Source of the DNA: Octopus vulgaris
Taxonomy: Eukaryota
Assembly (NCBI GenBank): GCA_951406725.2
Contig: OX597824.1
Coordinates: 51,584,001-51,648,000 of the forward strand
Direction: 5' to 3'
Length of the DNA stretch: 64,000 bases
Under the pieces are notes generated by a model. That model was given only the letters and a program-made list of their open reading frames with translations, made no database searches and had not been told where the DNA came from. The position numbers were made by a program, and so were the translations under genes. Shown here piece by piece: positions 1-64,000 of this stretch. Each line of letters starts with the position of its first letter. Within the stretch, counting starts at the first letter, position 1.

Positions 1-160
1 ATTATTTTTTCTTTTCCTTTGCTGCATGCTTGTTTATATTATGGATTTTTTTTTGTTTTAATTTGTCATATTGTGTGCCATTTTGGTGATTTTGTATCCA
101 CCTTATATTCTGAAGCCACTACAAGGAATTTTGTTTTGTGCTTCCGCACTCGAGGGGGAG

Positions 161-330
161 CCTTTGTAGTGACGTCATGTTCCAGTGTGCGCACACACAA
201 CGTCATTCTTCAGTGTGCGTGTGCGGAACGTCACCTTTGTAGTGACGTCATATTCCAGTGTGCGCACACGCAACGTCATTCTTCAGTGTGCGTGTGCGGA
301 ACGTCCTTCTTCAGTGTGCGTGTGCGGGGT
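161..330. repeat. CpG-rich tandem repeat (~73-bp unit x2 plus a partial unit), each full unit with a TGACGTCA palindrome
   Basis: cctttgtagtgacgtcat.ttccagtgtgcgcacac.caacgtcattcttcagtgtgcgtgtgcggaacgtc repeats at ~161 and ~234, with a partial third copy at ~308. Confidence 0.8.
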
Positions 331-999
331 TGGAACCTTCTGGAAAGGCATAAGGAAGTTCCCTCATGCACATGCGCTAGAGACTGAAGAATAAATTCTA
401 TAGCGTTCCTTAATAGCGTCGGGGACTTGAGACACGGCTACAGAAGAGAAAGGACGTATTTTCATATGTGTGATCAGCATATTCTCCTGTCCCAGATGCT
501 TAGGATTTAACCTGTTCTATTAATGCCGAATTGTTGTAAGAATGGATACCAGTATACCATCGTGTTTCATTGTTGAATAAGAGAATAAAGAATTGTATAT
601 ATTTCTAAACTTGCGTTTCGTTCCTGACTGGTAGTTTCTAGAAACAAAAAGAAAGGAAATTGTGTTGCACCCAAGTTGCTCCCCAAAAGTGTAAAGAAGC
701 AACCAGTTCCCTTTACAAGTCTATTGTTCTGTTTCATTGGGAAAATTTATCATTTTTATTAGTGTTACTGTTTTCTTTATTATTAACATCATCATCTTTG
801 TCTTTGCATTCTTGTATTACACACTTCTACCATCCACAGACTTAAAGCTTCTTTCTTAGTTGACATTAGTTACTATCTGTCACCACTAGGTGGTAGCCAG
901 CCTAGCTACAGGATGCCTGTAACACTTGTTCTTTACCATCAGGGTTATCTTTGGTAATTTTGTTGCAGTTTACCATTATCACCCCCTTCTACCTTACAT

Positions 1000-1760
1000 T
1001 TTACATCACTTTACAAAGTAAAATTGTATATAATATGCCCATCTCTTCAAATTAATAGTGTCTTCCAAATTTCATGTTCTTTCAATAGTTATCAAGTCTG
1101 TTCTTGAACTGTTTGCTTTTCTTCAACCTAACAACCTTCCTTCCCTACTGATTCCAGTTTCTGTGAAACCTGTTTGTGACAGTTTGATGTCTTGTTAACT
1201 TGTTTCACTGCTTTACTAATTTAATAACACTCAGCTCCTTCATTTCTGTCTCTTCTATCACCTGATTTAATGTACTAATGAGGTCTGTTATCTCACATTC
1301 ATTTCAAGTTCAGATAGCTGCTACAGGTGTGAATTATCAGCATCATATCATCTTCATACTTATGATGATCATCATCATTTTATATGTTCTTCTATTGTGG
1401 TAAGAGATGGTGAGCTCTACTGTACAACATATTGCTACTTCCATCAGTCTTTTATCATGTCTAAAAGACCTGACTTCCTCAAGTCTTATCTTACCACTTC
1501 TTATGCTATTTTTCACAAGCTTTTAGTGACAGGACTCAAATGATTAATTTTTCAACCTAACTCAGCTCATTTTCCTTAACATCATGTTTTCATACCAGCC
1601 CAGTCACCAATATCAACTACTGTCTTTAATACCCAACTTTATTGCTACTTCACTTTTCATATAGGTTATTTTACATTCAACAAATTTCCTTGCCAGCCAT
1701 TTCAGATCTGCATTCACTTCCAATGTTTTACTAACATATTTCTTCACACTTTCTAGCACA
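1000..1760 (-). mobile_element. Highly decayed LINE (RT) remnant
   Basis: The minus strand reads YEDDMMLI at ~1335-1360, resembling a YADD motif. No intact ORF. Confidence 0.3.
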
Positions 1761-1815
1761 CATCTCATATGCTCAGCCTTTCACACATACAAAGAAATGA
1801 ATTTTTATCAACAGA

Positions 1816-2265
1816 GGCACAGATGTGGCTGTGTGGTAAGGAGCTTGTTTCTCCACATGGTTCCTGGTTCAGTCCCACTACGTGGCACTTTGGGCAAGTG
1901 TCTTTTACTGTAGCCTCAGGCTGACTAAAGCCTTGTAAGTGGATTTGGTAGACAGAAACTGAAAGAAGCCCATCGTGCGTGTGTGTGTGTGCGTGCGTGT
2001 GCGTGTGTGTGTGTGCGTGCGTGTGCGTGTGTGTGTGTGTCTGTGAGAGAAAGAGAATGAGTATGTGTTTGTCCTTCATTATGGTATAACAACCAATGTT
2101 GGTGTACTGATGTCTCTATAACTTAGCAGTTTGGCAAAAGAGTCCAATAGTATAAGTACCAGGCTTAAAAAAAAAGTACTGAGGATTGATTCATTTGGCT
2201 AAAAATTCTTCAAGGCAGTGCCCCAGCATAGCCACTGTCTAATGACTGAAATAAGTAAGAGATAA
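1816..2265 (+). mobile_element. tRNA-derived SINE with CORE-like block and internal (GT)n; further copies at ~54120-54490(+), 55555-55860(-), 56730-57090(-), 57575-57720(+)
   Basis: A-box-like tggctgtgtggtaag, B-box-like ggttcagtcc, CORE-like ggcactttgggcaagtgtct, and the shared segment ggatttggtagac.gaaactgaaagaagcc found in all copies. Confidence 0.75.
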
Positions 2266-3184
2266 GAAAAGAGGAAATGGGACCCTTTCAACTTTTATCT
2301 CTTCCTTATTCTAGTAATTATGCCTTTTTAAAAAAAAATTACTGCAGCCAACTCTGGTATTAATTAGATCACCTGCATAGGAGAATCTATTTACTGTGTA
2401 TTCTGAGATGTCTCAGCAGATCATAGTCCTTACTTCATGAGTGTTGCTACAGCTGACTACTGTTGAACAATTGAAAATAATAACAATGCTTGATGTCACA
2501 TGGTGGCTGTTGCACACAATTGTTACGTGTATGTGAGTTTGTATGCAGATGTGTAGGGGTCTCAGTAATAAATATATGTTCAGTGTAATTCTTCTATAGT
2601 TGCACTAATGTTGCATCCTGTGACCCTAAGTAATTGTGTTTCAATGAAATGTGTTTGCTGCTGGTCTTGTTTGTTTAGTCTTTTCAGTTCACAGTGACTG
2701 AGTAGACAAGGAATTGTACTACCTACTCTTTGATGATGAGTTCCATTCCACTGCTGGTATTTCAATGAGTTTTTAAGAATACACACATGCGACTGCCTTC
2801 CATAGAGTTTCTTTTTAACAATTTCATTCAGAAGGCATTTGTCAGCCCAAGGCTACAATAAAAGATATTTGCCCAAAGTGACACGCAGTACAATACAACT
2901 CAATGACCTTGTTATGAAGCATATTCTGTATCCAGACAGCCATGCTGTCAGCTATGTGCCTAGCAAGAATAACTTCAGCAGTTTTAATATCAGAAAAACA
3001 ACCAATCTCCAATGATAAGGAAATAGCAACACAGTAATTTGCTAGTTTATTAACATAAATAATAAAAATAACTCTTAAGATATTGTCGAATTCTATCCTT
3101 CTAAATACCCTACTCCTTAATCTCTTAGAACTTGCTTAGATATATAACATTATAAATATATATATATTTTTTTGTCCTTACAAC

Positions 3185-3460
3185 ACCTTTTTGATCTCCA
3201 TGTGTCTAACACACGTGGACATGCCTACAAAGTCAGAAAACAACACAGCTCCCATGACTTTCGGTAACATTTTTTCACGCTCAGAGTTGCTGAAGCATGG
3301 AATAAACTGCCTGTGTCAGTTGTTGACTGCCATGACACTGCATCCTTTAAGGCCCTCATGCTTTCCGAAATCCGCCGAAACTACACCTGATTATATATAC
3401 ACTTTAGATGAGTTGTAGTGCACCTGAGCACTGTACACAATTATTATTATTATTATTATT
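3185..3460 (+). mobile_element. 5'-truncated CR1/L2-group LINE 3' end with (ATT)n tail
   Basis: Translates SNTRGHAYKVRKQHSSHDFR*HFFTLRVAEAWNKLPVSVVDCHDTASFK, the typical TRGH...FF..RV...WN.LP..VV...FK C-terminus; ends in attattattatt. Confidence 0.8.
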
Positions 3461-3493
3461 TATACACACTAGATGATGATGATGTTTGCTATA

Positions 3494-3723
3494 CAGTTAT
3501 CCCTCACCATATCGTGGTCCACCTATTGCAGTTTATCATTTAAGCTTACATTGATTCCTCCATGGTGTTGTTTTGCATTTATAATAAAATAAATATATAT
3601 AAATTATAAAGACAATACAAAAAAATACAGTACAGTACTGTTTCTATTTTGTGGATTTTCACCTATGGTAGTGGCGGTGGGGGGGATTGGGAAGTAACAC
3701 TCGCAATAGTCGAGGGATTACTG
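3494..3723. mobile_element. Tigger/pogo-type MITE (230 bp)
   Basis: TIRs cagttatccctc / gagggattactg (1 mismatch), flanked by TA on both sides. Confidence 0.8.
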
Positions 3724-3744
3724 TACATGTTAGGAAATCTCTGG

Positions 3745-3787
<43 letters not shown>

Positions 3788-4454
3788 AAGATATTGCTCA
3801 GTCAAGAAGTGATGTCCAACAGGTACTCTGGATGTAAGTATGTGATTGTATGATAGTATTGAGATACATGATTACATAGTCTCATAGGACTGCATCGAGG
3901 TACTAAATAAGAAATTTACCTATATAGATTATGAGTTACAGAGATGATGAATAGGTTATACACCAATATGACATTACACTTTAGATACATTAAGAAAACC
4001 TTCTTAATACCTTCAGCTTAAAATCAACTGTGTGCAGTGCAGGTACATCGTCTTGTAGTTAGGGGTGTTGGTTTTATGATTTCTGAACCAGGCAGCATAT
4101 TGTGAGCTTGAGCAAGGCACTTCATTTGATATTGTTCTAACCAAGTGCTGGTGCAGCCCTCCCTCTCTTTTCAGTTGTCACATTCTTGGTGTTTTGAGTC
4201 AAAAGCAGGATAGCTGACAAAATTTCTATACCTGCTCATGACTACATAAGTATCTAAAACTATTAATGAGGACATGCATTGTGCTACCAAGTCATATTTG
4301 GTTGCATATTTCAGTTTTGATTTGGTTTCTACAGCTGGATTCCCTTCCTAACACCTATCACTTACTGAGTGCATTTTTTCCTCATGTCAGCTCTAGAGAA
4401 GTTGTCACGCTTTGATAAGACTAAAGGGTCCTCTCAAACCCACACTTAAAAGTT

Positions 4455-4520
<66 letters not shown>

Positions 4521-4600
4521 TGTTCCAACCCATGCTAGCATGGAAAGCGGACGTTAAATGATGATGATGATGATGATGTATACATACATACATACACATA

Positions 4601-7074
4601 CAGGCATACCTCAACTTAAGTTGTTTCAATTCAAGTCACTTTTGATTATATGTTGGTTTTCAAAAGTAATATATGGAAAAATAAAAATCAAGTCATTTTA
4701 CTCGATTGGATTTGTAAAATCACTAGAAAACAGTTAAAAGCACATAAAATCATGTTACTGTACAATAAATAAGAGTAAAAGCATATAAAATCATTTTAGA
4801 ATACGTACAGTAAATGTTAAGATACACACCATAAAGTAGTGTAGCTTAGTGAACAAAATCATGAAATCAGTTGTGTCGTCTTATTTATCGGTCTTTTGGA
4901 GCTCATATTGCACTGTAGTTCCGATATCTACTGTTAGGCGTCTTTGTCACTCGTGATTCCCACTATTGTATTGAATTCAGATTTGTTTATATCTGTTTGT
5001 CGGCTACTTTCTGTTTCTCATTCATTTGTAACTTTATTTTTTGCTCCTATGGCTCCTAAGAAAATTCATAGTGAAAGTGCTAAGTGTCATGCCATAATGC
5101 TGGAAGCTAAACTAGCTGATAAAATACCGTGAAAAAGGTGAAAATGTAGTAGCAATTGCATGATCTTTTGGGATGAGTGGGACAACTCTGTCAATGATTG
5201 TACATAATAAGGACAAGATTTTAGCACATATCTGAAGCCCCAGTGATGAAGAACACTGTCATCAATAAGAAAAGAGGCAAGATCTTTGAAGAAATGGGAA
5301 GTCTTCTTTCTCTTTGGATTGTTAGGTTGAATCGTCAACGTGCTACTATTAGTCAAGAAATCATTCAAGATTTCAAGTGTTGTCTTTGTTTGAGGACCTG
5401 AAAAAAAATACCCAGATAAGAAAGATGTAGAGTTCAAGGTAAGTCAAGGATGATTCATGAGATTTAAGGAGCAAAGTTATAACTCCATTAAGAAGCAAAG
5501 TGAAAGTGCATCAGCGGAATTTCCTAATGCATTAAAGAAAATCAATCATCAAAGAAAACGGGTTTGATCCTGAACAGATTTTTAACGTAGACAAAACTGG
5601 ATTGTATTGGAAAAAATTACCAGACCATTCATTCATTTCCAAGAAAGAGAAAAGGAGAAACCTATTCCAGGCTACAAGGTCTCAAAAGAACGTGTAACTA
5701 TTATGTTGGGAGGTAATTGTGCAGGAGATTTTAAGTTAAAGCCATTGCTTGTGTATCATGCACACAACCCCTGTGCCCTGAAGAATATACCCTAGGCATC
5801 TCTCCCTGTTATATGGCTGGCTAATTCAAAAGCATGGGTTACTGTTGTTGTTTTTGAAGATAATGCTCCTGGCCACCCGCAAAACATCGTAGATTTTGAT
5901 CCCAATGTTACCGTCATATGCCTCCCTCTGAACACCATGTCTCTTCTGCAGCCAATGGATCAGGGAATAATTGCTATCTTCAAGCGTTACTATATGAAGT
6001 GTATGCTGTGGCAAGCAATAGCTGCAACTGATCTTGATGATTCCATCACACTTTGTGACTTTTGGAAGAGATATGATATCTACAAGGCTGTACAGAAGAT
6101 AGCAGCGGCATGGAAGGATGTACAGAGCACGGCTATGAACGGTGTATGGAAGAAGCTATGCAAACAATTTGTGAATGATTTTAAGGGGTTTGATAATGTT
6201 GCCATCAACAAAATGTTGGTGACTACGAGCAAAGAACTGGAAATGGATTTGGAAGAGAAGGTTTTCACAGATGTATTTGAAAGACAAGTAGCCCCTGACA
6301 AACAAGGATTTGATAGTTCTTCATGAGCAGTAAAATAAAAAAGAAGAGGAAGTTTAACCTGACCCACGTCACTTCACCTGTAAGAAAATGCAGCAAGCAT
6401 TTGCATACATCAAAAAAGGTTTTTCTATGTTCGAGGATATGGACCCAAATGCTCAATGCTTTTCCAAGATTATGGGGGCTTGTCATGAAGCTTTTGCTCC
6501 TTATAATGTAATCCTTGAAGAAGAGAAGACAGTTCAAGGAACTTTCAACTGGTTTTTTAAGTGCATTGAACAAGAAGAACAGCCAGAGTCAGCTGTTGAT
6601 GTTGACAATCCATAGCCGTCTACATCTGTGATGTAAACCACCAAACTGTATGTACATACTGGTAAATTCAAAATAATTTAGTTTTTTTTTTACTATTGCA
6701 AAATAATAATTATTACTGAATTTGTTTTTTTAAGCTTAAAAAAGGATTTATTTTACCATGTCTTATTGCAAACCACATTCATAAATAAAGCATCCACGAT
6801 GTACGGTAAACATTGCCGAATTGTATTTGTCAATTTCGATTACCTTTTTTTTGTTAACTGTACTCTATTAAATAATATAAATTGTAAGCTTAAAATAGGT
6901 TTTTATTAATGATATATTATTGAAAATGCATTCATAAATAAAGTACAGAATTGGGAATGGTTATTATCGGTTTAGCCTAAAGACAAGTAAATTCAGTCTA
7001 ACCTAGAGACAAGTTAATTCGACTTAAGTCGTGTTTCCTAGAACCAATTAATGAAGTAGAGTGAGGTATGCCTC
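4601..7074 (+). mobile_element. Tigger/pogo DNA transposon with decayed CENP-B-like DDE transposase (~5049-6615)
   Basis: TIRs caggcatacctca (4601) and tgaggtatgcct (7062-7073). Transposase fragments MAPKK, FK.SQG.F.RFK, IFNVDKTGL, PGYK.SKERVT.MLGGN.AGDFKLKPLLVY, DNAPGHP, LQPMDQGII; several stops and frameshifts. Confidence 0.92.
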
Positions 7075-7096
7075 TCTGTGTGTGTGTGTGTATGTG

Positions 7097-7142
<46 letters not shown>

Positions 7143-7329
7143 CATGAGAGACAGACAGACAATATAAGAGCACACCTTCAAGACAAGTCTGAAGTGCTAC
7201 TCTAATGTTTAAAACTGCAAATATGTAAATTTTCACTTTGAGCTTTTACATAAACTGGCGTTGAAAGCAGACATGGTACAGAAATAATTGTAACTGATCA
7301 TTAAAGATTTGTTAAAGTATTTCTTTGTC

Positions 7330-7911
7330 TTATTATCTGGATTATATAGTGAGAATTTACAAAAAAACAAAATACGAAAACAGGTATGTAAACAACAAAC
7401 AGATGCATTAGTTTAACGCTCAGGAAGTGAGAAAGTCTTTACTTTTATATTTCAAGCCTACGCTCTTCAATAGAAAAGAACACAGAAATAAACAGCGATA
7501 GAAAATAGAAAAAGGTTTAGTGGCTAGCGATCTATCATGGCGAATGCTGGACAGAGGGGTCACACAGGAGAGCTTGGAAGAAGGGGAGATAATAAAGTAG
7601 TGGTGATCCCAAAACGAAGGTGTGCATGCATGTGTATGTGAGAGTGTGTATGGAAGGGGGCTGGTGATATTGACAAAAGAGAGGAAAGAGTCTAGATGTT
7701 TGCGGGAGAGTGAGGTCGCACTGATACAGTTGTCAATATAATGACCGTATAGTTGGGGAGTGGGACCAGTGAAACTGGAGAATATTTGGGCTTCAATGTA
7801 GCCATTGAACAGGTTTGCATAGTTGGTGCCCATTCTCATTCCCATGCCCACTCCTGAGACCTGCTGGTAAAACTCACCCATGAACGAGAAGCAGTTAAGT
7901 TAGAGGACAAG

Positions 7912-7913
<2 letters not shown>
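7330..7913 (-). mobile_element. Internally deleted Penelope-like element (RT fragment plus 3' pLTR-like end)
   Basis: ORF 7420..7881 has [26 protein letters not shown] and YG.YIDN (RYIDD-like), typical of Penelope RT motifs. Abuts a (TA)n tract. Confidence 0.8.
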
Positions 7914-7959
<46 letters not shown>

Positions 7960-8085
7960 TATATGTATGTATGTATATATGTATGTATGCATATATGTAT
8001 GTATATATGTATGTATGCATATATGTATGTATATATATATATGCATATATGTATGTATGTATATATATATATATGCATATATGTA

Positions 8086-8118
<33 letters not shown>
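7914..8118. repeat. (TA)n/(TATG)n microsatellite
   Basis: Direct reading. Confidence 0.95.
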
Positions 8119-8120
8119 GT

Positions 8121-8465
8121 GGAAGGTGCATGGCTCAGTGGTTAGAGCGTCGAGCTCACGATCGTGAGGTTGTGAGCTCGAATCCCGGACCAGGCTGCGT
8201 GTTGTGTTCTTGAGCAAGGCACTTTATTTCATGTTGCTCCAGTTCACTCAGCTGTAGAAATGAATTGCGATGTCACTGGTGCCAAGCTGTATCGGCCCTT
8301 GCCTTTCCCTTGGACAACATCGGTGACGTGGAGACGGGAGGCCGGTATGCATGGGCGACTGCTGGTCTTCCATAAACAACCTTGCCCGGACTTGTGTCTA
8401 GGAGGGTAACTTTCTAGGTGCAATCCCATGGTCATTCATGACCGAAGGGGGTCTTTACCCCTTTA
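8121..8465 (+). mobile_element. Relatively young tRNA-derived SINE with CORE-like block
   Basis: A box tggctcagtggttagagc, B box ctcgaatccc, and tgttcttgagcaaggcactt; CpGs retained. Confidence 0.8.
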
Positions 8466-8471
8466 TATATA

Positions 8472-9681
8472 TCTCTTATTATAAAAGGTAGATTTTATTT
8501 GCCTTCCTTTGTCTCTTATAGAAATCTACAATATAGGATTTCTTCAATTACAATTTACCTAGCATTTTTAAGAGTAGAATACATCGGGTCGTGCCAGGTA
8601 CAGTTTTTCAAATTTCACCCCCAATTAAGCAAAATTTCGAGAAAACTCACATTTTGGTGTGTAAGTGAAGTGCTTTTCTTAGTGTGGGCTACAGCACACA
8701 CACACACACACAAACGGAGCAAACTGCTTCACTCATGCTATCACCCTAATTTCTTCTCCTTTCTCTTTGCAAGTGTGCAACGATTAAAGTGAAAGTATTT
8801 ATATAAAACGGATGAATTGCTTCACTCATACTATCAACATAATTTCTCATACTTTCTCTTTGCAAGTGTACCTCAAAAAAAACAACACAGCAAACAGAAA
8901 CAAATAAATACATAACGATTTACTCCTCACACAATTTCTTCAATTAGAGTTTACCTATGATTTTTCAAAGTACTTCCATTCGGTCATAGCATACAAAATT
9001 TCTTTCAATTTCACCCCCATTTCAGAAGAAATTCGAGAAAACTAAATATTTTACCATTTCACTCTTTCACTCTGCATATTACTCACACTTCCTCTTTACA
9101 CACATAGACACGCAAATATATAAATAAAATTAAAAGCTAACGTGTGTGTGCGTGTGTGTGAGTGTGTGCGTGTGTGTGCGTGTGTGTGTGTGTGAGGGTG
9201 CGTGTGTGTGTGTGTGTGCGTGTGTGTGAGTGTGTGACAGGGATGAGCCAGTCAGACTGGTCATCCTTTTTGCTAGAAGATCACCTATGGTCTTATATGC
9301 TACACCACTGGTTTTCAGTTCATATTAATCAAATTAATATTCACAACAAGAAGGACTATTCATTATAATACATCAGTTCCACACATTTACCCTGGTTCCA
9401 TTTCGGACAACTGCACAAACATTTGCCATTTCACACATGTATGTAAACAAATTCCTTTCTTAAAAATTTCAATTCATTTTCTTTTTCAATTCATACAAAG
9501 TTTTTTAGGACGAATATAAGATCTAAAGTATATCCAAGTAGCAGAAAGATCGCCCAAAAGTGTATATAGATATATAAATGTATTTATATATTCATCTATG
9601 CACACATGTATGTATAATGTGCGTGTATATATTTCCATAGAGGTAACCATTCAATCCATACAAAGTTTTTTAGGACGAAAA
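8472..9681 (+). mobile_element. Probable additional Helitron 5' segment with internal direct repeats
   Basis: Starts a|TCtcttattataaaag. Duplicated blocks at ~8728/8821, ~8611/9008 and ~9494/9659. No 3' hairpin of its own was found. Confidence 0.5.
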
Positions 9682-10528
9682 TCTTTATATATAAAAGAAA
9701 GGTTGTGTGTCTGTCTACTCCGATTTAGATTCCTAACTACTCCCACATTTTGCGATGCAGTTTAACCAAAACCGGGTATCTTATAGTCGTGATTCATATC
9801 GACCCTTTCTGGGTATTAGCGCGTGTCTACGCTGAGTCTACGATTTTACAAATAATTTACCATCATTTTTTTCCATTTTAATGCATATTTTTTTTAATAA
9901 AGGGAAGTAACTCTCAAACTTCACACCAATATGCGTGCTCATATGCGACGTAATATCACATCAGCAGCATTTCCTCACACCCTCCTTGCACTTGGCGAAG
10001 GCAAAATACCAGGGGATGAAAATGGTAATATTGCCATCGATTCCATTTGTACCATTGTTAAGACGCCTTCTGATCTCAGAGATTCAGTGTTCCCAGATCT
10101 ACAAGCTAATTATCAGAATATGGATTGGATTGGCAAAAAGGCTATACTGGCCCCGAGGAATAAAACTGTTCACCATATTAATGATGAAATGCTAAAACTC
10201 ATTCCTGGGGAAGTCTATGTATATCAGTCTATCGATACAACTCCTGACCCAGAGGACGTCATCAACTATCCAATAGAGGTACTCAATTCCTTTGAGCACC
10301 CCGGACTACCACCACACTTTCTCAAACTTAAAGTTGGTGCCCCTATAATGCTCATCAGAAATTTGGTTCCCCTAAAACAATGCAATGGCACACGTTTTAT
10401 CGTTAAGTCCTTATCTCCCACCGTAAACTTATATCAATATTTGCCTGAATAATCATCATAATTCAGTGCAATCATTAACAGTACTTTCAAGCAATTCAGC
10501 CCCAAGCAACGCCGGGCAATTCTGCTAG
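9682..10528 (+). mobile_element. Non-autonomous Helitron carrying a PIF1 helicase fragment (ORF 9931-10452)
   Basis: 5' a|TCtttatatataaaag; 3' hairpin gcccc..caacgccgggc followed by CTAG|t. Helicase motifs KAILAPRN...INDE, LNS..PGLPPH.LKLKVGAPIML.RNL...CNGTR. Confidence 0.9.
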
Positions 10529-10777
10529 TCACTTTCTAATCTCCTTTCCAACACACACAATGTGAGATACAGGTCTTTTTCTGTAAGCAGAACTGTTTTC
10601 TAGGACTGAATGCAAGTCATTTTCTGCTGATTTTATTACACTTAACACATTGAACATTTAACAACAGAGAAATATGTGAAGACTGGGCACTGGAACATGT
10701 TGTCCTGGATCATTTGAATGTTATTATCTTACGGACAGTTGTATTCACACCATTACTGAGTCTCATGAACACACACA

Positions 10778-11141
10778 TCTCTATATATATAAATGGCAAA
10801 ATGTCTGCATGTGTGTCCTTTATACAAATCCACAACTTTTCAGTTAGAGGGCTCGCACTTTCTATGGTCATTCAAAACCATCCAAAGGTGGTCGTGCACA
10901 TCTTTGCATTTCCTCAGTCACCCCGCAAAGCCATTCAAAAATCAATAGAATTGACTTTTTTGTGAATTTTCTATCCAAAACCCAATCAAAATGCCTGAAA
11001 CTTGATACGCCAATTGAATGCCAGCTATCTGTATGTGATTGGTCAGAAATTTGGACAGTACTCATGTGTATGTGCACATGCACGCAGCTGTATATGTATG
11101 CACTAGCATTATGACCCGGCAACGCCGGGTCGTAGTGCTAG
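10778..11141 (+). mobile_element. Short non-autonomous Helitron (364 bp)
   Basis: 5' a|TCtctatatatataaatg; 3' hairpin gacccggc aac gccgggtc then CTAG|t; inserted at an A|T site with no TSD. Confidence 0.9.
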
Positions 11142-12078
<937 letters not shown>

Positions 12079-12477
12079 ACAATAATTTTTTCTTGTCAGG
12101 AACAAAAAAAGGTTTAATAGGACTGCAATAGAAGTGCTCTATTGGAAGAGACAAAAATATCAAACTAAAATCATTGAACAAGCAAATACAAAGTCAACCG
12201 CATGTCATTTCATAATTCGAACATTTAATTATAGAATAAACATATAACCCGCAAGATGGAACAAAATTCATATATACAGCACATAATAATAATAATATGG
12301 TATGGTGCGAGAAAAATTCTTATCATTAAAACTTAGAATTAATATTCTAGTGATTCAAAGAGAATACAATTATAAACGGACTTAGAAAGCAAAATATAAT
12401 ATAAGTAATATATAAAAATATATATTTTTTAAAATCTTGATATCATCTACGACAGTAACTCTAGGGTAGTAAACTTC

Positions 12478-13872
12478 TTGGACGTTACCTTGTGTCTTAA
12501 TACCGGTCTATACTATCCCTTTCGTAAGACTAATAAATCGATAGCATATATCAATGTGTCATCCAATCATCCGAAATCCACAATAGATAGTATCATAACT
12601 GCGATTTCAACTAGAATATCCAATTTATCTGCGAACGAAGAGATTTTTGAGCAACATGCACCAGTGTATAATAATGCCCTAAGTTTAAGTGGTTTCAAGT
12701 CTAAAATATTCTATATCCTTAATACTAGACTAAAAAACAGGATGGCTGGTTTGCCAATTGAGCAAGTTGCAATTACTACAGATAAATACAATAATAAATA
12801 CTGTAATAATAATAGGTTTTTGAATAATAATTATAATAATAATAATACGTCTAAGAATAATAAAAGGCCTTTAAATAATAATAATATGTTTAAGAATAAT
12901 AATATGTTTAGGGATAACAGCAGTAAGGGTAGGTATAAGGAAATTAAAAATCCTGATAAGAAGTTAAACAAAACAGGAAGCTCACGGCCTAGAATAAGGG
13001 AAGTTATTTGGTTTGCTCCCCCTTTCTCCCTTAGAGTAAGGAATTTACCAAAACTATTTTTTAAGATTCTGAAGGAGAACTTCCCAAAGGACCACAAATA
13101 TTATAGCATCTGCAATAAGTCGACAATAAAATTCTCCTATTCTCTAATGCCTAACTTTGCTTCCATCATTGCTTCAATCAATAGAAGCAAGCTTACTAGG
13201 TGGAACAACAGAAAAAGTTCCTTTGAGGATGACCAAGGAAATGTGGTTGATAATCCTGTAAAGCTGAGTACCAAAGCTATAAATGGTCTACCTTTACCGG
13301 ACTCATCGAACCCATATAATAAGGGTAGTTTAGAGGGAAGGAATGAGCGAAACCCGTCTGGAACTGGAGATAAAATAAGTAAAGATAATAATAGGAAAAA
13401 AATTAGGAAAGGCCCCGAAAAGACATGTAACTGTAGGAAACCCAAATTATGTCCTTTGGGTGGTTCATGTCTGGTCACCAACGTAATATATAAATGTGTA
13501 GTTAGGGATGTAGATTATCTAAACAAATTTTATATAGGTAGTACGATGGATTTTAAGGCGCGATATAGGTCACACATGAGCTCTTTTACTAACGAAAAAT
13601 ACTTTAACTCAACTACACTTGCATCGCATATACACAACCTGAGAAAGAACAATAAGAATTATTTCCTAGAATGGTCCATCATTTCTAAAATCCCAAACTT
13701 CAAGAGAAATATCAGCAAGTGTAGGCTATGCATAAGGGAATCACTTACCATCCTTAGGTGTTATGGACCGCACATTCTGAATAAATTTACGGACGTGATC
13801 CCCTTTTGCGTACATAAATTTTCTTCTACATTCCTGAAAATCTACAGGAATAAAATAAATTGTAGTAAGTAA
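12478..13872 (+). CDS. Penelope-like ORF, C-terminal part: RT thumb, Asn-rich linker, Cys cluster, GIY-YIG endonuclease
   Basis: (FL)DVTL, YI...SNHP, W.F.PPFS, K.SYS..PN, CNCRKPKLCPLGGSC, VIYKC...FYIG.T..FK.RY..H, C.LC..E and LN motifs. No stop codons in 464 codons. Confidence 0.9.
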   Translation: MDVTLCLNTGLYYPFRKTNKSIAYINVSSNHPKSTIDSIITAISTRISNLSANEEIFEQHAPVYNNALSLSGFKSKIFYILNTRLKNRMAGLPIEQVAITTDKYNNKYCNNNRFLNNNYNNNNTSKNNKRPLNNNNMFKNNNMFRDNSSKGRYKEIKNPDKKLNKTGSSRPRIREVIWFAPPFSLRVRNLPKLFFKILKENFPKDHKYYSICNKSTIKFSYSLMPNFASIIASINRSKLTRWNNRKSSFEDDQGNVVDNPVKLSTKAINGLPLPDSSNPYNKGSLEGRNERNPSGTGDKISKDNNRKKIRKGPEKTCNCRKPKLCPLGGSCLVTNVIYKCVVRDVDYLNKFYIGSTMDFKARYRSHMSSFTNEKYFNSTTLASHIHNLRKNNKNYFLEWSIISKIPNFKRNISKCRLCIRESLTILRCYGPHILNKFTDVIPFCVHKFSSTFLKIYRNKINCSK

Positions 13873-14496
13873 TGGATTTACGAAAAGATAAGTTGTAAAA
13901 AAATAAAAATAACTGATTTAGATATTGCAGGATTTGAAACCTCGAAGGCTCAATTTAATTTAATTTAATTTTAACCCAATTAATTCAGTTTAATTTAGTT
14001 AAGTAAACCCATTCTTTTTGAGTATATAGAAAGTAAATAAATTGAAAAATAAAAGTATTTAAGTTTTGCAGGATTTGAAACCACGGAGGCTCTTTTTAAG
14101 TCAATTTAGTTCAATTTTAATTAATTGGAATTAATTTTGATTTGAAATTTTTTTTTTTTTTTTTTTACCGCTTCCTCTACTGATTTAAAAGAAAAAATTC
14201 TTCACTGCTTTGTCTTTTGGGCTATCCGTGCATGAATACTCAGTCTGTGTTTGTCATTTTGCTGTTTATAACCGGTTTGTGAATTTAACTATTGTTGCTT
14301 TGTTTTACATATTGTGTATTTTGGGTAAAAACTGTCAGTAGCCTTCGCGCTACGTATTTAATTCCCCCCTGCGGGGGAATTGTTTTGAAACAATTGTTGT
14401 GAAACAGTTTAAAACATACACAAAAGGCCTGTGAAGCCAAAATTTTTGAAGGCTTGTCAAAGCCAATTGAAAAGGCTTGTAAAGCCACATCTAGAG

Positions 14497-15767
14497 ATGG
14501 AGACTCCTATCTCATACTCACCTGTATCAGGTGAAGAAAGTTCACCGACGGTGACGCCAGAAAAAGAAGAGGCCCCAGCGAAGAAGTTCGCAGAAGTTGC
14601 AGGAAAAAAACAAAAGAAAATCAACACAGATAAGAGCAACTTAGAAAAGTATGAAGCACTTTTGAAAAAGGAAGGAAATGAAATAGCAGTGGAATCAGAC
14701 GTCAGAAAGAAAGAAGAAGTAGAAAAAAAAGGATTATCTACAAGACATACAATACAACGATGAAAAGCATTCAAAGAGTGGAGGAAAAAAAAATAGAGGA
14801 TTGTCTGAAGACAATAAGGAAAGACATTACGTATATAAACCGTGGCAGAAAGTTTGGAACAGTTGAGGTGAGGTTTAGGACTGAGGAGATAGCCAAGAAG
14901 CTATCGACCGAACCTCAAAAAGCGGAGAATATAGTCCTTCTTCCCCTGTACAGAGGCAGAAGGACCTCAAAAATATTAATGAAAAATATTCCGCCAGAGG
15001 CGGACGCCACGTGCCTGGTGGCGGCAGTGATGTTGAGCCTGGAGGACAAGATCACTATCCTCCAGGCTACAGTAGAGGAGGAGGGGTTTTGGCAAGGCCA
15101 ATGTATCACAATGGCGATTCAGGCGGAGGTCCAAACATTAGAAGAAATACCGGAGATATTGAGGCTCAGTGAGGAGGAGAGGGTGCTAGTGTTTGTGGAG
15201 GGCAGAAAGCCGAGGTGCTTCGGCTGCGGTAAAAAGGGGCACGTAAGAGCGGAGTGCCAACCTAAACCGCAGGAAGCAGCACCGCCGGAAAAAGAAAAAA
15301 CAGAAGAGAAAACAGAAGAGAAAACACCAGAAACTACAGAAACCAAAGAGGTAGCAGAAGCAACAAGTGGCGAAGAAAAGGAAAAAGAGGAGGGGTGGTC
15401 AAAAATTACCAAAAAAAACCGGAAAACAGAAACCACCCCTCAGAAGGAGAACCAAAAAAAGAGGAAAGAAGCGACTAATACATTTATGGCCATTAAGGCT
15501 ACCAACAACAGGCTAGTTAATGTTTTGGCAGCCATGGCCAAAGTGGAAAAAATGAAAAAAACAAAAGACCGTATTGTTTATAAGATAGGCCGGAAGGATT
15601 ACGGACGGATAAAATCCGAATTCTTTCACGACGTGGGCCCTCTGAGATTGGACATATCTCCATATTTATACGAGGGTCTGCGTCGGACTCCCCCACGAGC
15701 CAAGGAAAAAAATAAAAGCGAAGAAGACGACGAAAAACAAGTCAAACAAGTCGAACCACTGATATAA
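14497..15767 (+). CDS. Tx1 ORF1 (gag-like, CCHC zinc knuckle), split by a frameshift near the A8 run at 14723-14730
   Basis: ORFs 14431..14763 and 14760..15767 overlap in different frames; CFGCGKKGHVRAEC knuckle; K/E-rich tail. Confidence 0.8.
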
Positions 15768-15775
15768 GGTAAGCT

Positions 15776-18700
15776 ATGGATTGCATTTATGTTGGTTGTT
15801 TAAATGTGCGCGGCCTGGGATCAAGCGGGAAGCAAGGTCGCTTCCTTAATGATATTAGGTCGCGTAATTTGGATGTTATTGTTGCTACAGAAACCCGGTT
15901 AAAGGGGCCAAGAGGTCTACTCCCGCTGTTTGACGGCTACGAGAGTTTTTTCTCTCCGGCCAGTCCTACAGGTGGGGGTGGGGTGTTGGTCCTATTAAAA
16001 AGAAAGCGGGTTTTTGAGAAAAAGTTAATTTTTTCAGACCCAGAAGGTAGGCTGGTCGTCATGGATTTGACGTTCAGTAACGGTAAAGTTATCAGACTGG
16101 TTGCAATTTACGCACCCAACCATACAGGGCAAAGTGATTATTTTTGTGAACTAGAAAACTTTCTTGGTACTTCACATTCATTAGTTGTGCTAGGAGACTT
16201 TAACACAATTTGCAAAGCGGATGTAGATTGTGTTGGCTCGCGTTCAGATAGAAAAGGTAACAGTGGCTTCATGGATCTGCTAAGCCGCTTTGAGCTAGCA
16301 GATCCTTATAGGTTGGAATTTCCGAACGCTCCATTGTGGACATGGTCAAACAGCGACGGATCTTCCAGGTAATACATAGATAGGATACTAATTAGAAAAG
16401 TAGACAGAAAAATAGCTAAGTGTCCACAGTTTTACATGGTCAGCTACAGTGATCATAAAATGGTCACCTGTAAGCTTGACATAGATAAGGTTAAAAATAG
16501 AGGCTCCGGTTACTGGAAACTTAATACGTCCCTTTTGGCGATTAAGGAGTACAGAGACCGGATTAGGACTATAATTCAGAGGGCGCTGTCTGGTGCCATC
16601 ATTAATAACAAATGGTGGTATGCCCTCAAGCGAGCCATCAAATTCGAGTCAATTAGATATAGCATAGGATTAGTGGCTAGAGAGGCTAGGAGGGAATCTA
16701 CTCTAGTTAAGGAATTAGAGGAAGCCTTGAAAACTGGCTCTGCGGTTCAGGTGGCGGCCAAGAGACTGGCGTTAAACCAGCACCTCGAGGCCAAACACAT
16801 GGGCTGCATAGTCAGGGCTAGGATCCGCGCAATGGGTTGTGAAGGAATCAACGTTGTGAGATGGGCCCGAGTGGTGGAAGCTCAGCGTGGTAACGACGCC
16901 ACGATTCGATCTATGACGAACCAACAAGGTGAGTTGATAAACGAGCCCGAGGAGATGTGTGAGGCCTTTCAGGAGCACTTCGCTCAGCTTTTCGGTGAGT
17001 GCGGCGGACTGGACAGGAGGAGGACCTTTACGGACCTCCTCGACGGTCTTCCGTGCTTATCGGGGCGAGATGCGGAGGGCTGTGAAGGGCCAATCACGCC
17101 TGGGGAGGTGGTTGAAGCGATGGCGGACTGCGGTGCGGGCAAAGCGCCGGGTTTAGATGGTCTACCCTACGAGTTATATAAGAGTATGCCAGACTTGTTC
17201 GGGCACCTACTGGTGGAGGTCTATGCGAACTGGCAGCAGAACGGGTTCGTACCCAGATCTGTGCGCCGGGGAGTAGTGACACTCGTCAGAAAGGACCCGA
17301 GCAAGGGGGAGTGCATTGATAATTTTACGCCCATCACTCTGCTAAACACAGAGTTGAAGATTTTGGCCAAAGTGTTATCGAAAAGATTGGCGCGTGTCGC
17401 GGATGGTCTGATCGGGGAGGCACAGACATGTGCCGTTCCCGGCAGAACCATTCAGGATAATCTCCATCTTATGCGGTACACTATAGAGGGGTTTAATAGT
17501 GATTCTGGCAAGGGTGGGGCACTGGTCCATTTAGACCAATCTAAAGCGTTCGATAGGGTCGACCATCGCTACCTGGTATCTGCCCTGGCACAGTTCGGGC
17601 TGGGCCTTGGCTTCCTCAGGTGGATTATCCAAATTTACGACATCGACTCGGTAGTTCGGGTGAACGGCTTCTTGTCGAAGCCGTTCAACATCAAGCGCTC
17701 GGTTCGTCAAGGGTGTTCGCTCTCCCCGCTTTTGTATGTGATGGCTCTTGAGCCATTACTGCGAAAACTGAGTGGCATCCCGAGACAGCCAGGTAGTGGA
17801 AAATCGGTGTCAGCGTACGCGGATGACATCACCATCATCGTAACCGAAATGGATCACCTACGTAAAGTAGGCAAGGCCATAGAGGTTTACGAGACGGTGA
17901 CAGGAGCAAAAGTTAATCGCGAAAAGTCAGTCGGCTTGCAACTCGGCACCTGGAGAGGCAAGTCGATGCCTCCTGACAGCGTCGTGGGACGTTGGACGGA
18001 GGGTCCGATTAAGTTGCTAGGGGTTTGGTTCGGTCCAGACCTCCAAATAGAGAAGAATTGGGGCGAGGTATCGAGCAGGGTGGCTGCAGTAACCAAGACC
18101 TGGTCTTGGCGGTGGCTATCCCTGAAAGGGAGGGCGGAGGTAGCCAATGTGTTTATCGCATCGGTTATCACCTACCGCCTTTCCGTCGTTCCTTGCCCTG
18201 ATTTGTGGTTGATCAAGTTGGAAAGACAGCTCTTCTACTTCTTGTGGAAGGGCGGGAAACCACTTGTGAAACGCTCTACTTGCTGTCAACAACCGTTAAA
18301 GGGTGGGCTAGGGATGCCTTGGCTGATGATGCGCAGACATGCGCTGAGGTTAAGACATCTGTGGCTCTACCTGGATGGTGAACGGGTGTGGTCTCCGCTA
18401 GCAAAACTGATGTTTCCCAAGTTCACTAGTTTCGGTGGATGGGAAACCTGGCTGAATCGTAGATCAAAACTAGGCACATGGTACACGGAGTGTCGCAAGG
18501 CTCTCCTGCTATTCCGTCGCTCGGGCAACGCCTGCGGTGGGGGTTCCACCACATTCTTCTATAGAGGGTTGGTAGAGGCGGAATGTGAAGATACCTTGGG
18601 GGAAATCCTGGGTCTCGACGATAATCAGCTGGCCAGTCTGTTCCGACGTACGTTCGAGCCGAAGACACTGGACAACTTCCAGAAGTCTCTGGCATGGCAA

Positions 18701-19168
18701 TGCTACAGAGGAGCTCTACCTGTTCAGGATAAACTCGCAAGGCACGGTGGCCAAGACAGTCCGATATGTCCAAGATGCGGGCGGGATAGGGAAACCGTCC
18801 CGCACGCTATTGTTCATTGCTCAGTCGTGTCTGAGGTGTGGGTTTATGCCGAACAGCTGTTGTCAAGCACACGAAGAGTACAGCTGTCGACTGAGTCTAT
18901 TACAAAAATTGACCCACCAGATTTCCTCGCGAAAGAAGGTAAGAATTGTTTTCTCGTTGTGGTAGCAATTGCGAAAGAGGTGATATGGAAGACGAGAATG
19001 AAAGGTTTACGGTCAGGCAAGTTCATATCCGGCCCTGGTTTGATGAATTACTTCATCTTTCACCTGAAAAGGAAGATAGGGCTGGAGAGAAAATGCCTGA
19101 CTAAGAGAGTGTATGAAGAACGATGGAAGGATGTAGCACGAAAGTTGCGAATGGATGACACCACATAA
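15776..19168 (+). CDS. Tx1 ORF2 (APE endonuclease, RT, C-terminal CCHC finger) with one in-frame TAA at 16370-16372
   Basis: APE motifs LNVRGL, ETRL, IYAPN, LGDFN, IDRI, SDH; RT motifs KAPGLDG, LDQSKAFDRVDH, RQGC.LSP, YADD; CPRC..ETVPHAIVHC. ORFs 15776 and 16436 are in the same frame. Confidence 0.92.
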
Positions 19169-19499
19169 ATGTAAAACAAGACGAAACCAAAGTATCAGTG
19201 GTGAGGCGGGGCTCGTGGGGTCCGAGCTAAACCCGCCCCCACTCCATCCGTAATGTCTTCCGGTCTGTTCTTCATTCGATTTTATATTTTTGTATTTTTG
19301 TGAATTTTTAATCTCATCTTTTTTGTAACTCCATCCGAGAATCTGACCCCACATCAGGTTGTATTGTCCCCTCTATGTTCGTCCCTTGTGGGTAATAATA
19401 AAACATATCCGTGCATGAATACCAAAGTGGGAAAGCAAACAACACCGTACGGGCCTGGTGCGTGATGGCTATCTTTGCTTTTATATATATATATTTTTT

Positions 19500-19576
19500 T
19501 CCCCTGACGAAGGAGGTATTATCTGAATGCACCCTAGTGCTTTAAACATAATACACCCCTGAAATGGCCATAGGGA
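19500..19576 (+). ncRNA. Type-I hammerhead ribozyme in the Penelope-like 3' repeat
   Basis: Stem I tccc (19500-03) / ggga (19573-76); core CUGACGA 19504-19510; stem II aggaggtattat / ataatacacccct; GAAA 19561-64; minimal stem III with palindromic GGCC loop; cleavage triplet AUA 19570-72. Confidence 0.8.
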
Positions 19577-20024
19577 TAAGTAAAAATGATTTCCTTCTTA
19601 TATATAAGGCTTATTTTACCTGATTAAGATTTCTAAACGATGAACCTTATTTTACTTTATTTACACGATATATATATATATATTATATTTTTATATGCTC
19701 CTATATGTATATATATTTATATATATTTTATATATTTTTATATGCCTATATTTTTATATACCTATATATTTTTATATATTACTTATATTATATTTTGCTT
19801 TCTAAGTCCTTTTATAATTGTATTCTCTTTGAATCGCTAGAATATTAATTCTAAGTTTTAATGATAAGAATTTTTCTCACACCATACCATATTATTATTA
19901 TTATGTGCTGTATATATGAATTTTGTTCCATCTTGCGGGTTATATGTTTATTCTATAATTAAATGTTTGAATTATGAAATAACATGCGGTTGACTTTGTA
20001 TTTGCTTGTTCAATGATTTTAGTT

Positions 20025-20059
<35 letters not shown>

Positions 20060-21329
20060 TTCTAATGCTGTCAGCTTTATTATCTAATCTTTGTCTCTCT
20101 TTCACTCTCCTTCACTTGATGTATGTTTGCCAAGTTTATAAGTGTATTTACTTAATGGTCTCTTTCTCCTCATGTCTCACTCCTCCTCCTACACACACAC
20201 ACACACATGCACTCTCTCTCTCTCTTTCTCTTTCTTTGCCTCTTCTCTGTCTCTCTCTTCTACTGCAACTTTTGAGAAGTAAAATTAAAAAACACCAACT
20301 CAGTAGTACTCTTACACAAGTTTGGTCATAAAGTGATGATGCTTATCTTTTGTCTGGTGTGTTAGAGATGATTCTCTTCTTCTGGGTTAAATCTTACTAC
20401 CACCACCACTACTATTACAGGGAGTACTTCTCGAAGAACCTGTATTACTTTGCTTCAGTTCACAACAAAATGATTTGGAACATTTACAATTAATATTTAG
20501 TGCTCAAGATCTATAAACATATTTGCATGTTATCTTTGCATCTTGCTATATATGTCTCTTTTGAAAACTTTAAATAAATTTCAACCGGCAGTATTCCAAT
20601 TTTTTGTATAACTTAATGGCATCATCTGGAAATGTTCTTAAACACTTTTTCTTTCCTTCTTTTCATGAGTCCCACTTTTTAATCTTCAAAACATCAATCC
20701 TACTCATCCCTTTCCTACAGACTTCACCTTATAGATATTCAAATTAAACATTAACCTTATGAATTTTATTAGTTTTAGAGCACCTACAAAGGTTTTGGCT
20801 GCAGGATCTTTTGTTGTCATCCTCATCATTGTTAAACATCTACTCTCTGGCCAGCCAGAGAGCTGTCCAGGCTCCGATTGTCTGTTTTGGCATGGTTTCT
20901 ATGGCTGGATGCCCTTGCTAATGCTAACCACTTTACAATGTGCTGGGTGCCTTTTACATGCTACCAGCATAGGTGCATCTCAGTGGCACTGGCACAAGTG
21001 CATTTTTCATGGCACTACTACTACTACTACTATTTAATCTGCCAATTTAGTTTCTGGTTTTATCTAAATCTTACTGCTAAAGATTTTGAGGGCATGTCTC
21101 TGTGCAAGCATATGTAACTTTGCCTACTCCTTATGCTTGCATATAAAAAAAAAAAGAGAAAATGTAACAAATAAACCCAGGCTCTAGGCTTCAGTCCATA
21201 TTTGAGTGATTAGTGGTTGGAAAAAATTAAGCTGTAAAGAAAACTATTGATGCATTTGAATACTACATGCCTGGCATATAACCATTTCTGCCACTCAGTT
21301 ATATATAGGTTATATAATGATAATAATAA

Positions 21330-22452
21330 TGGTTTAAGTTTTGGCTCAAGACCAACAATTTTATGGGAGGGGGTTAAATTGATTACTTTGACCCCAGTGC
21401 TTAACTTGTATTTATTTTATGAACCCTAGAAGGATGAAAGGCAAGGTTAACCTCAGTGGGATTTGAACTAAGAATATGAAGAGCCAGAACAAATGCTGCA
21501 AAGTATTTTTTCAGATGTACTTAGAACTCTGCCAACTTACTGCCTTGATGATGATGATGATAATCCTTTCTACTAAAAGCACAAATTTTTAGGGAGGAGA
21601 CTAGCTGTTTATATCGATCCCAGTGTTTCACTGGTATTTAATCCTTTAGGATGAAAGCAAAGTCAACCTCAGCAGGATTTGAACTCAGAACATAAAAATG
21701 GATGTAATGCCAATAAGAATTTTGTTTAGTGTGATAACAATTCTTCCAGCACAATGCCTTAATAATAATAATAGTAATCATTTCTGCTAAAAGCACTAGG
21801 CCTGAAATTATGGGGAAGGGGATAGTCAATTATAATAACCCCCAGTGCATAACTGGTGCTTATTTTATTGATTCTGTATGGATGAAAGGCAAAACTGACC
21901 TCAGTGGAATTTGAACTCAGAATACGAAGACGAAATGCTGCTAAGCATTTTGCCCACCATGCTAACAATTCTGCCAACTTACTGCCTTAATGAGAGTGAA
22001 AATAATAATCATGTATTAAAATTTTGTGGGAGTGGGTAAGTTGATTGCATCGACCCCAGTGCTCAACTGGTATTTATTTTATTGACCCTGAAAGGATGAA
22101 AGGCAAAGTAGATTTTGATGGAATTTGAACTCAGAATGTAAAGTCAGATGAAATGCCACTATACATTTTGCCCAGCGTGGTAATGATTCTATCAGCTTGC
22201 TATCTAATTAATTAATTAATAAATAATAATAATAATAAGCCTTTCTGCTATAGGCACAAGGCCTGAAATTTGGTGGAAGGGGATAGTTGATTACATTGAC
22301 CCCTAGTACTTGACTGGTATTTTATGAACCCCGAAAGGATGAAAAGCGAAGTTGACCTTGGTGGAATTTGAACTCATTAATAAAAATGATGGATGAAATA
22401 CCACTAGGTATTTTTGCCTGGCATGCTAACAATTCTGCTAGCTCATTGCCTT
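21330..22452 (-). repeat. Head-to-tail array of five tRNA-derived SINEs with a Nin/Deu-like central domain; more copies at ~32095-32450 and ~51475-51685
   Basis: Each ~200-230-bp unit reads on the minus strand ggcagaat.gttagca...gagttcaaattcc...gcctttcatcctttcggggtc.ataaa.taagtaccag; units are separated by (AAT)n/(GAT)n. Confidence 0.8.
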
Positions 22453-24894
22453 TGGTAATAATAATAATAATGATGACAATGGTAATAGATAATGAAATTT
22501 CAGTTGTTAACTGAATATTTTAAACTTACCTCAGTGTATTGAAGGGTCTCTGTCAGTCTTCAGTATTTCTCTATTCACAAAAAAAAAAAAAAGAAAGACA
22601 GGAATGAAGCAGTGTTTTCTTTCTAATCATCCATTTATCACAATTTCTGAATGCTTTGCTGGCAATATCAGAGAGTACTAATTAGCTGTAGATGAGCTGA
22701 ATTTGATACTTTTTCAAGTGACCACCATACTCCTTCAGCTTTCAATTCACTTAATAGAAAGGCATGAATATTAGAACACCTACCCGCTTTTCAGCTCTTT
22801 ACTCTCCTCAGAATCATATACTTCACATTTGATGCCAACAGTTTTAGGGTGACCAGAGGTCAGTTCTCGGTCCATTTATGTCAAGAACTTGCTTTTGTTT
22901 CCTATTGGCAGTAATTCCATTTTATTTCATTTTGACTTGACCAGGAAAAGTGTAAACATTATGCCTTATTTCTCTCCATTATCTTTCACATACAATTACA
23001 ATGTAGACAGTTGTTGATTTTTTTTTTGGTAGTTCCATATCAACATAGATTGAACAGGCTTAATCAGCTGAGCCTCTAGGTGTGATCCAATACTTTGAAT
23101 ATACCATAGCTCTGTCTGGTTGTGATCTGTAGGGCAGTGTGTGGTGCAATGTGGCAGTCTAGGCATGTTGTACCCTCTCCACTGTTCACCTAGAGTTTCT
23201 ACTTCTGGATGTAACAGAGATGGGCAGTGAGGAAGCTTTTGTGCAGTCATTTGACTTGCTAGAAATAGTTGCCAGATCTCCTTCAAACTTCATCCTATTC
23301 TCTTCAAAATAGTTGAAAAATACTTGGTAACTGAATCCCAGATATAATAGGGCAGAAAATGAGATGGTCAGGGTTAGAAGAACACTGGTCAGACTAAAAC
23401 AATTTATCACAGAAAGCTGTACTGTGGTTAGTATTTTACAGAGGTGATGGATTCTACTAGTACCGACTTTTAACAACTACACAAATGTAGAAGACCAACT
23501 GTAAATGTTAAACAGTTACATTAACGTCAGTGCTCCTCATTCCATACTGTAAAAACAAATAGAGTTTTTGTTGCTGTGGTCTACTAATCACTTCTAATTT
23601 TGTTTTTCCAATCATTTGTTGAGTCATTAGTAGTGTTTTTTGTCGATTTATTTACTTTTTGCTTATTTTCTCTAATTAGTATGCTATTAGTCTGGAATGT
23701 GTGCTGGTTAGATTCCAGTATTCTAGTACTGTTACAGCTGTTGTTAGTATTTTAATGTTGTTGTTCCTGTAGTTGTTGAGTAGCCTACATTTACATGCTT
23801 TCTTGGAGCAGGAAAGCATTTCTGATCAAATACATAGAAAATATGCCATTGGTTCAAACCCAGTCTAATGTGCCTTTTGATTTGTTCTGATCACAAGTTT
23901 CTTAACATGGTCATCCAGTCTTTATGTTGTTGCTTAGGCCTTGGTAGCACAGACCTTTGATCAGAGGCTTTCCATCCATGGCCATCCTAATTATTTTATA
24001 TCTATTGTCCAGTGTGTTCTTCCTTTTCTTTAGACAGTAGATTTGACTGCTGTTTCTATTAGATTTAGCAACCAAATAGATGCTTCTTTGTCTGCTTGTT
24101 CATTTCCCACTTAGAGTAATAAATAGAATTATTTAAAAGCAAAGGTGGGCTTGCTTTTCCAGATGTAATTGAAAACTTGCAAAGTGTGGAGCTCATTTGA
24201 GTTATAATAAGGGGTTAACTATTGCATTGAGGTACATTCAAGTTGAATATTGAGACACTCCATTTATAGTTTGTATTGTTATAAACCAGTGTTGGGTTGT
24301 CATTGGTCTTAACCTCTGGTCAGCTCTGATTCAGCAGATCTATGATCAAAAGTAGTCCAGCCATAACCATCTTGTCTTTCTTTTTTTCAGACATTGTATA
24401 TTTAACTGAATTATCCAGCAATGTGTTTTCCATTTATTAAAATTTTTTTTATTTTTAAGACAGTAGGGCGTGATATGATATGAAGATGATTTGGCTCCCA
24501 TTTCTAGCAAGCTGAGCAACTATCCGGAGGCTCCTTCATTAGCTGTTGTTGTTTGCTGTGTTTATAAACTTACATAAGTTTGCTGCTGTGTTTTGTGTGA
24601 TATACTTTTAAGAAATGTTTGTCAACTGTTGGTCCCATGACTTAGAGATGGAAAAAGGAGACAAAATAAATTTCCTCCTGTTGCTTTTGTTTAATTTTCT
24701 TTGTTTCTTAGGTCATGCCCGATAATGTTTGCTAACTACTGATAATGTTTTTAAGTAACCCACTTACACTAGAATGCCTCTTCCTCCTCCCACCACCACC
24801 TATAACTTCATAGGTGCATCTGCTGTTCTACAATACATACATTTATACATATACAGATCCATGTGATGCTCTTTTATAATATTGCATACCTATC

Positions 24895-25668
<774 letters not shown>

Positions 25669-25739
25669 CAAGTAATGTTGGGAGTTTTTTTGATGTTTTA
25701 GTAACACCAACAATAACAAAAACCTGGACAAGGAATGAA

Positions 25740-27062
25740 ATTATTATTCAATTATGTCTTTATGGTTGTTGTTACGTCACATCGACTCTCGCCACTGAAA
25801 ATACCGGCATGGATAAAATGACAGCAATTTATGAAAAATAAATGTCTGCCTATATAACCACTCAAAATTGTCCATTGTCTGCTGGCCTCAGTTTATAAAC
25901 AGGAAGTACCATTTTGGAGTTGTCCTGATCCCTACAAAAAGTTAAATTAAAAGAAAAATCCTTATTTAACTTTTAAAGAGATATATATTTTTTCTTTTCT
26001 AATTCTTTTCTATTTTTCTGAATCTTTAATTACTCTTGTTAGTAATGGTGTGATAACTTAATTACTGAGAGGAAGAGAGAGAGAGAGAGAGAGAGAGGTA
26101 GAAAAGAGTGATGTGACAGGAAATGACAAAACCATCAAAACCTATTTCAATCTAAAAGAGACTCCACGCTGAATATTTGGTTTGCCTTTTTTTTTGTTTT
26201 TCTCTTAAACTCTTGGAGATATTTCCCTTTTTTCCTCTCCCACTCACTCTGTTACCAACAATATTGCAGAATCTGTTTGTTATACATCAAGATCACCACT
26301 GATGAAGTATTTTTGGAATTTTCATCTTTGTTAAAATGTCTTGGTTACTCTGGTATATTTCATTGTTTCCAACTGACATCAAGTTACCTAGCAGCACTCC
26401 TCCACCTTGGTCCAACATATCAAGAAAGCAGCAACAATAGCAGAATAGCCACAACTCAATAATAAAATATTAAAAGGAAAACAACAACATGTATGAACAA
26501 TGTCCCTGTCTTCATAAAGTGCTATTAGAATGGAATGTATTCTTACACATTGACTGAGCAAAGCTGCTACAATGGAAATATTGGAATAAGTATCTGTTTT
26601 GATGATAAACTACCAAACACTTAAAGCAGAGAATTACTGAACCCAGTTCAAAACCAGCTCATGCTGTCATACTCTGCACTATATTTCTCTATTCTTAGCA
26701 CCACATTAGTTTCACATTTAATTTACTTTGCTGGTTAGGGTTGGTCCAGTTTGCTATGTATCCTGTGAGAGCTCCTAATAATTTTTGAACCTACTCTTCT
26801 CATATCCTTACATGTCTATAGTCTAACTCTCTAATCAATATACTTCACGACATTGTACTATAAAAGAGACTATTACATACCTGTAAACTATCACATATCA
26901 ATATTTCCTGTGTCTTTATTCTATGAGAAAACAAATACAGCAAACAACAATCAATAGCAATTACAAAAACAACAACTAATAGTTTTATACAAAGACAGCA
27001 ATAGTTATTTATTTATTGTGGAAGTAGGTAACCCTAAGTGTCAAAGTATCACTTAGAAGAAG
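25740..27062 (+). promoter_or_regulatory. Putative promoter / 5' UTR region upstream of the candidate first exon
   Basis: About 1.3 kb free of recognisable TE sequence. Contains a CRE-like ttacgtca (~25772), a TATA-like cctatataa (~25849), and tataaacaggaagt (forkhead- and ETS-like, ~25894). Such motifs alone are weak evidence. Confidence 0.3.
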
Positions 27063-27131
27063 ATGTCTGAACCTGTATCTCACAATATAAGGGTAGTTCC
27101 CACCCTATCATGGTCAGCTCAGGAGGTCAAA
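27063..27131 (+). CDS. Candidate first coding exon of the formin gene (MSEPVSHNIRVVPTLSWSAQEVK)
   Basis: aagATGt start, 23 open codons, then a consensus donor AAA|gtaagt in phase 0. This matches the phase-0 acceptor at 30776. It lies in a TE-free unique stretch. No homology support. Confidence 0.5.
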
Positions 27132-27929
27132 GTAAGTCCTTTTTTCTTTTTAATCTTTTGGTGATAATCTTGGTTCTTTTCACTTCTGTCTCAATATCAT
27201 GATGTTAATATTTAGGTTTGCTTTACTCAATATTGTAAGGTGCTAGTGAATCCCACATTGGTATATTGCCTCAGGGGGCAATCACTGGAGAATTTCTTTT
27301 CATGTGGTAGACCAAGGGTAAGTTAGGACATTTCCAAATTATGCCTCCACTGGAGGAGCTGAACTGTGCACAGCAAGATATCAGAACATTTATAAATTTT
27401 ACTATGCTGCTGTGATCCACTCTTGTGACAGTTGTTGACAACTAAGTGGACTGATTTATATATGATTTAACTTTTTGTCATGGATACAATGCAGAACTAC
27501 TGATAATAGGAACTCTTACCTCATTTTCCATTATTAAATCAACTCTGTCAGTTGAGTCACTGTTATATTGTATAATATTGATGGTAAATTTTCTACTTTG
27601 TGAAAATGTTGAAGTTCTTGAAATGACTTTGTTAAGAATAAAATCCATGTGTCTGAAGGTGGTATCCCACTAATTCATAATTCTCATGCTGTTTATTTTT
27701 TTTTTTTCTAATCAACTTTCAGAGTTTTTAGATTAAATTTAATGTCTTGTTGTGTGTAGAGTGAACATAAATAGAATATAATAAAGGTAGTGAATTTTAG
27801 GGGTGACACCTTTACATATAAAATACTGTCGTGGCTGGAAGACAGTATGTTGTTAATCCATCTTACCCATGAGTTTATTTTGCTTGTAACACCAGATTAT
27901 AATTTTCTTCACTTTTAAGGCTGGAAGAT

Positions 27930-28430
27930 TTTTCAATATTTACACCTTCATTACATACTACCCCACTGGATTCAAAGCAGGCACCTTTTATTTATAAACT
28001 AAGGGCAATAGCATTCATGTTCAATAGACAGCTGACCTCTCTAAAGTTAAAGTTGTTAGCTTGGGATATTTTAATCTTATTAACAACTGATCTCAGACAG
28101 TTAATCAATAGTGTGTTGATTTGATCCTTTCCATCAAGTCTTTTGTCAACAATAACTCCTAAGTTCTGACATTTATCAGATGCCATTTGACACTCAGGAC
28201 TATGGCAGTTTAAGTTAGTTCTTTTCAAAATCAAACTACATGAACTTACTTGATTGTTTTGGTTTTGTTTTCAGTCTTCAGTTTTTCGGATTCATATATG
28301 GAAGTTGGATTGTGATCGAGTTTAATCATTTATGTTTTGATAACCGTCTGGAGTTTGAAATCTTCAGCAAATCACTGTCCTGTATGAGATACATTGAAGG
28401 GAATTGTGTTAGTATGAATTCTTGAGGGAC
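27930..28430 (-). mobile_element. Old LINE RT remnant
   Basis: NLGVIVDKRL...DQIN resembles the RT-downstream KNLGV..D..L....HI motif. Confidence 0.4.
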
Positions 28431-28526
28431 AATGGCTGATGATCTTTGCTAAGTAAATGTGCACCATATCTGACATGTGTTACTTGGATAAAATATAGCT
28501 TCACCGTTTTAGCAAATTTGTTATAG

Positions 28527-29120
28527 AATAGCTAAGCATGTGGATCATGTTATTGTGTAAGGAATTCCATGTAAGCTAAGTATTCCATCATCAGAAAGAA
28601 AGAGAAGTAAGAAGATCTAGAAATGAAGAATATCCCCAATCAAGGATATTAGTAGTTACCAGTTCATTGAGAAATGAAGGAAAGACCAAAATGAAAGGTA
28701 GATGTGTTTGGTAGTTCCATGATCAAAGTGAATTAGGATTGAGTTGGAGTAATATACTACTGTGATCCCAACTGAATCCTAATTCACTTTCTATTCAAAA
28801 ATGGAAATAGTAAATTCCATTATCCTTTGCCATGGATTATCCTCAAATCTTCACCTATGGAACCGCAAATGAACGTTAAATTTTACTTATGACTTGATTA
28901 TTGATAATGGAACTTCCAAACATCTATCTTTCACTCTGGTCTTTCCTTCATTTCTTGATGAACTAGTAACTACTACTATCTTTGATTGGGGATATTCTTC
29001 ATTTCTGTTCTCTCTCTTTCTCTCTCCCTCTCTCTCCCTCCCCCCCCTCTCTCTCTCCAAAATACTTAGCTTTCTTGGAATTCTTTACTCAATAACATAT
29101 GATCCAAATGCTTAGCTATT
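28527..29120. mobile_element. Foldback element: ~200-bp imperfect inverted arms with an internal 23-bp hairpin
   Basis: 28527-28726 is complementary to 28901-29120; 28725-28747 pairs with 28768-28790 (1 mismatch). Confidence 0.8.
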
Positions 29121-29230
29121 ATTGAAACAGCTGTAAGCGGTTTAACATATTTCTCATAACTACTCTGCACTATGTTTGTATTTTATATGTAAATTAAATG
29201 TTTTGCTTATTCATTTTCTATTTTAATCTA

Positions 29231-30162
29231 CAGGGTGTTTCAAAGGTCTATGTCACATTCTAAGAACTCTTATATCATGAACTACAACTGGTAGTGTGAT
29301 TCAACTGGTACCATTTAAAAGCTAAAAGTGCCAAGTTTTCTTCTGTTAATTTAATTTCAATTTAATTAAATTAAAATTTTGTTTTTTGTCTCTTTTCAGA
29401 TCCAGTAATGTCATTCACAAAACAAGAGATGTCATTTTGTGTCCTAGAATATGCTAAAAATGAATCATGGACATGTGTTCAAATTTCATACAATATTTAC
29501 GAAACAGGCACCAGACAGACGTTCCATATTGAATAGGCATGCAAAATTTAAGGAGGAGGGGTGTTTGTGCCCAGCAAAGAGAATAGGATGCCCCTGTACA
29601 AATTCACGGTGAATAGGTTTATCAGTGTTTTTCAACTGTTGAACCAATTGCAGCTTGTATGGTGTGAACTGCAGCTATCTCCTTAAGACATGCCAAACAA
29701 TTGTTGATGGGAGCTGAAGTTCTCGACTGGCTATTCTGACTTCTGGGATTTGTACTGGAAAGCTTTCCAAATTTGTTCAATCATATCATCTGAAGCTGAG
29801 GGGCACTCTGTTCTCTTTGCTGGGCACAAACACCCCCTCCTCCTTAAATTTTGTATGCCAATTCAAAACGAAGCATCTGTCTGGTGCCTGCTTGGTAAAC
29901 ATTGTACGAAATTTGCATTGAACACATGTCCATGATTCAGTTTTAGTGTGTTTTAGGACACAAAATAACTTCTTGTTTTGTGAATGACATTACTGGATTT
30001 GAAAAGAAGCAAAAAAAAGTTAGATTTAATTAATTAAATTAAATGAACAAAAGAAAACTTGACACTTTTAACTTTAAAATGGTACCAGTTCAATTATGCT
30101 ATCATTTGTAGTTAATGATATAAGAGTTCTTAGAATGTGACATAGTCTTTTGAAACAACCTG
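29231..30162. mobile_element. Tc1/mariner-derived foldback made of two inverted 5' halves
   Basis: TA TSD; termini cagggtgtttcaaa / ttgaaacaacctg; ~360-bp inverted arms. Each arm carries the transposase start MSFTKQE..CVLE.AK.ESWT.VQ, and the right arm extends to PYKLQLVQQL. Confidence 0.9.
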
Positions 30163-30270
30163 TATATCCACCTGCAGAGTGAGTCAACTAGATATATGAA
30201 TGAGTGAAAGTAGAGAGAGAGGACATGATTTGAAAAGGTAAATTAACTGGTAGATATGTAGATATATCTA

Positions 30271-30346
<76 letters not shown>

Positions 30347-30382
30347 TCATATGATACTTTGCTAGATGGTCAAATAGATATG

Positions 30383-30425
<43 letters not shown>

Positions 30426-30775
30426 ACACACACGTATAGTTGAGCTCATGTTTTTGTTTATGTATGTGGTGACATTTAAAGAGGTGGAGTTTAACCCTCA
30501 GCATTCTGATTATTCCGTCAAATGTAATGTCTATTTATTCGTATTGTTTTGAAGTGATCATACATTATCTTGTAGCTTTGAGATTTCAATGATGTAGTTG
30601 TTTATTTTCAGAAAAACATTGTGATATTGTAGGGTAGGGTAGGTGTGAGGAGCTGGATCTGGCCAACTTGAATATAAAACAGATAGATTATTTGGGCTGG
30701 ATATGGCCAGTTTAAGAGATATACAATTAATATTATCAAATGTTATGTTAATGTTATTAAAATGTTTCTTTTCAG

Positions 30776-30929
30776 CCTGACTGCATGTACTACTGGACTC
30801 ATACAGAAGCCTCATGCCTTACGCAACCACCTGGTACAGCTCCTGGTAAAATTGAATCTTCCTTGTGGCCTTCCGTTTTGGTTTCTAATTCTTCACAAAG
30901 TAATTCAGCTTTGAAATATACTGAAGCTG
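30776..30929 (+). CDS. FMN: Formin (FMN/Cappuccino subfamily) exon: PDCMYY...GKIESSLWPS...ALKYTEA
   Basis: Acceptor tttcttttcag, donor G|gtaagt, 154 bp (phase 0 to 1). The W-P and LKYTEAE motifs resemble the FMN1/FMN2 pre-coiled-coil block. Confidence 0.8.
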
Positions 30930-31389
30930 GTAAGTAAAGTTTCAACATATGTTGTTTTTATAGTTTGTGTTCTGTAGTTTTTTATGGAAAAATTAAATGG
31001 TTGAATGGATTTGTTTTGAACTACTAGCTTAAATGTTTTGGTTTGAAATCCACTGGCAGTGTTTTGCAGTGTAGTTTTAGGCAGTATACTTCATTCTAAT
31101 TGACTATATTAAGCTGTAAGGTACAGCTTATTTACCAGATCATCTGGGAATATCACCTAAGATAAATCAACACCCTCTCCAATCTCTCTGGCTTGTAACC
31201 ATGAAATTGAAAGTATGCAGCAGCTCTTAGAATCTTTCATGATTTGATGAGAATATTTTACATTCTAATATTGTACATAGTTGTTTCCTTGCTGTGTATA
31301 GTGAACTGTCTTCTCAGTGTATTGTTGTTTCATTTATGTGTACCTATGATCTTTTGTCAACCCACTCACCACGACTGATTTGATATCCT

Positions 31390-31670
31390 AAAACCAAAGT
31401 GCCACATAAAAAGCATTGGTGTGGGTCCTAATGCAATATATAAAAAGCACTGGTGCTGGTGCCACATAAAAAGCACTGATACTGATGCCATGTAAAAAGC
31501 ACCTAGTACACTCTGTAAAGTGGTTGGTGTTAAGAAGAGCATCCAGCTGTAGAAACCAAGTCAAAATAGGCTGTGGAATCCATTGTGGCCCTGGCCTTGC
31601 CAGTTCCTGTCATGCCATCCAACCCATGCCAGCATGGAAAACATGTTAAATAATGATGATGACGATGAAC
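31390..31670 (+). mobile_element. RTE 3'-end fragment; one of about 10 (also ~4526, 20820, 36150, 50900, 54860, 57770, 60100, 61780, 62480)
   Basis: Shared tail aaaagcacc.agtacac..tgtaaagtggttgg...ggcatccagc.gtagaaacc...ccaacccatgccagcatggaaa + (GAT)n, the same as the tail of the RTE at 40890. Confidence 0.8.
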
Positions 31671-32864
31671 CATCCTGTATGTATCCCCTTTACAGATGAC
31701 TGACAATTCTGTTTGAGTCCTAGTCCTTATGTACTTGTTCTCCTGATGTATCAAAGGCAGTTTATATTTGTACTATATTTGTTAATGGTTGTGTCACTGA
31801 TATGTATATTTGACATGTCCATAATTATCTCATTATTTTCTATATCTCTCTACATCTTTGTATTTTAAATGATAGTTTGTGCAACATTGCTTGGTATGTT
31901 TGTACTCCTTTCACACTGTATAGTTGTCTCCTATTAAGACATCCCTTTCTGCATGGTTGACAATCCATGTCCCTTCATGTATTATATATAGTTCCTTACT
32001 GTATGTATTTGGCAGTTGTATTGCATCTGGCTACTCCATCCTGTTTATTTTTCTAAATGAGCCTCTGTACATGTATCCAAGGTGCTATATATTCTTTTCT
32101 GCTCTAGGCTCAAGGCCTGAAATTTTGGGGGAGGGGGCCAGTCAATTAGTTTAATTTGAACTCAGAATGTAAAGACAGATGAAATACCACTAAGCATTTT
32201 GCCCAGCATGCTAAATTTTCTTATTTCTTTATTGCCCACAAGGGGCTATACATAGAGGGGACAAACAAGGACAGACAAATAGATTAAGTTGATCACATCG
32301 ACCCCAATGTGTAACTGGTACTTAATTTATCGACCCCAAAAGGACGAAAGGTAAAGTCGACCTTGATGGAATTCGAACTCAGAACGTAATGGCAGACGAA
32401 ATACTGCTAAGCATTTCACCCGGCATGCTAACATTTCTGCCAGCTCGCCGCAGACAAATACAAGAAGAGATGGGATTATAGACTTAATGGTTTTGAAATG
32501 GTTAGTTCAATGTTGTACTACAGATGCGTGTGATCCATTCTGAGAAAATGGACATTATAATTAGGATAATGACAATGATATCTGCTTTTGCACTTATAGA
32601 AATGTTGACCTGGTCTCTTGAAAGTTTCTAGAAACTCTAGCATTGTCCCAGACAGGGGTCTTAGATTTCATAAGTAAACTGAACAAGTAGTAGTAGTAGT
32701 AGTAAAATAGAATTAGTTACAATAGTAGTTGTGCTATCTAACCTTACAACTGCTATGGAATACTGACCTATGTTGTGTTGAAGACCCATATTTAGCTGCA
32801 GTAATAATAATCTTCTTGTCTGATGTTAATATATTTTTAATTTATCATTTCTTCATCAATTCAG

Positions 32865-32926
32865 AACAGCAAGCATCTCTGGCAATTCTCAGACAAGAAT
32901 ATAAAGAGAGTACAGAGAATCTAGTG
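32865..32926 (+). CDS. FMN: Formin exon (E)QQASLAILRQEYKESTENLV, coiled coil
   Basis: Acceptor ttcag, donor GTG|gtatgt, 62 bp (phase 1 to 0); joins both neighbours in frame. Confidence 0.8.
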
Positions 32927-33759
32927 GTATGTATCATTTATATTGTTGTTTAACCTCAAATCTGCCCAACTTGATTTACAATCAGACTTTCTAACTTTGA
33001 CCATCCAGTCACATTTTTCAAATACATTGTATCCAAAACTACATTGTCTTTGGAAAAGAGTGTTCTTCCACTTCTTTTTAAGACAGTAGTGTATGCTTTG
33101 TGGGATATTTGTTTGCTATTTCAAGAAGGTTGTGTGGCCACATAGAAGCATCTCTATGAGTTCATTCTACTGGGGTTGATTTAACCTCTTTCATCTTGTT
33201 GTGTATCTTTTCTACTGTATCATTTATTTAACTCCTTAGTAACCATTAGTTTTATTGAAAAAGTTCTAAATATGATCAACAAGCAGAAGTTAAAGCAAAA
33301 TGTTGAAATATATTATTTTGTGTAAAAGAAAATTTATAGAAATAATGTTTTTTTACTGCTAGCTCCTTTTTAAAACCATGATTAGTGGTATTGGTCACAT
33401 TTGGTCACAAATTACCTTGTGATATTTGGTTATGTTCTTTAGTTTATGATTTCAAATCCTACCCTGATTGACCTTGCATTTCACTGTTCAAAGATCAATA
33501 AAATAAATAATGGATCAATGCCCTTACTCTAGAACTTGGTACCCTAACTTGTCTACAATATATGTAATATTTGTGTGTGTGTGTGTAGAATATACATATA
33601 CAGACACACGTTTGTGTTTCTCTCTCTCTCTCTCACACACACACACAATTTTTATGTAATTCATATTTATTTTTTAAAATTTTCTAGATCTGGTTAAGGG
33701 GTTAGTGCCCATGATCTTTATAGGCCCTCCGAGACTGGTGAGATTGATCTAGCTAATGT

Positions 33760-34330
33760 CCCTCTTGAACTGTTGCAAGCCATCACTTGCGGGAAAAGCA
33801 TGAGCAGAGAGGGAGTTTTGGAGGGAAGGACTGGGTGTAGTGGTTAGTGTAGGGCTTGCAATGTTGGACACAACAAGGTTGATGAGAGGAGGAGAGACAA
33901 GTAAGTCAGGAATGCTTGAGTGGATTTGGCTTGAGCCAAGCCAGCTCTAAGGAACAGAGACCTTTATAGTAATGGTAGAAAAGGCAAAAAAAAAAAGATT
34001 ATTTTTGAGTCTGAGGATGGAGTGATTTTATGCTAATCAGTTGGGTGGTCCTTTTCCGGATGTAGTTTAGGATGTCTGTGTGGACAGCAGGAGCATTGTC
34101 CATTATGGACAATATTCCACAATGGGCCTCACCTGAGCTTTTTGTAGAATGCCAAAAATTATTTGTAATTGAAGTATCTTGTGGCCCTGAAGAGAAGGGC
34201 AACTTGTGTTTTGGCTTTAGCTATGTTAAGGATGTATTTTCACCCTGAGTGATCCTTGGTGATAATAAGAACCTACATTTGGATCAATTGTAAGGGGGTT
34301 ATTTGCATGCTAGTCATGTCTAAAGCAGGT
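33760..34330 (-). mobile_element. Decayed CR1-group LINE fragment
   Basis: The minus strand gives QVRPIVEYC, NAPAVH..IL..IRKR and CLFYHYYKGLCSLELA, typical post-RT motifs. Confidence 0.55.
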
Positions 34331-34428
34331 TTGATGCAATGATGTTTTCTTACAAAATTTGATTTTGTATCTGATCAAAAACAAAACAAAATTGTGTTAA
34401 TTTTTATTTGATTTTTGAATTTTGCCAG

Positions 34429-35500
34429 AAAGAACACAATGTTAGAAAAGCAGAATTGATGAAAGAATTTGAAACCCAATTAAAACTGAAAAATGAGGAA
34501 CTCAAGAAACTAAAAGCTCAATGTGAGAAGTATGAAGTTCTTTTGGGGATTGAACAGATGACACAGTCAGCTTGGAAGTATGCACAAGCTGCTGAGATGG
34601 AATTGGAGAAATCACATTTGAAACCAAATGAGCTGACTCCAAATATGAATTACAGTCTTTCAGATACTCCAAGTCCATCTCAGTACCACACTCCTGCAGC
34701 AACACCTGACAAAATGTTGGCAGACACTCCTCTGAATTACATCAATCGAGATGAGGACAAATCTCCAAATGCAGTGGAAAACATTACACAGAAGCATCAA
34801 CCTCTCAACCGATGCCTTATTTCTCCTGAAGGGGATGATTCCATGTGTTTCACAGTGTTGTCACCAACCTCATCACCCATGAAAGATGATAACCAGCTGT
34901 ATATGATGAGAGACACGTGTGCTTCACCTCTTTCTGTACCTCCTTCTTCCTCCAGCATTCTTCAATCATCTCCAACTTCTCCCTCTGCACAAACTTCATG
35001 CTCAATAGTTCCATCTCAGCCTGCACCAGTGGGAACAGTTTCTCCACCTCCACCACCACCACCACCACCACCACCACCACCACCACCATTACCAACCTTA
35101 CCCAGTATCAGCTTAACATCTTCTACACCACCTCCTCCCCCACCTTTGCCTGGTGCAGGCCCTCGTGTTCCACCTCCTCCCCCACCATTGCCTGGTGCAG
35201 GCCCTCGTGTTCCACCTCCTCCCCCGCCATTGCCTGGTGCAGGCCCTCGTGTTCCACCTCCTCCCCCACCATTGCCTGGTGCAAGCCCTTGTGTTCCACC
35301 ACCACCACCACCACCACCACCACCGCCACTGCCTGGTGCAGGCTCACCTTGCCCACCACCACCACCACCACCTCCACCATTACCACGAATGCCTGGGTTG
35401 AGACCAACCCCACCTCCAGCACCACCACCTCCATCCTCAAGTGACACTAAATCATCACCTACGCTCCCTTTCACAGGATATACAATGGCTATGTATGACA
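34429..35500 (+). CDS. FMN: Formin large exon: coiled coil, S/P-rich linker and FH1 polyproline domain
   Basis: Within ORF 34408..35508. Acceptor tttgccag, donor GACA|gtaagt, 1072 bp (phase 0 to 1). Multiple PPPPPPLPG tracts. Confidence 0.95.
35128..35296 (+). repeat. 42-bp coding tandem repeat (PPPPPPLPGAGPRV) x4 in FH1
   Basis: ccacctcctccccca/gcc.ttgcctggtgcaggccctcgtgtt repeated almost identically. Confidence 0.92.
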
Positions 35501-36956
35501 GTAAGTGAGACATTGTAATATTTTTCATCTTTTTTTTGCTATTATTGTCAGCCTGGTTCCGCATTTGATCTTACTGCACAATGCTTTGGGCAAGTGTCAA
35601 CTATTGCATCATATTGACCAAAACATTGTGACTGGAATTTGGGAGACAGAAACTGTGCCGAAGCCTGTTAGTGGTTGGGCACTCTGTAAAGTGGATGACA
35701 TTAGGAAGAGTGTCCAGCTACACAAATATCATGCCAAAGCAGATATTGGAGCACAGTGCAGTCTCTTGACTTATTGAATCCTGTCAGACCATTCAATTCA
35801 TGCCATCAAACAATTCAACCCATGTCTATGTGTGTATGTGTGTGTGTGTGCATGTGCGTGCATTCGTGTGTGTGGAGTCAACAGTACACAAGTTCAGCCT
35901 CAAACTTTATAAATGACTTATGATGACAAGCATTCCCATAGGGACCAGTTTGTCTTTTGTTCTGGAATTGTCTACTCAAGACCTCATTGTTCAGTAAATC
36001 ATTTTTTAAGGTAGCAAGGTGTGATGAGATTCAGCCAGTTTCAATTTAATTAAACAACCATATTGATGCTATGTCATTTCTCCATGATATATTTGGATGT
36101 TGAGTCTAATGGAGGTGATGACAAGTAATCAAGACCTTTGATGATTTGCTGTGCTTGAGAAGACACATCAAACCAAGTGAAATCTTAGTTGTGGCCAGTG
36201 TCAGTGACTTGTAAAAGGCACCCACTACACTCTTGGAGTGGTTGGAGGAAAGGTATCCGGCCATAGAAAATGGAGCCTGGTACAGTTCACCGACTTACCA
36301 GTCCAAGTCAGACTGTCTAACCCATGCCAGCATGGAAAGCAGGCACTAAATGATGATGATGATGATCTTGACTGTAATATCTTATTTTTAACTACTTTGT
36401 GGAAAAACATTGAATGAATCAATTTGCAAAGTTCTTGGTGCTCACTTGACCTGCTGGATATAGCAAAACATTTAAAGATTGGAGAGTACATTACATAGGG
36501 TAATGTAGTTGTAGACACATCTATAAGTAATGCAGGATGTTCGTTTGTGGAGTGCTTTTGATGCCTTTAGCATTCAGATTTTTCTGTCAAATGTAATGCT
36601 TATTTATTCACATTCATTTGAATCAGTCATGCATTATCTCATGACTTTGAGATTTCAGTGACTGTTTATGATTGTTTATTTCTAGAATAAGATTGTGAGA
36701 GGCTAGATCTGACCAGTTTGGACATAAAACTGGTAGAATATTTTGGCTGGATATGGCTAGTTTAAATGCTAAACGGTTAAGACAAGCAGAGGTCAATACA
36801 AGGACTGTTGCCAGACAAGTAGTTTAAGGCAAGCAGGATTCAATATTAGGGTTGCTACTTGGTTTCAACTTTTGAACACGTTGTACTCTTAAATCTACAA
36901 TGGTTTATATAATGCTGACCACAAATTCATTTCTTGGTTTTGTTTTTTACTGCCAG

Positions 36957-37053
36957 CTTCCTCTAAACCAGTTGTGCACCCAAAATCAATCATGAAACCA
37001 CTATTCTGGACCCGTATTCAAGTCCAAGAGGTCAAAAGGAAACAGCCTGCTGG
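36957..37053 (+). CDS. FMN: Formin exon, FH2 start (SSKPVVHPKSIMKPLFWTRIQVQEVKRKQPAG)
   Basis: MKPLFWTRI is the FMN-type FH2 lasso motif. Acceptor tgccag, donor GG|gtaag, 97 bp (phase 1 to 2). Confidence 0.93.
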
Positions 37054-40000
37054 GTAAGCTATCAATTGATACATGTATTTATTGATTTATAGATTCATTG
37101 ATTTATTGAAACAAATTGATCATGTTGTTGTTTATTCCCAAATCAGTCTTGGTTAAGCAAATCTGTCACCAAAGACATTCTAGCTATGACTCCCCAAGTA
37201 CAGTGCACCCAGAACAACATTAACATGTCCATTTACAACAAATGGGTGTGATTTGAGGGAGATTTGGCTGCTATTTCTAGCAGGTTGACTGGATACATTA
37301 TGAAACTTTAAGATTATGACTTATGACTTCATAACTGTCCCGTTTGATTTGAATTTCTACTTTTAGGTTTGTGTGACTTGTGAAGGGTTGGTGTCCTATT
37401 CATGATGCTCATCATTCCAGTCTACAAAGTTAAATGCTAGCTTTATTAATTCCTGTTGTTAATAGTTAAGCCATTTTGTTGTTTAATAATAGTGTTGTAG
37501 TTGTTTAGCCACAAGATAGTTATGATAGGGCAAACCTGTGATCAAAACACTCCAAATATAATTATTTTAGCCTTTAGGGACTACATTGTCGAATGTGTTT
37601 CTTGTTTATCAAAACAGTAGAGTGTGGTTTGAAGTAATGTGGCTGCTTTTGTCTTTGAAGTCTAATTTTAGAAGTGTTCTGGGCCAGTGGTGGTTGAGTA
37701 CAACTCAGTTGATTTTAAGTTATAATTGAATGTTTGTATGAAAGGTATTCGGTATGTTTTTGAATGAACTACAACTCACAGTGGTGGTGTATCAGAAATA
37801 GCAGATCAATGGTCCAAATACCTTACTCTGTTTAGTTTTGCTCCTCATTGTTTGGTATCAAAAGTACTTTTTAGGGGAGGCAATTCTAACTGTCCTAGGT
37901 TACTATAATTTTAGTATATCATTACTATACATCCGTGCTGCCCAACGTCTGGCCTTCGAAGCCTTAGAATCTGGCCCGTTAGTCGTTCTTCACCTTATTC
38001 CTTAATATTAACGCAGAAGCTTACTACTGTTATTTTTCTTTGATTAATAAATGATTATTGGCTGCCAATAAACAGTTCTCAAAGCAGCTTGCAACTCTGC
38101 ATTCTGTGTGCCTTGTATGTGCATAGCTGTCACCATAGAAATAAATTTTAGGTTTTCTTCTTCCATGTCACTGGAGGTCCCTTGCTTGCAAAAGTTCCAC
38201 CCCTCCCCTAATGGGGTGGCATGGCATATGTGCTTTTTCTACCTCTGCCCCCGATTGAGGTGCTGCCCAGGGAACATGCCTTCTTTCACACTGCCACAAG
38301 CAACACTTCATATATGCATACTGTGTTAACCTGAAAGCATAAAAATTGATTCCCCATGCTTGCTCGTATGGACAAACAAAACCTGAAATTTATTTCTATG
38401 ATAGGCTCTATCTGAAAAATTTGTGGCGTTCGGCTGCTCTTTTCTTGTTTTCTTTTCCAGTAAATTACCATAATAATTTTTCATGTTACAATTTTTCGCC
38501 AGAACTTGGGTTTCCACCCACCCTCTGGCTGAGAACAACTCTAAGCTGAGTTCAAACAGATGGGAGGTGGTGGCATTTGAGACCTTGCCCGGGAGAACCA
38601 AAATGCCAAGCAACAGGTGGTCCTAATTTCCAGAAGCATTGATTTGAAGTTTTCAGTTTTGGTTGAATGTTGTTGCGTCAAGTCTAAAAATAGTGCCTTT
38701 CCATTTACTGACATCGAAAGTGGATAAAAAGTGACTTACCACAGCGTGTACGATTGGTTGATTTGGTCATGTAATCAAAAGCCTCAGAGCGCTCACCTCA
38801 GCAGGTTGAAGATGTGCTCCACAATAATCTATTGTGGTTGAGGGTGTTGTTTCTTAGGAATAATATCACATGACTTTTCCGCATCAATAAAGCTGGCATT
38901 TGAGGTGATTCAATTTCAAATTTACTCTGACACAACCTTTGATATGGAAGCCTTCTGATACTGATGAGCAAATTAGCTTCTTTTTTTACAATAAGTTTCA
39001 AATTTTGTTTATCCATAGCATTGGCTAGAAAAATCAGGAAGGTAAACAAGGAAAATTGCAGGTTTAATGAGGCATGGACAAATTTATATTTCTTTGTGGA
39101 ATCAAATACAAAACGTCTCTGCCTGATTTGTGGTGAAACAGTCGCAGTTCCAAAAGTTGAGAATGTGAAATGGCATTACACATTAAAGCACGCTTTGACC
39201 CATAATTGTTATGAAGGAGATCAACGCAAGGAGAAAGTGCTTTTACTTCAAAGGAATTTAGTCTTGCAACAGAATATTTTTTGGAAAATAGATGATGAAT
39301 CGAGAAAATATGCCAAAGTAAGTTTCATCATTGCTGAAAAGATTGCATGCATCATGAAACCTTTTTCTGAAGGAGATTTTGTCAAAGAATGTATCACCTT
39401 GGCGACTTAAATTCTATGCCCAGAGAAAGAGAAAGCTATAAAATGTCTTAGTTTGTTGCGTAGTACTATGACCTGAAGGATTGAAGAACTGGCCAAAAAT
39501 ACAAAAATGCAGTTGAACGAACTTTGTAAAAACTTTGGAGCTTACAGCATTGTCATCGATGAATCTACTGACATTACTGATACACCACAACTGGTGATTT
39601 TCGTGTGAGATGTTGATTATATTATTTACAAAGAAATCGATACAGTGCTTGAAAAGGTGGGACTGACTTACAATTGCCTGGTGGAAATTGCTACCGATGG
39701 TGCACTGGTGATAATTGGCAAGGAACAAGGCTTGTGTAGTTTCATCCAAAGAAAGCTGGAATCCCTGAGTGTAAGTAAAGACCAAATAGTGTGGTACCAT
39801 CGTATTCTCCATCAGGAATCATTTTGCTCCAACATCATTAAATTTGATCACGTCATGGATAATATCATGAAAGCTGTCAACTTCATTCAGAGTCGTGCAT
39901 TAAATCATTGACCATTTCGAAATTTTCTCACTGAGATAGATGCAGTATTTGCTGGCATCCCTTACTTTGCTGAGATCAGGTGGCTCAGCCGTAGCCATGC

Positions 40001-40889
40001 TCTGAAATGTTTTTACGATATTCGAGAACATGTAGCAGCATTTCTTGAAGCAAAAGGAAATCCATGCATCAAATGGATGAATAAGTTTTCTTCTCTGGTG
40101 GACATTATAGACAAGCTGAATGAGTTGAATGTGTGGTTACAAGGAAAGAAAAAAACTCATCCATAATTTGTTTCAGGAAGTGACAGCTTTCCAAAAGGAA
40201 CTGGACTGTGGATTGCTTAAATTGCTGACAGCAATTATGCTCATTTTTGTTGCCTTCAGGAACAATTGTACATTTCAACCATAAACCAGGAATTCTTTGT
40301 GAGTGAGTTAAAACAGATCCAAGAAGAATTTTCCAGGAGATTTAAGGATTCCTGTGCTTGTGAAGACCAGCTGAAAACTTTTTCAATGCCTTTTGACGTG
40401 TATCTTACTGATGCCCCCTTTGAGCTTCAAATGGAATTGAATGAATTACAAAGAGACTGTGATGTCAAGAGTCAGTTTTTAAAAAGGAATCTGATGAACT
40501 TCTACAAATGCAGTCTACCTTACACTCAATATCCAAATTTTACTTGCTACTCAAAACACTTTCTCATTTTGTTCAGTTTGACATCGATATGTGAATACCT
40601 CTTCAGTTGTATGCAATTGGTAAAATCGAACAAAAGAGATTCTTTGAGAGATGCTCACCTCAAAGATAAACTCCAACTGGCCTTAAATATTCCAATAGAT
40701 ATTGAAAAGTTTCTTGATGACTGGAAACAATTTCAAGTTTCTCATTGATATTTTCATTCATTATACATCCAAAATGAAATTGTTTATTATTGAATAAAAT
40801 GCCATTTGAACAAATGTTTTTTTCTTAAATCTTGATCAGTTGTTAAATTTATTTTGTAGAATGTAAAGTTAGAAGTCAAATTATTTTTC

Positions 40890-43680
40890 ATGATGAAGAT
40901 GATCATCATCATTGTTTAACGTCCATTTTCCATGCTGGCATGGGTTGGATGATTTGACAGGTCTGGAGATCCAGCAGCTGCACCAGGCTCCAATCTGATC
41001 TTGCAATGTTTCTACAGCTGGATGCCCTTCATAATGCCAACCACTCTAAGATTGTAATGGGTGCTTTTTACATGCCACCAGCATAGGAGCCAGTCAGGCA
41101 AACCTGGCATTGATCACGTTTGGGTGGTGCTTTTTACATGCCACTGGCATGGGAGCCAGTCAGGGAGCATTGGCCCCAGCTACGATATTGGTTTTACTTG
41201 ACTCAACGGGTTTTCTCAAACATATTATATTACCTGACGCATCAGGGGTATTCTTAACTGGGCCGGACATGCGTGGCTGTGATCTCACTTTAGTTGCCGG
41301 GTCTTCTCAATCACAACATATCTCCAAAGGTCCCTGTCTCCTGTCATTGCTTCTGTGAGGCCCAATGTTTGAAGGTCATGCTTCACCACCTCATCCCATG
41401 TCTTTCTGGGTCTACCTCTTCCACAGGTTGTTTCTACAGTTAGGGAGTGGCACTTCCTCACACAGCTGTCTTCATTCGTACGTAACACATGGCCATACCA
41501 GTGCAGTCGCCTCTCTTGCACTCCACATTTGATGCTTCTCATGCCCAACTTTTCTCTCAGGGTGCTTACACTCTGTTGTGTATGCACACTGACATTACAC
41601 ATCCAGTGGATCATACTAGTTTCATTTCTTTCAAGCTTATGCATGTCCTCAGCATTCATGGCCCATGTTTCACTGCTGTGTAGCATGGCAGTTCACGCAC
41701 ATGCATCATACAGTCTACCTTTCACCCTGAGCGAGAGGCCCTTAGTTACCAGCAGAGGTAGGAGATCCCTGAACTTTGCCCAGGCTATTCTTATTCTAGC
41801 TGCTACACTCTCAGAGCAACCACCCCCACTACAGACTTGGTTGCCTAGGTAGTGGAAGCTATTGACTATTTCTAGTTTCTCCCACTGGCATGTGATGGAA
41901 TCTGTGTTCTGTACATCTTCAGTGTTTATTGGCCCAGTGCATCTGCCACATGCAAAAACTATTTTCCTGGTTAACCTTCTTTTGATAATGCTGCACCTTT
42001 TATGTGTCCATAGCTTACACTGGGTACATTTTACAGAGTTTCTACCCACGCCTTTTCTACAGATCGAGCACGGCCATCTACCTGAAGTGGGTTGTGATTT
42101 GACAGCCTTCCTACTTATTAAGACTTTGGTTTTTGCTAGGTTAACCCTAAGGCCCTTCGATTCTAGACCTTGCTTCCACACGCTAAACTCCGTCTCCAGT
42201 TCTGGCAGTAACTCGGCTATTAGAGCAAGGTCATCAGCATAGAGGAGCTCTCAGGGGCAGCCTGTCTTGAATTCCTCTGTTATTGCCTGGAGGACTATTG
42301 GAATTCTTCACTATACTCATTGTCAACTCTCACCTTACTGATAGCATCCCTGTACAGGGCTTATACAGCTCTCACTAGCCACTCGTCTATCCCCAGTTTC
42401 CACATTGACCACCAGATAAAGGATTGAGGGACCCTGTCAGAGGCTTTCTCCAAGTGAACAAAAGCCAAGTACAGAGGTTTATCTTTGGCTAGGTATTTCT
42501 CCTGCAGTTGCCTTACCAGAAATATAGCATCAGTGGTGCTTCTGCTTGGCACAAAACCAAACTGCATCTCATCTAGGCTAACTCTTTCCCTAATTAGTTG
42601 GGCTATGGCCCTCTCTGTAACTTTCATCACCTGATCCAGTAATTTGATACCACTGTAGTTATTTCTATCTAAAGCATCACCTTTCCCCCTTGTAGCAGTT
42701 GACTGACTATGGTGCTGCTACACTAGTCATTGGGTATGACTCCTTCATGAACTACCTGATTTACAATGCGGGTGACCAGACCATAACCCACACTGCCCAA
42801 TATTTTAAGCATCGCAGCGGTGATTCCTGATGGGCCAGGTGTTTTCCCTATCTTCATATCCTTAATTGCTTTATCTACCTGGGTACTGTTGATTTGGATA
42901 ACTGGTCCCTCAATTTGGTCAACCTTTGGCAGACTACACTTTCAGCAGTCTTTCATAATGGCTTCTCCAAGCCTCTTTCTTTGCAGCATCATTAAACACA
43001 AGGGCACCATCATCCATGCGGACACATTTCTCTCCTATGACATCATGGTTTTCTCTCACACACAGTCTTGCAATCCGAAATATTTCAGTTCTTTGGTTCT
43101 CATGTCACTGAACATTGGCAAACCTCTTTTCTGCTATTCTCTTGGCTATATATACCTGTCTCCTAGCTTCCCTTCTGGCTATCTGATACAGTTCCCTGCT
43201 ACTCCCACTCTTCCAGGCCTGTTTCTTTGCTCTGTTGGACCTGTCTACAGTATTATTCCACTACCATGTTACCCTAGGTCTGGAAGGGACTTTGCACCAG
43301 CACAGATTTGGTCTGTGGCACTCAACAAGCTGTCTTGCAGGAATTCCCAGCTGCCTTCTATGTCACAGGACTGTAGTTCTTCCTCCCTATTGTCAAATTT
43401 CTCAGTAAGGATATCCCTAAATCTCTGACCATGTGAAGGGCTCCTAAGCTTCCAAGTCCTTCTTTTCTAGATTGGTCTGCTTTTTGGCATCCTTCTGGCC
43501 TCGAGTCTAAAGTCACTAATAACTAGTTTATGTTTGGGGGCGGGGTACATTCTTCACCAGGGAGGGTCTTTGTATTTAAGAGCAACCATGCATCCTGCAG
43601 TCAGGTGAGAATGAAATCGATCTGGCTAGTAGAGTCACCTTATTGATAAGTTATCAGATGGCTAGCTGGCTTCCTGAAGC
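40890..43680 (-). mobile_element. Decayed RTE-clade LINE nested in the hAT element
   Basis: ORF fragments with QFGF.P.RSTTDAIF, YADD, the PHD-like Cys cluster, RRL.WYGHV.R and GRGRP.KTW; 3' tail ccaacccatgccagcatggaaa..ggacgttaaac + (GAT)n. Confidence 0.92.
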
Positions 43681-43694
43681 TGGATGTCCAGTAA

Positions 43695-43850
43695 GAGAAA
43701 GAGATTTCCGGTAAGAGTGAGAGGGAAAGAGATTTCTGGTAAGAGTGAGAGGGAAAGAGATTTCTGTTAAGAGTGGGAAAGAAAGAGATTTCTGTTAAGA
43801 GTGAGAGAGAAAGAGATTTCAATTAAGAGTGAGAGAGAAAGAGATTTCCG
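43695..43850. repeat. ~27-29-bp minisatellite (aaagagatttc.g.taagagtgagag) x5-6
   Basis: Direct reading. Confidence 0.85.
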
Positions 43851-43892
43851 GTATTGGTAGCAGGAGTGGGAAAGGGTGGGCACAATCACCAA

Positions 43893-44500
43893 TCATTTTA
43901 AGGGCTGGAGCAAACAAGAAGGAGTTATTTTAAAGAAGAGTATGAAATAAGTATATACATGTAGCCAAGAAACAAGGTTAGTCATTGTAGGGTTAGAACA
44001 AATAAGAAAGAATTATTTTAGAGAATAGATGAATTTGAATGAATGAGGTGATTAAAAAAAACAAGAGGGATTCTTAGCTTAGCTGTGCATAATTTTGAGT
44101 GTCATCAGCCGATGAACACATGGAATAAACTAACAAAGTCTGAGAAGGGGGAGGTGACAGCCAGAAATGGACGAAGTAGACAGCCTTAGCCTAAAGCTTC
44201 AAGGAAGAAAAGCAGGGAGTAGTCATTGCAACAAGAGATAAGAGAGACATAGACAGGAAAGAAAGAAATTATTTTAGTGAGCACTGTAGAATACATAGCG
44301 ATACAAAAGGTCATTTTAAGGGCTAGAGCAAAGAAGAAGGAGTTATTTCATACTCTTCTCTAAAATAACTCCTTCTTCATGTAGCCAAGAAACAAGGTTA
44401 GTCGTAGGGTGAAAACAAACAAGAAAGAGTTGTTCTAGAGAATAGATGAATTTGAATGAATGAGGTGATTAAAGAAAAAAACAAGAGGGATTCTTAGCTT
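43893..44500. repeat. ~190-bp direct duplication (43893-44080 / 44312-44500) flanking a decayed LINE-like segment
   Basis: Both copies run from tcattttaagggct.gagcaaa to gggattcttagctt. An ADDT-like motif lies on the minus strand between them. Confidence 0.7.
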
Positions 44501-44899
44501 ACATGTAATATCTGGAGGCTATAATTTTTTGATAGCAATGACAAAGTAGAAGTAGCATCATAGGTATGTATAAATTGAGTTATGAATAATAATTATATAA
44601 TGAGTAATTTCTGTAAATAAAATAGTAAAATAGTCCTGAATACTTTTTCAAACCATTTCTAGTAGTTGTATTAAAAAATGAAAGACTAGAAACGTGAGTC
44701 TGGCCAACTGGCGCTGTTTTTTCTTAAATCCGGCCCATGTTCAGGAAAATTTTGGGCAGCATTGCTATACATCAAATAGGCTGACACACCATCTTTTGTC
44801 ATTCCAGATTGATGAAGACAGCTGTAACAGCACTTAAAACTTACCCCACCAAATGCTGCTTGTTGCAGCCGACTAGTTTGCAAAATGTAGTTGAGATGT

Positions 44900-45535
44900 G
44901 AAGATAATTAGGAAGCTTCCCCCATGCAATAAAGTTTTGTGTTAAAGTGGACAAAAATGCTACAGAAACTTATGAAATGCTCCAAACTGCTTATGGGTTA
45001 ACTTGTATGAGCCAAGCATCTGTTTTTCACTTGCATAAGAGGCCAGGAAAAACAAGTCTGTAGGGAAGCTCATGATGGTCCCCTTTTTCAACAGCAAGGG
45101 CATCATCTACATTCATTATGTTCCCTCTGGCCAGAGGGTCAACAAAGAATACTTTGTGGAAGTTCAGGAAGAGATTTGTCGCAAACGACCAGAGCACCTC
45201 CACCAGGACAATGCACCAGTCCCCAGTTCCATCCTGTTAACAACTACTTGACATAGATAGGCATTGAAACTATCCCTCACACTCTCCACAATCTAGACCT
45301 TGTTCCCTGTGACTTTTGCTTGTTCCCTAAACTGAAAGAGAAAAGATGAAAGAGACTGTGACAAGTGTTCTGGACACGTTCACTTTGGAGGACTTCCATG
45401 GGGCCTTCACAAAGTGGCTAGGGCACTACAACCTGTGCATTGAAGTCAGAAGATCCTACTTTGAAGGAGATTAGAGTTTTGAACCTCTTTGGAATTTATA
45501 AATGTCTCTTTTGAAAAAGTCCTGAAACTTCTATA
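44900..45535 (+). mobile_element. Internally deleted mariner (DD34D) remnant
   Basis: IKFCVK..KNATETYEMLQTAYG, VNKEY.VEV, HQDNAP, DL.PCDF.LFPKLK. Confidence 0.8.
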
Positions 45536-45783
45536 ATGCACTTTGCACTACCAGTATTGAACTTTTATTTCTTTTGGCAGTCATTAACATTAAGACTGAT
45601 GTGTGTAGGACTCAGTTCATTCAACTTCACTCATTTCATACAAATTCCTGAGCTTGTACCAATGAGATGGATTATTTATTTATTGATAAGAAATATAGTG
45701 CTTGTGGTGCCATTGGAGATAGATTTAGAGTCACTGACAACATAATGTTTAAGTGAAGAATAAAAAGGTGAGAATGTGTTGAG

Positions 45784-46029
45784 CAGTGTTTCTCAACTGG
45801 GGTCCATATAACCCTTAGGGGTCCATATAAGATTTTGTTGTTAAAATTTATGTATAATAAATCAGTTATGCACAAAATATTTTAATTTTTTAAATAAAAT
45901 TTCTTGTAATATTTAATTATAAAAATATAAAAGGATTTTCTTAAACATCGAATGGCTATGGGGGTCCACCAGAGTAAAATAGGAATCAAAGAAGTCGACA
46001 GGTAAAAAAAAACAAGTTGAGAACCACAG
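45784..46029. mobile_element. hAT-type MITE
   Basis: TIRs cagtgtttctcaac / gttgagaaccacag; degenerate 8-bp TSD gtgttgag / gtatagag. Confidence 0.75.
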
Positions 46030-46318
46030 GTATAGAGAGATTCTGTTAGTCTTGATGGTGACAAAAGATTTCTGTCTCTCTCTCATTCTAGATTTGTATT
46101 CAGTACTGTTGCATTAGGTTGCAGTAAAGTGCAATTATCAAAAACGTTGGCTATTTTTTTTACAGGCTACGTGACATCAATTAATCCCTTCCCTTCAAAA
46201 TTGCCAGCCTTGTGCCTAAATCAGAAGTCATTATTGTTGTTGTTATAAATAATGTTCGGCTAGTAGAAACTACACCTCAGATAATCTGCAATATCATTTA
46301 CCTTTTTTGTTTTTACAG

Positions 46319-46460
46319 CTCTTCAACAGACCATGTTTTACTGTGGGAAGAACTTAATGAGACCAGCATCAATTTTGATGAATTTGACGAATTGTTCTCA
46401 AAGCCTCCTGCTGATACAACTTTACGATCCAAAGCTAAATCTAAACCAAAAGCAGATAAG
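46319..46460 (+). CDS. FMN: Formin FH2 exon (SSTDHVLLWEELNETSINFDEFDELFSK...KADK)
   Basis: LW...EFDELFSK FH2 motif. Acceptor ttttacag, donor AAG|gtat, 142 bp (phase 2 to 0). Confidence 0.92.
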
Positions 46461-46639
46461 GTATATATATATATATATATATAATTGTCTGGTCTGTGTG
46501 TGTGTGTGTTTGCAGCAAGTGTAACATGAATGATTGTTGGTAGATTAAATGTGAGTAATATGACATGCCTGCTGGCAAACGCTCATTGAAACCTTTTCAA
46601 ATGTTGAATGTTGTCTTCCTTCTCCCTGTTCTCTCCTGC

Positions 46640-48810
46640 TTCCTCTTTTACTTCCTTAGAGTTGGCACTGTCAATGTAAGCACATTGAAAGGTAGGTCTG
46701 ATGAGATTGTTGAGATGCTTGAATGGAGGCATGTTGATGTGTATTGCATTCAGAATGAAAGGTGGAGGGGAGCTCCAGCCAGGTTCCTCACAGGCAAGAA
46801 AACGTAGATATAAAATATTCTGGAAAGGCAATAGTGATAGGGTAGATAAAATGGGCATACTTCTAGCTGAGAAATGAGCAGATAAGGTGATGGAGATAGT
46901 GTGCAATAGAATACTTAAGCCAAGGATAGTTTTGCAAAGTAGTACAGCAACAGTGATCTCTGACCATGCCCCTCAACTGGGTTTGCCAAATGAACAAAAG
47001 AATTGTTTTTAGACTACCTCAAAGGCAAATGACAATGACCTTGGTTGGTGACTTCAATAAACATGTTGGGCAGCAACCATGTGTCTTCTGCAGTGTGCAT
47101 GGTGGCCATGGATTTGGTTCCTGTAATGTGGAGGGAATAAGGCTTCTGGTGTTCTGTTATGTAAATAACTTAATGAGCTGCAACACCAACTTGAGGAAGC
47201 CAGCCAGTCACCTGATTGTATATCAATCTGGAGGCCAAGCTAGCCAGATTGATTACATTCTCATCAGAAAGTGAGATCTATGGTTGCTCGTAAATGTAAA
47301 GACCTTCCCTGGTGAACAATGTACCCCTCAGCATAGGTTAGTCATTAGTAACTTCGTTCAGTCTAGAATGATTCCAAGAAGTAGACCAGTTAGGAAAAGA
47401 AAGATTTGGAAACTTAAGGACTTTTGAATAGCCAAGGATTTAGGAATATCCTAAATGAAGCATTTAATGAGGAGGAGGAGGAGTTGCAGACATGCAACAT
47501 AGAAGATAACTGGAAGTTCTTATGGGACAGCTTACTGAGAGCCACAGAGCAAATTTGTGGCTAACGCAAATTTGTAAACAGACCCCAGGGTGACATGGTA
47601 GTGGAACAGTGTAGCAGACAGGGCCTTTAGTGTGAAGTAACAGACCTGGAAGGACTGGAAGTGTGGTGGTAGCAGAGAACTATATAAGATAGCTAGAAGA
47701 GAAGCTAGGAGACAGGTATACTTATTCAAGGAAGAAGTTTGCCAATGTTTTGTGGCATGGGGATCAAAGGCTTGAGGTGTTTCAGATTGCAAGACAGTGT
47801 GTCCAAGAAAGCCGTGATGTGAGAAAGAAGAGCAAATTTGCATGGATGATGGTTCATTTGCAGTTAGTATTTCTGTGAAGAAAGAGGCTTCTAAATGTCC
47901 CTATGAAAGGCTGCTGAATGTAGAGAATGCATGGGAGAGGGGGAGCCTTCTTTATGTGGACCCAACAGAGGAACTGGCTATCTGAACTGACAGTAGTTTA
48001 GATAAAGCATTTAAGTATATGAAGACAGGGAATCTGCTGAGATGCTCAAAATATCTGGCAATGTGGGACATGGCCTAGTCACCCATATAGTTAATCAGAT
48101 TGTTCACAAGGGACATACCCAACGACTGGTGTAACATCATTAGTGAACTGCTACAAAGGTAAAGGTGATGCCTTAGGCAGAACTATTTACAGAGTTATCA
48201 AATTGCTGGACTAGGTAATGAAAGTTGCAGAATGGGTCATCACTCAATTAATTAAGAAGAGAGTTAGCCTAGATGAGATGCAGTTAGGTTTTATTCCAAG
48301 AAGAAGCACCGCTGATGCTATTTTACTAGTGAGGCAACTTCAGGAGAAGTACCTAGCCAAAAACAAACCTTTGTATTTGGTTTTTGTTGACACGGAGAAG
48401 ACCTTAGACAGGGTCCCATGCTCCCTTATCTGGTGGACAATGCAGAAACTAGGGCTAGATGAGTGGTTGGTGAGAGCTGTGCAAGCCATGTACTGGGATG
48501 TTGTCAGTAAGGTGAGAGTCAGCAATAAGTATAGCAAAAACTTTAGTGTGCAGGTAGTTCACCAAAGATTGGTTTTTGGCCCCTTCTTGTTTATCATGGT
48601 CCTCCAGGCCATAACAGGAATTTAAGACTGGCTGTACTTGGGAGCTCCTCTATGCTGATGACCTTGTTTGCTCAATCACTACCAGAACAAGAGAAGAAAT
48701 TTCAAGTGTAGAAGAAAGGACTGGAATCAAAGAGCCTTAAAGTTAATTTGCCAAAGACCAAAGTCCTCATAGATAAGGAAACAGACAAATCACTGATCCT
48801 TAAGGGAAGG
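46640..48810 (+). mobile_element. Decayed RTE-clade LINE (APE plus RT), 3'-truncated
   Basis: VGTVNVSTL.GR..EI, IQ..RW.G, GDFN.HVG, SQIDYIL, QLGF.P.RST.DAI, YADD; many stops. Confidence 0.9.
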
Positions 48811-49543
48811 TTGGGGACCAGGTTTTGAAGTGTGATCAACAAATCTAGTGAATGTAAAAACACATTTTAGAAATATTGATCAGGGCATACAAAATTTGGT
48901 GATTAAAAAGAAAATCACCTTAAAACACTAAAACCACAATAATACAAATACTTTTGTCACTATCATTCATTTTCCAATCTAGCTCAAACTGAGTGGATTT
49001 CTTCTGCAGCGTATACACCATGCAGTATGTCTCTGACTGACTACTTGGTCCCCACATTGTTTCCACTCCTACACCATAGCCATGTGGCTGGGAGTAAATA
49101 AAGCTAAAAGGTTAAATGACTGGGTGTAAGAAAGACTAAATAGCTGTTGATGGACTCACTATACATCCTCATGGCCTACTAGAAATAGATCATGAAAATG
49201 TATAGATAGTTCTTCAAATCATATTCTACCACTTGAAAGATGTGTTCGTTGGACAGTGTTGTCTATGCTGTACAAAAATAAATATGATATAGTCATGGAT
49301 GGGATGCCTTTGATTATAACTCTGCTCAAAGGAGCTGATTCTGAGTTAAACAAAAAGAAGTGATCCAACAATATTCAAACGTCTAAATTTGTGAATGATG
49401 GGGGAAAAGAAGTTGTGCAACTGTGAAATAAAGCCCAAAAAAATTTCTGTATTTTCTATATCATAATAATAATTTGTTTATTTTCAAATTACATTCCCTT
49501 GGTTGTAATGCTATTTTTTATTCCTTGAAATTATATTCTCCAG

Positions 49544-49631
49544 GTTGTAAAATTGCTGGATTCCAAACGATCTCAAGCTCTTGGTATTTTCTTGTCTAGT
49601 CTCCGACTGGAAATGGCAGACATTGAAAATG
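49544..49631 (+). CDS. FMN: Formin FH2 exon (VVKLLDSKRSQALGIFLSSLRLEMADIEN)
   Basis: KLLDxKRSQAxGI motif. Acceptor ctccag, donor G|gtgagt, 88 bp (phase 0 to 1). Confidence 0.95.
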
Positions 49632-49647
49632 GTGAGTTTTTATTTAA

Positions 49648-50723
49648 CCCTTTCATTACCAAACCGCTCAAAGCCGCCCGAAAAAAATTTTGGTTTATGA
49701 GACCAAACCGCCCGAATTTACCTATTCATATTTAAATGAGAATATCAGAGCAAATCTCTTCAGTACATTCGTGAAAACACGTATTATACTTCGTAAACAG
49801 TTCAACTACAGTTTTGTACAATAATCGAAGTGTAATTTTAATTCCGTGAATTTTGGGAGATTTTTTTCCGAAATTTGTTCCTATTGTGTTTTCAAAATTT
49901 GTAATTCTGACAAAAAATGGATACGAATTTCATTATATCAAGCAGCGAGTCAGAATTCGAAGGATTTTCTACTGAAGACCTTCATAAATCTAACTCCATG
50001 ACTGAAAAAAAAAAGCATGTGGTATTTGATAATGAATCTGATGTTTCATTTTCCGAAAGTGAAAACAGTGAATCTGAGATCTCCGATAGCGATAAAGAAA
50101 ACGAATTGGCACCTGAATGGAGTGAAAATTTAAAAACTGTTTCTTTCGGTGATTTTTCTGAAGAAACTGGACCAAGCCACAGACTTTCCCAGGAGAGTAA
50201 AGCCTTAGGCTATTTCTATTTACTTTTTCGAATGAGCCTATTTGAAATCATTACGGCGAAAACGAACCATTACGCTAAACGTAAACAAAACGAAAGAAAG
50301 GATAGTTTGTGGTTTCCCACAACCTTAAATGAAATTAAGACTATTTTGCCATAAATATTATTATGGGTATCAGAAAGTTACCCAGAATAACAAATTCTAT
50401 CGTAAAATTTTGTTGTATACCCAATTGAATATTAGCTAATAACCCATTTTCTATAGCGATGTTTGAACAAAATTTTAATAATTTTATATTTTGTGGAATT
50501 TACCTGTATCTACCTACAATTAGAGTCACTTTGTGACAAAAATTATAGTATAGAATTGGTTGAGAATATTTCATTAAATTATCTTCCAAAAATCAGATTA
50601 ATATATCGATAAATAAAAAAGTTATAGTTGTTTAATGAAACCAGACTAAATTTATGATTACGTTAGAAATTAATTGAAACACATAAGGGGTGTAATTTGG
50701 TCAGAAATATAGTAACGAAAGGG
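49648..50723 (+). mobile_element. Internally deleted piggyBac element with transposase N-terminus (ORF 49917-50354)
   Basis: TTAA TSDs at 49644-47 and 50724-27; TIRs ccctttcattacca / tagtaacgaaaggg; acidic N-terminus and F.E.TGP...YF.LLF...I...TN.YA...W.PTT..EIK. Confidence 0.9.
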
Positions 50724-52304
50724 TTAAATATATTGTAATCTTAAGTATCATGACTGTGTTAATTACTTGAAATGCAGGTTTCAAACTAGAAAAGTTTACA
50801 CACCATAAAAGATTTGATGATTGTGATTGTAGTCATCACAACAGATGATGTTTAACATCACATTTAACCCTTTTGTTATTATATTTCTGTCGAAAAAAGC
50901 ATTGTTGTGGGTGCTGGTGTTCACATAAAAATCACTGCTGCTGGTGTCACGTAACAAACACTGGTGATGGTGCCAAATAAAAAGGACCCAGTACACTGTA
51001 TAAAGTGGTTGGCATCCAGCCATAGAAACCAAACCAAAATAGATTATGGAACTTAGTGTGGCCCCTGGCCTTGCCAGTTCCTGTCAGGTCATCTAACTCA
51101 TGGAAAATGGATGCTAAATGTTGATGATGATGATGACATATACTGCTTTTGTTTCATTTGATTTTGAAAGTTATTAAGAACTTATTAAACTAACTTTGTC
51201 ATTTTCTAGCTGGTGTTTAGAACAAAGATTAATGTAAAATTTTGATGTAAGGTTTAATTTAGATCACTTAAAAGAATGGAATTTGTATCATAGAATCCAG
51301 AGTGGTTTCAGGCAGCTTAGTCCCAAAAGAGTTAAAAGGAAAGACAGTGATTCAGAGTTTGAATGTTAATATGATCAAAGTAGTCTTTCATGCTTATTAG
51401 TTAAAAGTATAGTGAGTGTATTTGCTAGTATTGAACATAAAGGAGAATTGTTTAAAATAGCAGCCTGATTATAATGGTTTCAAATTTTTGGCACAAGGCC
51501 AGCAATTTTGTGGGAGGGACTTAGTTGAATAGACTAACTTCAGTGCTCAACTGGTACTTATTTCATTGACCCCAAAAGATAAAAGGCAAAGTCAACCTTG
51601 ATGAGATTTGTACTTAGAACATAAAGGAATTCCACTAAAACAATTTTCCCAGCATGTTAATGATTCTGCTAGCTCCCTGCCTTAGCAGCTTGATAATTAT
51701 AAATTTGCAGATAAGTTGTTGGAAACACATCTTGGCATCAAATATATTTGCTGATATATGTAGGAATGGCAGCTGTGCCAGTACTCTGTGGATGGATGAT
51801 ATATGGTGAGAAGAGTGGAGAGATGTTGTGAACTGATTGTAGAAGGTTAAATACAAGGGGTGTTTGGGAAGATATAGTAAGGTCACACCTGAGGATTTTG
51901 TACCTCACAGAAAGGAGTATACAAATCCAGGCCTTTTGGAAATAACTATTATAAGTGAGTGTGAACTTTTTTAATACTCCCTGTATTAATCCATTAGCAT
52001 TTAAACTGGCCATGTCAAGTCCAAATATTTTACCTGTTTTATGTTCAAACTGACCAGATCCAGCCTTTTGCACCAACCCTGCAATGTCATTCTAAAAGTA
52101 AATAATCACATCATCAAAATCATGTAAGTATAATATAATAAATGATTGATTCAAAGCAATGGGAATAAATAAGCATTACATTTGAGAGTAATCTGAATGT
52201 CAAAAGGTTAAAACATGTTAACTAGAAAAGACTAAATGGTGAAGAGAAATCAGCCAGTCATTGACTAATATTGTTTTGATTCTGTTGACAAGTATTGACA
52301 AATA

Positions 52305-54105
52305 TAGGGTGCTAAGGTATTTTAGGGCATACCTTTTTTGGATCATTGCTGAATACTTTGATGATCTATATAATCTTTGTTCCATAAAATAATAATGGCA
52401 GACCTTCAGCTTTTTCAAGAAATGAAGAGGCATGCTGTTATTGTGGTTATAAAGGCTGAGTGTAGTAATTCAGAAATATCTCGAGTTTTAAAAGTTGCCA
52501 GATTTTTCATCTACAAAGTTTGTAAGGAGCTAGAGACTGAAGATGGAAACATATCACCAGTATCAAAGCATAAAAAGCATTCTAAACACTCTGAAATCAT
52601 CAGAACACCTGAATTTATCCAACAAGTTCAGCAGACCATTGATTACATCATCATCATCATTTAACGTCCGCTTTCCATGCTAGCATGGGTTGGACGATTT
52701 GACTGATGACTGGTGAACAAGATAGCTGCACCAGGCTCCAATCTGATCTGGCAGAGTTTCTACAGCTGGATGCCCTTCCTAATGCCAACAACTCCGAGTG
52801 TGTAGTGGGTGCTTTTACGTGCCAATGGCATGAGGGCCAGTCTGGCGGTAGTGGCAATGGCCACGCTCAAATGGTGTTTTTTACATGCCACCTGCACAGG
52901 AGTCAGTCCAGTGGCACTGGCAACAAACTCACTCGAATGTTTAGTTCACGTGCCAGTAAGGCGATACTGGTAACGATCACGTTCAAATGGTGCTTTTTAT
53001 GTCCCACCGGCACGGAAGCCAGACAGTTGCTCTGGCAGTGATCCCACTTGGATGGAGCTGTTAGCACTCCACTGACACGGGTACCAGTCATCGAATTTGG
53101 TTCAATTTTGATTTCACTTGCTCCAACAGGTCTTCGCATGCAGAGTTTAGTGTCCAATGAAGGAAGGTTGGCATGGGTGCCAGTCATCAAATTTGGTTCA
53201 ATTCGATGGACAATCTCAGAAAGTCCATGAGGTCAATTGTAAAAGATATCCATGTGTCAGAAGGAACAGTCAGAAATGGTGTCCACAAAGACATCAAATA
53301 TAAGTCTTATATGATGAAAGGTCAATTTGTCCAAAAAAGCAAAAGAAAATTACTACATCATATATAAAAGGCTCTTAAACAAACTGAAAAATCCAGCAAA
53401 AGAAGATTTGATTTGGTTTTTCTCAAATGAGAAAAGCTTCGACCAAGATCAAAAAGTTAACAGAAGAAGTGACATGTTTATTTGCAGACCATTCTGAAGT
53501 TCCAAGTGCTATGCATTCAACATTTCCTGCAACTGTCATGGTTTTATGGGTTGTCAGCAATGAAGGACATTTGATGCCTCCTTACTTCTTTCCACAAAGC
53601 CTTAGAGTTAACTCTGCTGCCTACTTTGAGGTCCTGGAAATAATTGTTAAGCCCTGGATAGACAGTGAATGCAATAGAAGGCCATATGTGTTTCAGTAAG
53701 ACTCACACATGGCTCTAGTAACACAGGAATGGATGACTGAAAATTTTCATGATTACATAACCCCTAACGTTTGGCCTCCTAATTCCCCAGATCTCAATCC
53801 ATTGGACAATTACATGTGGAGCATTGTTGAGAGAGAGATCAATAAACACGCACATAACACCAAAGATTCGATTAAAGCTGCCATAGAATAATGTCCAAAA
53901 TGAACCACTTGATTTGAATATTTAGATGATTTAGATCTCATATAGAAGCAGATGTTGAAGCTGAAGGTGGCTTTATTGAATAACATTATAGAAAAGAAGG
54001 TTTATTTTTATCCTCATAGAATTTTTTGATAAATAAAGTTATCTGTTATTATATATCTGTTTTTCTATAAACATAAATCTGTCCTCAAATATCTTATGCA
54101 CTCTG
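52305..54105 (+). mobile_element. maT/DD37D-like Tc1-mariner transposon, decayed, with an RTE 3' fragment (52645-53205, minus strand) inserted
   Basis: TA-flanked TIRs agggtgc.aag.tattt.agg.ca / tgtcctcaaatatcttatgcactctg; motifs FS.EK, VMV..VVS.EG..MPP.FF, WPPNSPDLNPLD..MWS. Confidence 0.85.
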
Positions 54106-55465
54106 TAAATGGACATGGGTATAGGCATGGCTGTGTGGCTTGCTTCTCAGCCACATGGTCCCGAGTTCAGTTCCACTGCATGGCACTTTGGGCAAGTGTC
54201 TCTACTATAGCTTTCAGCTGACCAATGCCTTGTGAGTGGACTTGATAGATGGAAACTGAAAGAAGCCTGTCATGTGTGTGTGTTTGTCCCCTGCCATAGG
54301 TTGACAACCAGTGTTGATTTGTTTAGTTTCTCATAACTTAGCAGTTTGTCAGAAGAGACCAACAGAATAAGTACTAGGTTTAAGGAAAAGATAAAATAAG
54401 TCCTAGGATCGATTTGTTCAACTAGAACCCTTGAAGGTGGTGCCCCAGCATGGCCACAGTCAGATTAATATAACAAGTAAAAGATAAGATAAAAGATAGG
54501 CTTGGATGTATGGTTAAGAAGTTTACCTCTCAACTGTGTGGTTCTGGCTTTGATCCCACAATGTAACACCTAGGTCAACCGCCTTCTGATAAATGAAGGG
54601 CTGTTTTCTGAAAGACAGTTTCTTGGATTCACTGTAGTTGTATGTGCATATGTGTACATATATAGATATGCTCAAATGATTTGTACTTACACTCCAAAAT
54701 CTTTACTGAGGGCTAAGTCTACATAGTAAAGAGTAATGGAGTCAGTGATGTAAATAAACAAGTGAAACTGCTTGGGTTTGATACAAAATATTTTCTGTGT
54801 CTTTATACACTGTGTAAGCTCGCTCTGTTAATATATAAATATCTATATATTTCATCATTATCATCATCATCATCATCATCATTGTTTAATATCTGCCTTC
54901 CATGCTGGCATGGGTTGGGTTGTTTGACAGGAGCTGGCCAGGCAGAAGACTGCACTAGACTTCTGTATGTTTTGGCAGGGTTTTTACAGCTGGATGCCCT
55001 TCCTAATACTTGAATATTCATTGACTGAAAATTTTCAGTCTTTGATTTCTCTCAATCTACAAGTATACATGAATTTTGTATATCTTACCCAAGCGGTTTT
55101 ATTTGTTTACTAGTAACATTATCTCCATATCTGCTCACCTGGATTCCTCTTGTAACCACTCTTTATCCCATGGACTTAATCCTTGGTGGAGATTTCAGAG
55201 TGTAGGTTCTATATTGAGCATCTCTTGATCTCATCTGTTGACTCTATCCCATATATAGATGTATGTGCATGCTTATGTGTATTTGCAGGGTACATTGTTT
55301 TGGAGTGAAAAAAAATAATGAAATACTTAGATAAGTTTCAATGGTCCATTCCATAATTCTGCTCTATCAGAACTCGTTGCTATTCATTATTTAGTGTTGT
55401 TAGTCTTCTGCTATTATCAACTGTCCAAGGAAACTTTTAGATTAATTATCTATTTTATCTTGCAG

Positions 55466-55527
55466 CTATCCTCTCATTTGATACATCACTTATGGACTTG
55501 GAGAAGTTAAAAACACTTTATGAGATT
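55466..55527 (+). CDS. FMN: Formin FH2 exon (AILSFDTSLMDLEKLKTLYEI)
   Basis: Acceptor ttgcag, donor ATT|gtaagt, 62 bp (phase 1 to 0); FH2-like sequence. Confidence 0.9.
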
Positions 55528-56210
55528 GTAAGTATCTGAGTTCTTCTTTTACCTTTTACTTGTTTCTGTCATTGGACTGGTACTTATTCTGTCAGTCACA
55601 TTTGCCAAACCACCAAGTTACAGGGATGTAAACAAACCAGCACTGGTTGTCAAGCAATGGTAGAGCGCACACACAGATGCAGAGACAAACGTGCGCGCAC
55701 ACACACACACACGTGATGGTCATCATTCAGTTTCAAACTACCAAAGCTAATCACAATGCTTTGATCAACCTGAGGCTATAGTAGAAGACACTTGCCACAC
55801 AGTGAGACTGAACCCGGAACCATGTGGTTGAGAAGGAAACTTCTCACACAGCCATGCCAGTGCCTACTGGTCATTGTAACCCTATGAAGTAAATATCTTG
55901 CTGGCTCATGTAATCCTATAATATCTTAAATGTCTTCCTTGTCATCCGTGTAAAAATATATTTTCCTATTTTTGATATTTTGATATTTTAAAAATTTATT
56001 CTCAGTTATAATTTCCCAGGTATTTGCTGTTGTTGAATTTCAGACAAAATACAATGCAACTTTTAATGTTTGCCCTTCCAGGGTTAATAAAATAGATACC
56101 AGTGAAATACCGCTACTTACTTATTGTTACACATGTAACTGTCGATTCTCTCTCCTGCAAATTTCTGGCCTTGTTCCTATGTAAGAAATCATTACTATTG
56201 ATATTTTCAG

Positions 56211-56290
56211 AGAGGTGAGAAAGCAGAATTGCAGAAAATTGAAGACAGCATTGCAAAGAATCCTGATGTGGCCCTTGATAAACCTGAACA
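56211..56290 (+). CDS. FMN: Formin FH2 exon (RGEKAELQKIEDSIAKNPDVALDKPEQ)
   Basis: LDKPEQ motif. Acceptor ttttcag, donor CA|gtatgt, 80 bp (phase 0 to 2). Confidence 0.92.
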
Positions 56291-57537
56291 GTATGTATTG
56301 TTATGATAATTGCTGTTATTTAGACCCAAGTTAGCCTTGATTGAGTAGTCTTCAGCAGTTCCAGCTGTGTTTATCTTACTTTCTTTTATTGATTTAATGT
56401 ATCTAGGATTGAATAGATGGGGCATGAGTAGGATCATTGGAGTATGAACATTGTAGCTATGTGTGGGAACTGATGCATGCTGCAGGTTTCATTAAACATC
56501 AGCATCTCACATACTCATCATCGTTATGGCTGGGTTCCAACTTTGGTCAGTACTCATTAAAATATTACAAATTCTGTTTCAGAACCTCGTTGAGAGGCAA
56601 ACAAAACCATGAAGGAGCTTTTATGTGTTTGCATGACTTGCTAATATTTACAGCTAAATCTCACTCAAATCATACACTCTATGCTTTTTGGTTAGAGGCT
56701 GTGCTGCTTTTAGGAAAAAATATATTGATATGTTTTACTTGCTTCAGTCAGTGGTCTGTGGCCATACTCGGGCACTACCCTGAAGGGTTTTAGTCAAATG
56801 AATTGACCCTTTTACTCACATTTTTAAGCCTGGTCATCTATTCTATTGCTCTCTTATGCTGTGCTATTAAGCTAAAGGGATGTAAACAAACTGATACTGT
56901 TGTCAAACAGTTGCAGGGGACAAACACAAAGGCACACACACATATATGATGGGCTTCTTACAGTTTCTATCTACTAAAGAAGCCAGTCACAAGGCTTTGG
57001 TCAGCCTAGAGCTATAGCAGAAGACACTTGGGACTGAACCGAGAACTGTGAAGTTGAGAATCAAACTTCTTGCCACAAAGCCATGCCTATATCTTTAGAA
57101 ACAATTTGATAGGAAAGAAAAAATATATTCTTTAGTACTAAATTACTATATAGACTTATGGCTGATAATTTGATATCATTGGTACTGGAAAAATGCTTCA
57201 TTGTATTTAATTACTTCTGTTTATGTTCTGTGTTCATATCCTGTTTAGGTCATTTTTTCCTTTCATTCTTCAACTCTCAATAAAACAAAATGAATTATGT
57301 ACTTGGAGATAATTAAGACAACCATACTCTCTCCTAAAACATTTGCTTTTTACCTCTGATAGAAGTATTATTACTTAAGAAAACATTTGTCTTTGATTCC
57401 AGCTCAGGTTAGTTTATTAGAAATAAATTTACAAATACCTAAAATTAGACGAAACAAAACTATTTTAATGAGATCTTAGGGCACTTAAGATATACTTTAC
57501 AATGTATATTTTTGTCTCTCTATGCTCTGTGTTCTGG

Positions 57538-57574
<37 letters not shown>

Positions 57575-57985
57575 TGCAGGCATGGCTGTGTGGCTAAGAA
57601 GTTTACTTCTCAACCACATGGTTTCAGGTTTAGTTCCACTGTATGACACCTTGAGCATGTGTCTTCTATTATAGGCCTTGTGAGTGGATTTGGTAGACAA
57701 AAACTGAAACAGGCCCATTGTGTATGCATGTGTGAGTTGGTGACTCCTTGTCTTTACATTGCATAATAGTCGTAAACAAGTGTCACTGTCATATGGTAGT
57801 GTTCTTCAATTCCAGTCTTCCAAAAAAATGTCTGGCCATGGGTAAATATTACCTAACTAAGAAATAGGTGAGGGTTGGCAACAGGAAGGGCATCTGACCA
57901 TAGGCAACCTGCCTCAACAAATTCTCTCCAAAACATGTGAGCATGGAAAAGTTGATGTCAAAACAGTGATGATGATTATGATATA

Positions 57986-58018
<33 letters not shown>

Positions 58019-58053
58019 GTATGTATGTATGTATATGTGTATTTACTTTTCAG

Positions 58054-58183
58054 ATTTTTACATGACCTCAATCAAATACCTGACTATGCTGAACGGATAT
58101 TCTGCTTTATATTTCAATCTACATTCCAAGAAAACATATCAGTCTTGGAAAATAAACTGAACAATTTAAAGATGACATGTGAA
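58054..58183 (+). CDS. FMN: Formin FH2 exon ([43 protein letters not shown])
   Basis: FL..L..IP...ER.FC..FQSTF motif. Acceptor ttttcag, donor GAA|gtgagt, 130 bp (phase 2 to 0). Confidence 0.95.
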
Positions 58184-58417
58184 GTGAGTAAACATTGTTT
58201 CTTTAAGCCTAATTATGTTGTTTTTTTTTATGTGACTGGCTATAAATTTATAGTATTCAAGATTATAACCTATTCACCAGCTGGTTGTTATTGTCAAAGT
58301 ATACATTTGTGTAAACCTAACTGCTTCAATAGAATAGAAAATATCTTAAGTTCATAAAGAGACCTCAAGAAGAAAGATAATGCTATGGCTTGCTGTGTTG
58401 GCAACATACCATGATAT

Positions 58418-58627
58418 TTAACCCTTTAGCATTTGAATCGGCCATATCAGGCCAATATTCAAACTGGTGATAGCCAGCCTCTCACATCTATCCTACAATG
58501 TAATTCTAAGCATAAACCATTATACTATCGAAATCTCAAAGCTACAAGGTAATGCATGATTAATTAAAATAATGTGAATAAATAAGCATTGCATTTGGCA
58601 GAGTTATCTGAATGCTAAAGGCTTAAT
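58418..58627. mobile_element. TTAA-flanked (piggyBac-type) MITE of ~210 bp; relatives at ~30491-30716, 36562-36780 and 51986-52211
   Basis: Termini ttaaccctttagcatt ... aatgctaaaggcttaa; the internal sequence (tgtcaaatgtaatgcttatttattc, ggatatggccagttt) is shared among the copies. Confidence 0.75.
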
Positions 58628-59500
58628 GGTTGTGTTTCTAGAGAGCAATCTGTTCTGACTTTTGCTATCTCAAACGTCTTTAAAAAGACGCTACAGGAAA
58701 GAAACATCTCTTTGCTGTTAGCTGGCCTCAATCCCAGCTGCTGCAGTTTGTAATAAACTGGAGTTTTATGGAATTTTATCTTAAGGAAATAGTTTCTTTT
58801 CATAAGGTAATGAGTTTAGAAGATCTGTGAAAGGAGCCCCTATCCTTTTTTGTGAGCCTGAGAAAATTTATATAACCTGACATGAAGAGATATCTTGGCT
58901 GGATTTTCTTTCAGTATTTTATTTATTAGTTAACTACTACTTTTATTTTATTGAAGCAGTGTCATTACAACTGGTCATCCTTTGCTTTTGGAGACTGGAA
59001 GAAAATAGTCCTTTAGTTGAAAAACAGATAATGGTTGGTGACAAGATGGGAATCCAGTTGTAGAATGCTGTCTGAAATATGTTTTCATCCATCCTAAGCT
59101 AACATGGAAAAATGAATGTTAAGTAAATGAATGGATGAATTTTGTGGTATGACGCAACTTACACTGATTTCTTTATGCAAGCTTGGCAAGGTGAAAACAG
59201 CAATGAGATATATCTTCCACTGATAGAACGTCATTGCACTACAGGGTTCATTAATGCTAGGATTTATGCTTTGGCACTGAAAGTTAATAAAACTTTCATT
59301 AATTATAGTGATGTCTTGTAGCTGATATCATTGTACTGCTTCTCATCTGGTCTATTTTATAAGCAAGTGGTTTGAAGCTGGGGAACATAAAATATAACTC
59401 CAGTGATGAGATCTGGAAGATGATTGTAGTAAATATATATCTGGAAGTTCATCAGAAATTGTTGCAGCTCATTTTTTTTTCAGTAGCTTTTTGGTAGTGA

Positions 59501-59670
<170 letters not shown>

Positions 59671-60662
59671 GCCTTTGGAAGGTTTTTATCTCAGTAACTC
59701 ACTAATGCAAGTTTTGTTTTATTGATAGATACTGAAGTTGATTTCAAATAAGGCCCAGAAACTAGGAATATAATCTATCTGCTGTTTTCATCATAATAAT
59801 TACATTCTGGGTGGGATTGTCATGGAAAGGGAGGTGAAAAATTACTGAAGGCCTAAGTAAAACAGTATAATCCAAGACCAATAAATATGCTGACTGAACC
59901 AGCACAATGGAGGCTGTTGCTTACAAGTATGTTGGGTGAAAGCCAGCCAGAATATCAGAGTTTAAAAGCAATGATGTTATTATGTGGACTCAGGGTGGCC
60001 CTCATAGAGCAAACGTTCAACTGAAGTATCTGGTACCTTGCTGTATTCAAGAAGATATGTCCTCCACAGAAGTGTTTATGTCACCCGCTCTGCTAAAGAG
60101 GATTGGCCTGCATGAGCCCTGTCCTGGTGCTGCATAAAAAGCACATGTGCTGGAGCCATATATTAGCACCTATGCTGGTGCCACATAAAAGTGCCTGTGC
60201 TATGTAAAAAGTTCCTCACACACTGCCAAATGGTTGACGTTAGGAAGGGCATCCAGTCAAACTGTCCAGCCCATGCCAGCATGGGAAATAGGCGTTAATG
60301 GCTGATAATGATAATGATGCTGGTTGAATGAGCAGATGCAATCAACAGATCTGTTGTTAGTAATATGTATGAAGGTGGTTGTAATATGTATGAAGGTAGT
60401 AGCAGCGTTATTGGTGGTGACAAACCGGTTCTAAAACACGTACAGCATTATTCCTCATTATCTTTCAGGTACATATTTACTATTACTGCATTTCTGTTTC
60501 CATTAATACTGTTGTATTGTATTCACCGTCATGACCTCTTAGCCTTTCGTATGTTTCCCCACTGCTATTTATTTGTCTAGGCTGAATGATTAAATGCACC
60601 ATAGTGTAATGCTTCGAAACACATCACCGACGTACATTTAAAGGGAAATAACTTTGTTTTAG

Positions 60663-60735
60663 GCAATGGTGACTGGCGTGTCTATAAGAAGAATGCTCTC
60701 CCTTGTCTTAACTATGGGAAACTACATGAACGGAG
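60663..60735 (+). CDS. FMN: Formin FH2 exon (AMVTGVSIRRMLSLVLTMGNYMNG)
   Basis: GNYMNG FH2 signature. Acceptor ttgttttag, donor G|gtaat, 73 bp (phase 0 to 1). Confidence 0.95.
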
Positions 60736-61273
60736 GTAATCTATATTTATAGTTTCTTGTCATTATTGTAGTTTTTTATAATGTTTTTGCCAGAATCATA
60801 AAATACGAATTACTTATTAATATTAAACATTATTAATATGATATAAATTATTAATAATATATATTTATGTGAAACAGGATGAGACCCATTGATGCTTAAG
60901 CAGAACTAGTTTGTTAAGGAGGCCCATCAGTTTACTAAGGTCTTATTGCTCAATACTTTAATAAAAATAAATAAATAAAAATAACTTTTAAAGTCCATAG
61001 AATACCTGATGTCTGATAGTAAGACCCAATCTTGTTATTTAGTGGAGGAAATATAAACTTTCCTTGGATAGGCTGGTTGTCTATCTCATGTAATATTCTA
61101 AAGTGTATTGTAGGAACTCGTTACTTAAGAACTGGTAGTGTCCATTCTGCTATTTCATTGATACTTGGTTCTTGGTTGCATGTCAGTACATGTGGCGTTA
61201 TTATAATGTAGTATTTCCCCCAGGGCTTTGGAACTAGTTTGTCAATATTGTAACTAATTTCTTTTATATTTAG

Positions 61274-61347
61274 GTCACATGAAACGTGGTCAAGCTGATG
61301 GATTTGGGCTGGAGATTTTATCAAAACTGAAGGATGTTAAAAGTAAG
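61274..61347 (+). CDS. FMN: Formin FH2 exon ([25 protein letters not shown]); gene continues past the window
   Basis: [18 protein letters not shown] motif. Acceptor atttag, donor AAG|gtaat, 74 bp (phase 1 to 0). Confidence 0.95.
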
Positions 61348-62773
61348 GTAATCTCTCATTTTCTACTTTCTTCTGGAATTTCCTATGGAAGTGAAGTGAA
61401 CAATTTTGGACCAAGCTGGATTATAAACCTAAGACAAATGTTCTGCATCTTAGTTTGTGGGCAGCATTTGACTTTGTTTCTCTTGCAGAGCTATAAAAAA
61501 AATTCTATGTCAATATCAAGAATTTGGTTTCAGGCTTGAAGTACAAGGAAAGATCATGTATTTAAGATTATTGTAACCTATTCTAACTTTGCATGGTGGA
61601 TATAAAACCACCTATTAGACTATATAATAACATATGCTACTGAAGTAGTGTTAAAATATACTGTGATAAATTATCAATTTAGATAATGGATTTTTTGAAT
61701 GAAATTTAGACTTGTCCTCCATAGCAGAAATGTTAAGATTGTATCCCCTGGTGAAGAGGCTTGGTTTGCAAGAGTCCTGTTTCAGTGCCATGTAAAAACA
61801 CTCATGGCAGTGGCATGTTAAAAGCACCCAGCACACACTGTAAAGTGGTTGGCATTAGGAAAGGCATCCAGCCATAGAAACCAAACCAAGTCACACTGGA
61901 ACCTGGTGCACCTCTCTGGCTTGCCAACTCTGGTCAAACAATCCAACCTATGTCAGTATGGAAAATGGACTTTAAAGGAAGATGATGGTTTGTTGAATCT
62001 TTTTCTTGTATAGTTTCACTAATCAAGTGAAATAATTCTCAGCTAAACAAACTTGCTGATATAGCTCTACCTGGGTATGTATCTAGTCTAGGAGAAAATA
62101 CCTACTTTAAACCATAACTGCTATTATTTCTAATTTATTTCAGAGTAGACTTGAAGGATTCCCGACTTTCAGTTCTCCATTTACTCCCTCGTGGTATTAC
62201 TGTAGAACTCAATGGATAGTGTTGGTCTCTATTCAAGCTCAGTAATTGAACAACTATTCATAGAACAGGCCTAATAGAAACCGTTTTGCATTTTTAGTAA
62301 CATTGTTTTGCTGTTCTTAGTTTGCTTTTCTGTCCATCAATTACAGTTTCATCACCTTTATAGGATTGTATATCATGGATTTGCTATGTATCATTCTTTG
62401 AATAAGCATGTAATGTCTGCATCATTAATTTACATATTAGTGTATGTGTACTCAAGAAGACCTGCCCACCACAACAGAATAGGGATCCTTAAACCAAGGC
62501 ACCATGTAAAAAGCATTGCTGTGGGTGTTGGTGCCACATAAGAAGCACTGTGCTGGTGCCATGTAAAAAAAGTAACCAGTACGCTCTATATAGTGATTGG
62601 TATTTGGAAGGACATCCACCTGTAGAAACTAAGCCAAAACAGACTATGGAACTTGGTGTGGCTCCTGGCCTTGCCACTTCCTGTCAAGTTGTTCAACCCA
62701 TGCCAGCATAGAATACGAATGTTGAGTGTTGATGATGATGATGAATTAGTACCCATATATGAATTAGTACCCA

Positions 62774-64000
62774 TATGAAAGGTTGCTGAATAAAGAAAAT
62801 GAATGGGATAAAGAGAGTCTGCCGAATGTTGACCCAACAGAGGGACCAGCTATCCGAGTTGATAGTTCCGTGGTAGCTAAGGCAATTAGAAGCATGAAGA
62901 CAGGGAAAGCCCCAGGCCCGTCAGGAATCACTGCAGAGATGCTCAAAATGTCTGGCAGTGTCGGCTATAGCCTAGTCACCCGTATAGTTAATCAGGTGAT
63001 ACACAAAGGAGTCATACCCAATGACTGGTGTAGCAGCATAATAGTCAACTGCTACAAAGGTAAAGGTGACGCCCTAGATACAAATAACTACAGAGGTATC
63101 AAGCTGTTGGATCAGGTGATGAAGGTTACGGAGAGGGTCATAGCCCAACTAATTAGAGAGAGAGTTAGTTTAGATGAGATGCAGTTTGGGTTTGTGCCAG
63201 GGAAAAGTACCACTGATGCTATATTCCTGGTAAGGCAGCTGCAGGAGAAATACCTAGCCAAAGATAAGCCCCTGTACCTGGCTTTTGTTGACATGGAGAA
63301 AGCCTTCGACAGGGTCCCCCGATCCCTTATCTGGTGGTCAATGAGGAAATTAGGGATAGATGAATGGTTAGTGAGAGCTGTGCGGGCCATGTATAGGGAC
63401 GCTGCTAGTAAGGTGAGGGTTGGCAACGAGTACAGTGAAGAATTCCGGGTAGAGGTAGGGGTCCACCAAGGCTCAGTCCTCAGCCCCCTCCTATTTATCA
63501 TAGTCCTCCAGGCAATAACGGAGGAATTCAAGACAGGATGCCCTTGGGAGCTCCTCTATGCTGATGACCTTGCTCTAATTGCTGAGTCGCTATCAGAACT
63601 GGAGGAGAAGTTTCAGGTGTGGAAACAAGGATTAGAATCGAAGGGCCTCAGAGTCAATCTAGCTAAAACCAAAGTCGTAATCAGTAGGAAGGTAGACAAA
63701 TCACAAACGCCTTCAGGTAGATGGCCCTGCTCGATCTGTAGAAAAGGTGTAGGTAGAAACTCTATAAGATGCACCAAGTGTAAGCTATGGACACATAAGA
63801 GGTGCAGCAATGTCAAAGGAAGGCTAACTAGGAAGATGGTTTTTGTATGTGGCAGATGCTCAGGAACAATAAACACTGAAAATGCTCTGAGACCAACTTC
63901 CGTCACTTTCCAGGGAGAAAAACTAGAAATAGTTGATAGTTTTCGTTACCTAGGTGACCAAGTCAGCAGCGGGGGCGGGTGTGCTGAAAGTGTAACTGCT
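62774..64000 (+). mobile_element. Young 5'-truncated RTE LINE; RT reading frame open to the window end
   Basis: Hand translation from YERLLN through GKAPGPSG, NYRGIKLL, QFGFVPGKST, FVDMEKAFDRV, GVHQGSVLSP, LYADD and the Cys cluster to FRYLG shows no stop. It is absent from the ORF track because it has no terminator in the window. Confidence 0.93.

Follow-up and report, generated by a model that had tools for sequence, protein, structure and literature searches.

How site-specific LINEs change their targets is an open question, and the usual answer is a change of endonuclease. Several LINEs of the Tx1 clade target other transposons, with Tx1L inserting in Tx1D (a piggyBac element), Tx1-Mar and SINEU in Mariner-N4_AMi, Tx1-9_AMi in Harbinger, and Tx1-8_Crp and Tx1-4_AMi in LTR elements (PMC4494074). 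The endonuclease is reported to be the main determinant of the target in these systems, and for SINEU/Tx1-Mar target-derived 5′ extensions have been described and flank-driven transcription proposed (PMC4494074). The rDNA elements R2 and R1 use the host promoter and carry target bases on their RNA that improve insertion, with read-through annealing described for R2Ol (PMC6530143).

The octopus system resembles the Tx1-clade cases in that a LINE of the APE type and its non-autonomous partners, which have a common 3′ tail, occupy set positions in another transposon, with tandem insertion around the target site duplication (TSD), target-derived 5′ extensions on some copies, and a proposed flank-driven transcription. 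It differs in that the target is the predicted promoter of a Penelope-like element (PLE), and also a Helitron, that the partners are 1.7-kb elements with ORF1 only, and that the position tracks a TATA-like box whereas specificity at the family level is low. R2 and R1 offer the mechanism that we infer for octopus, but their endonuclease specificity is strict, whereas octopus targets switch repeats within a few percent divergence.

Anatomy of the nested locus

The window, the 64,000-nucleotide stretch of Octopus vulgaris DNA that we analysed, contains a 5′-truncated Hydra-clade PLE in (TA)n that holds a full-length Tx1-like LINE about 80 nt before a hammerhead motif. The left flank that received the PLE is a (TA)n-rich microsatellite (11138–12075), as is typical of Hydra PLEs (PMC8557442). 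An inverted copy of the distal pLTR follows (12076–12424, minus strand), of which the first 81 nt (12076–12156) form a "tail" confined to this arm, and most other inverted PLE copies likewise have the tail on one arm only. The inverted repeat seen in the sequence-only reading was recovered, the arms at 12157–12424 and 19763–20030 differing at 5 of 268 positions. The features that follow all lie on the plus strand. The 5′-truncated PLE ORF (12433–13872, 479 aa) covers the end of the RT region, an Asn-rich insert, a CxCx5C linker and a putative GIY-YIG nuclease. A TATA-like box, TTTAAAA (14184–14190), presumed to act as a promoter element, lies 39 nt upstream of the LINE nick, and between them is the predicted PLE transcription start zone (14202–14223), where ORF1-only elements are inserted in other copies. 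The LINE (14240–19405) has an AATAAA (19397–19402) within its 3′ tail and no poly(A) tail, and is bounded by 17-bp TSDs at 14223–14239 and 19406–19422. The remaining pLTR (19423–20030) ends in (TA)n and includes the type I hammerhead (19500–19576, predicted cleavage after 19572), whose core begins 81 nt past the TSD. The window contains exactly two occurrences of the TSD 17-mer, and empty PLE copies elsewhere have it once only, in uninterrupted sequence. We thus confirm that a complete Tx1/L1 element with a perfect 17-bp TSD splits the PLE 3′ repeat, at the distance of about 80 bp from the hammerhead core that had been proposed. An assembly artefact is unlikely because a second genomic copy has the same junctions and many sites are empty.

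The PLE ORF found no match in Pfam or PDB sequence searches. When the C-terminal part of a natural PLE copy was modelled, its best structural match was I-TevI (Z 9.6, rmsd 2.4, 90 residues aligned), followed by T4 EndoII (Z 8.1); the top Foldseek matches were likewise I-TevI and T4 EndoII, but at E about 0.1. The model bears out the GIY-YIG nuclease that had been read at the PLE C-terminus. The window ORF also contains the CxCx5C linker, and CxxC and CxH around conserved E and N residues, with no CCHH; the linker and the CxxC, CxH, E and N residues are invariant across a 36-row alignment. DKT and YRDD are present in the C5:50.45M copy and RWR in the C8:78.5M copy, in a region truncated in the window. 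These motifs, the nuclease model, the (TA)n insertion and the inverted arm with its tail identify the host as a Hydra-clade PLE. The clade definition includes the CxCx5C linker, CxxC/CxH, the lack of CCHH and (TA)n insertion (PMC8557442), and the octopus element shares with its members the C-terminal GIY-YIG domain, the flanking of E and N by CxxC/CxH, DKT, the RW(R) motif, the hammerhead and an inverted 5′-truncated arm. It differs from them in its 81-nt tail (30–40 nt in the described elements), in the Asn-rich insert after the RT core, and in a promoter heavily colonised by LINEs.

The LINE itself was assigned as Tx1-like, within the L1 group, on its anatomy: an ORF1 (14497–15767) with one CCHC knuckle, which scores under the Pfam cut-off, and an ORF2 (15776–19168) with APE endonuclease, RT and a C-terminal zinc motif (zf-RVT). 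The best solved relative is human L1 ORF2p (E 2.6e-66). The element had been called near-intact, a description that has to be qualified: ORF1 is frameshifted near 14725, and ORF2 has a premature stop at 16370–16372 and lacks 3 nt near 17639. The ORF1 break is common to this LINE and a sister copy on another contig, C25, and the ORF2 of the latter is open for 1132 codons. The 3′ tail is common to the ORF1-only elements and an abundant SINE.

Recurrent insertion behind a TATA-like box

Genome-wide, 90 exact matches to the hammerhead core yielded 82 PLE hammerhead rows, 16 of which, representing 9 loci, have a Tx1-type insert upstream, the insertions falling within about 75 nt of one another; another 17 rows are empty and keep the box and the site intact. 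All 16 inserts are sense-oriented, the junction patterns having sought sense inserts only. Under a chance model that assumed 1000–5000 Tx1-type copies, the expectation is 0.001–0.006. The host pLTR tree requires 8 changes, at least 6 of them forced by its starred branches, and the insert tree requires at least 5. The stretch of pLTR that precedes the hammerhead, suggested earlier as a recurrent target, is therefore a true hotspot for Tx1-type elements, with at least 6 separate landings. The pattern counts are lower bounds, since a pattern for a Tx1 tail shortly ahead of the core returned 0 matches, having lost the C23 copy to a one-base difference. A general pattern of a tail followed by a hammerhead returned 21 matches; among the 20 loci checked, the tail was that of a SINE in 16, and in 2 it was that of a LINE followed by a different hammerhead, a convincing one. 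PLEs probably also carry passengers, which inflates insertion counts, as judged from the arms of the C28 inverted PLE, each of which holds an element of ORF1-only family B with a common 5′ junction (98.7% identity); the eight C28 rows all trace to a single locus that was duplicated four times.

ORF1-only elements occupy the PLE site more often than any other insert, 10–15 nt upstream of the window LINE site. Three divergent families of them (about 67–80% identical) have entered at a single nick position; their TSDs measure 13–21 bp, and the insertions include a target deletion as well as tandem pairs arranged in either order. Among the top matches, a small sample, 11 of 30 ORF1-only loci lie in PLEs and 19 outside, or 4 of 23 in PLEs after duplicates are collapsed; by row, in similarly small top-match samples, 8/8 of family B and 3/5 of family C are in PLEs. 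Like HAL1 (half-L1, PMC5753468), these elements are non-autonomous with ORF1 as their sole coding content, but they differ from it in their Tx1-type tail, site bias and tandem arrays.

The insertion site lies 29–39 nt behind the TATA-like box, where short PLE copies start. Eighteen PLE copies begin within a 23-nt zone equivalent to 14202–14223, versus one in the next 56 nt upstream, which suggests that this zone is the PLE transcription start. The inserts would then mark a predicted start in a class where such starts are poorly mapped. The box is at −39 in both the window site and the Helitron site, at −29/−30 in three PLE sites, and at −29 to −31 in three of five non-tandem ORF1-only sites outside PLEs, against a background of 1–2% per 3-nt slot, the pattern having been defined after two of the three off-target cases were known. 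No TATA-like box stands at such spacing in six off-target members of the full-length family that are 5′-truncated and have clear TSDs.

Contrary to the earlier conjecture, the full-length family is not specific for the pLTR. Its 40 best-scoring close copies, to which the genome search was confined, include 3 in PLEs and 37 elsewhere, 12 of the latter at a single Helitron site, the main target of the family. By the measure of more than 20% of flanks in one repeat (PMC4494074), 12 of the best 40 amount to a preference for the Helitron site, and 3 of the best 40 fall below this level for the pLTR; a C10a flank called PLE by regular expression was not this PLE on inspection and was left out. Copies in unrelated flanks had been named as evidence against a PLE-specific family, and at the family level this largely applies; recurrence in the pLTR was nonetheless found.

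Hammerhead structure and 3′ end formation

By motif, the hammerhead has a complete type I core, with CUGANGA, GAAA, NUH and three helices (helix I of 4 bp, a long helix II, and helix III of 2 bp with a palindromic loop). Of 82 PLE copies, 69 retain an intact core, and in 66 of these 69 the helix III loop region reads TGGCCA. The ribozyme call of the sequence-only reading stands as to the core; helix II, however, is closed by an A–U pair where G10.1–C11.1 is conserved, and an Rfam scan of the window at E≤1 gave 75 matches, microsatellite-driven miRNA-type and other weak ones only, with no hammerhead among them. The minimum free energy fold of the motif is not unusual (z −1.16). It was the only hammerhead found in the window and is, judging by its sequence, of the dimer type. 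Minimal PLE hammerheads (PMC4209133) are similar in being of type I, with a short helix I, a long helix II and a palindromic helix III suited to dimer cleavage, and differ in the G–C closure of helix II; no Rfam model matched the octopus motif. For one such minimal hammerhead, from Schistosoma and present as a single unit, cleavage was not seen in vitro (PMC4209133). In contigs of four presumed-RNA runs aligned to 13900–20030, at least two span the predicted cleavage site, and among the contig pieces listed none crosses the LINE 3′ junction or has a poly(A) end, contigs being unable to show ends.

Proposed homing through host sequence and its alternatives

We lean, at somewhat better than even, toward a reading in which the Tx1-like LINE sits at the predicted PLE start, a position entered repeatedly by Tx1-type elements, which are likely transcribed from the promoter of their host and guided back by the host sequence that their RNA carries. 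Tx1-type elements likely insert just behind TATA boxes, and the insertion site would be the PLE transcription start, so that inserts would likely be transcribed from the PLE promoter. Polyadenylation past the terminal AATAAA would retain some target bases at the RNA 3′ end; these may pair with the nicked target in a further PLE copy, with the 5′ leader of the insert RNA annealing upstream in that copy. ORF1 protein would be supplied in trans for the window lineage, and ORF2 protein for the ORF1-only elements. A broader proposal, which we hold tentatively, is that octopus-type Tx1 elements home: they would land at Pol II starts behind TATA boxes, take over the promoter, and re-insert at the same base by means of the host sequence that both ends of their RNA carry. 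They could so switch between Helitron, retrozyme and Penelope promoter with the enzyme unchanged, and about one third of the promoter-bearing Penelope loci of this genome would have been colonised by such homing. Near-identical octopus LINEs and nuclease-less partners use different repeats, and one lineage is seemingly caught moving from the Helitron to the Penelope promoter, a shift for which RNA ends taken from the host offer a cause that can be tested. Were the site set by RNA ends and TATA spacing, targeting would be reprogrammable without protein engineering. The locus is also a case of one retroelement settling in the predicted promoter of another.

The same distribution might instead reflect a few entries into PLE masters, with PLE RT, template switching, gene conversion and segmental duplication spreading the composites, the window and C25 copies among them. 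We regard this as unlikely, despite the C28 duplications with their insert in both arms and the ability of PLEs to move foreign DNA between pLTRs (PMC3846280). The window and C25 composites, which differ in their flanks, in where they are truncated and in their tails, are 98.3% identical across 7.6 kb. The LINE (1.1%) is about as old as its host (1.4%), and the ORF1 break in both LINEs fits passive copying better than self-mobilisation. The two LINEs have 24 derived sites in common and identical junctions on either side, of which the 3′ junction was found in these two LINEs only. Yet the window host shares alleles with empty copies, C17 above all, on both sides of the LINE (informative sites at 40 nt upstream and 163 nt downstream), so that passive spread would need a double switch or several precise losses, and no allele is exclusive to the two hosts where about 14 would be predicted if LINE and PLE had diverged together as one composite. 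Because the junctions are shared but the hosts are not sisters, the window and C25 LINEs are likely two insertions at one base, and the window's own lineage appears to have hit the same PLE base twice. Carriage of the LINE to C25 by the PLE was our first reading and was downgraded by these comparisons of shared sites, junctions and host alleles; segmental duplication was rejected for the pair because their flanks are unrelated. Elsewhere, separate events are required in any case, because TSD lengths vary and the three insert families occupy different host subfamilies.

Homing through RNA-borne host sequence must also be set against targeting by the enzyme or chromatin only, in which a loose endonuclease motif or open promoter chromatin picks the site and host sequence on the RNA is passive. 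This seems to us quite improbable. The TATA spacing does recur at unrelated sites, the nick sites are alike in little beyond a pyrimidine before the nick, and the endonuclease is the main determinant in PMC4494074. However, stray copies tend, by eye, to open with the first 3–6 bases of their own subfamily's main target, including ORF1-only elements, which have no nuclease; the 5′ leader of the A family has 4 matches genome-wide, 3 of which carry PLE-site bases at their start although they are located outside PLEs. The identical junctions of the window and C25 copies at both ends point the same way. Least credible, and in our view very improbable, is a dedicated Tx1 family parasitising the pLTR, with the PLE hammerhead cutting read-through RNA at 19572 to make its 3′ end. 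The frequently intact core, the fact that all 16 inserts found precede it in sense orientation, the presence of another hammerhead just downstream of a sister LINE subfamily, and the lack of a poly(A) tail in the DNA copy would suit such trimming; the Helitron preference of the family and the A–U closure of helix II speak against it, as does the inactivity in vitro of a monomer of this class. Most copies of the family end in an AATAAA-type tail whatever their flank. Trimming by the ribozyme, proposed earlier, is thus unsupported and unlikely, because the single hammerhead is of the dimer type and the LINE ends in AATAAA. The hammerhead belongs to the PLE and likely has no part in the LINE cycle, and the proximity of the two is best understood as incidental, each standing just downstream of the same promoter.

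The nested locus and its host element

The nested unit is enclosed entirely by (TA)n. It comprises an inverted arm (12076–12424) and the ORF (12433–13872) of a 5′-truncated Penelope-like element (PLE), a LINE (14240–19405) between 17-bp TSDs (14223–14239 and 19406–19422), a hammerhead (19500–19576) and the remainder of the PLE terminal repeat (pLTR), up to 20030. The sequence-only reading had placed the LINE inside the PLE, before the hammerhead, and this nesting was confirmed; in the 2.8-Gb genome searched, empty PLE copies carry the 17-mer once. Its description of the LINE as near-intact holds only in part, as ORF1 and ORF2 are both broken in the window copy. APE, RT and zf-RVT domains are present, the best solved relative is human L1 ORF2p, and the assignment as Tx1-like rests on anatomy.

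Longer natural PLE copies show DKT, RWR and YRDD motifs, and a CxCx5C linker and the CxxC, E, N and CxH residues are invariant in a 36-row PLE alignment. The nuclease, as predicted in a structure model, matches I-TevI (Z 9.6, rmsd 2.4, 90 aligned). The motifs, linker, predicted nuclease and (TA)n sites are consistent with membership of the Hydra clade (PMC8557442, in excerpt); Argonauta is the source of the PLE protein's only named homologue. An Asn-rich insert of variable length follows the RT core (12790–12920), comparable to N-rich segments in rotifer PLEs (PMC3846280, in excerpt). The 81-nt PLE tail (12076–12156) is about twice the 30–40 nt described for other PLEs (PMC11167929, in excerpt).

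The hammerhead was not recovered by an Rfam search. Searching the genome for its 16-nt core pattern gave 90 exact matches, versus 4 for a reversed control. Allowing one mismatch gave 98 rows (aligned repeats) at the examined loci, from which 13 without the second half and 3 unrelated ones were removed; the core is intact in 69 of the remaining 82. Helix III has 2 bp with a palindromic loop. For a minimal Schistosoma hammerhead, an excerpt of PMC4209133 describes no cleavage by the single motif and low cleavage by dimers.

Elsewhere in the window, 9901–10452 and 11096–11141 hold a fragment of a Pif1 helicase (Pfam Pif1_2B) together with a Helitron-type 3′ end, a hairpin plus CTAG; this 3′ end adjoins the left side of the PLE-holding microsatellite and resembles that found after the LINE family's main target. 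Tandem 42-bp repeats (35050–35430) read as polyproline runs, at a guess a formin-like gene exon. Another repeat has three related copies (79–86%; 41798–42935, 48141–48543 and 62816–64000), one in opposite orientation.

Landing sites of the LINE family and of ORF1-only elements

The LINE had been proposed to be specific for the PLE pLTR. We inspected flanks for 40 of the 41 best 3′-end matches, and recurrence within PLEs stood, with three copies (the window, the sister composite on contig C25, and contig C23); specificity fell, most copies having other flanks. Twelve of the 40 share one common site, seven occupy two further recurrent sites, and 18 lie elsewhere, including three before another hammerhead-like repeat and one whose PLE flank proved a false call. 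A Helitron-type 3′ end (hairpin plus CTAG) lies within 300 nt in 10 of the 12 copies at the main site, which by these features we take to be a Helitron. Among 26 5′-end matches, a PLE lies upstream only in the window and C25. By the 20% criterion given in an excerpt of PMC4494074, the family is Helitron-targeting.

Copies of a sister LINE subfamily (L289, G000:C2:63.54M; L291, G000:C3:181.43M) are found a short distance ahead of another type I hammerhead, which looks canonical and belongs to a retrozyme-like repeat; the nick shifts slightly between copies. An abundant SINE (window 32264, minus strand; many loci, L206–L235) shares the LINE's 3′ tail, suggesting mobilisation by this LINE clade; no SINE occurs at the PLE site in the 82 rows.

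The PLE site is a hotspot for Tx1-type inserts. Such an element lies directly upstream, always in sense, in 16 of the 82 rows, eight of which represent one inverted C28 locus duplicated four times, leaving nine loci; 17 empty rows keep box and site intact. Trees support recurrent insertion: the host pLTR tree (63 sequences) requires eight changes, at least six of them forced, and the insert tree (37 inserts, four PLE-site rows being unlabelled in it) at least five. The chance expectation is <0.01 under assumed copy numbers. The C23 insert belongs to a different subfamily; it lies ~58 nt farther downstream, and its target has a small deletion. Occupants other than these three LINEs are ORF1-only elements of 1.6–1.8 kb in three families (A, B and C; ~67–80% identical), with the same tail as the LINE and one common nick, which precedes the window's by 10–15 nt. 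TSDs vary among them (13–21 bp, or a deletion); they form tandems in both orders and are not PLE-exclusive (19 of 30 loci elsewhere). Known LINE derivatives that encode only ORF1 include HAL1 (PMC5753468, in excerpt).

Among the matches listed, 1.7-kb Tx1-tailed units form head-to-tail arrays at L239 (G000:C5:100.95M; 15 tails) and L238 (G000:C2:158.83M; 5 tails). The C28 locus consists of an inverted PLE dimer, each arm of which carries ORF1-only inserts, and its four duplicates (L153, L155, L157 and L158; G000:C28, 9.3–11.1M) have flanks at ~98% identity.

A predicted start site and probable repeat insertion at one base

The PLE site looks like a predicted PLE transcription start. The first base of 18 empty rows falls in the 23 nt up to and including the TSD start, versus one in the next 56 nt (p 3e-9, with bins picked after the data were seen and five empty rows unplaceable); many other empty rows start further downstream. 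A TTTAAAA box precedes the ORF1-only nick by 29–30 nt and that of the window by 39 nt; at the Helitron site the spacing is also 39 nt, from a TATAAAG. Of five non-tandem ORF1-only sites outside PLEs, three show a TATA-like box at −29 to −31, where the background is 1–2%; the pattern was fixed with two of these three cases already in view. No such box precedes six stray, truncated members of the full-length family. A TATA-like box plus initiator is also reported in rotifer pLTRs (PMC3846280).

Divergence between the LINEs of the window and C25 is 1.1%; they have 24 derived sites and both junctions in common, and their 3′ junction occurs in no other copy. Our first reading was that the PLE carried the LINE between these loci. 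We gave this reading less weight after comparing the hosts: at 13316, 13476, 14183, 19585, 19805 and 19913 the window host has alleles of empty copies, chiefly that on contig C17, and it shares none exclusively with the C25 host, where ~14 would be expected had the composite aged together. The simplest account is a second insertion at the same base. Two observations speak against it. Both LINEs have the same broken ORF1, so ORF1 would have been needed in trans; and both arms of the C28 element hold B with one junction, so transport of passengers by PLEs probably does occur at times.

The A-family 5′ leader pattern has four genomic matches, three of them outside PLEs yet opening with PLE-site-matching bases; this suggests that the source RNAs of these stray copies began in the PLE site, a parallel to SINEU-2B in Mariner-N4 (PMC4494074). 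The most likely scheme, whose RNA steps we infer, combines start-site targeting, promoter capture and guided re-insertion. Elements would be steered to transcription starts downstream of TATA boxes, where the captured promoter would drive their transcription; polyadenylation just past the terminal AATAAA would keep target bases on both RNA ends, and these would help further insertions to hit the identical base in other copies. In R2Ol, insertion is increased by read-through annealing (PMC6530143, in excerpt). Trimming of LINE RNA by the PLE hammerhead is the least supported option; the proximity of the two is explained by PLE promoters being followed by a hammerhead.

Tx1 families targeting piggyBac, Mariner, Harbinger and LTR elements are known (PMC4494074). 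No paper among those listed by our literature searches names a PLE among Tx1 targets, an annotation that supplements or Repbase could hold, and there was nothing on it in the available text of an octopus repeat annotation (PMC13282606) or of a study of retrozymes as non-autonomous PLEs (bioRxiv 10.64898/2026.07.22.740005). Three points are new: a protein-coding PLE serves as a Tx1-type target, its predicted start is occupied by ORF1-only families, and comparing hosts with inserts gives evidence that insertion recurred at one base.
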